In this document: positions 1 through 64,000 of the stretch, in pieces
Layout: each line of letters opens with the position of its first letter
Position numbering within the stretch: the stretch's first letter is position 1
Assembly: GCA_044892525.1 (NCBI GenBank)
Contig: CM097887.1
Span: 41,292,001-41,356,000, forward strand
DNA length: 64,000 nt
DNA from: Schmidtea polychroa
Taxonomy: Eukaryota
Reading direction: 5' to 3'
Translations under genes and position numbers: made by a program
Notes under the pieces: generated by a model
Database searches by the model: none
Seen by the model: only the letters and a program-made list of their open reading frames with translations
What the model was told of the DNA's origin: nothing

Positions 1-101
1 CATAATTTTACAATTTTGAATATAATTATTTTATAAAATTTATAACTTTTACTTTAAAATTTTACAATTACAAGAATATTTTTAATCATAACACTGAAAA
101 A

Positions 102-635
102 ATGTCTACGAAATTAGGTACTAGGATATCTTCTGTTGTTATGGGTTTATTATTTATTATACCTGGTATGATGAAAACAGTAAAAGTGAATGCCAACCTG
201 TATAAAGAAATGGTATATTGACTGACTTTAAAATTAAATATTTATAATTTTTTAAAATAAATAGCTGAAAACTTTCAAAAATTTTACTCAAGTTTCACCC
301 CTTCAACTTATTGGTGTCAATCCTCCTCCATATGTTTACATGCAAAGTATCGGGGTCATTGAACTGATTTTAGGCACTACTCTTATTGTTGGTGGTGCAA
401 CAGCGCGTAAAGTTGCCTGTCTTGGTTTGATGGTACTAATGTTATTAACAGCAGCCAGTCAGTTTCGGCTTGACGACTATATGGCGGTAAAAATAAAAAT
501 GGGTAAAATATTATTTGTATTAATATTCTGTTTTAGATGATTGTACCATCAGGATATTTCGCTCTATTGAGCTGGGTATTTATCAGTATCGAAAAGCTGG
601 AAAGACAAAATAAGGGCAAAACTAAATCCGAATAA
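102..635 (+). CDS. TMEM35: TMEM35/NACHO-family membrane protein, 3 exons (102-212, 265-486, 537-635), 143 aa
   Basis: GT-AG introns of 52 and 50 bp join into one frame: MSTKLGTRISSVVMGLLFIIPGMMK...EM|LKTFKNFTQVSPLQLIGVNPPPYVYMQSIGVIELILG...|MIVPSGYFALL...KSE*. This resembles TMEM35B (F.EVFPL..FG..P.P..Y...VG.LEL..G). Confidence 0.8.
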
Positions 636-3327
636 TGTCTAACGGAATCGATATTTTTTCTTTTTTATTTTTTAAAAATCTTTAGCATTTGATCTCACCT
701 TAAAGTTATGTTATAGAAATTGTACAATTTAATATATTTAAAATATTTTACATTCATTTGTTATTATTTGACCTTGAGGTTGAATGTGATTGGGCGGAAT
801 TTAATTAAGAAAATCGATTCGATTCTTTTGTTGACTAGAAATGTTAATCATCAATCATAGTTTATAATTGTCGACTAATGAAAAATGTTCTTCTAGTCGA
901 GTGTAATTATGAAAATGGAAACAAGTAAATTGCTAGTTTATTTTCATTTCAGTTTGAAATACAAATTACAGCTTCATATTTGTCATTCAACAGTTGTCAG
1001 ACATATTTTGAAAATGGCAGGAAAATTAATTGTTCTGGCATTGATGAATTTTTCAACATTTGCTAGTTTTTCATTGAAATTTCCATGTAATATAATAAGA
1101 AAAATGCGTTGAACAATTGAGCACAGTTTCAGAATTAGAAATTGAACGAGCGGGTGGAAATCCGACCTCATCAGCTTCAAATTACATGACTATTTAAATA
1201 AGGCATTATACAATATTTTCAGTGTATATTTCTACAATAATGACAATTTATAATTCACGTCAAACTCTTTAGATGCTTTATGGACTATCGGTACTTTGAG
1301 GATATGTTCATAGTTTTGTTTTGGTTGAGAAAAAGACAATATGGTTCCTTATGAGATGAATATTTCAAAGTTCCATAGATCGTAGTAGAAATAATGTGAG
1401 ATGGAAATAGTTGTGTTGATGAAGAATATCCACATAGAAAGAGTTTTCTCTGCTTTATGTAAATAGATTTCTGTTTTATATTTATGAAAAACTTACAAAT
1501 GTGTTCATATTGTAAGAGAATGTTTAAGTACGTTGACTTTCTAGCGGCTCTCGTGTAATTTATTGGCCATTAATTGTGTGGTCATCAACTGTATTCTTGT
1601 GGATATAATCAACGTCTTAACATATGGGTATTGTTAACTAGCCCAATATTTTTGAAATTCCCAGTTTTATTTTATCATTTATATTTAATAAAATGTCTTC
1701 TATTTATATGAGCATTAGAGGCCGTAAATTATTTTTGAACAATGAGTTTCTTAGCCTATTTATTATATCTTCCAAATTCTGAAAAACTATGTTCACCTGC
1801 AACTTTGATTTGATGATAAAGTTTAAACAAATTTGTAGGTCATAGAAAAAACAATATGCACTAGTATATCAATTTTATATATTTTTCAATGAAAGAAGCA
1901 TACATAAATACAATTTTTTGAGACTTAATTTATTGTTAGAACATTTTACACTCTTATTAATAATTTGAAAATCAGATCCACTTTTAAGTGTATATGGCGG
2001 ATATATCGTCAATGTAGAAAGTTAAGAGAATCTCTATGAGCTGGGTGCTGGTTTTCTGATGATTTTAAATCACAAGTACATGAGATATGGGGGAAATGAC
2101 TATGGGTGTAAACAGGGCCTTAATTTAATAAGAAAACATTCAGTGGTGTAAGGAAATGTAGACTTGTGTTATTTATTTATTATTTATTTATTATTATCAA
2201 ATGTCAGCGTAGGCAGAAGAAAGGCATAAATTCACAGCAGTGAAAAATTTATTCCTGACGCAGTGGCCAATTTTTTTTGTGCTATTCTAAAATGGAAAAC
2301 CTTTTCTTATTTAGGTAGCGTTTTTTATTAAATTACTTATCATTTTGTTTTGAACAAAAATATTTTCAAAGAACTTTCAATGAACTTCAAAGATAAAACT
2401 ATATTTATAATTCTTAGTAATTCTAGTAGATAAAGGTTCCTTTAAAAGATCATTGAATCGAATTATATTTTCTGTTTGATTTTTCTTTTAATAATAGTTT
2501 GTAATGGATCTAGTGCATTTATAAGTGCCTTGGGAAACTATCAAATGTTTATTAATGAAATTTTTATCGTGGAAATGATTATGTAATGCACTATTTCAAA
2601 ATTAAATTGGTTATAAACAGACAATTTGTACTTTATACTGAGGTGATCTATTTTTTTGAATGTAAAGAAAATGTATTAACGCAATATTAACTCAATTTTG
2701 TGTGCTCATTTTTCATTTCGATATATTTAGCATTTATCTCGTGATTCTAACTGTATACATTAATAAATGTGTGTATGTATTTTCCTGCTTAAAGCAGATT
2801 GAATTTCGAAATATTGTAATTTTATTTATACCACCGCGTAATTGAAGATGGATTTAGTGACATTGATTTGACGATTTCATATATAAATAAAGCCTATCTA
2901 TAATAAATGTATGAGTGTGTAATAGCCAAAACTGACACTCAATTAAATTCATGTCATTAAATAATGACTTACACTATAGACGGATAGAAAAATTCACCAC
3001 TGGAAGAAAATTAAATGGCTGCACACAAGCACAGTTCAAAAAATCTCCAGAATAAATATTACACACAATAGAATATTAATTACACCTAATTCGGAAAGTT
3101 AACATTGTCTAATTTACATAATTTAGCATTAAAATTACTGTTAATATTAAATTTGAGACATAGCGCAATTAACTGGACTTTATGTTACTTTAGCCATTAT
3201 CAATTGCGTATATATAATTTGTGTAATCTTTAATATATTTGAAATTATAATATACATTTTTTATATTTTAATAAAACGACTGCGTATGTGAAATATATTT
3301 AAAATTTATTTAAAATGTAACTGTAAT

Positions 3328-3863
3328 CAGGGACGTAGTCAGGATTTCAGCTTTGGGAGAGGGGGAGTTTAAAATTATTAATTATTGCAATTCATCGAAA
3401 AATGTTAAAAGTTGACAAGGAAATATAGAAAAAAATATTTTAAGATAATTAAAAATTTTATTATTAATTATTAACAATGTATATTACATAGAATATATTA
3501 CAATATAATATTAATTCGTCTTAATCCCTTCATTAATTCAGAAAGTATTTCCATCTGAACTTATTTTAATGTCTTGATGAATATATAACAAAGCCAAACC
3601 ATTTAACCATTTTTCATCCATGGTATTTCTTAAATATGACTTCAGGTATTTAAGTGCTGAAAAAGAACGCTCTGCTGTACAAGTTGATACCGGCAATACT
3701 GTGAAAAAAATATAAATATTTTTTATAAAAAATTGGATTACATATTGCTAATGTATGTGATTTTAATTTCTTCAAATTTTTTGTACCTTAATTTATATTT
3801 GATAATCTATAATTTATTTGAGGGGGGGGGGGGTGAGCAAATGCACCCCTAGCTACGTCCCTA
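3328..3863 (-). mobile_element. Internally deleted hAT element with dimerization-domain remnant
   Basis: Ends CAGGGACGTAG / CTACGTCCCTA, with degenerate 8-bp flanks ACTGTAAT/GCTGTAAC. The minus strand at about 3565-3705 translates TVLPVSTCTAERSFSALKYLKSYLRNTMDEKWLNGLALLYIHQ, the hAT C-terminal dimerization motif. Confidence 0.75.
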
Positions 3864-6386
3864 GCTGTAACTATATTAATTTATTATTTAATTTAGTAAA
3901 TATTGGCACATTAATAAAAATTATATACTAATCATTTAATACAATAATTAGTTTTTGTAATAAATAAACACTCCATAACAAAATATTTAAGGAATTCGTG
4001 GGAATTAGAACTTAAGGTCTAGGAAATTTCGGGCTTTTTATTAACAAAGCAAAAAAATAAATAATGGCGTCATAATTAATTTAATGAAATGTGCAGTTAA
4101 CAATAATATAAGTAATATATTTCTAATTGTTTTGTATTCATTATTGTTTCAAAAATATAAATAAATTGTAACATGTAACAATTTTATTTTAATTATTTAA
4201 TGTTTTTCATTTTTAAAATTATAATTATGTTTTCTTCTGAGTGATATTTTGTTATTAAATATCAAAATTGAAGGGAAACGACCAGTCCTTTAATTTAAAA
4301 GATTATATACTAAATTCTAGTAAGATCATTGAAAATACTATCTTTCATTCAATAGAAGGTCAGATTGGATACCGTTAATTATTTTAAATAAAATGTTATT
4401 TTTATATTGCTGATTAAAATAACTTAAAATTATAATTAAATTAACTCGTTTAAAAAATGAAATACGAAGAAAGGTTAGGAAAAATGAAAGACATAAAAAT
4501 AATCAACAAAACGAGACAATAAAGTAAAGTAAAAAAGGTAATTATTCATTATATAAATAAATGTAAAAGAAAACAGAAACAGAAATTATTTTGACAGTCT
4601 TTCTCAATTGTAATTTAAAGATGAGCTGAGTACACCTAATTTCAATGAATAAATGTTTTTATAATCTAAAAAAATCAATAAAGTTATAATATCGAAATAC
4701 ACAAATTACTTGTGTGTAAAATTTTAATGTTTTAATGAATAAAAGTTTTTATATAGAAATTGAGAAAGTGGTAGAAAAATAATTTAACACGCAAACACAG
4801 CACACATAATAAAAAATGCATGCAAAGCTTTTATAGATATTTTATTTTAATGATGTATAAAAACTGATTAACATATAGTTAACATTATAAGAACTTTTTT
4901 TCCAATTTCACCACTGATTATTTTTTTCATTGAATTTATTAAAAAGAGAATTCACTTAAAAAAGGCAGTGCCGAAAATTCGTGAGTATCAAAAAACATCG
5001 AAATATTACTGATTTATAGTCTTCAAGCTCTCTTTTTAATAAATATAGTTAACATATTATTATTTTCAATTTATCAAAAAAAACATGATGGATACAATTT
5101 TTAGAGGAAATGACGACAAACTTCGTTAGATTAATTTAAAAAAATAATTATAAATTTAATATTTCTTTAGGTTTCAGATATTATCATCAGTATACTTATA
5201 ATGAAAACTAATACTTCAATGTCTGGTTTAGGAAATATTTTCGCTATAATAGCGATAAGTGATAATTAAATATTGAAAACAAATTAAATTGTTTATAATT
5301 AAAATGGGAAACGCTGCCTTTTGTGAAGGCGAGGAGCTGACAACGTAAGATGTATTCATGAAATTACAAATAATTTAAATTTTTTACAGTATTTCGAATA
5401 TTTCTTTTCAAACTCTGCTTTTTGTGAAAGTGAAATTTCAAATATTTAACCAGATTTCGAGGAAAAAATCGTAAATCGTAAATTTTAATACTTATTTAAA
5501 AAAAATAATATTTTGATAGAATTTCAGAAAATGGAAAAATTCAATTTTATGAGTGTCGTCCAATTTTTTCAGATTTTCATGAATTTCTTGGCACCAGCTT
5601 TTATTGAGTATGATTTGTTTTAAAAGTTTTCTTGAAAATATGTTTGTCTAAATTTTTGAATATAATTTTGTGAAAATTGCGCGTGAGTTTTAATTTTTAT
5701 GATTTTTTTTGAAAATTTCCTTATCAGTATGTTTTGTTTTAACTTTTTGTCTGTTTGTTTGATTTGTGTGTGTGTGCATGCACTCAGTTTTAATTTTTAA
5801 AATCTGCTGTTTTTTTATAATTTCTAATGTTTTGTTTCAAATTTATTTTTAAGCACTTTGATTTAGTAGTTACTGGCATTCATCTTTTGTTTTGTTCACT
5901 TTTTTCAAAATTTGTTTATGTATATTTTTAACAAAGAAACTTAAAATTTCTTCAATTAAAAAGAGTAAGTAATCTTTTAGTCATTGTAGCCAATCAATAT
6001 TTAAAATGTATTTTAAATATTTAAAATATAACAAATATAATTTTGTTTATGTAGTTTAGGTATTTTGTTAAATGTAGTAAAATATGGATTTTCAAACTTT
6101 TCTTTGTTAATATTTCATTTATTTTCATTTTGACAAAATATCAAAAATAAATTAAATGCGACATAGCTTTCATCTTTGTCTTTATAAAGTGTTATTATAA
6201 ATCTTTAAACTTTTGTCAGAATGAAAATAAATGAAATTTTGAACTCATGCATTTATTAGTCATAGATGCTGTTAATTTAATTACTGTTAATTTAATTAAA
6301 ATATAAATAAAATCAATTAACATAATTCTTTAACTTATATGAAAATTAAATTTATAAAGATATCCATCATTTAATTTGCAAAAAAC

Positions 6387-7655
6387 ATGCTTTCCATTCC
6401 TCCAGATTTAAACATCAGAACGAACGAGGTCAACTATTCTGACAATATACTATCGGTGATGGATATAAACAACGAAATGCGATATTATAAAATTGAAATG
6501 AATTATGATTTCGAAAAAGTTCTTGTTATAAACTTTCTATTTCCTTCTACCATGGATCAAAACAGTAACTTCACGGGAATTTCTGCCGTAGATCCGGTTA
6601 TCAATGTCGACGAAGTTTATCAATTGTATACATTAAAACAAATTACATATGGCAAGAAAGCAGATCCAAATTACAAATTGAAATTCGGAAGTTTTCCTGA
6701 AGGAAATTCCTCAAAAAATAAAGTTGATCCAGCAAAACCAGTTAGAAAAATAGGAAGTCATGAAAATACATTTTTGAAAGCTATTGAATCTATTCCAAAG
6801 ATTCATCGTCCAGTATTCGATCCACCCTGTCCATGGTTAGAAAAACGATTATATGTTGATAATCTCTGTGCTCCCGATTCTCAATGGGAAGAAATTGCGG
6901 CAGCACTTAGAGAAAATTTTGTTTATTTAGCAACTGATTTGTGTATTTTTCATGCAACTCAATCTCATTTTATGTTTACCATTGTCAAAGTCGAGGCATA
7001 TAATATTATGAGATTATTGGCAATGCCCGCTATTCAGGAATACAATTCGAACTTATCAAAAGAACTATTAAAAAATCTCTTCAGTCTTATCACTCACGAA
7101 TTAAATCAGTCTACCTTAACTGTAAACGAAATCAGGAATATCTCTAAAGATCTTATTTGGAATTATTATAAATTTGTGTCTCCACGGGCAAGAAGTTTAA
7201 AGGATGCAATCCGCGAAACACCAAAAGTTCTCTATTACTCTCTGTGGTTGAATGATGATTTGATTCCAGGAATAAGTAAACGAAAAATAGATTCTCGTTT
7301 TATTCGAATTGAAAGAACATTCCGATGCAAAATAATACTTCGACGAAATCTGGCGTCAGTGGCGCCTGATAAAAATAATGATACCTTGATGGAAATTTAT
7401 TTCGACTATAATCACGGCCAGTTCGGGTTGGCCATTGCAAATATCAATAAGTTGATACGTGAATACCATAAAAGCCTTTATCGGGATTTGACGGCCCATC
7501 AAGCAATGGTGTCCAGTGTGAGTAAAGACTTCTTTTGTTGCGAGGAATTGTCATCGTTAATTGAAAGGGAATATGTGATGGATGATATGAGTTACCATTT
7601 TATTCAACTCATGCATTGGTTGAAGTCACAAAGAATTGGACATTATATTTTTTGA
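6387..7655 (+). CDS. Intronless 422-aa protein of unknown function
   Basis: Long uninterrupted ORF with higher GC than its flanks and globular-looking composition. No family recognised with confidence. Confidence 0.65.
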   Translation: MLSIPPDLNIRTNEVNYSDNILSVMDINNEMRYYKIEMNYDFEKVLVINFLFPSTMDQNSNFTGISAVDPVINVDEVYQLYTLKQITYGKKADPNYKLKFGSFPEGNSSKNKVDPAKPVRKIGSHENTFLKAIESIPKIHRPVFDPPCPWLEKRLYVDNLCAPDSQWEEIAAALRENFVYLATDLCIFHATQSHFMFTIVKVEAYNIMRLLAMPAIQEYNSNLSKELLKNLFSLITHELNQSTLTVNEIRNISKDLIWNYYKFVSPRARSLKDAIRETPKVLYYSLWLNDDLIPGISKRKIDSRFIRIERTFRCKIILRRNLASVAPDKNNDTLMEIYFDYNHGQFGLAIANINKLIREYHKSLYRDLTAHQAMVSSVSKDFFCCEELSSLIEREYVMDDMSYHFIQLMHWLKSQRIGHYIF

Positions 7656-9511
7656 TGTGGGAAAATGATTTTAATTTCACTATGGATTTTGTTTTTTTTA
7701 CAATTATTTTAATTTCATTCTTTTTCATTGTGTTTAGAATCTGATCATTTTAAATAAAACTTGTTTAAAATTAGACTTTTGAAAACTGTTTATTTGTGAA
7801 ATAATGTATTTTTAACTCAATAAATGCTGACATTTTCTTTACTCAATTACTGAGAAATTAATATGAATTTTAAGTAATAAAAATTGTTAGGTTTTATCCC
7901 ATTTCCCAAATTGAATCTGTTTTAAACAGATAATTTGTATGTCACATTTACATGATGTTTTTGTGATTGAATAGAAATCACAACGCAAAAGTGTGTGCTC
8001 ATTTTTGATTGGATGGGGAGAATTGAACCGAATGTATTTCGCACTTCTCAAGTGATTCTACATTGGGTATTGCACATACTGTTTCTACTTATGGCAAATT
8101 GAATTTGAAAATATTAAAATAGGATAAGTTTAGTTAAACGAAAATAAATCAACAAAATAAAAATTGATCATTTCAAATTAATAATTAATTTGTGAATTCA
8201 TATAATTAACTCATTCGGTACCAAATTTTTTAGTCCTTTAGATATTAACTTATAGCAGATGACAAAAATTTAAAAGCAAAGTATTAAATCTCCAAGAGAA
8301 ACTGACATCTGTGAAATACATTTTAAACCAAAATAAATTTCTTGATTGAGACATTTTAAAGCCAAATTGGTTTATTGGACAATTGCAAGTACATTCACTT
8401 ATTGAATTAAGGCAAAGATAATAACTGAGAACAACAAAAGAACACCATCAATGTCCCAAATAGTTTTCATATGGCCGAGAAATTCCTAAAGTTGCAATTC
8501 ATCATCATTATCTACTCGTCTCATTACGTTCATATTTATATCTATATATGAACACAATTTCGTTTCCGGGTACCATACGATTGAAAAACCCATCTGAGCA
8601 TCAAATATTTGAATTATAAGCAGTCTGACGAAATAATATATTTTTTAGCTGTTGCAAATGTTGATAACAAAGGAAAATCAGCTCAATTTAGCAGTTTCAT
8701 AATCAGCTGTTATAACACTCGAATGTCGGTGACTTTGTCGCACTCATAATCCATATGATCATTTGTGTTACTTAAGCCTTCATCTTCCTAACCTCAAAGG
8801 TGTAAAACTTTCTATGACGAACTTAATCGTAATCTCACATCTCGTCACTTTGACTGGTGACTCAAATGCCTAGTGGCCAGATTGTGGTGATTTCGGAATT
8901 CATGCAATAATTCATGCAAATCTATCTAATACGAAAAAGGGTTACTTAAGTCGAGCCAACTCCGGTTCCGAACGCCGGGGTCGTTGTTTTAGTTGAGAAA
9001 AAGACAATATAGTGCCTTGTGAAATGAATATTTCAAATTTCAATCGATCATAGTAGAAATAATAAAATATGTAAATGGTTTTGGGTCCATTAACATGGTT
9101 AGTAGATAGAATCGACTAAACAAACTACATGGTTCACTGATTTTTATATTAGCGAGAGTGTGTGATAGAACATTTTCATGTCCCATAACGTGCACTGATC
9201 CTTAGTGAGCCTATCGATCAATGGCGATGTGCTGGTGACATACCTGCTTTGGTTACAAACCACCTTACCCATGATCGCCCGTGCGCTTACCTAGTGTTCA
9301 TGCTCATATGTGGCAGATTGATTTGTACAGAAAAATGCAATGAATCGATTCGCAACGTGACATTTATTTAGATTTCCCAATCGATTTATATTACTAGTGC
9401 ATGGTGTAACCCCATATTTTAGTGACATGATATGGATTTGTATGGCAAAATTAAGATGGATTTGAATGTCACATAATTTCGAGGAAGAAATATTTTTAAA
9501 GGAGGGCGATA

Positions 9512-10684
9512 TGTTGAGGATACTTAAATAATAAAATTAAATAATTATAAAAGTGAGAAAAATAAATAAGGGGAAAGGTATAAAATAAAGGGTATGTTGA
9601 TCCACATCTCTGAGAAGCACAACCTAGGGTAAGAAATTGTTGAGGATACCTAAATAGCAAATAATATAATAAATAAATAAATTACCTTGGGGACAAATAG
9701 TTATGACAAACGGGACGATCTATGAGAACTCGGAGAAGAAAACGGAAGTAAAATGAAATGAAAAATGAGAAAGATAAATCAAATTAAAGAAAATAAACTA
9801 GAAATTAAAACAAAGGTCATTGTTAATTAAGAAGTGCAAACGAAGAAGGAATTTCAAATTCCAGGGAAAAAATATGAGAAAAGCCGTATCTTGATAGCTC
9901 GTCAAAGATATCGAAATGGCAGGAAAAGTTGGCACGACACGAAAAGGAAAAACAGGGTATATCTCGACGTCTGTCAGAGATAAGGCTGAAATAGCGGTGA
10001 ATACAGAAAAAAAAGAAAATGGAAAACAAAATTATCTCAAGTACCGCAAATGTGGCAAGCCTTAAAAGGGAAGACTCAGAAGTTAGAGTTAGTTAGAAGA
10101 GAGTTAGAGAGTTCGAATTTAAAGGAGAGTTAAATTTATAGAATTGAAAGAAGAACAAAGGAAGAATTAACAAGAGAATTAAACAGAGTGAAACCAGATT
10201 AGCAGAAGAGAACTGTTGATAATAAATAATTGATTGGGAGAGTGACGAGAATCTTTTGTAAAATTGAATAAAAAGTGGAAGTAGAGTGAATAAAGTTGTG
10301 GTCAAAGCAAATAGAGCAATCGATCAATGTACCCTGTAATTGAGTTGGTTGACGGCTAGTGATTATTGTTACAAAAATTATACGAGAAGGACTATTCTCC
10401 ACGTACTGTCGCAACAAGCTCTGTGTAATTAGTTGGTTTAGAGTTAATTGCTTGTAATTGTAACTTGTACGATCTATTGTGAATATTAATAAAGTTAATC
10501 TTGTTCGGGATTGTTAATTTGTGAATTAATAATACACGCTTTGGAGTCAGAGTGAAAACTTTGAATTTACAAATATTATCACCAACCCAATAACCCAACA
10601 AAATGGAAAAATAAAAATGAAATGGCAAAAAATCGATAAAATCAAACAATGAAATATGACAAGGTACAAGTAGCAAGTACAAAT
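9512..10684 (+). mobile_element. Older LTR remnant that received the nested insertions (continues at about 40490-40640)
   Basis: The typical gypsy 3' internal end and purine-rich tract ttcgaggaagaaatatttttaaaggagggcgata is followed directly by TGTTGAGG at 9512. The purine-rich sequence resumes after the giant element. The right end is uncertain. Confidence 0.5.
9638..10600 (+). mobile_element. Solo LTR, 963 bp, with AAAT TSD
   Basis: Starts TGTTGAGG and ends CCCAACA; flanked by AAAT at 9634-9637 and 10601-10604. Internal AATAAA and U5-like segment. Confidence 0.65.
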
Positions 10685-11075
10685 TGTTGGGCTGAGTCGA
10701 AAATTTAATCGTTGAAAAATAGGAAAGTAGGGAAGTAGAACATTAAGAAAAATAATAATAAAATAAATAAAATCAGAAATAAAATAGAATAAGATATAAG
10801 GAAAATAATAATTAAGACATAAGAATTAAAACAAAAAATAAAATTAAGAAAAGATTAAAATAGAACAAGTTGACAAATAAATAAAGAGGAATTCAAGAAA
10901 TAATAAGGAAATTAAGGAAATAAATAGAAAAACATATTAAAAATAAAGAAAATAAGGAAAAAACAACCTAAAAACAAGAAAATTATATTAAATTAATAGA
11001 AATAAGCGGTACTCAACTCTGATTGGTCCGCACAAATAAGAATTTGATATATATACAACTACCAAAAACATTAAA

Positions 11076-11153
11076 TTTACTGTTAACCCCGAGCATTTCA
11101 TAGGTAAGAAAAATGTTTACTGTTTTTACTGTTAACCCCGAGCATTTCATAGG
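11076..11153 (+). repeat. 29-bp direct repeat pair in the LTR (copy at 37030-37107)
   Basis: tttactgttaaccccgagcatttcatagg at 11076-11104 and 11125-11153. Confidence 0.9.
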
Positions 11154-13208
11154 ATCGACACTACTAGCCAAGCAACCGTCATTCAGAAAACTCCACAACT
11201 ATTCAAAACCAGTTCAGAGACCGAAATACCATTCATCACAATAATCGACATCCAACGGACCACCATTAGAACTATTTGGAACGAACAACATTGAATTTTG
11301 ACTCAGCCTAACAATAGTAAGGGGTATTTCATTTGTTTATAGATTTATTTAAGTATTTGCAAAGCTAATAATAATGTTAAATATTAACGATTAAACATTT
11401 TAGTTAACTCTCTTCATTTGATTCTCCATTTTAATAACTTTAACGTATTGATGGAATTTGTATTATTTAAGTATTTCCGAATCAATAAAATATTTTAATC
11501 CAGATGTCCGTATTTTATTTGAATTAAAGATTTTATGAATTTTCATTTAACGAGTAACGTGGAGTTGAGATACTCCATGTCATGGTATGAGGTGCCTTCG
11601 GGAGCTCAGCCGGTGGACATGGAGTATTTCAATCGCGCAGCTAGATTGGGCCGAAATGTGAAGGCTTCTTCACGGGTCCTATCGCTGAAGATGCGACTAA
11701 ATTATCACAATGGGGTATGGATAAAAAATAACCGGTAGACAATGATTTCACAAAGATAGTCATACGAATGAAGGGATTTTCAAGGATTTGCACAGTGATT
11801 GAGGGCGTCGCATTCTTCTTTCGTCAAGTCGTTTTCGTAAATCTTACCCCTATTGAAAAATGAGATCCAGACAACGATTTAGTGAACTTCGTCAAAAATA
11901 ACGACATCTCATAGTACGCTTCATCTGGAAACATGGTTTTATCAAATTAATTGCGACAACGTCTATTTGCCGGACTCAGTAGAACTAAATTCGTATGAAA
12001 TTCCATTATCATAGACCCAATGTCATCTAACCTGTCCAGATTGTATGTCAAGTTACGTAAGTATTCTAAAAACTTTGACTAACTCGAAACTATAAAATGC
12101 GAGATTCTACGAAAACCCTCTCTAATATTATAATCAGAAAGTTTTTATAGACTTAGTTATTTCAAAAATTATAAACAGGTAAAATATCACCAAATTTAAT
12201 TAATAACATTTATTTCTACAATAAGAGCCAGGTCATCACTGTATATATCCAAATTATTGAACCTGAGAGAAAAGGACAGGTTTCATCGAGACGGCATTAC
12301 ATCTGAATAGGAAAATCCGAGTAGAATGACGAGAGTAGTAATTTGCTCCAGTATTTGGTAGAATTATTCCCTCGACGATCACAGAAAAGATCCAATAAAT
12401 TTCCAAACGATGGTGATCATTCACACAAGTTGATAAGGGTAAAATTCCGCGATGAGAACTGGCGGTAGCATAAATCATAACTCAAATAGATCACTGTGCA
12501 GAGAAAATCATACGACAGCAGGATCGATAAAATCACCGTGAAAATGGCATACACCAAGTGAGTGAGATAAGATAGTAGCCATACGCGAATCCATGTGGTG
12601 AGAGCACAAAATATCAGACTAGCATACATAATAGTCGCGACACGTGACATTCACAATAGGTCGATAATGTAATCAACTAGTCGACAGTAGTATCCGTAAA
12701 TTTGGACATGTGTTATGACCGATGAGATATCCCATGAGGGTGTTAAAGTAATGGCTGATGTAAACTCATCACATATTTTCAGACCAATGGTAGACAACAT
12801 AGATAATCACATTCACTACCGAATTAAAAGTGCACTTCCAATAACAAATTTCGAATCAAAAAATATGTTGAGAATAGCGATAGTAATTTGTTTGTAATAA
12901 ATTAAAATAGATAACATATAGCAAGGTTTGGTCGCATACTATAATGTCCCTCTACTAAAGCATTATTATATTGTTTCACCAATATTATATTTACCCCCTA
13001 TTAATTATTACGCCCCTCATGTATACGGTTAGATCAATAGAGAGTCAAAGTTAATAACATGCGTCAAACCGAGGGCATTTGGTTAAATAAACTGTTTTAA
13101 CAACTAAGATCCGTAGTAAAACCGGATGGTAGAATAAGTTTTCCTTCTGTTCGACGGTCAAGTATCCACGAATGGACGCGGGTCGTATCTAATTTATTCT
13201 AAAATCGT

Positions 13209-13997
13209 ATGTTCTCCATTTCATTAGTATTATTTATAGCAAGCATGCTACCAGCCACTAAATCGGCATTACGGCCGTGCTTCTCGTGCGCGGATAAAAA
13301 TACGGTGATAAAGGACCTACAGACTCAGATTGGACGTTACAAGAGGAAGATAGACGAGCTGGAAGGGACATGGTTTAGTCCCGCTCGGATGAAAGAGATC
13401 CAAAAGAAGCTCGATCGTAGCGAGCATTGCCGGGACGCGCTAATATCTGAGAGCCGTGCCCAAAGAAGTCTAATCAGAGAACAATCCGAGGCACTGCATA
13501 AGGTTTACGTGCAGGCGGCTACAACCCGAAAAATCGTGCAGATTCCCATCCGAGAGGCCGATGACATCTTTCCGCCTCATCACAACCTTTCCTCGAATCC
13601 ATCTCCACCGTTCAAGAGACCGTGCCGAGACTGCGTCGAAACCGAATGGTCCCCCAAGCGTCCAGATGTTGTCATCACGGGTACCAGTAAGCCCCCCACT
13701 GCTAGTCCATCTGTATCAGTCACCCTTCTGCAAGTGGCATCTTCAAGCAAACCCAAGCGCAAACAACTCTCTCGTGCAGAGCGCAAGAAGAGACAGCGCG
13801 AGCGCGCTACTGCAAAGCCAAACATCCCATCAATAGAGGACTCAACTAACGGTGGCAACTCTCACGTGTCCATCGACCTAACAACGGGACCCTCAGCGCG
13901 AATCATATCAGCCGCTGGCGTAAGGTGGGAAGAGAACGCTTCCGAGTTTTTCAACCTCGACGAATTATTCGCCGACACTGAATGGGAGAAACAATAA
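13209..13997 (+). CDS. LTR-encoded ORF, 5' copy (262 aa; likely start 13245, 250 aa): coiled coil, basic NLS-like stretch, acidic-aromatic tail
   Basis: Open frame with coding-like GC content. Contains KPKRKQLSRAERKKRQRER and ends WEENASEFFNLDELFADTEWEKQ. AATAAA at 13993 and 14121. Confidence 0.7.
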   Translation: MFSISLVLFIASMLPATKSALRPCFSCADKNTVIKDLQTQIGRYKRKIDELEGTWFSPARMKEIQKKLDRSEHCRDALISESRAQRSLIREQSEALHKVYVQAATTRKIVQIPIREADDIFPPHHNLSSNPSPPFKRPCRDCVETEWSPKRPDVVITGTSKPPTASPSVSVTLLQVASSSKPKRKQLSRAERKKRQRERATAKPNIPSIEDSTNGGNSHVSIDLTTGPSARIISAAGVRWEENASEFFNLDELFADTEWEKQ

Positions 13998-14538
13998 AAC
14001 CCCAGTGGCGGTCAGGATGAGGAACAAGGATCCGATCTATGTTGATTATGATGTTTTCTCTTCTTTCGACAAACATTAGTAAAGTGTACAGCTGAATCCT
14101 TGTGTCATAACGTTGAAATTAATAAATCTTGTTGTCTTACACGTTTTCGTTCATGAATAATTAGACTTTAATTAAGTGGGTTGAGTAGAGAACCCGCAAG
14201 ATCTAGTGAGAATTTCCCAATTTGCATTCAGCGAATCCTGATAGGTGGTTGTGTAAGGAAATGGACGTAAGCCCTTCTATCGGCAGTCGTGAATGGGAAG
14301 TCGAGGCCTCAGCAAGGAGTAGTTTTAAGGCAGAAGCTCACCTGCTTGCTGGCGTCTCGCCTGCATAGTGCAGTACCAACGTGAAGTGATTCACGGGCAC
14401 TATGTTGGAAGAAAGTTATGTGGGGTTTCACTCCAGGTTGACAAATCGGTGGCACCTTTTATTCGAGATGGACAATCAACCCTTAGACCCGCCAACATGG
14501 TAGAATGGTCAGCCGAGGTGTGACCCCAACATGATTTT

Positions 14539-14556
14539 TGGGGGCTCAGCCGGGAT
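14539..14556 (+). promoter_or_regulatory. Primer binding site, tRNA-Pro type
   Basis: TGGGGGCTCAGCCGGGAT matches the canonical tRNA-Pro PBS TGGGGGCTCGTCCGGGAT at 16/18 positions. It starts 7 nt after the LTR end. Confidence 0.85.
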
Positions 14557-14873
14557 CTACAGTCGATTGAAATTTCTATTAACGAATGCGAAATTCACCG
14601 GGATTTTCATAAAAAATTAAAGGGATTTATCACATCGATTTTCTGTTTTCGACCGACCATTGCTTGACGAATGCAAATTGACTATTGATTATTAAATTAT
14701 ATCAGGAACCAAGTAGAGAAAATCAAAATGTAGATAATAGAAAAATTAAGGATATATATAAATAAAGGAGATAAAGTAGTCAAGTTAAATAATTAACAAT
14801 GGTTAAAGAAACCAATTAACGAATTAACTATTAATTTACTACATATTATTAAAACATTACTTTTCCAACAGCT

Positions 14874-15359
14874 ATGACAGAATTCGCGAACCAAATGCAA
14901 CAACTGCTCAAGTTTATCGATATAGAAAACGACTCCCTAACAACACTGACGCATAAAAGAGAAAAAATCAACGCGATATTACTACAAGCAATCGGACAAA
15001 CACCAGTCGTACCTAATCATATGATATTAGCCACAGGCCTAAGTCGCCCAGATGGAAAAATAAACCCCGAAACCGTATATCAGTGGTATCAAGAGAGATT
15101 GAACCACCCAACATTAAATCTAGATTATCAGCGTCTAAAAGACTCACTAAATACAATACCAGATGCAATCGAACAAAAAATACAGGAAAAAGTTAACCAA
15201 TTACGAACTTGTATAGCCTGCAAACTCCGTCCTATTCGCGTATTATTCTTACCGTGTGGACACCTCAGTCACTGTGAAGAGTGTGTAAAAGACCTAAAAA
15301 GATGCACGATGTGCAAATATGAAATAAAAGAGACCCATATGGTCTATTATGGCGAATGA
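14874..15359 (+). CDS. 161-aa protein with C-terminal IAP/MDM2-type C3HC4 RING finger (putative E3 ligase)
   Basis: CIACKLRPIRVLFLPCGHLSHCEECVKDLKRCTMCKYEI at the extreme C-terminus. Acceptor ttttccaacag|ct precedes the ATG; AATAAA at 15463. Confidence 0.85.
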   Translation: MTEFANQMQQLLKFIDIENDSLTTLTHKREKINAILLQAIGQTPVVPNHMILATGLSRPDGKINPETVYQWYQERLNHPTLNLDYQRLKDSLNTIPDAIEQKIQEKVNQLRTCIACKLRPIRVLFLPCGHLSHCEECVKDLKRCTMCKYEIKETHMVYYGE

Positions 15360-15553
15360 AACGGCCGGCGATGTAACGGCAAGTATACGATGTTTGAACA
15401 AGAATGCATGAAATTGTTGAAGTAACACGTACTGTTAATGATTCAATCTTTATGTTTATGATAAATAAATTCGTCTTTAAAAAGTTTTGATGATTAGGAC
15501 TAATAAAATTTGCATGACGAATGAATATTTGCGTGTTTGTTTTGTTTTATTCC

Positions 15554-15580
15554 TTTTTTTTTTTTTTTTTTTTTTTTTTT
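15554..15580 (+). repeat. Poly(T)27 tract inside the element leader
   Basis: Uninterrupted T run. Confidence 0.9.
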
Positions 15581-15953
15581 GGAATCAAATGAAGAGAGGG
15601 TTGAATAACGTGGAATTAGTCCCAATATAGACTGCAGGGGTACAAACCGAGCCACCTTCGGGCGGTACGTCTTATTGCAAGAACCCGTTGGGAGGGGATA
15701 ACTGATCAACCCAAGTAAGAAGCGTAGGGCGGGGTACCATCGCATATGATGAGAAGTTTTTGCGACATGACTGATCACCATGCCAAGGTAGAAATGGATC
15801 ATCGCGATCGTCGTGCGTTTTGAGCAAGGGGGGAAAGGGGAAACACTCCCAAGCGGTAAAGATTAAGTCGACAAATTAAAAGTAGACAGAGAAAATGGTA
15901 AACTAGAGTAAAAGAAGAAAAGAGAAATAGAAGCATGCAGAGCGAGGAATATA

Positions 15954-16434
15954 GAAGATTGAGCTGTTGAATAGTGCCAGCCAGTCGTAAGATCGAGTTG
16001 TTGAATAATCCAACCGATCAGAAGGAAGAAGATTGAGCTGTTGAATAGTGCCAGCCAGTCGTAAGGTCGAGTTGTGAAAAGTCCAACCGATCAGGAAGGA
16101 GGAAGATTGAGCTGTTGAATAGTGCCAGCCAGTCGTAAGATCGAGTTGTTGAATAGTCCAACCGATCAGAAGGAAGAAGATTGAGCTGTTGAATAGTGCC
16201 AGCCAGTCGTAAGATCGAGTTGTTGAATAGTCCAACCGATCAGAAGGAAGAAGATTGAGCTGTTGAATAGTGCCAGCCAGTCGTAAGGTCGAGTTGTGAA
16301 AAGTCCAACCGATCAGGAAGGAGGAAGATTGAGCTGTTGAATAGTGCCAGCCAGTCGTAAGATCGAGTTGTTGAATAGTCTAACCGATCAGAAGGAAGAA
16401 GATTGAGCTGTTGAATAGTGCCAGCCAGTCGTAA
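15954..16434 (+). repeat. 74-bp tandem array, 6.5 copies, with A-B-A-A-B-A higher-order structure
   Basis: Units start at 15954, 16028, 16102, 16176, 16250, 16324 and 16398. B units carry ggtcgagttgtgaaaagt...caggaaggag. Confidence 0.95.
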
Positions 16435-17740
16435 AGGCCTAGAAAAGCGAGAGATAGCAGTTAAGCTACAATGAGATAATATTTAAATTACTAGTGATAT
16501 GGAATATTAAAGCTAGCTAGAACAAATTGAATGTAATTTTGAAAATTCGAGTTTAGAGAGGAAATAAACGAGCTCGTGGAAAAGAAAATAAGATTATAAT
16601 GAAAAAGGAAAGGGAAGAAGGAAACGAATTAAAGAGATAATAGAAAATAAAGAATAGATGAAATGATGATAATGAGTAAAGAGGAAAGTAACTAACTAAT
16701 TAAAGGGATCCCAGTGAAGTAGAGAAACTCTACGGAATTTTTTTTGGGTAAACCGGGAAAATGTATTTTTACCGGTTCCAGAGTAGAACCGAGTGGGATA
16801 ATAGTAAATACGAAAAGTAAAACAGCGACAACAGCGCAAAGGAATAAGAAAACGAAGGGGGGTAATAAGCAGAGACTGACAACGACCTATTTTTACTATA
16901 ATTGATAACGAATAGATAATTATTACGACTTTATAGATAATTGTTACTACCCCATATAGATAATTTAAAATCGACGGAAAATACGGGCTGATGGGATATT
17001 ATAACCCGCAGAAAGGATTTCACAAAAGATAAAGGGAGCACAAACAGAAACCTAAAAGGTGTCTGTTTTTGAATGTTGTAGAAAGAATGATGAAGTCGTG
17101 TAAGCAAATGCAACACGAGATCATTTTTTCATTTTAGATATCAAGCCAATCCAGCCAACCAAGACAATCCAGAACCTGCACAAAAGGAATTCGAAGAAAA
17201 TCGACAATCAACCAAGGATAAATCCATTCAGAACCCGCACCGAGAGACACAGCAACCGGAAGACTCCAGAACGGAAGAAGTATTAGCAGCCATCTGCCAA
17301 GGATTAGTAAATCTCCTCAGGATCTCAGTAGCAGATTCATACAGAATATTTATCGGAGGAAACACAATCAGAACCGAACGCGTCCAATTCAATAGCCACT
17401 AATTACCAAGAAGCGTAAGAAAGGAATCACGGATAAACCCAATCTTAGATCTTCTAGTAAGCCAGGAGACGTATTATTTTCAGGAGACGAATTACAACAA
17501 CTCAAAAGAGGACGATCCATTAAACATCAAAGAGGAATATCACAAGGATCCAGAAGAACCAATCAAGTACCCATATTTGACCAAGAAAATCTCGGATATA
17601 CCCCTAGTCGATCTCGAAGTAGAGAAAGTCTGTCCGATATCACTAATAGTTTAGCAACGTCAACCGAGGAGTTATCAGCCCAAAGTTTAGTCACATCGTT
17701 AGACAATTTAAAAGAAACAGACGAACCTAGAACACCAATC

Positions 17741-18646
17741 ATGACGAATGTCGTAAAAACCGACGAGTATAAAGAGAAGTTCAGAGGAGAACCTTTCAAC
17801 GGAAACGCAAACAAGCTAGCATCGTTCATAACTAATTTTGAAGTTTATATCACTGTGTGTGGATGGACACCCGAAGCAATTAGTAAAAGGATGCCGTTGT
17901 TTTTGTGCGATAGTGCATTAGAGGTATATTTAGAAGCTAAAGAGAGAGACACGAAATTAGAAAAGTGGGAAGATATTAAAACATTCCTGAAGAAAACCTT
18001 CGGAGCCAGTAAGCCAATCAACCAGGCGTTGGGCGAACTAGCAAATAGGAAACAAAGAGCAAACGAATCGATAACATTATATGCCAGTGAATTGCGGAGA
18101 TTAGCGAAGAAAGCAATGAATGGAAAATTACCCGAAGAAAATCTGATCGGTTATTTCATAGAGGGATTACGCCGAGAAGAAGTAAGAGCCTCAGTAGGTT
18201 GTCAAATGTGCAAAACATTAGAGGAAGCCATAGATTGGGCTACAAGATGCGAGCTCCACCTTCCAGCTCAAATGAATATTATGCAAGAGGAGGGAAGGAT
18301 AGCGACAGCAATAGCGAAAGCGGATAACGGAGATAACAACAATCAAGAACCGAAAATGAATCAATTTATACCAGGAGCGCACCAAATTTTCAAACCACCA
18401 CAAGGACGATCAAACGGGAATAATGGTAATCGTAACAACCCGAATAATGAGAACAATTTCAATAATCGACGAAATATGAACGATAACAAGCAGTGCCGAA
18501 CATGCGGTAAACCAGGACACTGGGACAGAGATTGTTATAGAAATTCAAATTGTAATCGTTGCGGACGGCGTGGACATACCGAAAATGTATGCCAATTGCG
18601 AGGCTGTTTTGACTGTGGTCAGCCAGGTCACATCTCCAGAGATTGC
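17741..18646 (+). other. gag: Gag: capsid-like domain plus three CCHC zinc knuckles
   Basis: KQRANESITLYASELRRL...YFIEGL, then CRTCGKPGHWDRDC, CNRCGRRGHTENVC and CFDCGQPGHISRDC (18494-18646). Confidence 0.93.
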
Positions 18647-21600
18647 CGAGAAAGGGGCCAACAACAACGACCACCACAGCGAAATAATAATTATATAGCG
18701 AATCCGCAACGACAAAGTAACCCTAACGAAGGAAAACAAATGAACGTTATGCAGGAAATTTCGCAGATGAAACAGATGATGCAACAAATGATGAGACCAA
18801 GACAAGAATCAGCACCCCAACAAACCCAGAATATACGTATGATGAGGAGTACCGAAAATCTCAACAATTATGAAGTGCATCAACATGTACAAGAATGGCA
18901 AAGGCTACAGGCCGAGGAAGAGAGGATAAAACAAGAACGCAATCAACAACGACAAGAACAACCATTGCGAATAAATATGATGAAGTTAGTAAAAGACATG
19001 AAGAGCCAGTATTGCTACAATTACGGGAAAAGCCCAAGGGTAGTACCCATGACTGAACCAGAAAAGGTAAAAGAAATAACAACGGAAATGAAAACAGAGA
19101 ATTCAACCACGATTTTAAAAGGAAACCAGAGAATTCAGAAAATATTCTGGAAAAAGATAAAGGATAAAATCGAAAAAGAACATAATAAAGCGAAAACCGA
19201 GACAGAAGATGAAAATAACAAGAGCAAGGAACAAACCAGTCAACTAAACCACCAAATGCTACAAGAATCAGAACCAGAAGAAACAACAATATTCGAAAGA
19301 AAGAAACTAAAGAAAGTACCAAGGATGAGAAACTTGCAAATCAATATGATGAAAAGGACAAAAGATGTAGCATCGTCAGACGAGGAAGAAGACTATGTAA
19401 GTAGTTTGGGTGGAGAAATACTACAGCTGAATGAAATAAGCGAACCTCCAAAAGGGGAAATCAAAGAGGAAGAAGGCGAAAGCGAGATAACCAGCGAAAG
19501 TGAAGACGAGGATATCGAAATAAAGTTGAGAAAAGGGAAGGAGGAAGCGATAAAACAAGTAGCGGAAATACTCCCAGTAGTAGTGAGGAACCAAGAGTTC
19601 ATTGACGTAATACCATTCAGGCGATTCGTGCAAAAAGTGATGAAATTGGAAAGAAACGAGAAAGATTTAATACCAAACGAGGAAAAATCAATTATAAAAA
19701 ATTATATGGAAAAAATGAAGCAGGCCGATACCACGCGGTATGTAATAAAAATCGGAACGAGTAGAGGACTTGAAAGAATGTGGATAAAAAATACAGTCAC
19801 CGACGAACTTTTCGATTGGATACGAGAGCATTTGGGAAGTTCGAGAAAGAAAGAATATCTGTATCAATACCAAGGAGAACAGATCAAACCAGATATGCAC
19901 TTAGTAGATGCACTAATATGGCCAGGGGAAACGCAAATACTGAAGTTGCATAAAGAAAAACAACCAGCCAACCTTTACGATTGGGCTAAAGATGCCAAGG
20001 CCGAATATGATTTTAATATCAAATTGAAATTAGAACAAATAAAACAATGTACTCTGAGACGAAACCTGGATAAGCTGATCAAACAAATTCAAGAACAAGT
20101 AGAAGACAACTGGGATTTACTCATCACCAGACGAGCCCCAGCCATGTACGAACTAATGAGCCGGTTGCGAGATACAGAAATGCTCCGAATGAGTGATTGG
20201 AGAACCATAAATTTGATCCACAAATATGGAAGGTTAAAAGAAACCCAGCCACAGAGGTTGGAAATAACCATATGGTTACCGAACGAAGAAAAACGACGAA
20301 TAAAAATGAGCAATCAGAGTACAGTGGATGACTTGGTATCAAAAATAAACCAAGAGATAACGGAAAAGGTACGTAGCGAAAGTAGTGATGGTATGGTGGA
20401 TGATGTAGTCATGATGTACGATAAGATAATATTACGAGCGGAGGACGACACCTCGTTAAGCGAAATGGGTATGTGGGACAATCATCAGATAATCAGGATA
20501 GTACCAATGGATGAATTCCGAACAAGAGATGTAACATATCAAAAAGAAATACGAGACCGGATGAAAACGTTATATCAAAAATCTACAGAAATAATTGAAA
20601 TCCACCAACAATGGTTAAAAGAAAAAGAGCTACAAGGAAAAATCACGAAATTAAATACCAGATCCTGCAGACGAACCCCATGGGAAAGAGTGTGGAATGC
20701 AGAAAGTAAGGAATGGGAAATCCGGAAAGGAACCTTCGTAGAAACAGACATTGGTGAGACAGAAAGTGAATCGGAGGAAGAAGAAGAGGAACCTCCAGAA
20801 TATGAAGAGGAAGCAAGGGAACAGACATCAGATGACGAAAGCGAGACGGATGTCACATCAGAAAGCGAAAATGAAGCAAGACATATTCATGCAATGAGGA
20901 AAAAGGAACGTGAATATGCTGATATGGACGGCGAGGAAGCGGCGGAAGCAAGAGAACGAGAAGAGAAAGAAAGATATAAACAATTAGGCGATATCTTAGC
21001 AATGGGAGCGAAAAATCAAAGACGCCAAGTAGTAGCGTTGGCTAACATCATCTTAAAGACATCAGAGAATATCCACAATCTGAGAGGAATGGCAAAGGCA
21101 ATAGAGGAATACCGGCAATATAATGAATGGTATCCAGAACAGCTAGAACAAATTATTCGAAAATGGAGAAATCAGGAATGGGCACAAGACACCCAGGAGA
21201 GGTATCACATCCGAATCAAGTATCCAGACAAGAGCATCGAGGAACTAGAGGTGCATCCAACAACAAAAATTAGAGAATTAAAAAAGAAATTAGCATATGA
21301 AACTCCATTCCATCTGCAACTGTTCGGAAAATCACTAGACGATAATGCAGACGTCGGGATAACACCCATGAGATTGGAAGAGACAAATGTATTAACAATG
21401 GCAGAAACGTTGGGAAAACCGTTAAAAAGGAAAAGTAAAATTATTAAACCAACACAAGGCAGTTTGAGCACTCCAAGTCCGAACAAAGCACCAAGTAAAT
21501 CTAATGAAACTGAAGAAGTTGAAGAGATAATCCTGGAAGATAGTGACGATGAACCAGGAGAAAGATCACCGCTATTAGTGAGATGGCCGACAGGAGCCGA

Positions 21601-24600
21601 AATGTGGACTAATAACCAGCCATCAACGAGTTATCAACAACCAACGAAACTGAACATCAAAGAAATCATCGACAATACTACGGAAACCGAAACGGATGAA
21701 CAATTCCAGAAGCAAAGAGAACCAACGAAAGTAACACCAGAAAGTCAAACCGACAAAATAATAGACGAATGGAATGAGTGGCTAAGAAATAACGATAGCT
21801 CATTACCCAGAACGGATAACGAAAGAAATCCGAATTACGAAAATACCAGAGAAGCAGGAACGATGATGGAAAAACGGGCAAAAGGAAGACCCAAGAAACA
21901 AGGAGAAAAGTCTGAGTTCAAAACCAAAGAACAATTAAAGCAAGAACAAGGGCAAGTTCGATTAGAAAAATTGGATAAAATAGTATGGGATCTAAAGGAA
22001 GCCCAACCAACGATCGAAAGAGGAGAAAAATGGATACGAGAATTGTTAAAAGATATGTTAATAATAACAAACCCACAACTTAGACGTCTGTGGCAACGGA
22101 AAGTAGCCAGTACGGAAGCTAGACAATTATGGCACACCATTTCGGGGATAATCCCAAAGTTAATCAAAGAGAAAACGAAAACCACCAAAACGGATTGGGA
22201 CGAAACAAAGAGAGTGATTGAGCAGCTCACGACAAATGCAAATGATGACGAGCATCACCTAGTGGTAATCACTTATTTGATGTATAATTTGATGGGACTA
22301 GCTGCGAGGAAAATACCAAATAAACAGTTTGCAAATCATGTGGAAATGACCGTTTCAATCATAGAGAATACTATTGAACCACATATTATTCGTGCAGGAG
22401 GATGGAAAAGACTAATACAAGCGCCACGGAAAAATGAGCAAGAAAGGTCGATGCAAGTTAGATTGAAAAAACTGTTAAATGAACTAGAATGGGAACTACC
22501 GATGAAAGATCCCGCAAGCAGAAAAGCATCAATAAATTCGTTAATGATGACTATGATGATATGGATGTTGTGCACAAGTGGAGCAACAGGCTTCACCATC
22601 TACGATTGTGATAATATGATAATGAGAGATAAATACTCATTGAGAGACATAGAAGAATGCAGACAAGCCTCACCCAACAAATTGGACATCGTGAGAACAA
22701 AAGTTACTTACCATGTATATCAAGAATCAGATTTCATCAGAACGCAAGCAAGGGAATGCGTAGTATCAAAAAAGGTACTCGCATATTACTGTGGACAATA
22801 TTCGTATTCGACTCTTATACTACCCGGTCTGGATAAAGAAATCGTATCAATACAACGAGAGGATTGTAAAGAGCTATTTAGAACCGGAGCGCTAAAAATG
22901 CATAACGGAGTGACAATTCACGGACAAACTGGAATGATTAAAACCGAAAGTGTTTACGTAGCCGGAAAAGTAAAATCATCAGATGGGTCATGTAACGGAG
23001 GTACGTATACGATCCGAGGCGAGGTAATATCGGGAGTTGTAGTGATCGAGTCTTACACGGTCGAATTAAAAGAATACGAAGCGCAATTTGACGCAAATAA
23101 TTACCAAATGAAGACCAACCCAGCGTGTAAAGCTACAGAAAACGTATGCAGGACTGGAGTATCAACTATAATCTATGAAGCTAATACCCAAAAATGCCGA
23201 CTCCAACTGTTAAAAAGTGCTTTGTTCAATGAAGTAAAAGGAGAAATATATGAGAACGAGAACGACGAGGATGGAAACGACAGAGTGAGAATGCGAAATG
23301 GAAAACCAATGCCACCATCTCCCAGAGAAAAGAGACTTTCAACGCAGAAGACACCAACAGCATTAATCACAGACGATCCAGATCTAGGTATGAGGTTTAT
23401 CAAAGAGAAAGAAACCACCAAATGTGACAGTATAGTATATAAAACCAATTACGCAGGCATCTATATGTCGAGACAAATAATCGATAGAGCAGTGGGAAAG
23501 ATAGCAACGGAGGACGTAAAACTATACTTATATGCAAATAATAAAATGGATTTTCTATTTCATCGTGGACAAACGACCTTGCAAAAAGTATATTACGATC
23601 TGATACAAAACGATTGTTCATTGAATAAAGAAATATTGAAAACAAAGCTAGCTATTGCGATAACGCACCCAGATAACACGATGCCATCACTCCCATTACC
23701 AGATGGACACTTTGGTAGAATGGTAGGAGAAGTGATGTACACATACCAGTGTACCAAGACGTATGCACGAATGCCAGAAAAATCCATACTACCCGAAAAG
23801 AGATGTGCAAATGAATTAGAAATCCGTTATAAAGGACAAAATCGATTCGTCCAACCAGTCACTAGAATTATGAATCCAGTGGGTTTCTACCCAAATCTCT
23901 TTAACTGTTCTAATGCATACGGACCTTTATATGAAAGGCCCGATGGGAAATGGATGATGTTACCGGGAAAAACCATATCCGAGGAGCCCAAGAAATTTGG
24001 ATTAATAGAACTCGCCACAGAGCTGGATTTCAAACCTATAGACGTGTCAAACGGTGGTATGTATTCCCCAGAAGATCTAGAAACAGCACGACTTAACGTA
24101 CTCTTCCCAGCCAGACGAGAATCCATTTTGTCTAATATGGTTACAATAACTGGGGGCACAAATTATCAATCAGGCCCGAATTACGAGCTGCTATTATCGC
24201 CAGACCATTTTCAACAAGCTACGTCAAACATGATGAAAGCAATGTGGGGAAGATTCTTAGTTTTTGGACAAATGATGGCCGGGATACTAGGGATCATACT
24301 CATAATTCAGATAGTCAGAGTAATACTAACACAAATGTTAGCTTGTTTCGATATATACAAGCGGGAAAAGAAAGTTAACTGGAAAATGATAGTAGGTTTC
24401 TTACCATTTTTAGCTAAGACCATGGTATTACATGGCCACTCAAAAGACATTCATCGGATAAAGCGATTGATAAAAATATTAACAAAGATTAAAGGAACCG
24501 ACGAAGAAGTAGGCAGACGATTCCGGAAAGTAATGTACGATGAAGCAACAAGACGACAATTGAAAAAGAATAAGCCAAAATTCTTGGACCGATTTAGAAG

Positions 24601-27600
24601 CCAATCATCTAACAGCGATAGTGACGGCGATGATAACGGGAACGATAAATGTCTTTATCCAAACAGAAACCCAAACGAAAAACCAATGGAAACGGCACCA
24701 TATTGGGAAAAGGAAAAGACAAACACCTGGATCGCCAATGGAAGCTATATACCACCGGATATCGTGGGACCACAAGCAGCTTTGACCATGACACAAAATA
24801 TGTATCCGCAATTACCGAGTCAACCCGGTATGCTTTATATGCCAACACGACGTACCAAAAGTGTAGATCAAGCAGATGACGTAAGAACAATCGCAGCAAT
24901 GAGTCTACCTGGAGGTCCAGCAGTAACAGTTATGATTCAAATCAATGGTAAAGAAACCAATGCGATGATAGACACAGGAGCTAATGTATCAGCGATAGCG
25001 ATTAATCAAATTCCCAGTAAACACTGGAAGGATATCGAATCAACAACAATTCACATCATAGCATGTAGTAAAGAAACAGTGGACGTGGTCGGAAGATGGT
25101 GGACTACATTGAGATACCAGGACAACGAAATTGAAACGTATTTGGCAGTAATACCAAAACTTAGCGTACCATGCATAATCGGAACGGATTTGATGCCAGA
25201 ATTGTTAAAGGAAGTCGTAATTGACTTAACAACCATGTGTTTAAAAGACAAAACCGGTAGAATATGCAAAATGAATTCAGTCATCAGATGTCCAGAAAAA
25301 ATAATAGTACCAGCAAAATCACAGATGATTTGTCAGATAAAAGTGGATACGGGTATGGAAGGAGAAGTTATCTTTGAACCAAGCAAGTCATTTGAAAAGC
25401 GACGAGAATTACCACTCGCAAGAGAAATAATCACAATAAACCAAGAAGGAGTGATACCGCTCAACATCACGAATTTCGAAGAGGAAGACAAAATCATTTA
25501 TGAGAACGAAAAATTGGGAAGATTGACCCCAATGATGGACATAGAATTACCGAAAGTGACCAACGAGATGATCAAAGATGATGAATTATGGACAATAGAT
25601 AGTATGTTGTTGACGAATGACGAAAAGAAAAAATTGCACCGATTGTTGGTAGAATATAAAGATATATTCGCCATCTCAGATTTAGACTTGGGTACATGTG
25701 ATGTTACCTTACATGCAATACCACTCATAGACGAAACCCCAATTGCATTGAGACCATACAAGCTAGCAGAAATGCAGAAAGAAATAGCCGAAACAGAAGT
25801 ACAAAAGATGCTAGACGCAAAAGTAATCGAACCAAGTTGCTCACCCTGGCAATTCCCAGTGGTCATGGTGAAAAAGAAAGATGGCACCCAACGATTCTGT
25901 ATCGATTATCGGAAGTTAAACGCAGTGACCAAGAGAGATACCTACCCATTGCCGGACATCAATGAGATGTTATTGATGTTGCAAGGGGCAGCATATTTTA
26001 CTTCTTTAGATCTAAAAAGTGGATACTGGCAGATTAAAGTCAAAGATGAGGACAAAGAGAAAACAGCTTTCACGTTGGGACGAGATCTATATCAATTCAG
26101 GAAAATGCCATTTGGACTGACTAACGCACCAGCATCATTTCAACGGTGTATGAACTTTGTCACCCATGGAATCAAACAATGTATGGTATATATTGATGAT
26201 TTACTAATCTATTCAGCGACATTTGAACAACATCTAGAAGATATCCGAAACGTATTTATTAGATTAAGACAGTGGAAACTCAAACTCAAACCATCAAAAT
26301 GCGATTGGGCAAAGGAAAAAGTCACGTTTTTAGGACACATAGTGTCAGCTAAAGGAAAGGAGCCAGATCCAAGAAACATTGAGAAAATAAAAACATGTCC
26401 AGCACCGAAAACTGTCACCCAAGTTCAGGAATTTCTAGGATTATGCGGATACTATCGCAAATTTATCAAAAATTATGCAGGAATTGCAAAACCAATCCAG
26501 GAATTAGTAAAGAAGGACATTTCGTTCTTATGGGGGAAGGAACAACAAGAGGCGTTTGAAACGCTGAGAGACAAACTAATCGAAGCACCTATCCTCGTAC
26601 ACCCAGATTTTAAGAAGCCATTTCTATTGGCAACGGATGCAAGCGGGTACGCGGCAGGCGCGATTCTGGGACAATTGGACGATGAGGGAAAAGAGAGAGT
26701 AATCGGGTATTACAGTCGAACATTCAAAAAGCACGAAAAGAACTATTCGGTAACAGAACGAGAAGCATTGGCTATAATACAAGCTATCAAACACTTCCGA
26801 TATTTACTATGGGGACATGAGATATGCATAACCACAGACCATCAACCATTAGTGTGGTTAGGGCAACATAAAGAAGCGTCCAGTAGACTGATGAGATGGG
26901 CCATGCAATTGCAAGAATACTCCCCATTTATAAAATTCAAAGCGGGAAGAGCAAATGCCAACGCCGATTGTATGTCAAGATTTATTTTCCCAGATTTGGT
27001 GGATTCAGAAATGCAACGCATATGCTTAATAGTAGCGGAAGATTTGGATTTCTGTCAATTGCGAAAGGACCAACAAGAGGACGCGGAATTAAAACAAATT
27101 ATCGATTATATAAAAACCGGACAGACAGATGTATATGCGAAAGACCAAAAATTAAAAGAACATATGGATAAACACCGACACCGATATATTATAGAGAAAG
27201 ATTGGTTGCTGATAATGGATGGGGAAAAACGATTAATGTGTATACCGGAAAACCGACGAAAAGAGTTACTAACGCAATATCACGATGGGAGATTGGGAGG
27301 ACATATGTCATCGAAAAAGACGTTAGCAAGAATGAAACAGAAATATTTTTGGCCTACGTTAACGGAAGATGTAACCGAATGGGTAAAAAATTGTCTAACT
27401 TGTGCAACCAGGAAGAATACGGGATCGAAATGGAAAGCACCTTTAACGCCAATGCCAGTACCAATAGAACCAATGACAATGATATCCATGGACGTAGTTG
27501 GTCCACTACCAGAGTCAGATAAAGGAAACGTTTACATTCTGGTGATCACAGACTTTCTTACGAAATTCCCAGAAGCATTCGCGATGCCAGACCAAAAAGC

Positions 27601-30600
27601 TAAAACAATCGCAAAAATTTTGGTAGAAGAGATATGTTGCCGATATGGAACACCAAAACAAATCTTAACCGATCAGGGAACAAATTTTATGAGTGAGATA
27701 ATGAGCGAAGTAACAAATTACTTCAAAATAGCAAAACTAAGAACATCTCCATACCACCCTCAAACCAATGGGATGACGGAAAGATTTAATGGAACACTTA
27801 TACAAATGTTATCAAACTACGTTGACCGTCACCAACGAGATTGGGACGAATATATAAACCTATGTCTTATGGCGTACAGAATGTCGATTCACGCATCAAC
27901 GAAAATGAGCCCATTCAAATTAATGTACGGAAGAGAATGTAATATGCCAATGGACCTGGAATACCAACCACCGATATCGCAGTATATGGAGATCGATGAT
28001 TATGTTACGAAATTCAAGGAAAGAATGCAAGAAATTTGGGAAACTGCGGGATTAAATATCAAGTTCTACCAGGAAAGTTATAAAGATTTACACGATCGAA
28101 AGAAAAACGTGAAGCAACATACGTTCCAAACAGGTGATTGGGTAATGATAGAAACCCCGGAATTAATTCCAGGAACCACAAAAAAGTTACAACGCAACGG
28201 AAAAGGACCATATGAGATCTTATTCGTAGGCGAAACTAATGTAAGAGTGAAATTGGTAAATAACCCCTTTACCAGACCAATATACGTAAACGTGGCACGA
28301 TGCAAATCAATTCCAAAAACAGCCACTAGTCAACCAGAAGGCCGTACATTAACCACACGTTCGCAAACCTACCGAATGAACATGATGCAACAACTCGCAG
28401 AACCGATCACTGGACGATTAGGTATCCAACCATCAGAAGCGGAAAAGATTGTAAAAGAGGTAAAAATTAAAATACCTGGATGGGCGAAAGATCGATTAGA
28501 TTTCGAAATATTAGGAGGATTATTGACGATGATCGAGAACTATGCAAATAGAGAAAGGACACACCCATTATTGCGAGTAGTCAAAAGCCAATGGCCAATA
28601 TTATTTACAATAACAGATCATTACGGAGACACACCATTACACAAACTCATGAAAGTAGGTAACAACGAGCAAATACTAGAAACAATAGAAGCATTTCACG
28701 ACTGCAAGCGATCAACAGAACAAACAAACAACCAAGGTTACACACCATTAATGATAGCCGCAAACAGAGGCAAAACAAAAGACATTATAACCGCATTACT
28801 CGATACCGGATCGAAAATAACTACACAAGACCACGAGCGGAAAAACGCTCTACACCATGCTATCGAAGGGAGAAGTACCGAGGCGTTCACGTCATTGATG
28901 GAACTACTATCATATGAGGACAATCGGGAAGTCGGAAACATGTATGATGGATTGTTAACAGCGATCAAAGAAAAACTGACGACAATTACCGGAATATTAA
29001 TTACATGGAGAAATCCAATTCGAAACGATTATATGATCAACGTAAACGAAGCGTTCACGAGAGGAGAGAACACGCTGATGAGAGAAGCTATGAAAGGACA
29101 TCAGTTATTCGAAATCCCGAATCAATTACTAGAACGAGGGATAAAATTCACAAATCATAAAGACGAACAGTTAGCAAAAAAGCGAATCGACACATTCGAA
29201 AAATCCCTATTCCAATTTACTAACCAAGTACGAAATAAATATTGGGAAACGGTAAGTGTGTTATATATGATGGACACAATGAATAACATCCGCGAGAATT
29301 ACCTGGATATTATCCAAATACTTACAGCAGAGGAACGAATCAATAATCCAAACGGAAAGAAAACGAAAATAAGGTATGAGAAATCCAGGGAATCAAAGTC
29401 AACAACGAACCAAACGGTCACAAACAACGTCATCGAAACCAAATCAATGAGTATAGATCAAGAGGCAATAATACGCAAAGCAAAAGAAGTGTTCTTTGAG
29501 GAAATGCTAGAGCTGCCAGACGAAATAATATTGTCAAAAATAATAAAAGCCGTACACACATACGCAAGAGATCAAACCACGGATTTAGATATCGGGAAAA
29601 TCAAAACCTTCTTGCCTCGAGCATTTACGATGGTAACGAAGGATTCCAGAACACCCCTACAACAAGCAATACTAGCAGCGAAAGAAAATAGAGCAATAAC
29701 GATCGTGAGAATCCTTGGAGAGATGGGCGAGGAAACCAACACGAAAAATGAACAAGGTGAAACCGCCATGATGTATGCAGCTATAACGAAAATACACCCA
29801 AAAACACTCCACATCCTACATCAATCAGGATCGAAACTAGACGAAAAGTCCAATGAAGGAAATTCCACCTTGGACTGGGCAACCATACAGCCAAACTTAG
29901 AAATGATCAGATTTATTTGCAAAAATGCGACAAAAGAAGAAGTCGAAAATATGTGCAAAAACACATCTCAGTTTCAATGGAATGCGGTACGGAAAAATCT
30001 AGAAGCAATGAAATTATTATTAACCTGGAGAGTACCACAAAATAATAAATATGCGATAAATGTAAACGAATTCTACGAAAACGGAGAAAATGCGATGGTA
30101 AAGAATACCCTAACTAAGGGGGGGACACCTAAAATAATTTTAATAGTATTAAATAGAGAAGACCTAAAATTCACGCAAAATCAGAACGAGCAACAACGAA
30201 TTGGGAAACATCGTCGTATGCAATTGAGAGAGTTAGTTAAAGAATGGAATAGAAAGAGACATGCTGCAACGGGTAGAAAAGAGTTTGAATTCGAAGCAAA
30301 ATTAGCAAGAAACAGAGTGCTAACAGCATATCGCAGATTATTGAACGATATAAATGTCGAGGACGACATTTTAAACGACAGCGGGGGAGATAAACACGAT
30401 GACAATAACGGAAAAGGCCGAAAGGAGGATAAAGAGAAAAGAGAACAGGAGGAGGGTAAACCGGAAAACAAGGATTCGGATACGAAAAGAGAGGGAAACA
30501 GCCCGGGAACTAAGACCAAAGAGGAGGAAAAATCGAATAATGGAAAACAGAGGGTATGCCTACCTTTCACTAACAAAGAAATAGAGACAAATATGATATT

Positions 30601-31594
30601 AATGATAATTATGCTTACCATGATAGAGTTAGTAACAGCTCAGGGAGGGACGAGAACGATAAAAGAAACCAAAGAAGCGGAGAATCAAGATAGCAAAGAG
30701 GATGAACTAAAGCAAGAAAAGAAAAAGCAAGCACAAGAGCAGCAGTGGGATTTAAAGGAAGAATGGGACTTAAAGGAAAGGTGCATACTAGGAAGATGCA
30801 TGTCTAGAGCGTATCAGAAACTAGTACTGATAAATGAGGCCACAGAACCAATAACAGAAGTAAGAATACAAGAAGCATACCGAAATCGAGACGGGAAGAG
30901 AATAACGAACGTCAAAGGAAAAGAGGTACACCTAGGAAAAGGTGGTGAAGTAGTAATAACGCAGATCCAACCTAGAAAAGAGCACAAAGTCTGTATTTCA
31001 AGATTAGGACCAGGCGAGAGATGCCATCAATATGTGACGCAGCAGCAGCCGCCGAAAGAATACACGGTTTGTATCTGGAGGAATGAATCAAAAAGAGAAT
31101 GCCGACGATACCCGGGGAAAAGAGGAAAGAAAAGAAAAAACCACGACGAAAAGAACGAAGGAGGAAAGCACAAGAAAACTGGTGAGGAAGCTCAGGACAA
31201 CTATGTTTCGGAGGAAGAGATGGAAAAAATACAAAAGATGGCAAAGGAGGGTATGAACGAGGAAATAGCAAGAATACGGGAAATGATGAAAGGAAATGGC
31301 AAAAGAGGAAACGAGAAAAGTACAGAAGCGATATCAACATTAACAAACAAGGAAAAACCAGAGAGTATAAGCGTGAAGCAGATGATGTGGATCAGTGGGA
31401 TAATAATAACAGGGGCATTCCTAATCATAACGGGGGGAACAATAAAAATAATTAAGGATAAACGACATCGCGGAGAACTAGAGATGACTCGAATCAGAAA
31501 TTTCCAACATCGAGTGAAACGACCAAGTGATATCAAACAAGAACAGTGGGTGGAGGCCTGGAACGCTCAGCGCCCTCCAAACTCACGTATATAG
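17741..31594 (+). CDS. gag-env-pol: 4,617-aa Gag-Ubl-Bcl2-Env(G)-PR-RT-RH-IN-ANK-TM polyprotein
   Basis: Single frame, with no stop codon or frameshift. Motifs: DTG (24971), YIDD (26189), TDAS (26633), HHCC zinc finger and D-D35E (27491, 27671, 27779), GPY motif near 28205. Confidence 0.97.
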   Translation: MTNVVKTDEYKEKFRGEPFNGNANKLASFITNFEVYITVCGWTPEAISKRMPLFLCDSALEVYLEAKERDTKLEKWEDIKTFLKKTFGASKPINQALGELANRKQRANESITLYASELRRLAKKAMNGKLPEENLIGYFIEGLRREEVRASVGCQMCKTLEEAIDWATRCELHLPAQMNIMQEEGRIATAIAKADNGDNNNQEPKMNQFIPGAHQIFKPPQGRSNGNNGNRNNPNNENNFNNRRNMNDNKQCRTCGKPGHWDRDCYRNSNCNRCGRRGHTENVCQLRGCFDCGQPGHISRDCRERGQQQRPPQRNNNYIANPQRQSNPNEGKQMNVMQEISQMKQMMQQMMRPRQESAPQQTQNIRMMRSTENLNNYEVHQHVQEWQRLQAEEERIKQERNQQRQEQPLRINMMKLVKDMKSQYCYNYGKSPRVVPMTEPEKVKEITTEMKTENSTTILKGNQRIQKIFWKKIKDKIEKEHNKAKTETEDENNKSKEQTSQLNHQMLQESEPEETTIFERKKLKKVPRMRNLQINMMKRTKDVASSDEEEDYVSSLGGEILQLNEISEPPKGEIKEEEGESEITSESEDEDIEIKLRKGKEEAIKQVAEILPVVVRNQEFIDVIPFRRFVQKVMKLERNEKDLIPNEEKSIIKNYMEKMKQADTTRYVIKIGTSRGLERMWIKNTVTDELFDWIREHLGSSRKKEYLYQYQGEQIKPDMHLVDALIWPGETQILKLHKEKQPANLYDWAKDAKAEYDFNIKLKLEQIKQCTLRRNLDKLIKQIQEQVEDNWDLLITRRAPAMYELMSRLRDTEMLRMSDWRTINLIHKYGRLKETQPQRLEITIWLPNEEKRRIKMSNQSTVDDLVSKINQEITEKVRSESSDGMVDDVVMMYDKIILRAEDDTSLSEMGMWDNHQIIRIVPMDEFRTRDVTYQKEIRDRMKTLYQKSTEIIEIHQQWLKEKELQGKITKLNTRSCRRTPWERVWNAESKEWEIRKGTFVETDIGETESESEEEEEEPPEYEEEAREQTSDDESETDVTSESENEARHIHAMRKKEREYADMDGEEAAEAREREEKERYKQLGDILAMGAKNQRRQVVALANIILKTSENIHNLRGMAKAIEEYRQYNEWYPEQLEQIIRKWRNQEWAQDTQERYHIRIKYPDKSIEELEVHPTTKIRELKKKLAYETPFHLQLFGKSLDDNADVGITPMRLEETNVLTMAETLGKPLKRKSKIIKPTQGSLSTPSPNKAPSKSNETEEVEEIILEDSDDEPGERSPLLVRWPTGAEMWTNNQPSTSYQQPTKLNIKEIIDNTTETETDEQFQKQREPTKVTPESQTDKIIDEWNEWLRNNDSSLPRTDNERNPNYENTREAGTMMEKRAKGRPKKQGEKSEFKTKEQLKQEQGQVRLEKLDKIVWDLKEAQPTIERGEKWIRELLKDMLIITNPQLRRLWQRKVASTEARQLWHTISGIIPKLIKEKTKTTKTDWDETKRVIEQLTTNANDDEHHLVVITYLMYNLMGLAARKIPNKQFANHVEMTVSIIENTIEPHIIRAGGWKRLIQAPRKNEQERSMQVRLKKLLNELEWELPMKDPASRKASINSLMMTMMIWMLCTSGATGFTIYDCDNMIMRDKYSLRDIEECRQASPNKLDIVRTKVTYHVYQESDFIRTQARECVVSKKVLAYYCGQYSYSTLILPGLDKEIVSIQREDCKELFRTGALKMHNGVTIHGQTGMIKTESVYVAGKVKSSDGSCNGGTYTIRGEVISGVVVIESYTVELKEYEAQFDANNYQMKTNPACKATENVCRTGVSTIIYEANTQKCRLQLLKSALFNEVKGEIYENENDEDGNDRVRMRNGKPMPPSPREKRLSTQKTPTALITDDPDLGMRFIKEKETTKCDSIVYKTNYAGIYMSRQIIDRAVGKIATEDVKLYLYANNKMDFLFHRGQTTLQKVYYDLIQNDCSLNKEILKTKLAIAITHPDNTMPSLPLPDGHFGRMVGEVMYTYQCTKTYARMPEKSILPEKRCANELEIRYKGQNRFVQPVTRIMNPVGFYPNLFNCSNAYGPLYERPDGKWMMLPGKTISEEPKKFGLIELATELDFKPIDVSNGGMYSPEDLETARLNVLFPARRESILSNMVTITGGTNYQSGPNYELLLSPDHFQQATSNMMKAMWGRFLVFGQMMAGILGIILIIQIVRVILTQMLACFDIYKREKKVNWKMIVGFLPFLAKTMVLHGHSKDIHRIKRLIKILTKIKGTDEEVGRRFRKVMYDEATRRQLKKNKPKFLDRFRSQSSNSDSDGDDNGNDKCLYPNRNPNEKPMETAPYWEKEKTNTWIANGSYIPPDIVGPQAALTMTQNMYPQLPSQPGMLYMPTRRTKSVDQADDVRTIAAMSLPGGPAVTVMIQINGKETNAMIDTGANVSAIAINQIPSKHWKDIESTTIHIIACSKETVDVVGRWWTTLRYQDNEIETYLAVIPKLSVPCIIGTDLMPELLKEVVIDLTTMCLKDKTGRICKMNSVIRCPEKIIVPAKSQMICQIKVDTGMEGEVIFEPSKSFEKRRELPLAREIITINQEGVIPLNITNFEEEDKIIYENEKLGRLTPMMDIELPKVTNEMIKDDELWTIDSMLLTNDEKKKLHRLLVEYKDIFAISDLDLGTCDVTLHAIPLIDETPIALRPYKLAEMQKEIAETEVQKMLDAKVIEPSCSPWQFPVVMVKKKDGTQRFCIDYRKLNAVTKRDTYPLPDINEMLLMLQGAAYFTSLDLKSGYWQIKVKDEDKEKTAFTLGRDLYQFRKMPFGLTNAPASFQRCMNFVTHGIKQCMVYIDDLLIYSATFEQHLEDIRNVFIRLRQWKLKLKPSKCDWAKEKVTFLGHIVSAKGKEPDPRNIEKIKTCPAPKTVTQVQEFLGLCGYYRKFIKNYAGIAKPIQELVKKDISFLWGKEQQEAFETLRDKLIEAPILVHPDFKKPFLLATDASGYAAGAILGQLDDEGKERVIGYYSRTFKKHEKNYSVTEREALAIIQAIKHFRYLLWGHEICITTDHQPLVWLGQHKEASSRLMRWAMQLQEYSPFIKFKAGRANANADCMSRFIFPDLVDSEMQRICLIVAEDLDFCQLRKDQQEDAELKQIIDYIKTGQTDVYAKDQKLKEHMDKHRHRYIIEKDWLLIMDGEKRLMCIPENRRKELLTQYHDGRLGGHMSSKKTLARMKQKYFWPTLTEDVTEWVKNCLTCATRKNTGSKWKAPLTPMPVPIEPMTMISMDVVGPLPESDKGNVYILVITDFLTKFPEAFAMPDQKAKTIAKILVEEICCRYGTPKQILTDQGTNFMSEIMSEVTNYFKIAKLRTSPYHPQTNGMTERFNGTLIQMLSNYVDRHQRDWDEYINLCLMAYRMSIHASTKMSPFKLMYGRECNMPMDLEYQPPISQYMEIDDYVTKFKERMQEIWETAGLNIKFYQESYKDLHDRKKNVKQHTFQTGDWVMIETPELIPGTTKKLQRNGKGPYEILFVGETNVRVKLVNNPFTRPIYVNVARCKSIPKTATSQPEGRTLTTRSQTYRMNMMQQLAEPITGRLGIQPSEAEKIVKEVKIKIPGWAKDRLDFEILGGLLTMIENYANRERTHPLLRVVKSQWPILFTITDHYGDTPLHKLMKVGNNEQILETIEAFHDCKRSTEQTNNQGYTPLMIAANRGKTKDIITALLDTGSKITTQDHERKNALHHAIEGRSTEAFTSLMELLSYEDNREVGNMYDGLLTAIKEKLTTITGILITWRNPIRNDYMINVNEAFTRGENTLMREAMKGHQLFEIPNQLLERGIKFTNHKDEQLAKKRIDTFEKSLFQFTNQVRNKYWETVSVLYMMDTMNNIRENYLDIIQILTAEERINNPNGKKTKIRYEKSRESKSTTNQTVTNNVIETKSMSIDQEAIIRKAKEVFFEEMLELPDEIILSKIIKAVHTYARDQTTDLDIGKIKTFLPRAFTMVTKDSRTPLQQAILAAKENRAITIVRILGEMGEETNTKNEQGETAMMYAAITKIHPKTLHILHQSGSKLDEKSNEGNSTLDWATIQPNLEMIRFICKNATKEEVENMCKNTSQFQWNAVRKNLEAMKLLLTWRVPQNNKYAINVNEFYENGENAMVKNTLTKGGTPKIILIVLNREDLKFTQNQNEQQRIGKHRRMQLRELVKEWNRKRHAATGRKEFEFEAKLARNRVLTAYRRLLNDINVEDDILNDSGGDKHDDNNGKGRKEDKEKREQEEGKPENKDSDTKREGNSPGTKTKEEEKSNNGKQRVCLPFTNKEIETNMILMIIMLTMIELVTAQGGTRTIKETKEAENQDSKEDELKQEKKKQAQEQQWDLKEEWDLKERCILGRCMSRAYQKLVLINEATEPITEVRIQEAYRNRDGKRITNVKGKEVHLGKGGEVVITQIQPRKEHKVCISRLGPGERCHQYVTQQQPPKEYTVCIWRNESKRECRRYPGKRGKKRKNHDEKNEGGKHKKTGEEAQDNYVSEEEMEKIQKMAKEGMNEEIARIREMMKGNGKRGNEKSTEAISTLTNKEKPESISVKQMMWISGIIITGAFLIITGGTIKIIKDKRHRGELEMTRIRNFQHRVKRPSDIKQEQWVEAWNAQRPPNSRI
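19733..21400 (+). other. Up to three ubiquitin-like domains (19733-19951, 20255-20506, 21203-21400)
   Basis: The third, YHIRIKYPDKSIEELEVHPTTKIRELKKKL...LQLFGKSLDD, follows the ubiquitin pattern. The first two are weaker beta-grasp-like matches. Confidence 0.6.
21960..22420 (+). other. Bcl-2-like helical domain
   Basis: BH2-like IEPHIIRAGGWKRLIQ; degenerate BH1 position (DEHHLVVITYLMYNL); helical amphipathic sequence throughout. Confidence 0.65.
22520..24430 (+). other. env: Chuvirus-like viral fusion glycoprotein with internal signal peptide and TM anchor
   Basis: Signal SINSLMMTMMIWMLCTSGATG|FTIYDC. Conserved motifs YDC..SL..C, C....YYCGQYSYS, DGSCNG, GEVMYTYQC, FVQPVTRI and GGMYS. REKR furin-type site at 23324-23335; TM at 24242-24347. 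Confidence 0.85.
24905..28320 (+). other. pol: Pol: retropepsin, linker, RT, RNase H, integrase
   Basis: AMIDTGANVS; PWQFPVVMVKKKDG..RFCIDYRKLN; YIDD; LATDAS..EREALA..TDH..ADCMSR; H..GH..C..C; MDVVGPLP, TDQG, GMTERFN; GKGPY. All catalytic residues are present. Confidence 0.97.
28613..30180 (+). other. Two ankyrin-repeat modules duplicated with a 340-aa period
   Basis: GDTPLH/GYTPLMIAA/KNALHHA and RTPLQQA/GETAMMYAA/NSTLDWA. Both TPL (28631 vs 29651) and TWR (29006 vs 30026) anchors are offset by exactly 1,020 nt. Confidence 0.85.
30593..31453 (+). other. C-terminal signal peptide + small Cys-containing ectodomain + TM (type I membrane module)
   Basis: MILMIIMLTMIELVTA|Q; FN3-like strands ITQIQPRKEHKVCI and PPKEYTVCIW; TM MMWISGIIITGAFLIITGGTI followed by KIIKDKR. 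Confidence 0.6.
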
Positions 31595-31754
31595 AAAGGA
31601 ATATGACTGTATATAATTGTAAAAAGTAAGTATATCTTATGTATATAACAGTACTATATCTTTATATAAGCGCGGTATCAATATTATACAATAACGGGAA
31701 TCATAAAATAAAATTAAATTTACATAAGAGCTGAAAAGTGTATATAAATTAGGA

Positions 31755-32114
31755 ATGGATCAAGGAAATAACGAAATGAACCACAATACAGTAACTGAAG
31801 AATTATGGAAGCAACAATGTGCCGTATTAGCACAATTAGTGTCCAATTTGCAAGAACAAGGACTGACGATGCACAGAAACCTGATCGAGAGTATGAACAG
31901 AGGATTTAGTTATTTGAAGATAATTGAAGACCAGAGGTTAAAAATCGAACAAATGCAAAGAGAGATAGAGAGGATAACCCAATATAGCCGTCGACAGGAA
32001 ATTGAAATAGACAGAATGATGGAGGAAGCAGAACAGACGGAAATAGAAGACTGGTCGGAATGGCTAATGAATAGAGAGGAGAGCGGACACGAAGCCGACT
32101 CTTCCGAACCCTAA
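31755..32114 (+). CDS. 119-aa coiled-coil accessory protein
   Basis: Same A-rich codon style as the polyprotein; heptad-like E/Q/R-rich sequence. Confidence 0.7.
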   Translation: MDQGNNEMNHNTVTEELWKQQCAVLAQLVSNLQEQGLTMHRNLIESMNRGFSYLKIIEDQRLKIEQMQREIERITQYSRRQEIEIDRMMEEAEQTEIEDWSEWLMNREESGHEADSSEP

Positions 32115-32199
32115 ACCAAACCTAGCTCAAAATGTAAATAATTGTAAATAAAATATCGAACCTGTATCGATAAGAACTATTTGTACATATAATTATAGA

Positions 32200-33588
32200 A
32201 TGGATAAACGACAAAGAGAAGAGTTCAGAGAGATTGTCGAGCAAGTCCGAAAATCTACAACGATCAGAATACACAAACATGTTATGTGCGGAATATGTGA
32301 AAAGTTGTTAAAGGAACCTCACCAAACGCAATGTGGATGCAGAGTATGTAAAGAATGTATCAGTGAAGCAATAAAGAATAGACCACAGAAGTGCCCGGTG
32401 TGTAAAGAGACACTAATATCGAGTTTAGAAGACACTAACGAGGATAAAGCCGCAGTGAAAGACATGTTAAACACCAACCTGGGATGCAAAAATGCCCCAT
32501 GCGAATGGAAAGGAGTAATATGGAAGGTAGTACAACATATGGGAGAATGTATGTACAGAATTGGCCAGTGTGAAAGGTGCCATAAAACCATTCGAGCAAG
32601 CGAAGAAAAAGAGCATCAAAGGCAGTGTGAAGAGAGATTGGAAAGATGTGAACACTGTGGAGAAATAGATACGTGGATAAATCTCACCCTCAAACATCAC
32701 AATGTCCAAGAGGAGAGAGTATGTGCGGAGTTCAGTGGGGAATGCCCAAACGGATGTAACCAAGGGGAAATAATGAAGGTGGCACAGCATCTAAGGGAAT
32801 GCGAAAAGAAAAGAATGACATGTGTACTAGGTAGATGGGGTTGTCAGAAATTACTACACCGAGGTGAGTTACCACATCATTTAGTAGAAAATGCTTCAAC
32901 TCACGCAGAAATGTGGTCGACTGCGTTACAAGAAAGCGAAGAGAAAGTAAAACAAATGGAGATAGAGATAACATCGTTGAAAGTGTTAGTCAAAGAACTA
33001 CTAGAAGAAAGGGAAGCGTTCGAAGAAGCCCGAGCAAACATAAAGATGCAAATAAACCGAACAGAAATTAGTAATAATCAGGCCAAGGAGCTACATCAGA
33101 AAATACGGGAAATAAATCTAAATGAGATAACCCCAACAGCACCCTACATATGGAAAATAACGGGAGTAAAAGAAAGAATACGAAAAGCAAAAACCGGAGA
33201 AGAGACAAGAATAACAAGTCCTACATTCCATTCTTGGAAAAATGGGTACAAAATGAAAATGAAGGTATATCCCAACGGGGACGGAACCGGATTGGATACG
33301 CACTTTTCGATTTTCTTTCTGTTATGTAAAGGAGAATACGACGAAATATTAGAATGGCCGTTCCAGGCAAAAATCGATATTACTCTGATGAACAACCAAA
33401 GTATACATGAGCAAAGCTTCAAAACAACGGGGAATCAAATAGCTTACCAGAGGCCCCTCAACGAAGAAGGATCAGCAACAGGAGCACCCACGTTCATCTC
33501 ACAACAAAGAGTGGAAGATATGGCGAGAAATGATACCATATATATCAAGATGACCGTGAGGAAAGAGGAGAAGGGTAGAACGGAATAA
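32200..33588 (+). CDS. TRAF: Full-length intronless TRAF homolog (RING, TRAF zinc fingers, coiled coil, MATH)
   Basis: CGIC...CGCRVC..C...CPVC; repeated C..C...H...C fingers; MATH motifs YIWKI, GYKMKMKVYPNGDGTGLDTHFSIFF, GEYDEILEWPF. Confidence 0.93.
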   Translation: MDKRQREEFREIVEQVRKSTTIRIHKHVMCGICEKLLKEPHQTQCGCRVCKECISEAIKNRPQKCPVCKETLISSLEDTNEDKAAVKDMLNTNLGCKNAPCEWKGVIWKVVQHMGECMYRIGQCERCHKTIRASEEKEHQRQCEERLERCEHCGEIDTWINLTLKHHNVQEERVCAEFSGECPNGCNQGEIMKVAQHLRECEKKRMTCVLGRWGCQKLLHRGELPHHLVENASTHAEMWSTALQESEEKVKQMEIEITSLKVLVKELLEEREAFEEARANIKMQINRTEISNNQAKELHQKIREINLNEITPTAPYIWKITGVKERIRKAKTGEETRITSPTFHSWKNGYKMKMKVYPNGDGTGLDTHFSIFFLLCKGEYDEILEWPFQAKIDITLMNNQSIHEQSFKTTGNQIAYQRPLNEEGSATGAPTFISQQRVEDMARNDTIYIKMTVRKEEKGRTE

Positions 33589-33726
33589 CCAATCGAATAA
33601 TGTTGTATATAATAATCTGTATATATCGGTGTATATAACCAATAAAATATTATATAATAATAGTATGAAAACCCTAAATACGAAAACCCAAAAATGATGC
33701 GAAAATTTCCCAAGAAACAGTAAATA

Positions 33727-34836
33727 ATGAATAAATTCCTTTTCATAATAAAAAGATTAATCGATGTCTATGATTTAGAGATGACACAAGAGAAAATAAC
33801 CGAAACTGCGATAGCCCCAACCAATGTCAACAAGACACAAATTCCCCGAGAACATAATAAAAAATGGAACAAAGTAATGTTCCAACTAACTAATCTCACC
33901 CGAAATCACATCGAAGAAACTAGAGAAGATGAGAATAGTCAATACCAATGGTTAATACACAACTTAAGAGCGGAAGCAGAAGCATGCAAAAGAGCATCAA
34001 AATGGGCGTCACTAGAAAATACCCGCCAAGAAGCACACAGCCACTACTTAAAGCAGCTAGTGCAGGAAGCGAGAAAAAGACTTACCGATGAGAACACCAA
34101 GCGCGAAGCGGAAAAACAAATAGAAGACAGGAAAATGATGCACTTAGTGGCAGAAGCGAGAAAATGGAAAAGACAAAACAGAGAAATGAAAAAAGAGATG
34201 AAAGAATTGCCCATGAGACTCGGATATGAAAGCGAACAAGGTAAATGGGAGGAGAATTTAATAATAAAGGAAGAATTGAAAAGGTTGAGAAAAGTCGCCG
34301 CCCGAAGCCAAACCTGGCAAACAAAGGCTATGGAGTTTGAGCGACATTTGGCAATGAAGTGCGACATAAGAGAGCACGAGAATGCCGCAATGGAAGAGAT
34401 GATAACCCAACAAGCGGGACGGGTTGTGGAATTAGTAAATCAGGTAGAAGAGATGAAAAGAGACCTTAATGGATTACAAGGATCGCTGGAACAAAGAAAC
34501 ATGGTCCTAGCGGGAAAAAACAGAAAATTAGAAAACGAAAGGAAAATGTACACCGAAAATATTAAAAACTTAGAAATAGAAATTGAAAAATGGAAGGGCG
34601 ACGAGAAAATCAAGGCCCTAGACAAACAGATAGAGGCGAAAGATGAAGAGACAAGGTATCTCACCTATCTGCTCGACGAGGAATTGAATATCACTCGAGC
34701 TCTAAGAGACGAAGTTAGTGAATTGAGAGCTCAAATTCCCCAATATTACCTACCATACGACCCTATTGCGATACAGTTACATTCCGCGGTCGATAGTGAT
34801 GAAGGTTATGTAGGCCAGGAGGAAACCTTCGTATGA
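33727..34836 (+). CDS. 369-aa long coiled-coil protein (possible start 33781)
   Basis: Open frame, E/K/R/L-rich heptads, element-like codon usage. Confidence 0.75.
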   Translation: MNKFLFIIKRLIDVYDLEMTQEKITETAIAPTNVNKTQIPREHNKKWNKVMFQLTNLTRNHIEETREDENSQYQWLIHNLRAEAEACKRASKWASLENTRQEAHSHYLKQLVQEARKRLTDENTKREAEKQIEDRKMMHLVAEARKWKRQNREMKKEMKELPMRLGYESEQGKWEENLIIKEELKRLRKVAARSQTWQTKAMEFERHLAMKCDIREHENAAMEEMITQQAGRVVELVNQVEEMKRDLNGLQGSLEQRNMVLAGKNRKLENERKMYTENIKNLEIEIEKWKGDEKIKALDKQIEAKDEETRYLTYLLDEELNITRALRDEVSELRAQIPQYYLPYDPIAIQLHSAVDSDEGYVGQEETFV

Positions 34837-34950
34837 GGGTGGATGAAAAGATGAAAAACTAAAAACCGGGACGTATATCCCAAACAAAAAAATTAAAGTA
34901 TTGTAAAAGTATTCAAGGGACTATAACCCAAACTATTAAATTTTATATCA

Positions 34951-35703
34951 ATGTATACGTATAAGTCGCACTATAGCGCACCATTAACTGTACATATTAT
35001 AGATATGAAAATCGAGGAAATGATAGAAATTATGAGCGACGTAGAAGAGGGAGAGATTGAGGCAGAAACAACAGAAACACAAACGCTAAAGGCCGAGTTA
35101 CGGGAAGAGAAATACGAAAACGGGAGATTAATAAACAAATACCTGGAGGACCGGAAAATGATAAAGGTGTTAAAGAAAGAGTGCGAAGCGTTGGGGGAAA
35201 TAAAAAGAGAAACGGAAGAGGAAAATGAATGGCTACACGAACAAAGGAAGCGAGGGAAAAACTGGGAAAAGATAGCGGAAGAGCTATGGAAAGAGAGGGC
35301 AAGCTTCAAAGCAAAGGAGGTAATCCAAGACTACTGGAAAACTGAGGCGAAGGAGCGCCAAACAGCTATAAATAAATTAAAACGACAACTAGAAGAAAAC
35401 CAACGGGAAAGTAAAGAAATGAGGAAGTGGGTTCGCAAATATAGAGAAATAGAAAGAAAACATCAACAACAAAATTACCTGCAAGAAAACGAACAAGATC
35501 TCCTACAAATCGAGCTAAAAAGAAACCTTGAAAAGAAAAGGGAAGAAATTAGACGCTTGGAAAAAGAAATTAGACATCTAAAGAGAGAAGCCCGTGAAAA
35601 AGACCGACAATTGGAAATGCTGCCCGAGTTAAGACACAGGGTAATTAAAGCAGAGTCCACCTTGATGAGAATCGGTGAAAATAATCCAAATCAGAACCAT
35701 TAA
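34951..35703 (+). CDS. 250-aa coiled-coil protein (likely start 35005)
   Basis: Open frame with E/K/R-rich heptads. The first 18 codons resemble spacer sequence. Confidence 0.75.
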   Translation: MYTYKSHYSAPLTVHIIDMKIEEMIEIMSDVEEGEIEAETTETQTLKAELREEKYENGRLINKYLEDRKMIKVLKKECEALGEIKRETEEENEWLHEQRKRGKNWEKIAEELWKERASFKAKEVIQDYWKTEAKERQTAINKLKRQLEENQRESKEMRKWVRKYREIERKHQQQNYLQENEQDLLQIELKRNLEKKREEIRRLEKEIRHLKREAREKDRQLEMLPELRHRVIKAESTLMRIGENNPNQNH

Positions 35704-35743
35704 ATTAAGGGTCATTAAAACCAATTGTAAATAAACATAATGA

Positions 35744-36412
35744 ATGTATAATAGTATCATGCGAGGCGAGATGATGATAACAATGATGGTATTGATGATT
35801 CTGATGGAGAACAAACAATTAAACGCCCAACCGAAAATCGTACGAGATTACCGCAATCAAAATCAAGAACCTAAACAAGAATCCGGCAAATGCACATACC
35901 CTATGACCGTAAAAACCCATATCATCCAAACCATTCAATCAACCCGATCCCACATCAACAACATCCAAACAATGTGTAAAAAGAACCCCATTTGTAAAAT
36001 GATAAACAAACAAATCTTCGAACAAAGCCAACAGATCGACCAGTTGGAACAACAAATGCAACAAGAGGATTTTGAAAATCTTGTAGAAAAGCCAAAAACA
36101 CCTCCCGAGATCAATGACACCCATTATCTCATATATGTGGTGATCGCAGAGACCCTCCTCCTATGTCTACCAATATTCATGAAAATTTACGAAATTCGAA
36201 ATAGATGTAGAGTCTCGACATCAATAAGAGTAACCTCGAACCAAAATCCTCAAGAAGTGCCCCTGACAAATCTTAACCCAACCCCATTCCGACCTCGAAC
36301 CCCGAGTAATCAACCAATCCAGCCGAAATCTAATAGTCAGACCTATCTCAACATCAATACCCAAACCAACCAACAGCCGCCAGCAGAAGCATCAATGGTT
36401 AACAGTTCATAA
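35744..36412 (+). CDS. 222-aa predicted type I membrane protein (signal peptide, Cys/coiled-coil ectodomain, TM, Pro/Asn-rich tail)
   Basis: MMITMMVLMILM...LNA|Q; TM YLIYVVIAETLLLCLPIFM followed by KIYEIRNR. Confidence 0.7.
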   Translation: MYNSIMRGEMMITMMVLMILMENKQLNAQPKIVRDYRNQNQEPKQESGKCTYPMTVKTHIIQTIQSTRSHINNIQTMCKKNPICKMINKQIFEQSQQIDQLEQQMQQEDFENLVEKPKTPPEINDTHYLIYVVIAETLLLCLPIFMKIYEIRNRCRVSTSIRVTSNQNPQEVPLTNLNPTPFRPRTPSNQPIQPKSNSQTYLNINTQTNQQPPAEASMVNSS

Positions 36413-36638
36413 ACTCTAACTCAAACATTTGTGTTATTATATGTGGAAACTTTTATTGTATGTACAAACTATCACCTTAAGTGATACTTGCTTGATCTTG
36501 CTTTGACCTAGATCTTACAATAAAAATTTTATCATTGTTGTATAATTGTCGTGTTCGTGTTATATTTTTTTTTTGAATGAATGAATTAAGTTAATTATGC
36601 AATTGCGGGACGCAATTTTGATGGGTCCCCGAGTGATT

Positions 36639-39600
36639 TGTTGGGCTGAGTCGAAAATTTAATCGTTGAAAAATAGGAAAGTAGGGAAGTAGAACATTAA
36701 GAAAAATAATAATAAAATAAATAAAATCAGAAATAAAATAGAATAAGATATAAGGAAAATAATAATTAAGACATAAGAATTAAAACAAAAAATAAAATTA
36801 AGAAAAGATTAAAATAGAACAAGTTGACAAATAAATAAAGAGGAATTCAAGAAATAATAAGGAAATTAAGGAAATAAATAGAAAAACATATTAAAAATAA
36901 AGAAAATAAGGAAAAAACAACCTAAAAACAAGAAAATTATATTAAATTAATAGAAATAAGCGGTACTCAACTCTGATTGGTCCGCACAAATAAGAATTTG
37001 ATATATATACAACTACCAAAAACATTAAATTTACTGTTAACCCCGAGCATTTCATAGGTAAGAAAAATGTTTACTGTTTTTACTGTTAACCCCGAGCATT
37101 TCATAGGATCGACACTACTAGCCAAGCAACCGTCATTCAGAAAACTCCACAACTATTCAAAACCAGTTCAGAGACCGAAATACCATTCATCACAATAATC
37201 GACATCCAACGGACCACCATTAGAACTATTTGGAACGAACAACATTGAATTTTGACTCAGCCTAACAATAGTAAGGGGTATTTCATTTGTTTATAGATTT
37301 ATTTAAGTATTTGCAAAGCTAATAATAATGTTAAATATTAACGATTAAACATTTTAGTTAACTCTCTTCATTTGATTCTCCATTTTAATAACTTTAACGT
37401 ATTGATGGAATTTGTATTATTTAAGTATTTCCGAATCAATAAAATATTTTAATCCAGATGTCCGTATTTTATTTGAATTAAAGATTTTATGAATTTTCAT
37501 TTAACGAGTAACGTGGAGTTGAGATACTCCATGTCATGGTATGAGGTGCCTTCGGGAGCTCAGCCGGTGGACATGGAGTATTTCAATCGCGCAGCTAGAT
37601 TGGGCCGAAATGTGAAGGCTTCTTCACGGGTCCTATCGCTGAAGATGCGACTAAATTATCACAATGGGGTATGGATAAAAAATAACCGGTAGACAATGAT
37701 TTCACAAAGATAGTCATACGAATGAAGGGATTTTCAAGGATTTGCACAGTGATTGAGGGCGTCGCATTCTTCTTTCGTCAAGTCGTTTTCGTAAATCTTA
37801 CCCCTATTGAAAAATGAGATCCAGACAACGATTTAGTGAACTTCGTCAAAAATAACGACATCTCATAGTACGCTTCATCTGGAAACATGGTTTTATCAAA
37901 TTAATTGCGACAACGTCTATTTGCCGGACTCAGTAGAACTAAATTCGTATGAAATTCCATTATCATAGACCCAATGTCATCTAACCTGTCCAGATTGTAT
38001 GTCAAGTTACGTAAGTATTCTAAAAACTTTGACTAACTCGAAACTATAAAATGCGAGATTCTACGAAAACCCTCTCTAATATTATAATCAGAAAGTTTTT
38101 ATAGACTTAGTTATTTCAAAAATTATAAACAGGTAAAATATCACCAAATTTAATTAATAACATTTATTTCTACAATAAGAGCCAGGTCATCACTGTATAT
38201 ATCCAAATTATTGAACCTGAGAGAAAAGGACAGGTTTCATCGAGACGGCATTACATCTGAATAGGAAAATCCGAGTAGAATGACGAGAGTAGTAATTTGC
38301 TCCAGTATTTGGTAGAATTATTCCCTCGACGATCACAGAAAAGATCCAATAAATTTCCAAACGATGGTGATCATTCACACAAGTTGATAAGGGTAAAATT
38401 CCGCGATGAGAACTGGCGGTAGCATAAATCATAACTCAAATAGATCACTGTGCAGAGAAAATCATACGACAGCAGGATCGATAAAATCACCGTGAAAATG
38501 GCATACACCAAGTGAGTGAGATAAGATAGTAGCCATACGCGAATCCATGTGGTGAGAGCACAAAATATCAGACTAGCATACATAATAGTCGCGACACGTG
38601 ACATTCACAATAGGTCGATAATGTAATCAACTAGTCGACAGTAGTATCCGTAAATTTGGACATGTGTTATGACCGATGAGATATCCCATGAGGGTGTTAA
38701 AGTAATGGCTGATGTAAACTCATCACATATTTTCAGACCAATGGTAGACAACATAGATAATCACATTCACTACCGAATTAAAAGTGCACTTCCAATAACA
38801 AATTTCGAATCAAAAAATATGTTGAGAATAGCGATAGTAATTTGTTTGTAATAAATTAAAATAGATAACATATAGCAAGGTTTGGTCGCATACTATAATG
38901 TCCCTCTACTAAAGCATTATTATATTGTTTCACCAATATTATATTTACCCCCTATTAATTATTACGCCCCTCATGTATACGGTTAGATCAATAGAGAGTC
39001 AAAGTTAATAACATGCGTCAAACCGAGGGCATTTGGTTAAATAAACTGTTTTAACAACTAAGATCCGTAGTAAAACCGGATGGTAGAATAAGTTTTCCTT
39101 CTGTTCGACGGTCAAGTATCCACGAATGGACGCGGGTCGTATCTAATTTATTCTAAAATCGTATGTTCTCCATTTCATTAGTATTATTTATAGCAAGCAT
39201 GCTACCAGCCACTAAATCGGCATTACGGCCGTGCTTCTCGTGCGCGGATAAAAATACGGTGATAAAGGACCTACAGACTCAGATTGGACGTTACAAGAGG
39301 AAGATAGACGAGCTGGAAGGGACATGGTTTAGTCCCGCTCGGATGAAAGAGATCCAAAAGAAGCTCGATCGTAGCGAGCATTGCCGGGACGCGCTAATAT
39401 CTGAGAGCCGTGCCCAAAGAAGTCTAATCAGAGAACAATCCGAGGCACTGCATAAGGTTTACGTGCAGGCGGCTACAACCCGAAAAATCGTGCAGATTCC
39501 CATCCGAGAGGCCGATGACATCTTTCCGCCTCATCACAACCTTTCCTCGAATCCATCTCCACCGTTCAAGAGACCGTGCCGAGACTGCGTCGAAACCGAA

Positions 39601-40485
39601 TGGTCCCCCAAGCGTCCAGATGTTGTCATCACGGGTACCAGTAAGCCCCCCACTGCTAGTCCATCTGTATCAGTCACCCTTCTGCAAGTGGCATCTTCAA
39701 GCAAACCCAAGCGCAAACAACTCTCTCGTGCAGAGCGCAAGAAGAGACAGCGCGAGCGCGCTACTGCAAAGCCAAACATCCCATCAATAGAGGACTCAAC
39801 TAACGGTGGCAACTCTCACGTGTCCATCGACCTAACAACGGGACCCTCAGCGCGAATCATATCAGCCGCTGGCGTAAGGTGGGAAGAGAACGCTTCCGAG
39901 TTTTTCAACCTCGACGAATTATTCGCCGACACTGAATGGGAGAAACAATAAAACCCCAGTGGCGGTCAGGATGAGGAACAAGGATCCGATCTATGTTGAT
40001 TATGATGTTTTCTCTTCTTTCGACAAACATTAGTAAAGTGTACAGCTGAATCCTTGTGTCATAACGTTGAAATTAATAAATCTTGTTGTCTTACACGTTT
40101 TCGTTCATGAATAATTAGACTTTAATTAAGTGGGTTGAGTAGAGAACCCGCAAGATCTAGTGAGAATTTCCCAATTTGCATTCAGCGAATCCTGATAGGT
40201 GGTTGTGTAAGGAAATGGACGTAAGCCCTTCTATCGGCAGTCGTGAATGGGAAGTCGAGGCCTCAGCAAGGAGTAGTTTTAAGGCAGAAGCTCACCTGCT
40301 TGCTGGCGTCTCGCCTGCATAGTGCAGTACCAACGTGAAGTGATTCACGGGCACTATGTTGGAAGAAAGTTATGTGGGGTTTCACTCCAGGTTGACAAAT
40401 CGGTGGCACCTTTTATTCGAGATGGACAATCAACCCTTAGACCCGCCAACATGGTAGAATGGTCAGCCGAGGTGTGACCCCAACA
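36639..40485 (+). repeat. 3' LTR (3,847 bp)
   Basis: Copy of 10685-14531, followed by the AAAT TSD. Confidence 0.97.
39163..39951 (+). CDS. LTR-encoded ORF, 3' copy
   Basis: Translation identical to 13209-13997. Confidence 0.7.
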   Translation: MFSISLVLFIASMLPATKSALRPCFSCADKNTVIKDLQTQIGRYKRKIDELEGTWFSPARMKEIQKKLDRSEHCRDALISESRAQRSLIREQSEALHKVYVQAATTRKIVQIPIREADDIFPPHHNLSSNPSPPFKRPCRDCVETEWSPKRPDVVITGTSKPPTASPSVSVTLLQVASSSKPKRKQLSRAERKKRQRERATAKPNIPSIEDSTNGGNSHVSIDLTTGPSARIISAAGVRWEENASEFFNLDELFADTEWEKQ

Positions 40486-41099
40486 AAATTGAAAAAAGAG
40501 AACAAAAAACAACTTGGAAAAAGGAATTGCCCTATTTTGAGGGCTTGGCTGAGATAACGAGTGAACCACCAGGTAAGCTGGGAAAATGAAAAGGAAAAAA
40601 ATCAAATAAAACTGCATATCTCGACAATTGCTTAAGATAACAGGAATGAGTCAATATTACTTGAAAAAAAGAAAATGAAAACAACATTGCGCTATAATTA
40701 TTAAATGGTGTTGTAATAAGCACTTGATAGGAATTGGTTTTGGTTTTGAATATTTGGTGTCGTGGTAATTATATAATCATTTGAAATAATCAATAAAAGT
40801 TTATATTGTCTAGAATTTGTTGTTGTTAGCAGATAAAACATGATTGGAATCAGATCAATAATTTTTTACTATATATTTCAACGACAACCCTAACATATTT
40901 AGAAAGCTGAAATATTTTGAAAAACGGAAATTTTTAATTTTTTTTACCTCGAATTGACAACTTATGAATGGCAGCAGAATTACGTCCGATTTCAATTGAT
41001 TTTGTCCAATTAAGTGACTATCACGACACCAATATTTGATATATATTACACGTTCAATCACACGCGTTATGACATGTTGTAAGAAAAATAATTAACGTC

Positions 41100-41960
41100 G
41101 AAGATGTCGATCTCTTTAATGATTTGGATGTGGAAATGTTCCGAATTGAAGAAACCTTGTGGAATCAAACAACTCTGATAAGATTATCACTGACAAATTG
41201 TCTTCTATTAGAAATGGAATCATATGAGACAAAATAAGGTAGATCTGATTTTAGGATGCAAAACACGGTGGGGTTCATTAGCGACTATGATTAGTGATTT
41301 CGTGAAATATCAAAAATCTATTGAACATACTTTGTTAGAATAAAACTGTTCACAATTTCTGAATTTAATAGATTTTGGCAGTTGAAGTCCTAAATCGTAA
41401 TTATACAACTCTACCTTTAGACAGCCTAATCTTGAATTATATATCAAAAAGATTGCCGATTGCAAAAGTTAATAGCGTGTCAATTGCTGCAGAATATCGA
41501 AAAACAACTGAATGCAAAAATGGAATTGAATTTGATCGATTTGCTCAAATCACTTAAAAACCCAAATATTTCCCTTTCAAAAGATGTCTTGTGTTTGGCT
41601 ACATAGCTAAAGAATAGAACTTTCCGAAATTTGGCCTAAAAAGTAAATTCCACGGAAATCTTCCAAGAACCAATATTAATAGATGAAGTTGAAACTGTAT
41701 TAACAATGGACGAAGAGTTAAATTTAATTTTGAAAAATACAGTAAACCCTTCTTTTACCCAAGCTGAATGATTTCAGAAATCTATAACAGGAGCTTTTAC
41801 TTTCCAAAAACACCAAAAAGTGAAATTTTCATCTTCATGGGCTCTATGACGCGCTATGAACAGTGAAACCTACTTCAGCGGATAACGAAAGAACATTTTC
41901 GTTGTCTACAAATCTTTAGATCAAATTTGGGAGGAATGCTTTGGTGTTTGTCGAATAGGT
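41100..41960 (+). pseudogene. Degraded hAT transposase remnant
   Basis: Fragments resembling ..KTRW.SL.TMI (near 41255-41295) and TVKPTSADNERTFSLS (near 41860-41915), broken by stops and frameshifts. Confidence 0.55.
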
Positions 41961-42370
41961 ACTGTTTTAAAGAATTTTAAGAATTGAGTTAAATTATATC
42001 AAACCTATAAGCTGGTACCAATCAGAATAGTAAATAGATTATCCAAGCATTTGATAGACATAAATTAATTTAAATAATAATGTGAGGAGTTAGAAGTAGT
42101 GATTATCCTATTGAAATGTTCAGAAACCTAACAAATTGATCCGGAGATTCCGATCCAGTACTGGAATTAACACACAGAAAGCATTGCACGCGCCTCCCAT
42201 GTCCATATTAATATTAGAATATTACTCAACCAACTTTTTATGGTATTCACAATGATTACTTTTATTCCTAAAGATAAAATTATTAGAATATTTATAATAT
42301 GAAAACAAAATATCAATTAGGTAGGATACAAACAATACAAATAAATGATAAAGTATTTATTCAATGCATT

Positions 42371-43075
42371 TCATACTGGTAAAGAATATGACTTGAAAAG
42401 ATCAATTTCACAAATAACGTACAAAAGGGTAGCAGTGTTGACATTATTATTCAAACCTGATGATAACATTGTTGCCTGATTCTTAGCAGGATCAAGCCCA
42501 TCAGGCTTTCCGACTGCAAAATAAGTCATATTTATGGGTCTGTTAGAAGTCTTCCAAATCCATCCATCAGTCCCATCTGATCCAGGGATCTGATATCCTC
42601 CTACCCAACTTTCGACTAGACACATCCCTTTTACTTTATTCAAAGCGGCAGATGTTTCAACTTCAGCTAATATTCCGTTGTTATTCTGACAAATGGAATT
42701 CGCATTCAGTCCATTTATAATTGTCAACATGGAAAAATAATATTTCACTGCGAGGAAATCATCCATTTTATTACTGAAAACTTTTCTATAAAATATAACA
42801 GATGGTGAAGAACAACTTTGTGAGTGTGATAAAATGACTTCATTGATAAAAAATATACACGAATTTGCATTGACAATGAATCCAGCGCATTTCAAATCTG
42901 CGTTACAAATCAAAGAACAGGGAATACTACCAGATCGTTTCGGTTGCTGAGTTTTAGTATTTATCATGTCTACTACACAAGAAGGAATAGACATTTTTTT
43001 GAAATTACTCACAAAACTTTGAGAAAAACAAAACTTTATTATAAAAATGCACAATATGAAATCAAAAATCATCAT
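42371..43075 (-). CDS. Secreted PAN/apple-like + C-type-lectin-like protein, 234 aa
   Basis: Signal peptide; CSLICNADLKCAGF (PAN-like); CTLD motifs C...LAEVET, WVGG, WIWK, GKPD, YVICE. Confidence 0.75.
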   Translation of the reverse strand: MMIFDFILCIFIIKFCFSQSFVSNFKKMSIPSCVVDMINTKTQQPKRSGSIPCSLICNADLKCAGFIVNANSCIFFINEVILSHSQSCSSPSVIFYRKVFSNKMDDFLAVKYYFSMLTIINGLNANSICQNNNGILAEVETSAALNKVKGMCLVESWVGGYQIPGSDGTDGWIWKTSNRPINMTYFAVGKPDGLDPAKNQATMLSSGLNNNVNTATLLYVICEIDLFKSYSLPV

Positions 43076-43313
43076 TTTGTTTAAATGTGCATTCTTTAAT
43101 TAAACGAAACATTTATAATTTTCAATTCTTCAATGGGATACGAAATAAAATTAATTAATTGAATTTTGTCCAATCAAATAAAAGGATAGGAAATTTTTTA
43201 TTATTTCAAAAATTTTCACAGCAGTTATATTAATTTCTTTATTTTTAATTATAATGAATATTCATTTCCTATTTTCACGATCAACCCAAAATATTAGTTT
43301 ATTATCCGCATGT

Positions 43314-43486
43314 AACAATAAAATGATAATTTAAGCCTTTTGCTGCAAATAATATATTTATTGAAAAAAATTTCGACTATAAGATAGTCCTTTACAAGGA
43401 GATTGACAAGGACTATCTTATAGTCGAAAAAATTTTCATTAAATATATTATTTGCAGCAAAAGGCTTAAATTATCATTTTATTGTT
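43314..43486. repeat. 173-bp near-perfect palindrome (79-bp arms, 15-nt loop)
   Basis: Arms 43314-43392 and 43408-43486 are reverse complements with 4 mismatches. Confidence 0.92.
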
Positions 43487-44301
43487 TTAAATAATAAATG
43501 CTGCTACCAAGAAATCATCACTTTATACCTCCTGTAACATAAATGAATTAGAATTAGTGAAATAATGTTGACCATAAAATAGCAATGTGAAATTATAAAA
43601 AATGTTTAAAATTCGGAAAAAAGAGAAAGAAGGATGTAGTAGTTAGATATCTTTTTGTTTAAATAATTTGGAGTTGGCGGTTTTTGTAAAAAATTAAAAC
43701 TTGTTATTTATAAATTCTTTGATTAAATATATATTGTTGGTTTCAAGATTTTTGCTGCGAAATTTAAAGATGGATTTAACTGTAGTAATTAAAAAATAAT
43801 TAAATATGAGAGAAAATGGCGATCTTCTCATGTGGTTGATATTACTTTGAAACATTTTGTGCGAAATTTATTAATGATTTGGTATTAATTAAATTTAAGA
43901 TTAATTTTATTTTATTAACGTTATTTACTTATGCTCAAATATTTTATAAGGATATAAAATTTTGTCAATAATTTATGTAAGCAAACTAAATTTCGAATAA
44001 AACCTTATTTTCAAGAAATAATATTCATTTTGTGGTTCATCATCTTTAAATAATAATTTTTACAAAAAATAATTTTATTTATTAAAAAAAAGCATGAAGA
44101 CTATAAATCAGTAATATATCGGTGTTTTTCAAACTCATTTTAATAAATAAAATGGAAAAAAATTAGTATTGAAATTGGAAAAAATGTTCTTATAATAAAA
44201 AAATAATTTGCTTATAGCTTGAGATTTTAGAAACTAAATGTATTTTCGATGGTAACTTTGTTTAAATATTCCATTTTTAGAATCCAAAATTCCAATTAAA
44301 T

Positions 44302-47300
44302 ATGAAAGCAAATTTTATAGCTAGTTTTATAAATTCAAAGTAATTGTTATTTTGCTTTTAAAATAATTTTATAACTTTATTTTAGCACTGAATTTCAATA
44401 TTATTTAGCCGATGATAAAAATTTAGTGGCTTTTTCGAAAATTCTTTCGTTTCTATCCAGAGAACTACAGTTTTTTTATTGTTTGCGAAACTCGATCTCA
44501 GTTATTAATGGTTAGTTTAACTTTAAATAATAAGTAATATGATATAAATTTATAGATGAATCCAACTTACTGTCATTAGCTGTGGATATAAATGAATTTC
44601 TGAAAGAACTAGGTATATTGTTTTATGGTAATAAAAATATTTTATTAATTAATTTAAAGGATGCCCATATTCTGTTTTATTAGATGGTTCAATGTTGGAT
44701 AGATTTCTTTGTTTAGAACTACGCCAACTCTTACTAAGTAATTTTTAATAATAATTAAAATTTAAAACTAAATATAAATTCAAATTTGTTAATATTATTA
44801 AAATTTTAACATTTGTCAGAATTTTCTACTAAATTTAATTTACTTTTTATCAACTCTTACCGTATATCAATTGTTTTTAATGGTTTAGTTAAAATTCGCT
44901 GTTTATTTGAAGGTGCTGACTATACCTTCCTGCACATCTGGGAGGGCTTTGCAATGACTCATCATATTTTTGGACCATAATTTTATTACATTATTAATAT
45001 TTATGCTGGGTTGCGATTCCATTGACAAGTAAATTTACCCCTGGACTCGAGTAATGTTTGAAATTCTCAACTATAATTGGGAATCATGATATATTTCACA
45101 CAGATTGGATATTCAATTTATTACAAAATTTAATAAATTGGATTTTCACTTTTTATATAATGTTGATATTGACAAAACTATAAAATCGAATATTTGCAAT
45201 TGGTATTAATTGGATAATTTCAACAGAGTAATTAAAATGAATTGAATTGCTGGGTTTAGGAACTTTTCCCTAATTTGTGATTGGAATTTTGTTAACATTC
45301 ATCAAGAGATTTCATTTGACCCTCATTTAACCTTATCCGCTCCCTAGTTTTGCACTGTTTTCAAGATTTGTGTGTCCCAAAAGCGCTCTTTTATAAGTGT
45401 ATATTGAATAACTTAATTTTATTTCTAAAAGCAGTAGATGCCTCATTTGTAAGAAAACAAAGCTCCTAATAATCATTTTCTTTTTCCAACATCTAGAAAA
45501 TATATATTAAGTGGAGATTAAGATCAAAATCTAGTGATAGAAACAAATCGAAATATTACATTTCTCTAAGTTCACAGTTACTGGTTAGAAACTAAGAAAA
45601 TTATAGAATCAATTGTACACTTTTAATAAAAAATGTGGTAATTTAAAGACGCTGAAATCAACCGAACTGCATTTGGAATATGTATTAAAAATATTTATAT
45701 CCACACAAGGAGGAATGTCGCCAGTATTTCAATTTGGAATAAAAATAAATTTCTTTACCTAATCGAACAAAGTTGAAAGTTGACTTAGGAAATAATAGGA
45801 AATAAATATAGGACATTTAACAAATTTACTATTATAATATGACTAAACAACAATAAAGTGAGAAAAAAACAACTTCTCAGATATGCAGGCATTCGTATAC
45901 AAGAAATATTCGGGTTTACATAAAATATTATACGAATATTATACACTCAAATATCCCAATACAATTACGTAATATATAATACATTACATACTGTACCACT
46001 CTGTTATGTAGTTGATACAATGTCAATTGAAAAGAAATTCGTGGTGAAAATTGAAAAAAAGTTCTTATGATACATGTTAAGTAACAAATATTGTGTGAAT
46101 ATAAAGTGCGTGATGTCACTAGATTTTCAGAAAAATTTGCACCATTACAACTATAAAATATAATGATGTATGTGATCTCTTCATTTATATCTTTTCGTTT
46201 ATATTTTAGCCTTTTCCACTCACATTAATTTCTCCCATGTTTTTTTCTTCCACTCATATTTAATTAAGAGAATTTTGTGGAATTTCAAGAATCTGTGTAG
46301 GAATTTGTAATGATTTGATTTTAGTGTCTAAGACAGTCACTCCCAACCTTTTCTAGACCACAACACACCAAAAAATAGATTTATTTCATGGTACCTCTAT
46401 ACAAAATTTATGTAGTTGTTTACTTTCTAAAATTATAATTTTATACTATCGCATTTAAATTTTGAATTCATATTTTTTACCATCATTGAAGAGAATAAAC
46501 AGTGAAAAAAAATACAAGGATTATTCAAAAAATTATAATTTAAAGATGAAAATGCTACCAATAAGTTGCAGAAAAAACAACTTTCCAATATAAGACGCAT
46601 AAGCTTTCGAATAATAAAAGATAAATGTATCTTAGTATTTTGAAAGCTCCTGAAGAGCAGGAGTTCGATTTTTTTATTTTAATTTTGCGACACACCGGTT
46701 GGGAAACACTGGCCTAAGACATGGTATTCAGGGTCAAGGATTCCAACGAAAGTACTTTTCCCCTCAATAGGTAAAAAGCTTACTCACTTCAAAATTGTTA
46801 TTGTCAAAATATGTGTTATTCCATAGGATGAGCTAATTATAATGTTTTGAAAAGTAAAAAATCAAGGTTATAACGCTACTAAACTCACTGTCATGATAAA
46901 CGTCTTTCTAATTCTATACAGGCAGTATGACCCTGATCATGACCTTTAGATTGAGCGCTAAGTAGAGCCTGAGCCAATAAACTTTTGCCCAATATACCTT
47001 CATCAAAGTATTTATGTCTGAAAATGGTTCAAAATTTTTAAATTTAAAAAAGTTCTTCGTGCCATTTCACTTTTTATATCTTCATAAATATTGTACAAGT
47101 TTATTAAGTTTCTCTCACTTAAGGATATTTATCAACCGAATTAGCAGCTGCACAAATAATGTCCGTACAAAATTCAAAAGGTTCTTGCTTTTTAAAATCC
47201 AATTCAGTGGAATCTGAATTGACTGGAATATTGAAACCTGCATTCAATGCTCTTGACATTCATAACTCATCGGATATGGACACTTTTTCAATGTTTTCAA

Positions 47301-47956
47301 AGATTTATTCCTCTGTAACAGAAATTAGATTAAACTTTTATTAATTTAAAAATTAGGTCAACGAAAGATTATCCACAATTCCTAAATATTTTATTGAAAA
47401 TTCTTTGCTACCATCCAGCTTAATTCTTACTGGTCAACAATGGGATAACGTTGAATATCTAATAGATATCCTTAATAGCGATTATCGCTTGCGAGGTGAA
47501 ACCCATAGAAAACGTCTTGAATCAACTATCAACGTTTTTATGTTATCATCGAAAGCTAAAGTAAGAAATTTTTTTATAAATAACAAAATTATTAATTTTA
47601 AAATTAAAAAAAATTAAAAGAATTCTCTTTTATTTTTTTCTCAAATATTAGAATCTTAATTTTACTAAAACCGAATAAATTTTCCAAGTGACATAATTTT
47701 ATAGAACCAAATAAATGAGCTAAAACGAATTACTAAATCCGAAATTGCACTAAATGTCAATGTCAATCTAATTGACTTGCTTGCTGTTAGAAATTATCCG
47801 GTTACCCTGATTAATACCGTTAGCAAGATTGTGGCTACAAATCCCGGAGTTGATAAATTAAGAAAATTCATTATTGGACCTGTGTCCGACAAAGGTGGAA
47901 GAGTAGAAGACTTTGAAATGGAAATAGAACCTCCAAGATCTAAGAAAATGAAATGA
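44302..47956 (+). CDS. FAM98: FAM98-family protein. Exons about 44302-44339, 44386-44510, 44556-44612, 44660-44737, 47124-47314, 47357-47560, 47705-47956; start uncertain
   Basis: The spliced frame gives FLKELGCPY..LLDG...RF.....RQLLL|RYLSTELAAAQ, QQWDNVE...LNSDYRLR...RKRLESTINVF...KAK, and LLAVR...IIGPVSDKGGR, all matching FAM98 motifs. Introns are GT-AG. Confidence 0.85.
46334..46711. mobile_element. hAT MITE in a FAM98 intron
   Basis: CAGTCACTCCCAACC / GGTTGGGAAACACTG ends; 8-bp flanks GTCTAAGA/GCCTAAGA. Confidence 0.75.
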
Positions 47957-48000
47957 ATTAATTTCCTAAATAAAATTTAAAATGTATTTATTTAAAAGAA

Positions 48001-48075
<75 letters not shown>
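48001..48075. repeat. (ATT)25 microsatellite
   Basis: Perfect trinucleotide run. Confidence 0.97.
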
Positions 48076-49699
48076 GAAGTTCTCCATTGCACACTAACTT
48101 ATGTTTATTCTCTGGACTGAGAAACGTAAGTTTTGTTATGTTTTTAGAAAATTTTATACGTTCTTTTATAAACCTTATTACCTTTATCGAAGTAGAAATT
48201 ATACATTTAAGTACACTCTAACTTTAATGAAGATATACTGTCCGTGCCTTCAGACTTGCATGGAGCGTATTGTAGGTAAGGGTTATTAGAGATTTTTTGT
48301 TTTCGATCATAGCTTTAATTTAAAAAAAACATTGCACTCGGTAGCTTGAGTCTTGTAACGAACACTCTTGGTAGGTCATCTATCCGTCTCCATCCTACTC
48401 TTGTTTATTCATTTTGATTCTTATTACATTGGAATAAAGGTAACACATCACAATTAAAACATACCACGTAAAAACACAAGGATGATGATCACATTTTCTT
48501 GAATTGTAACAAAATAAACTTGATACACTAGCATGAGTAAAAATAGAGATCAAAATTATGTTATAACTGGGATAGCAGCTGAAATTTTGTTTTCAAATTT
48601 ACATAAGTGCGAATAATTATATCTTCCATGTTAAAATATCCATTGACCCTGTGAGGTGTTTTCGGCAGAGTTAAATATTATTAAATATGATTTGTCGGAA
48701 TAGTTTAAAATTAATTTAAGTCAAAAATAATTAAAATTAAGTTATAAGTTATAATTGTAAAATTTAAATTAATTAATTAATTCGATTTGAATTTTAATAT
48801 TGAATTCTTCTGATAACTTGCTTTGAGATTGTTTGATTCAATGCCGAAAGGTTTGTTTAGATATTAAACAATATTGTCATTAATACAATTTTGAATATCG
48901 GTTCAATTACTTAAAATGGTTTTCAAAACAACTTAGAAGATGTTGTTGTAACATCTAACAGGCCCATTTACATATTTTATACTTTAATAAAATGCCCGAC
49001 AATAACCAACCTATTTTCTACTTTGGAGAGAATATTAAATACCTGGATAGAATGATATTGGAGATCACTACGATTTGTATTAATAAGAACTTCATAACAC
49101 ATACAAAGACAAAACCAAGTAATACAAAGTAATATGAAACAATAATAATAAGAAAAAGAATGAAATATTTAAAATCAAAATTCAAATTGTAATGAGTTTT
49201 TGAAAAGTCACGCGTTGAGAAAAATGTATGCAATCGTCAAATTATTTAGTAGTGGGTTTAGCTTTGGTGGCCATTTGTTATTTTTATGAGTGTTTATGTG
49301 ACACTTGTATGATTTTTATGACCTTTTGACCACTTTCTAAAATTTATAATGATATTTTTGATTAAGGAATCTTATTTTAGTTTCATTTTCAAATTTATTC
49401 CACCATGCTTCCACCAAATCTAAAATACTTTTATGAATAATGTGCTTAATTTAAAAAAATGTTTGAATTTATATATCTTGTTAATGTTTGTGTAATATGC
49501 TGAAAAGGAATTAGCTTTGAGTTTAATACTTCTTGGTGAATATTATTATTATGATTCTCATCCGTTACAACATTAATATCTGTTTGCAAATCACTAAATA
49601 ATTCCATAAATTTTATTCAATAAATTTTACACTCAAAAACTTGTCTTTCTTATTTTTGTTATTTAAACAAATTTCAACTTTCCTTTTAAAATATTTTTT

Positions 49700-50100
49700 T
49701 AAAATTTAACAAAATTTCTAATTAAATCTTTAAGAATATCAACTTCCTCATAATTATAATGATAAGATACGAATTTTGGAAGCATCGGCCTTGTGGAAAA
49801 TGTTATTTCCTCTAGCTACTTTTTATAAGTTTAATAAATATAATTGCTTCCTTTACGTACTTTTAAAGGTAAAATTTTCAGAAATTCTTTTACAGAAAAG
49901 TCGTCAAAACGATCTTTGCAATAATATATAATCGAGAAGTGTTTGACATGTCATTTTGAATATCATTTTTCAATTGTGATTCAATTTCAGCAGCCATCAT
50001 TTCGATTCTTCGAGTTACTTTTCTCACTGATAGTTGGAAGGCGCTTATTCGTTTTTCTTCAGACAAAAAACTTTAAAGACTGATTTCAGCATTTAATACA
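49700..50100 (-). pseudogene. hAT (GTF2IRD2/SPIN-like) transposase remnant
   Basis: FQLSVRKVTRRIEMMAAEIESQLK and VKEFLKILPLK fragments, frameshifted. Confidence 0.55.
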
Positions 50101-50364
50101 ATTGTCGTGGTATCATATATATTCCTATATAAATATTACAAAAATTTGTAGTTTTAAATTTTTTTATTAAAAAAAAATTAACCAATTAAGTTTGATTTTG
50201 ATCTTTGTACGGTGTTGATTACTCAAATTCTTTTCATAAATTCTTATAACAATTGACTTTCCTAATTTACAAAAACGTGCGTGTTATATATTTTTGTATC
50301 TGTATTATATGTGGTAAAATTGATTTGGTAAACATTTGAGATAACACCTCAATGGAAAAAAGTA

Positions 50365-50565
50365 AAAATGTGGAAACTTAACAAAATTAATTTAACCAAA
50401 GGAGTGGTAGTTTTGGTTACCGATAAAGATTCAAAAAAGGGAACTGGTCACTTGGACAAATTATTGAAACCTATTCTGGGGATGATGGAAGATTCAGGGT
50501 TGTAAAGTTTAAAACAGAGGGAAGTGTAATAACTAGGCCGATTACTAAAATTTATCCTTTGAATC
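50365..50565 (+). pseudogene. BEL/Pao integrase C-terminal fragment
   Basis: KGVVVLVTD...WSLGQIIETYSGDDG..RVVKFKT.....RPITKIYPL-like motif. Confidence 0.7.
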
Positions 50566-50684
50566 CATTAAAAAATCATGTCGGAAAGAATAGAAAATAT
50601 TCATAATCAAAATAACAGGAAAATTAAAAATTGGTTTGTTTAGTTAAAAAAAAAGAATATTACCATGGTTAGAAATATTAATAA

Positions 50685-51947
50685 CTAGCTGGAGTACCCG
50701 GCGTTGCACGATTTAAAAAATAGTTACAGATTCAAAATAAAGAAATTTATTTCAATTCATTCATTTAAAAAAAATAATTTAAAAAATACAAAAATTTAAT
50801 TAAAAAAAGTACATATAATTTATATATCAATTATGATAAAGCTTGTCGATAGACTATATTTTTGGTTTTCCCTTCTGGTGCAAAAATGAAAAGATTTATT
50901 GGTGACCCAACTCTAGAACATGCCACATATAGCTGTTCATGGACAAAGCATACTTCCTCAAGTACAATGCCTGCCACTTTTAAAGACTGTCCCTGTGTCT
51001 TGTTGATAGAAATGGCAAATGCAAGCCTGATTGGAAATTGAAGGCGCTTGAAATCAAAAGGCATATCTGTTGGTATAAGTGGAATTCATGTGGTGAAGAC
51101 ATCATCTCCTTTAGCGCAGCCTGTCAAAATTGTGGTTTCTATTACATGAGGTAAGAGATTCTTGATGCTCAATCGTGTTCCATTGCATAGTTAAGGGGAT
51201 CCAAATTTCTCATAAGTATGATAGGAGCTTCAATTTTAAGTTCCAAAGTTGTGTGAAGACAAGCCAGGAAGCTCCAAAGAATTCAAAAACTCGATTGGAT
51301 AGTAAACAGCTTGGCCCGGATCTGTAACCGTATCAATTGATTTGTAGGTTTTTTAAATGCCTGGTAGAAAATTGTGAATTTGAGAATTGATACTGTTGAC
51401 ACTTGAATTCTTTGGAGCAAGAATGGCCATTTCGTACAACCACTCAGGATTTTTAAACTGATCTTGGATGTTTGGGAAAACTGCAAGTTTCAACTCTTCA
51501 AGTGACTTTGCTACATAAACAAAAATTTGATGGGAAAGAAACAGTTCCTGATTCTGGGTCTACCTGCCACTTTCCTATCGCCAAGTTGAAGCAATTGATG
51601 TGAGAAGTAGCCTGCTGCATTATCTCCATGTAAATGGACTCTCATGTTGGTTGTCAGAGTCATTTTCTTGACCTGTTTCCATAGGGTCAAATGAAAATTT
51701 GAAATAATCCTATTTTATAAACCTAACATGATCTACAATTTTTATTTTTAACATTGTTGCCAATTTCACCTCCTTGGGGTATCTACTGTAGTAAATCAAG
51801 ATGACCCTGAGTAGGGGTGGTCACCTGGGTTTGAAACATAGCCTATGACCTGTCAAATGAGGGTCACATGCAAAATTTCAGCACCCTAGGTCCAACAGTG
51901 GGGAATTCTATGGGTAACAAACAAACTTTCATTTTTTATATATTAGA
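50685..51947 (-). mobile_element. Non-autonomous Helitron with PIF1 helicase C-terminal remnant
   Basis: Minus strand starts A|TCTAATATATA and ends with a GC hairpin plus CTAG|T. ORF 50831-51064 reads QFPIRLAFAISINKTQGQSL...QLYVACSRV. Confidence 0.85.
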
Positions 51948-51948
51948 T

Positions 51949-52293
51949 CAGTGGTTCTCAACCCGTGTTCAAGTGTTCCGCGAAAAAAATGACATTTTAT
52001 CTTTAAATTTGCTTTTAAGCTACATATCATCAAAAACCTCAATTAATTTTTTTATAAAATGATGCAATAAGAAAGCCGTTACACAGGTATATAAACATAC
52101 AAATATAAAAGTGTTTGTTATTGTTGCTCGTGGTATTTTCTTTGTTTATAAGAAGGCATTGCTTACGTTTGCGACAGATTAATAGTAATTTGTGATTGAT
52201 CACTCATTGTGAGCAAGTATTTTTTGTCAGTGTTCCGCGTAAAAAAATCATGTGAATGGTGTCTCGCACTTTTATATTAATTGAGAATCACTG
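51949..52293. mobile_element. hAT MITE with perfect 8-bp TSD
   Basis: CAGTGGTTCTCAA / TTGAGAATCACTG TIRs; TSD TATTAGAT on both sides. Confidence 0.92.
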
Positions 52294-54390
52294 TATTAGA
52301 TAATAAAAAATTGATTTTGGATTTAATTATTAAATTATAATTTCTATGGAAGAAAAGAAGTAATATAAAAAACCACTTCACTGATAAAAATGTATACGAT
52401 TCCACGCCTAGTTGAGGTGATGACAGTAAACTACTTAGCTCCATTTCAAACAGAAGAGTTAAAAATTAGTGCAAAAATTAAATTAAAGGCAAAAATAAAC
52501 CTTAGAATTAGAGAGACAGTGGTTTTAAAAGGGCGAAACGTACAAAGTATATGATAAAATTATCAAAATATCTGTAGTAATTGAGGAATATTTACCGGAA
52601 TTGAGAGGATTTAAAGGAGTTTTCGATGATGATGCAGAAAAGTTAAAGACACACCTATTTTATTAGATAAACCAGTGGCCAAACTGTAGAATTCATCCTT
52701 GTCTGTGATGTCAAAACCAACGGATGTAATTTAGCACATTAAAAACTATGACTTTCAAAGAATTTAGTGAAAGCGGTTTAGAGAAAAGCCAGATAATTTC
52801 AAAATGTACTACAAAACAAATATAACAATTAGATCTACAGCAATAGTCTTAATATCGACATTGCCAACTGATAGCATGCATTTTATGAAAAAGGATATCA
52901 CCAACAAATGTGGTCAAAAGATATATGCAACGAATTATTGATTACTAGAATTCACACGTTATACTAAACTCCACATCATTTTAACAATAAAATTAACTAT
53001 TTGTTTTATTTTAGTCAGAACATCATTTAAAATTGTTAAAAAATGATATTAAATGATTGTAAGCTAAATAACGAAATACTCTGAAATCGAATGGCAATGA
53101 CTATTACGAACCACAATTTAGTCGTACTCATGTTTATATTCAATAATGGTGTATTTGCTAGAATCTTTGCATTTATAACCGTAGTGCTTCTCCAAAGAAG
53201 TAACAGTAAAAATTATGAAGTATGAAAAATTTACAGTTGAATAGCCAGTTGATGAGCGTGGATGGGATAATACGATTTATGGAACTAATAACACGAGTGT
53301 TATCTGAAGATCACCGAATCCAATAATTCTTGAGTCCATTAAATTGCTCGCTCAGTTATATTACCTGATAACATTTTCGGGAACTATTTATACAACATTA
53401 CAATAATGATACATACAAAACATTACATAACTTCCCCATTTAAAACCGAAGGTTGACATGTTTATATATAAAAATTTGTACATAGTATCTATTTCATTTA
53501 TCTTTTTTATTGTCTTTGTGTTTGATTTGTAGTGTAGCGTGTATGATACAATCAACAGGTAGGGAAAAAACATAAATATTGTAGTTTACAACTGTATAAG
53601 TGATTTATTTTAGTTTATTTATTTATGCTGTTTTATTTGAAGCAGTCACTGTAATGCTTCCTGTATGTGTTTGGGATAAAGGTGTTTTTTACCGTACGCT
53701 CGTAATGGTTCGTTGTTGTTGACTGAAATGTTTTTGTTGATGTTTGGTGCATTATTTGTAGTTGGTTCTGTTTTGTGATAGCGTTTTAATCTGCAAATGT
53801 TTATTCGCCTTTCTGTTGAGGTCTCTGTAAATGGGGGTCGTGATCTCAACTATGCATCACTGATAATTCTTAACTATGTATATATAAATAAGAATAAAGA
53901 CTTTATATCTTTATGAAAAATTTATTAAAAACAAAAGTTACTCGCTAAAATAAAATGAGAATTAGTCTTGTACAGTAAAATTTTCAAGCTTGATGCGTGT
54001 ATGCTTTTGTTCTCTGAAAGTGGGTGCGTGTTATATTGTGCGTGCTAAAAACTTGTTTATTTGACTGAAATCATTTTCAAATTTCGTTCTGAATTTGTAT
54101 TGGGTTTGGATTGGGTTTTTACTTCCTCTTACTGCAGATATTCGCTCTAAATTTTTTCGCCCAGTTCTGTAGTCACTTGTCAGAACCTTCCCCTATAATC
54201 TAACATTTGTTGTTTATTATATTGTAATCACGTTTTTATTTAGCTCGAGAAAATTGTATGGGATTTGATTCTTACTGAATCAGAACATATTTAGTGATTA
54301 ATATGGTTTTTCCGTATGTTTTTGGCGTTTGTTTATTTTTTAGTATTCCTTTTAGTTTCAACTTGCTGTTTTTTGTTAGTTGTTCTATTG

Positions 54391-54636
54391 CATGGGTATT
54401 CAACTAAATATTATGAAGGGCCAAATTTTTCTTATAACGGCAATCGAGGGCCGTATCAATTAAAAAGTAGTTAGTTTTGTAGCGGATTACAAAGTCTTAA
54501 GGTCAAATATTATACATAAAAAAGTACCTGTGCGTTTTTATGCAGATATCACCAAATATTTTTATATATGTTTTATATATATTTCAAATTTCGGCGGGCC
54601 TGATCAGGCCCGCGGGCCGCCAGTTGAATATCCCTG
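54391..54636. mobile_element. hAT MITE with perfect 8-bp TSD, inserted in the decayed element
   Basis: CATGGGTATTCAACT / AGTTGAATATCCCTG; TSD TTCTATTG on both sides. Confidence 0.9.
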
Positions 54637-56824
54637 TTCTATTGGTTCGTTGTATTTTTTGTTTGTCTTTAGTGATGGCAGGTTTGTTTCTACCAAAAAC
54701 GTTGCAGGACGGACTTTCGTGATCTTGTTGTTGGATTGTTGGTAGATGCTCTAACTAATATCTGTCTTCCACTTATGTTCGTAAGCTTTCATTATTGTTC
54801 TGTGTAGTCTTTCTATTTCCTCATTTGCAGATTGTAAGCGGTTGTTCTATTTTTTGCATAATATATCGAAAAGGTGTGATTCGTATTGTGTTCCCTGGTC
54901 AGTGAACATTGTTTTAATTTGGCCTTAACGGGATGTCCAATTTAGGTCTATGTTGTCGCATATGTTTGGTAGAGATTTCGTCCATGGAAACGGGTGAATT
55001 TGATCTCAACTCTATCCTGTTCTTTTCGAAACATGTCAATGAGTGAACACTGATGGATGATCAAAATCGACAGTTTGTTTGAAACTACGATGCCATGCTT
55101 CCACCGAATTATTTGTTCGAGGAAGACCATCTGCCTTTCTGTTTGCTACAAGCTGTAGTATTAAATTAGTATCCGTGATCCGTAATATCTCATAAGGGCC
55201 TTTAAAATTTCGCATAAGTTGGTTTGGTTAGCCATTGTAGAGGCCCATGATCGGTGTAAGCTATTATCTTGCGACTCCATAAATACGTTCTGAATTGGCT
55301 TATAGCGTAGACAATCGCTAAAGCCTCTGGCATAATTTTTTTCGTGTGGCTTTAATCCTCTGCTGACATTTGCGATCGCATATTTATCGCCTAAGTCATC
55401 TCTCTGACCTAGTACAGCACTAATTCCCCGAGTCCAGGTATCTGTCATGACCAAAAATAGTTTCTCAAAATCTGGAAATCGTAGAATAGGATGTTGAGTG
55501 TATCAAACGCTTCTTGCTGTTTTGAACCCCAAATAAATTTGAAGTCTTCCCTTCTAACTGGGTAACAGGAAACGCTATTGCTGAAAAGTTTCTAATAAAT
55601 TTTCAGTAGTATCCCATCAAGCTCAAAAAGCCTTTAAAATGCTTCACGGTTTTTTACTCTGGAAATCTTTGACCTTTTCAACATTTGCTGGATCTGGTTT
55701 TACTCTGTCTTTTGAGATAATGTACTCAACATACACAACCTTTGATTCGGTTCATTTACATTTGCTAGGCTTTACCTTTAAATTGGCATTAATTAATTTC
55801 TTAGACACATCTTCGAGATATTCCAAATGTTTCTCCAAAGATGGTGAAAAGACAATGATCTCGTCAATATATACCACTGCGTAATGAACGTTCAATTGCA
55901 TAAAGTTCATTGCTATCTGAAACGTTGCTGGTGCTCCACTTGAGACCGAATAGCATGACATTGTATTCATAATGTCCCACACTGGTTGAAAAAACTGTAA
56001 TTGGAATAGGCTCGTCCTTTAGCTTGATTTGATAAAACCCTTTCTGGTCGTCCATTACTGAGCAATATTTGGCCTTTCTCATTCGGCCGTATATGTAAGC
56101 CAACAATGGCAACGAGTGGCTATCCTTGCAAGTAGCTTCGTTGACCATTCGATAGTCGTTACACAATCTCACTGACCCGCCTTTCTTTGCCACTACCATC
56201 ATAGATGATCGATATGGTGACTTGCTGTGTTTCAACATGAATTTGACCTGTTTATGGACTGATTCCTCCAAACTGATTTCGTATTTCCTCAATAACATGT
56301 TAACTTTGATATTTTCTCTTTTGTTAGAGTTTTACTATTGGCAATAGCATCATAATATTGAATATCTGCCTTCATTGTTAGTATAGATCCCTGGTTATCT
56401 AGCGACTGGGATCCGCTAGGTTGTGATATCCTTCCAACTAAAGTAACTGGGTAACTTTAATGGTTTAATATCTAAGTTGGCTACTCTTATGGGTATTCTT
56501 CCATTTACCACTTTGCCGACGCTATTCGTGATAGATACATCATATTTTCCCGATAAACTCTGATTGGGTTTGAACCCTCTATCTCCCATTGTTTACTTGT
56601 CGCTGCGAAACAGATTGTTACTTCCTGTTGTGATTTGGTTCTGCTTAACTGATGAGGAATTGTTGTCATTGTAAGGACTGGATATGACTGCAGTTGCAGC
56701 TAACAACATTAATTGTTCGTGGGAATTAGTTCGAGATAGTGGTGTTTCATTATGCTGAACTCTAGTAGCTGGCTTATTCACATCTTTCATAATTTCTATA
56801 TTGTTTGCTCTACAATAATTGTAT

Positions 56825-57000
56825 CCATCTGCACCGATAATCAGAGTGACTGATGAAGGATTTTCTTTAATTCTTTTAACAACTTATTGATGGTTTTCGT
56901 CACGAACATAGAAGCCGGCGTGACCGATAATTTGACCGGGTTTATTGGCTTCAGAACGTAAATTAAATCCATAGCCTTCAAAATCATTTCTTTTCAGAAG
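56825..57000 (-). pseudogene. NHERF/PDZK1-like PDZ domain fragment
   Basis: GYGFNLRSEANKPGQII versus NHERF PDZ2 GYGFNLHSDKSKPGQFI; ENHQ*VVKRIK; the middle of the domain is missing. Confidence 0.7.
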
Positions 57001-60000
57001 AGTGCGCAATCGGCATGGCAACAGAATGGCGTATCTATTAAAAATTCCAACCACCCATAAAATTGTCAATTGATGGTTTATATGTTGATTTGAATGAGTT
57101 CGGCTTAATAAATTCCAAACTTCCATTTCATTTGATGAAAATCTCTTTGTTACATCATCTTCTATAATAGCTTCTATAAATCTTTATCCAGTAAGAACAC
57201 CAACTGTACCACCAACTAAATTTGTAGATAAAATAAAGAAGTAATAAGGTAGTAATATAGCTAAAAATGGAACAATAGAAAGCATTAGAGCTGAGGATTT
57301 TTAAATTATTAAATCAAAATTATGACATTCTTAATATTAAAACAACATGTTTTTTCTCAAATCAACATAATGTTTTTAAGAACTAAAAAATAACAAAATG
57401 GTTTTTTAAACTGCTTTCATTACAATCGCAATAAATGTTTTTCTTCATTTTCCCGAAATTATCAAACGCCTGCAAAATCACTACACTTCTCTTGCTGGAA
57501 TAATTGTTGTATGATCGATGAATACCGTGTCATCGTTGTAAATTTTCCTTTTTTTGCCAATTGATCTAACTAATTTTCCTGTCGTACAATCGAACACAAC
57601 TCCTTTCAGCTTCTTTAGGATTTCCATTCCTAGAAGATATTCTGCTGGTAGACTCCGCATTACAATAATGTCGTGGTGCAACCCCTGATCGCATTATTTA
57701 ATTTTACATGGTAACTTTCCGAGAATGTTCATAGTGAATTCTGTAGCTCCAGCTAACAAAACATCTGCTCTCTGTAATGATTCTAATTCCTTTTGATTTA
57801 ATAGTTTTGCTTCAATAATGGTTTCGTCTTCTCCTGAATCGATTACCGCATTTATTGTATGCCGGTTTACTTTTATCTTTATTCTCAAGGTTTACTGCCT
57901 GGTTTACCATCATAATGGTACCGTTCCATATACTGAGTGTCTTTGCTCTGAGTATGTCCGGGTCTGCCTGCTTGATATCGCTTACTTGTGGATCATATTC
58001 TTGGTATAGGGCCTTGATAATTTCCAAAACTTCGTTAGCATAATGTATTACTTCGAACTTAGATAATGTTGATGGCATAGAATCGTCCATTAGACATTAA
58101 TTGCATGATGATTATCTTTATTATCACCTTGATTCCGTAAATATATGAACAACTGGCGACAAAAATACAGAAATTGGTAAATCGTCCCAAAATCTTCATC
58201 ATCACGTTTTTGGCTGCTTCTTTGTAATGCTCAGGCCCAAATAATAGATTATAGTTTGGCTGTATCTCATGTGCCTGAAAGATGGTTCTGATGATTTCTA
58301 TTATACCTCTTTCCCTAACTTGGTGGAATAACAGCGTCCTTATAGCTTCTTCCATCTCACCTGGAGTATACATTCCCCCTATTGAGAGTTCATTTAATGA
58401 TTTGAATTCTACATTGGATTCCAAATTTGTAGCTTGGAGCGCTTCGACCTTTTGGACTGACGGCTTTATTTCCGATAAAGATATCCATTTATTATTTATT
58501 TTGTATAGTGGAGATATTGCCGACTTACATATTGTTGGTTGTGGCTTTTCTTTTTCTTCCAACAACTTTCTTGTTACTGGCATAACGAACGTAACTTACC
58601 TTGGTATGGCACATGTAGTTCTAAAGTACATTGGTTGAACCTTGCCAACTGAACCTCTACCGGTTTTCGCTCATAGCTGTAAATAGCTTCCCCATAATTC
58701 GATCAAACGTCTTCCAATAGCATAGGAGTTACCAATTCTGGGTTTACAATTGATATTGCTAACCTGTTTCTAACAATCTATCGATTAAGCTTGCACTCGT
58801 TTAATATCACTTCCTGATATATTTCCCGGACTTTTCATAGCAAATCATGGTACATATAGTCTATTTTGTTGTTTATGAAATTCCTGATTTTGATATCCTT
58901 TATTTACAATGCCTTGGCCGCTGGTATATATTCTTTAGATAGGAAAAGTCCTTTATAATTTGTTTCATACACTGCTTTTCACCATTTCACTGTCTTTTCT
59001 TTTCTAGTGAATCTGATGGCTTCTGTTTTATCGTCTGATACCAAAACAAGAGGCATATTTTCTTTGCTAATGCCCTTTTCCCCTGCTTTTTAATTCTCCT
59101 CAATGTCTTTGCTTTGTATCAAACATGCTCTGGATTTGGTGCATCTCTATACCTGACCAGAACCAACTCACAATGATAACTTATTGGTTCATATAAGAGC
59201 GTGGTAGTTCCAGTTTTGCATTTTCCGAACTTTGCCAACCAATGTTGATGTGCCATCAACTTTCCTGTGGTGACTTCGAAAGTTCCATCATATTCTCACA
59301 GGTCGATTGAATAATCCTCGATATCTCCCACGAAATATACTAGATCTCTCCCTCTGACTTTCTCTCGTCCTTCGCAAGTTCCGTCGGGTCCAATGGTTCC
59401 CCCACGAGTAATGGTTACTCCTACGGTCTTACCGACTTCCGCTGTCAGTGACACTTCATTATCAATTCGTAAGGTTCCTGATTGAAACGCATCTTGACAA
59501 TCCTCTGGTTGTATTGTTACAGGCTAGGGTATTAAAGTTGCTGATGAGAAAGCCGAATAGCTGTGACTACGGTAATAATACTCAAACGTAGCTCTCTGCA
59601 CTCTGGCATTCCTTTGTTGTTCTAAAAAATTCGCTTTCTTGGTAATAATAATGCATTGTCTTATCTCACAAATGCACTTTCTCTGAATACGCTTCCTTAC
59701 ACTCGATTGCATCTGCATCTACTAACGAATATATTCGATTTAATTTTGGGTCACTACAGTCAAATTCTGTCAATGAACTAGTTTGTTTTAATATGCCAAT
59801 CATTACTAGGAACATCAGGATTATGCTTGTCATATTTCCAGTTCCTAAATTTCCGTTATTCATTGCTTCTTCCACGAACTCATAATGTGATTTTGGGTGG
59901 GCTACCTTGACCAAGAATCTATTGGCCGTCATCCAGACTTCGACATAATAATCTACCAATTCAACCATTTGACCTATCCCTCGATTTATAAATCTTTTAT

Positions 60001-61460
60001 CTCCTGCTCGGGCTAAGACATTTTGGATCATCATAGACAGCGATGTTAACACATTCCCTCTTGTTAAATCTTGCTGCACGAATACCTCTATTGCATCTTG
60101 ATTTTTTCGTGATGGGATATCCTTTTATAGTTTATTCATTGTCTTCCTGATTACTGATTATTTTATTAACTTCAATTCCTTTTATCTTCAGAATCTTATA
60201 TTATGGCTTAATATTTCCGACTTTTTGTTGTAGTATTTGCCACAGCGATCTTTATGGTATCGTTTCTACTATCGCCTGTTCATCTGCCTCTTGCGCTATA
60301 CCTGCTAGGGTTTTCATTTGAACCTTTCGAATTGTTTCTTGATTTATCTGGTTCCTTGGTAGAGGCTCCATTTGGTCTTTTCTAGAACGACCTCGTCCAT
60401 CTTTTTTTGGTTTCGCCGGAGGTTTTACGGGCTCCAGTTTTTTACTGCTTGTGGCATGGCTGCTCCCAAGTTTGTTTCCTCTGGATTCAAATTAACGTAT
60501 TCCGAGAAATAATCTTCATCGTCAGTATCCACATATTGACGTGGATCAATTTCGTCTAATATTATTTCCTCAATCAAATCGACTATTTCCTCTACCTTGT
60601 CTGGTAGACACAATAATGACCGTTGTGACTCAAGTGTTGTTACTGGGATAATCATTAGCATCATTGTTTCGATCGGTAGAAATTCTACGTCCTCTAGATA
60701 TTCGTCGCCGTCCACTTGCCTTCCGTCGATCATTATCAGGAATACGGCTGTTGTTTTCCTCATCAGTGCCTCTATTTGCGTTTAAAATTGGCTCGACTCC
60801 TTTACTATAGGTACATAATTGGAATTATCGCTCCCAACATCTCCATAGGTATTCGTAATACTAGCATCCAGTTTAGAATCCATCTTGTGGAGACTTTTGT
60901 AATTCCAACCCTAGTCGCTGGCTTAATTGTTGAGATTCCTCCAACTGCTCAATTTCCATTTGCGTGATCAAGAATACACTGTCTTGATTCGCTACTGCAA
61001 CTGACTTCTGCGCCCTTTTTCTGCGGTGAATTTTGTCAGCCTACCGAGAAGTATTCTGTTCTGTAGAAATGTTTCGCTTGTCAATAGCTTTGTTCCACAT
61101 AGGTACAAATCATAGCATTAATGTTTTCTACCCTTCAATGTTTCTACTAGTTTATCTGCTCGACATCTCATATTTATGTCGAGATTATAGTCTTTATCCT
61201 ATGCAAGTTTTATATTGAGCTGGGCATCTTGTAGATGTTCCAAAGCTTCTCCTAGTTTCTTTAAATTTTCTGCGTGTCTTTATGATATTTTGGATCATAA
61301 CCGACTTGTGATATCAGTTTTACTACCGTATCAATCTCACTATTTTTAATTTCTGTTTTTGTCAAATTCTCCAATTGTCGAGCCAGCTTCTGCTGATACT
61401 CGTATCTGGAATTCACAATATGCCCATTGATGATTTTTGATCACACTGGGCTCACCAAAA

Positions 61461-62074
61461 TGTTAGGTTCATATGTGGGTTGTGCGACTAGCACACTCAC
61501 TCGATCTGACTCCAAGGGTATATGTTCGATTCATCAAAACAACAACTCAACTTTTATTAAACTTCTATGAAATATAAATACAAAATATGTATAGTAAAAT
61601 GTGATGTGGATATTTATAAATTTTTATTTATCAATAAAGTTTTATCAGGTGATTCCACAATGTATCCTGGCATTGCTGGTCGTTTACAAAAAGAAATATC
61701 AGCTTTGGCTCCACCAACAATAAAAATTAAACATGGTAGCAGAGAGTGGTTCCCTTTGGTTGCTAAGTACCAGTTAAGATTATGATAGACCAGGTGAAGG
61801 AGCTTCCAGAATTGTTCCAGCTTCACCATGTTAAAGGTTTATGAACTTTATTACACTCTTATGTTAATTTCTTTGATCGAGGAAAATCAAAGCCGGGAGG
61901 CGGATCATTGGAGCGCAGATATTTTGGCGGGATTTCTAATGTGAATCTGTTGAATTATTCTATGAAATGTACGTTTTATAGATGGGCAGAGCGGGACAAC
62001 TTTGAAGGAGGGATAAGGTGATCTGATTTTTAGATGGGCAAAGCGGGACAACTTTGAAGACGGGGTTATCAACA
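61461..62074 (-). repeat. Putative 5' LTR of the decayed element (outer boundary uncertain)
   Basis: TGTT...AACA ends; PBS 3 nt beyond the minus-strand 3' end; AATAAA on the minus strand near 61553; 28-bp direct repeat at 61980/62032. Confidence 0.5.
61591..61731 (+). pseudogene. actin: Actin gene fragment (about residues 282-328)
   Basis: [47 protein letters not shown] versus actin [47 protein letters not shown]. Confidence 0.9.
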
Positions 62075-62369
62075 AAAGTTTTCATATAGAATAAAAATAA
62101 TATGGTAATATTTTTTGATTTTTAACATATGTACAATTTTTATAAATATAAAAAATTGTATAATATTTTATTCCTTGACATATTTTTTATTTGAGTGAAT
62201 TTGTTTGTTGTCATTTTTTAAAATATTGTAAAATCTTCACAAGAATTTGTCAAATTATATTTGACACTTAAAATTTTATATTTATGAAAATCATTGTTTT
62301 GCATTCTAAGAATCCTACGGACTACTAAGATTAACATATTGCTTTTCTTATTGTAATATTTATTTGTTT

Positions 62370-62750
62370 AATTAGCTTCCTACCACGCAGTACGAACACA
62401 AAGTGTATCATCTGAGAAACAAATACAATGTAACTGGGTAAGAAAGCAATATGTCTTATATAATCCTTAGACCCTAATATATGCAAGACAAAAATATAGT
62501 AGGCTAGCTACTATATAAGGCGGTGAGTTTGCAGGTGTGCCTTTTTTGAGGTGATTCTGGTAGGTTTTCCTCGAGGCTTCTATTGTTGTAATGTCGCCGA
62601 AGGAACATTTGATGTCTATTATCATTATTGTATCTTTCAATCGAACGACAATATCTGGTTTCACCATTTCTTTGGCCTCTTTAGGTCTAGTTTCACTTTA
62701 AGATTCACTCACTTGCTTCCGAGTAAATCTTCAAGGGCTTTCTGTATTTC
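62370..62750 (-). pseudogene. 3' remnant of an RLE-type (R2/NeSL-like) non-LTR retrotransposon
   Basis: VKPDIVVRLKDTIMIIDIKCSF (PD-(D/E)xK endonuclease) and IVASL. Confidence 0.6.
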
Positions 62751-62754
62751 TTTG

Positions 62755-63900
62755 TTTGTATGTACCTGTGTCGATTAGAAAATCAGTGTTATTTGTGTGC
62801 ACCAAAAATGTATTGTTTTTGTCACTGAATGTAGGTGCTATCAACAGTGATATTTTTAGTTTTCCTGCTCTATCTTGTGAAATTCGCAGGGTTTTGTGCA
62901 TTTGTATGCTTTGTCTCCAAATTTGTTGTGGAAATAGCAATTGTTTTTGTTTAAAAAATGATTTCTTAATTCCCTTTCTAGGCTGTTTCGGTAGTTGTTG
63001 TATTGGTTTGGGGAGTTTGACCGGTTTCTGTAGTGGTTGCTTGGAGATTGTTTGTGGCTGTAGTTCTGCCTGTTGTTTCCGTCTGATGATTGGTTGTAGT
63101 TTTGTCTGTTATGATTGTCTGATTGTTGGCTTGTGTAGAAATTGTTTCTATTATATACATCTGTAGTTCCGTTTGGATTGAAATTTTTCCTCTTTCATTT
63201 CTCTTTTATTTCGGCTAGTTCTGCTTTTATTTGTCTGTTCTCGACAATTATTTCTTTGAATTTGCTAAATAATGTGTTTATTAGTTGGTTTGATATTTCG
63301 TTTGATTCAGTATTTTTGTTGTTAGTCTGGTTGTTGTAATTTATTTAGTTTCTGCTGTAATTTTGAGTGCTGGATATAGTCGGATAAATTTCTTTATTAA
63401 TTTGATCTGGTATGTCTGTTAGCGTTTCTAAATCGGAATTACTGCTGGCTGCGAAAATGCGTCTCATTTCTGGTGACATTGCTCACATAAAATATTCTTT
63501 CACTAATTCGTTCGATCCTGAATTAGTGATATTTGATTGGAGGTACTCCAATTTTTGTTTTAGTTGGCGGAGGAAATCTGTGGGTTTGTTGTCTCTTAGT
63601 TGTGTATTGTTGAGGCATGATTTCAGCATTTGTTTCCTGTTGTTTTTGTTTGCTAGGGCGTTGCTAAGTTTCTTGAATGGGTCTTCGCTTTTCGAAATTT
63701 ATTCGATTTGGTCAGCGATTTCGTTTAGTTTGCTGCTTGGGAGTGCGGCGATTATATTCGAACATAGCGTTTTTGTCTACTTTATTCCGGATAAAGGTAT
63801 GGTTTGCTTTGCGAATTCTAACCATTTTTGGGGTGTTCCGTTGTCATCGTTGAAGTAGTTGTGGATATTTGTTCTGGGGTTAATAACTGAATTTATGATG
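62755..63900 (-). pseudogene. Ty3/gypsy gag-protease remnant of a different family
   Basis: QLRDNKPTDFLRQLKQKL...FMCAMSPEMRRIFA; GDKAYKCTKPCEF; FLIDTGT; stops and frameshifts. Confidence 0.7.
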
Positions 63901-64000
63901 TATGTGTGTGTTATCTGTACTGGTGTTTGGGTTATAGTAGTAGTTGGTATTTTCCGTCATGTGCATCATTTCGTCGTTGTTGGGTGTTTATGAGATATTT

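What the first reader, a model, noticed from the sequence alone, without database searches (positions are those of the whole stretch)
53646..62074. An old, divergent second element preserves the same Ubl-Bcl2-glycoprotein-Pol order
The proteins are clearly homologous yet very diverged (EFKSLNELSIGGMYTPGEME vs DFKPIDVSNGGMYSPEDLE; PNYNLLFGPEHY vs PNYELLLSPDHF; EEIILDEID vs EEIILEDSD). The PBS is different (TGGTGAGCCC) and the putative LTR is short. This shows that env-before-pol is an ancient, diversified lineage and not a one-off rearrangement. I could not find capsid/CCHC remnants or a 3' LTR.
Basis: partly seen in the sequence, partly recalled or inferred. Interest (0 to 1): 0.72.

Follow-up and report, generated by a model that had tools for sequence, protein, structure and literature searches.

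The report
Decayed envelope-first retrotransposon copy
This is a broken old copy of a compact, virus-like jumping gene that puts its envelope gene ahead of its copying enzymes, an arrangement already reported for planarian flatworm elements, so it adds a family member rather than a new kind of element.

Summary
Window 61589-55129 (minus strand) is one collinear, internally deleted Ty3/Gypsy copy: LTR end, tRNA-Trp PBS, two ubiquitin-like remnants, a Bcl-2-like region, a chuvirus/gB-type Env, then PR, RT, RNase H and an integrase tip. It belongs to an old subfamily of a 14.8-kb family (B) that still has young copies. It is 71% (Env) and 78% (RT) identical to B, but 31% and 42% to the 29.8-kb giant in this window. 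Capsid, CCHC and integrase core are deleted. The finding's ends (53646-55128, 61590-62074) and an 860-bp insert are unrelated sequence, the LTR is truncated rather than short, and the EEIILDEID match is at chance level. Env evolved under purifying selection; this copy then decayed by about 7-8%. The conclusion is already in print: Ubl-BCL2-Env-PR in Burro (PMC6431247) and GAG-ENV-POL gB-type elements, six of them planarian (PMC13524379). Not found in my searches: that the compact families share Burro's Ubl/Bcl-2 cargo, prime on tRNA-Trp, and encode a second predicted membrane protein after integrase. The scan noted a Burro-like giant elsewhere in this genome before (e1-7879936), not this family.

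The parts
61461..61589 (-). 3' end of the 5' LTR (remnant, ends ...CCTAACA); the rest of the LTR is lost
   Evidence: 80.6% to an old-subfamily copy over 61589-61414; 72-80% to young family-B LTR ends
61440..61457 (-). primer-binding site for tRNA-Trp(CCA)
   Evidence: 15/18 to the host tRNA-Trp 3' end; young family B 18/18
61414..61416 (-). junction of a ~1.33-kb deletion that removed capsid and CCHC knuckles
   Evidence: blastn gap against 5 of 5 young copies; Pfam gag/CCHC in the missing part; bridged by contigs
61028..61228 (-). ubiquitin-like domain 1 (with stops)
   Evidence: Ubl profile iE 1.9e-5; 63% to family B
60638..60757 (-). C-terminal half of ubiquitin-like domain 2; first half deleted (49 codons)
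   Evidence: Ubl profile iE 2.6e-5; gap; the family-B counterpart folds as a beta-grasp, pLDDT 92.8
59885..60124 (-). Bcl-2-like region (degenerate; weak evidence)
   Evidence: profile from the other families scores it at iE 0.0028; hhalign 75% probability vs 0.1% reversed; own fold inconclusive
59801..59833 (-). hydrophobic segment, predicted internal signal peptide of Env
   Evidence: hydropathy of the family-B counterpart; position
58071..59773 (-). chuvirus-like / gB-type Env (PF24664), broken by stops and frameshifts, cut off inside its membrane anchor by a ~550-nt deletion
   Evidence: Pfam E=1e-16 on an open piece; 71% to family B, 31% to the giant; HSPs
57490..57882 (-). aspartic protease (D-S-G motif at 57846-57832)
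   Evidence: 70% to family B; motif position
56626..57485 (-). 860-bp insertion, solo-LTR-like (TG...CA, 5-bp target duplication with one mismatch), from another repeat family; not part of the element
   Evidence: 165 candidates, 40 scored, parts up to 96% identical; ends; absent from the old C2:149 Mb copy
55229..56292 (-). reverse transcriptase and RNase H, broken; RT N-terminus partly deleted
   Evidence: Pfam RVT_1 E=7.7e-9; 78% to family B, 42% to the giant
55129..55221 (-). integrase C-terminal tip after a ~1.3-kb deletion of the zinc finger and core; the element is truncated here
   Evidence: 87% over 31 aa to family B; blastn gap
54985..55131 (-). internal piece of a MULE transposase; not part of the element
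   Evidence: 83-86% to a MULE ORF elsewhere (Pfam MULE)
54635..54979 (-). integrase core of a different Gypsy lineage; not part of the element
   Evidence: 70-74% to other loci; 66-67% to family C, whose copies show gag-pol ORFs only
54390..54645 (.). MITE-like interspersed repeat; not part of the element
   Evidence: 801 candidates, 40 scored, 83-92%
53420..54385 (-). 3' region, polypurine tract and LTR start of that other Gypsy lineage, with a further small repeat inside; not part of the element
   Evidence: the same loci match both its IN piece and this stretch, e.g. C1:44.706 Mb; PPT/LTR start 53460-53420
61591..61838 (+). actin-like pseudogene fragment (multi-copy); not LTR
   Evidence: 183 candidates, 40 scored, 76-85%; none of 3 loci read continues into the family-B LTR; the actin label is recalled from the peptide
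61975..62454 (.). interspersed repeat with internal inverted arms; not LTR
   Evidence: 833 candidates, 40 scored, main matches 78-92%
10684..40485 (+). reference: the 29.8-kb Burro-like giant (identical 3,848-bp LTRs, tRNA-Pro PBS, 4,732-codon ORF 17396-31594)

Best explanation
The stretch 61589-55129 is a dead, internally deleted copy of a compact Ty3/Gypsy retrotransposon family whose frame reads Gag, two ubiquitin-like domains, a likely Bcl-2-like domain, a chuvirus/gB-type envelope protein, and then protease, reverse transcriptase, RNase H and integrase. Shown: the order, the family, the PBS, the deletions and the nested insertions. Inferred for the once-active element: RNA primed by tRNA-Trp is reverse-transcribed and integrated with a 4-bp target duplication. 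One polyprotein is made; a hydrophobic segment before Env likely acts as an internal signal peptide and the one after it as a stop-transfer anchor, so that Gag and Pol stay cytosolic while Env is luminal, and signal peptidase plus the element's own protease would release the parts. Env likely let particles pass between cells; the Ubl and Bcl-2-like cargo may have dampened host degradation or apoptosis (untested). Inferred history: the subfamily split from today's family B while active, this copy inserted, accumulated about 7-8% neutral change, took up a solo LTR, and lost gag, the integrase core and both ends by deletions that left it abutting other transposon debris. The relic itself cannot move or make Env.
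For: Collinearity with 5 of 5 young copies over the 5' part and 4 of 5 over pol. Domain order in families B, D, E and the giant; one 3,334-codon frame in 2 of 2 D copies read. Relic vs young B differs at 0.11-0.14 of second but 0.38-0.51 of third codon positions, Env included (purifying selection); relic vs the old C2:149 Mb copy differs evenly at 0.12-0.18 (neutral decay); 20 stops in 1,576 aligned codons give about 7%. Ubl: profile hits ubiquilin UBL at E=7e-9, fold pLDDT 92.8 matching ubiquitin/ISG15. Hydrophobic segments flank Env in B, D and E. The same order is described for Burro (PMC6431247) and for gB-type GAG-ENV-POL elements (PMC13524379).
Against: The Bcl-2 label is weak for family B: no Pfam hit in B or the relic, only sub-threshold hits in E (1.1e-4), D (0.014) and the giant (0.026); best PDB profile hit E=0.02; model pLDDT 45.8 with no Foldseek match under E 0.001. 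None of the 5 young B copies read has an unbroken frame end to end, so a single frame for B is inferred from family D. Topology rests on a simple hydropathy scan, and the segment before the giant's Env fell below its threshold. No particle, cleavage or infection data exist here. No target duplication or 3' LTR survives to delimit the relic.
Confidence: 0.88

Rival explanations
1. The pieces are unrelated nested insertions that line up by chance.
For: True for the ends and one insert: MULE piece, foreign integrase, two MITE-like repeats, actin-like fragment and a solo LTR make up about a third of the span.
Against: The core aligns in order and strand to single young copies at 65-79% nucleotide identity and to an old copy at 74-83%.
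Confidence: 0.03
2. The relic is simply a decayed copy of present-day family B, not a separate old subfamily.
For: Same PBS, same order, 72% nucleotide identity to 28 long matches; RT tree leaves B, relic and the old copy unresolved.
Against: The strong third-position excess against young B and the flat pattern against the C2:149 Mb copy require divergence under selection before the decay.
Confidence: 0.06
3. The relic's Env or Bcl-2-like region has been domesticated by the host.
For: A 152-codon and a 178-codon open stretch remain.
Against: Env carries 9 stops in 554 aligned codons, several frameshifts, and 4 of 15 cysteines are changed; decay is even across codon positions.
Confidence: 0.02

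Closest known systems
Planarian GAG-ENV-POL HSV/gB-type errantiviruses, Smed_errantivirus_1-6 (PMC13524379, eLife 2026; closest: Smed_errantivirus_4)
   Same: Ty3/gypsy pol, gB-type/chuvirus-like Env placed before pol, listed spans of 14.5-18 kb. By eye against the paper's supplementary Env rows: family B resembles Smed_4 (43 of the first 63 residues, hand count), D resembles Smed_2 (4 differences in 251, hand count), E Smed_1, the giant Smed_5.
   Different: This locus is a decayed copy of an older sister subfamily. The paper's main text has no occurrence of 'Burro', 'ubiquitin' or 'Bcl' and lists no primer tRNA for the six; here B, D and E carry the tRNA-Trp-type PBS and the giant tRNA-Pro.
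Burro / GYPSM1 giant Gypsy elements of planarians (PMC6431247, section read in full; Grohme et al. 2018 not held)
   Same: Gag-CCHC, Ubi2/SUMO-like, BCL2-like, in-frame Env, PR-RT-RH-IN in one frame; RT clade shared with the giant in this window (SH-aLRT 96).
   Different: Family B is 14.8 kb with 1.0-1.6-kb LTRs, not over 30 kb; no ankyrin, MATH, BIR or RING hit in the five B open stretches scanned; two Ubls rather than the giant's three; different primer tRNA.
Anakin (BEL/Pao with a chuvirus glycoprotein; PMC7642597, passages)
   Same: LTR retrotransposon carrying a chuvirus-like glycoprotein.
   Different: BEL/Pao rather than Ty3/Gypsy; a BEL/Pao-linked G (P0094, DUF5641) falls outside the clade of polyprotein-embedded Envs, so likely an independent capture.

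Membership tests
Ty3/Gypsy LTR retrotransposon | pol order PR-RT-RH-IN | tested here: met
   relic collinear; complete in family B
Ty3/Gypsy LTR retrotransposon | LTRs (TG...CA), PBS, PPT, target-site duplication | tested here: met
   family: LTR pairs 97-100% in 4 of 5 copies, PPT, 4-bp duplications; relic keeps only the LTR end and PBS
Ty3/Gypsy LTR retrotransposon | RT placed among named Ty3/Gypsy references | not tested
   trees used only session sequences; no named references were available
GAG-ENV-POL HSV/gB-type errantivirus (PMC13524379) | env between gag and pol | tested here: met
   families B, D, E, giant; relic Env precedes PR
GAG-ENV-POL HSV/gB-type errantivirus (PMC13524379) | gB-type / chuvirus-like Env | tested here: met
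   PF24664 E=2e-86 in B, 1e-16 in a relic piece; next hits are ~650-aa free glycoproteins at about 25%. The gB fold itself was not modelled
GAG-ENV-POL HSV/gB-type errantivirus (PMC13524379) | C1a cysteine-bridge pattern and trimeric five-domain fold | not tested
   only cysteine counts taken: 14-15 per ectodomain; both fold jobs went to Ubl and Bcl-2
GAG-ENV-POL HSV/gB-type errantivirus (PMC13524379) | intact ORFs in several near-identical copies | tested here: inconclusive
   relic: not met; family B: gag in 40 of 40 scored places at 96-100% but 0 of 5 copies read is unbroken end to end
Burro (strict sense) | giant size, over 30 kb with a ~4,900-aa polyprotein | tested here: not met
   family B is about 14.8 kb; the window's giant is 29.8 kb
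Burro (strict sense) | Ubl then BCL2-like then in-frame Env before PR | tested here: met
   Ubl strong; Bcl-2-like weak but in register
Burro (strict sense) | ankyrin, MATH/TRAF, BIR, RING cargo | tested here: not met
   no such Pfam hit in the five family-B stretches; ankyrin, MATH and RING present in the giant
Bcl-2 protein family (cargo) | Bcl-2 fold with BH1/BH2 motifs | tested here: inconclusive
   59 of the 60 PDB rows shown are Bcl-2 family but best E=0.02; model pLDDT 45.8; Atlas gave no Bcl-2 lead

The most novel reading that the evidence does not exclude
Burro and the compact planarian errantiviruses are one virus-like lineage with a two-protein envelope cut from a single polyprotein: a gB-type fusogen threaded in before Pol and a second, FN3-like membrane protein after integrase serving as the attachment partner, with ubiquitin-like and Bcl-2-like cargo as host-control modules. 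The relic dates an extinct wave of that lineage.
Probability: 0.25. Interest if true: 0.62.

Novelty: new member of a known kind. Interest (0 to 1): 0.3.

Why it matters
The relic itself matters little. It is useful as a pointer: it led to three compact (14.5-17.8 kb) families that share the Burro core, which suggests the giants grew from, or the compact forms shrank to, a common Gag-Ubl-Ubl-Bcl-2-Env-Pol scaffold. It gives codon-level evidence that Env was kept under selection in an extinct subfamily. The compact families are an easier natural system than 30-kb Burro for asking how a retrotransposon threads an envelope protein out of the middle of a Gag-Pol polyprotein, and what the second predicted membrane protein does.

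Tried and rejected
EEIILDEID/EEIILEDSD as homology evidence: rejected. 61590-62074 as LTR: rejected. 53646-55128 as the element's 3' part: rejected. The relic nested in family C (gag at 64241-62764): unlikely, since that gag is 83% but the IN piece only 66-67% identical to family C; not excluded. Mis-assembly: rejected with the caveat that the runs may be the assembly's own sample. Bcl-2 fold for family B: low-confidence model, no significant Foldseek match; the wide structural search was busy and not run; homolog search with the Bcl-2-like alignment found 0 of 1,585 candidates. Family-B ORF2 (763 aa) looked exonuclease-like by eye (recalled motif) but had no significant Pfam or PDB hit. The post-integrase ectodomain had no PDB hit. 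One clade for all 13 env-before-pol RT rows: neither shown nor rejected, p-AU 0.25. One RT row (oth_L055) was the relic itself and was dropped. Grohme et al. 2018 was not held; Repbase and Sacco et al. 2022 were not seen. Years of age were not estimated: no calibrated rate.
Full report
Setting. The window is G000:C3:41292001-41356000. It holds a young 29.8-kb LTR element at 10684-40485 with identical 3,848-bp LTRs and a 4,732-codon frame. Pfam reads that frame as gag, CCHC, Monjiviricetes fusion glycoprotein (PF24664), PR, RT, RNase H, integrase, ankyrin. I call it the giant. That the host is a planarian-like flatworm is an inference from the elements' relatives in print.

Observation. tBLASTn of the giant's protein on 41000-64000 gives minus-strand hits in order Env (59818-58152), PR (57882-57490), RT/RH (56292-55229), IN C-terminus (55242-55141); the reversed region gave none at E<0.05. 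The giant's N-terminal half found nothing in the relic, and the EEIILDEID match (6 of 9) is reached by 88 of 100 local shuffles, so the Ubl and Bcl-2 claims needed other evidence.

The family. A genome search with 57900-61700 gave 611 candidates; among the 40 scored, 28 long matches lie at 70-72% and several fragments at 73-83%. Five of the former were read: four have LTR pairs at 97-100% enclosing about 14.8 kb, the fifth stops after Env. This family B reads gag, CCHC, Env, PR, RT, RH, IN; its gag matched 40 of 40 scored places at 96-100%. The relic aligns to it in order from the LTR end to 55129 with gaps at 61415 (~1.33 kb, capsid and CCHC), 60755 (49 codons), 58072 (~550 nt), the RT N-terminus, and 55221 (~1.3 kb, integrase zinc finger and core). 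That explains the missing capsid. Its PBS matches host tRNA-Trp at 15 of 18, young B at 18 of 18; the giant matches tRNA-Pro at 18 of 18.

What does not belong. 56626-57485 is a solo-LTR-like insertion. Below 55129 come a MULE transposase piece, the integrase core and 3' end of another Gypsy lineage, and a MITE-like repeat. Above 61589 come a multi-copy actin-like fragment and another repeat. About 5,594 of 8,429 bases are family-B derived. Contigs of two runs from one study bridge all junctions; they may be the assembly's own sample.

Cargo. A profile of nine candidate Ubl segments from four families hits ubiquilin UBL at E=7e-9 and all 60 PDB rows shown are ubiquitin-fold proteins or fusions. 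Family B's second Ubl folds at pLDDT 92.8 and matches ubiquitin and ISG15. The profile finds two remnants in the relic. Bcl-2 is weaker: sub-threshold Pfam hits in E (1.1e-4), D (0.014) and the giant (0.026), none in B or the relic; 59 of 60 PDB rows shown are Bcl-2 family but the best is E=0.02. A profile built without B scores B at iE 0.001 and the relic at 0.003 in the same position, 7 of 19 targets in all, and hhalign gives 75% against 0.1% reversed. The fold model is low-confidence and uninformative. So the region is likely a degenerate Bcl-2 homologue; this is not proven.

Age and selection. Against young B the relic differs at 0.11-0.14 of second and 0.38-0.51 of third codon positions, Env included; against the old C2:149 Mb copy it differs evenly at 0.12-0.18. 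So the subfamily diverged under purifying selection and both copies then decayed by about 6-9% each. Twenty stops in 1,576 aligned codons give about 7% independently; low-identity columns were filtered out and AT-biased mutation would inflate this figure.

Breadth. PF24664 gave 2,581 candidates in the genome, 68 scored. The 30 loci returned belong to a third family, D (45% to B, 37% to the giant), with a 3,334-codon frame; a fourth, E, is 14.5 kb. B, D and E share the tRNA-Trp-type PBS; 4-bp target duplications flank copies of all four families. In public protein collections, 10 of 20 scanned hits have Env followed by protease, and P0012 has the whole compact layout. In an Env tree the 20 rows from such polyproteins or their fragments form one clade (SH-aLRT 99) apart from 16 other glycoproteins picked from the 150 listed of 1,360 hits. 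The RT tree repeats ((D,E),(P0012,(B,relic))) and joins 11 rows including the giant (96), but P0027 and P0028 fall outside three other Gypsy RTs and one clade is neither shown nor rejected (p-AU 0.25). No named references were in either tree.

Mechanism. In B, D and E hydrophobic segments flank Env, and after integrase a further signal-like segment begins a domain that ends in a second hydrophobic segment in B, D and the giant. The simplest reading, inferred and untested, is a single polyprotein with Gag and Pol cytosolic and Env luminal, cut by signal peptidase and the element's protease, like the structural polyproteins of flavi- and alphaviruses (recalled analogy). The relic has lost the means for any of this.

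What is known. PMC6431247 (section 7 read whole) describes Ubi2/SUMO-like, BCL2 and in-frame Env between gag and pol in Burro, and decayed Burro fragments in another planarian. PMC13524379 (passages, section 14, supplements 1, 2 and 6 searched) reports GAG-ENV-POL elements with gB-type Env in nematodes, bryozoans and flatworms, non-monophyletic, six of them in Schmidtea mediterranea; by eye Smed_errantivirus_4 is family B's counterpart. PMC7642597 and PMC10084718 (passages) cover BEL/Pao captures; PMC11410931 and PMC8532177 (passages) only mention Burro. Eight answered searches turned up no paper linking the compact elements to Burro's Ubl/Bcl-2 cargo, giving their primer tRNA, or noting the second membrane protein. 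Grohme et al. 2018, Sacco et al. 2022, Repbase and the eLife figures were not seen and may cover these points.

Verdict. A real but ordinary relic of a known kind of element. Novelty: new member of a known kind. Interest 0.3.

Noticed in passing
families B, D, E, window giant (aa ~4399-4680 of ORF 17396-31594), P0012, P0014, P0016: After integrase each frame has a signal-like hydrophobic segment, a ~260-340-aa domain and (except E, where it was not seen) a second hydrophobic segment: a predicted second membrane protein. Only D and E align significantly; Atlas gives an FN3 lead at 0.82, which is a lead only. Lost from the relic.
   Followed up: partly
family D (L104/L105) vs PMC13524379 supplement row Smed_errantivirus_2: Only 4 of 251 Env residues differ by hand count, whereas family B differs from its best Smed counterpart by about a third. 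Could reflect recent horizontal transfer or incomplete listing in the paper.
   Followed up: no
window 52375-53360 (+): A further Env relic on the opposite strand, 68% to family E: a third env-bearing family within this window.
   Followed up: partly
window 62764-64000 (-), continuing to 64241: Gag of a ~6.4-kb Gypsy family (C), 83% to many copies.
   Followed up: partly
window 13203-13994 and 39157-39948; 14853-15356; 32152-36412: The giant's LTR holds a 264-codon ORF of unknown function; a RING ORF follows the PBS, and RING-MATH (TRAF-like) plus three more ORFs lie before the 3' LTR.
   Followed up: no
G000:C4:55.02 Mb and G000:C1:130.9 Mb: Long tandem tRNA arrays: tRNA-Trp at a 284-bp period (821 pattern matches genome-wide) and tRNA-Pro at a 475-bp period (2,164 matches).
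   Followed up: no
just beyond the window, G000:C3 window-equivalent 64421-76146: A 5.5-kb inverted duplication at 98.6% identity.
   Followed up: no
L013:61-2349 (family-B ORF2, 763 aa): Separate ORF before the 3' LTR with an N-terminal hydrophobic segment; no significant Pfam or PDB hit.
   Followed up: partly
P0013, P0016, P0017, P0018, P0021, P0025: Metagenome relatives appear to carry two or more tandem aspartic-protease domains after Env.
   Followed up: no
window 6375-7655 (+): 426-codon open frame with no Pfam hit.
   Followed up: no
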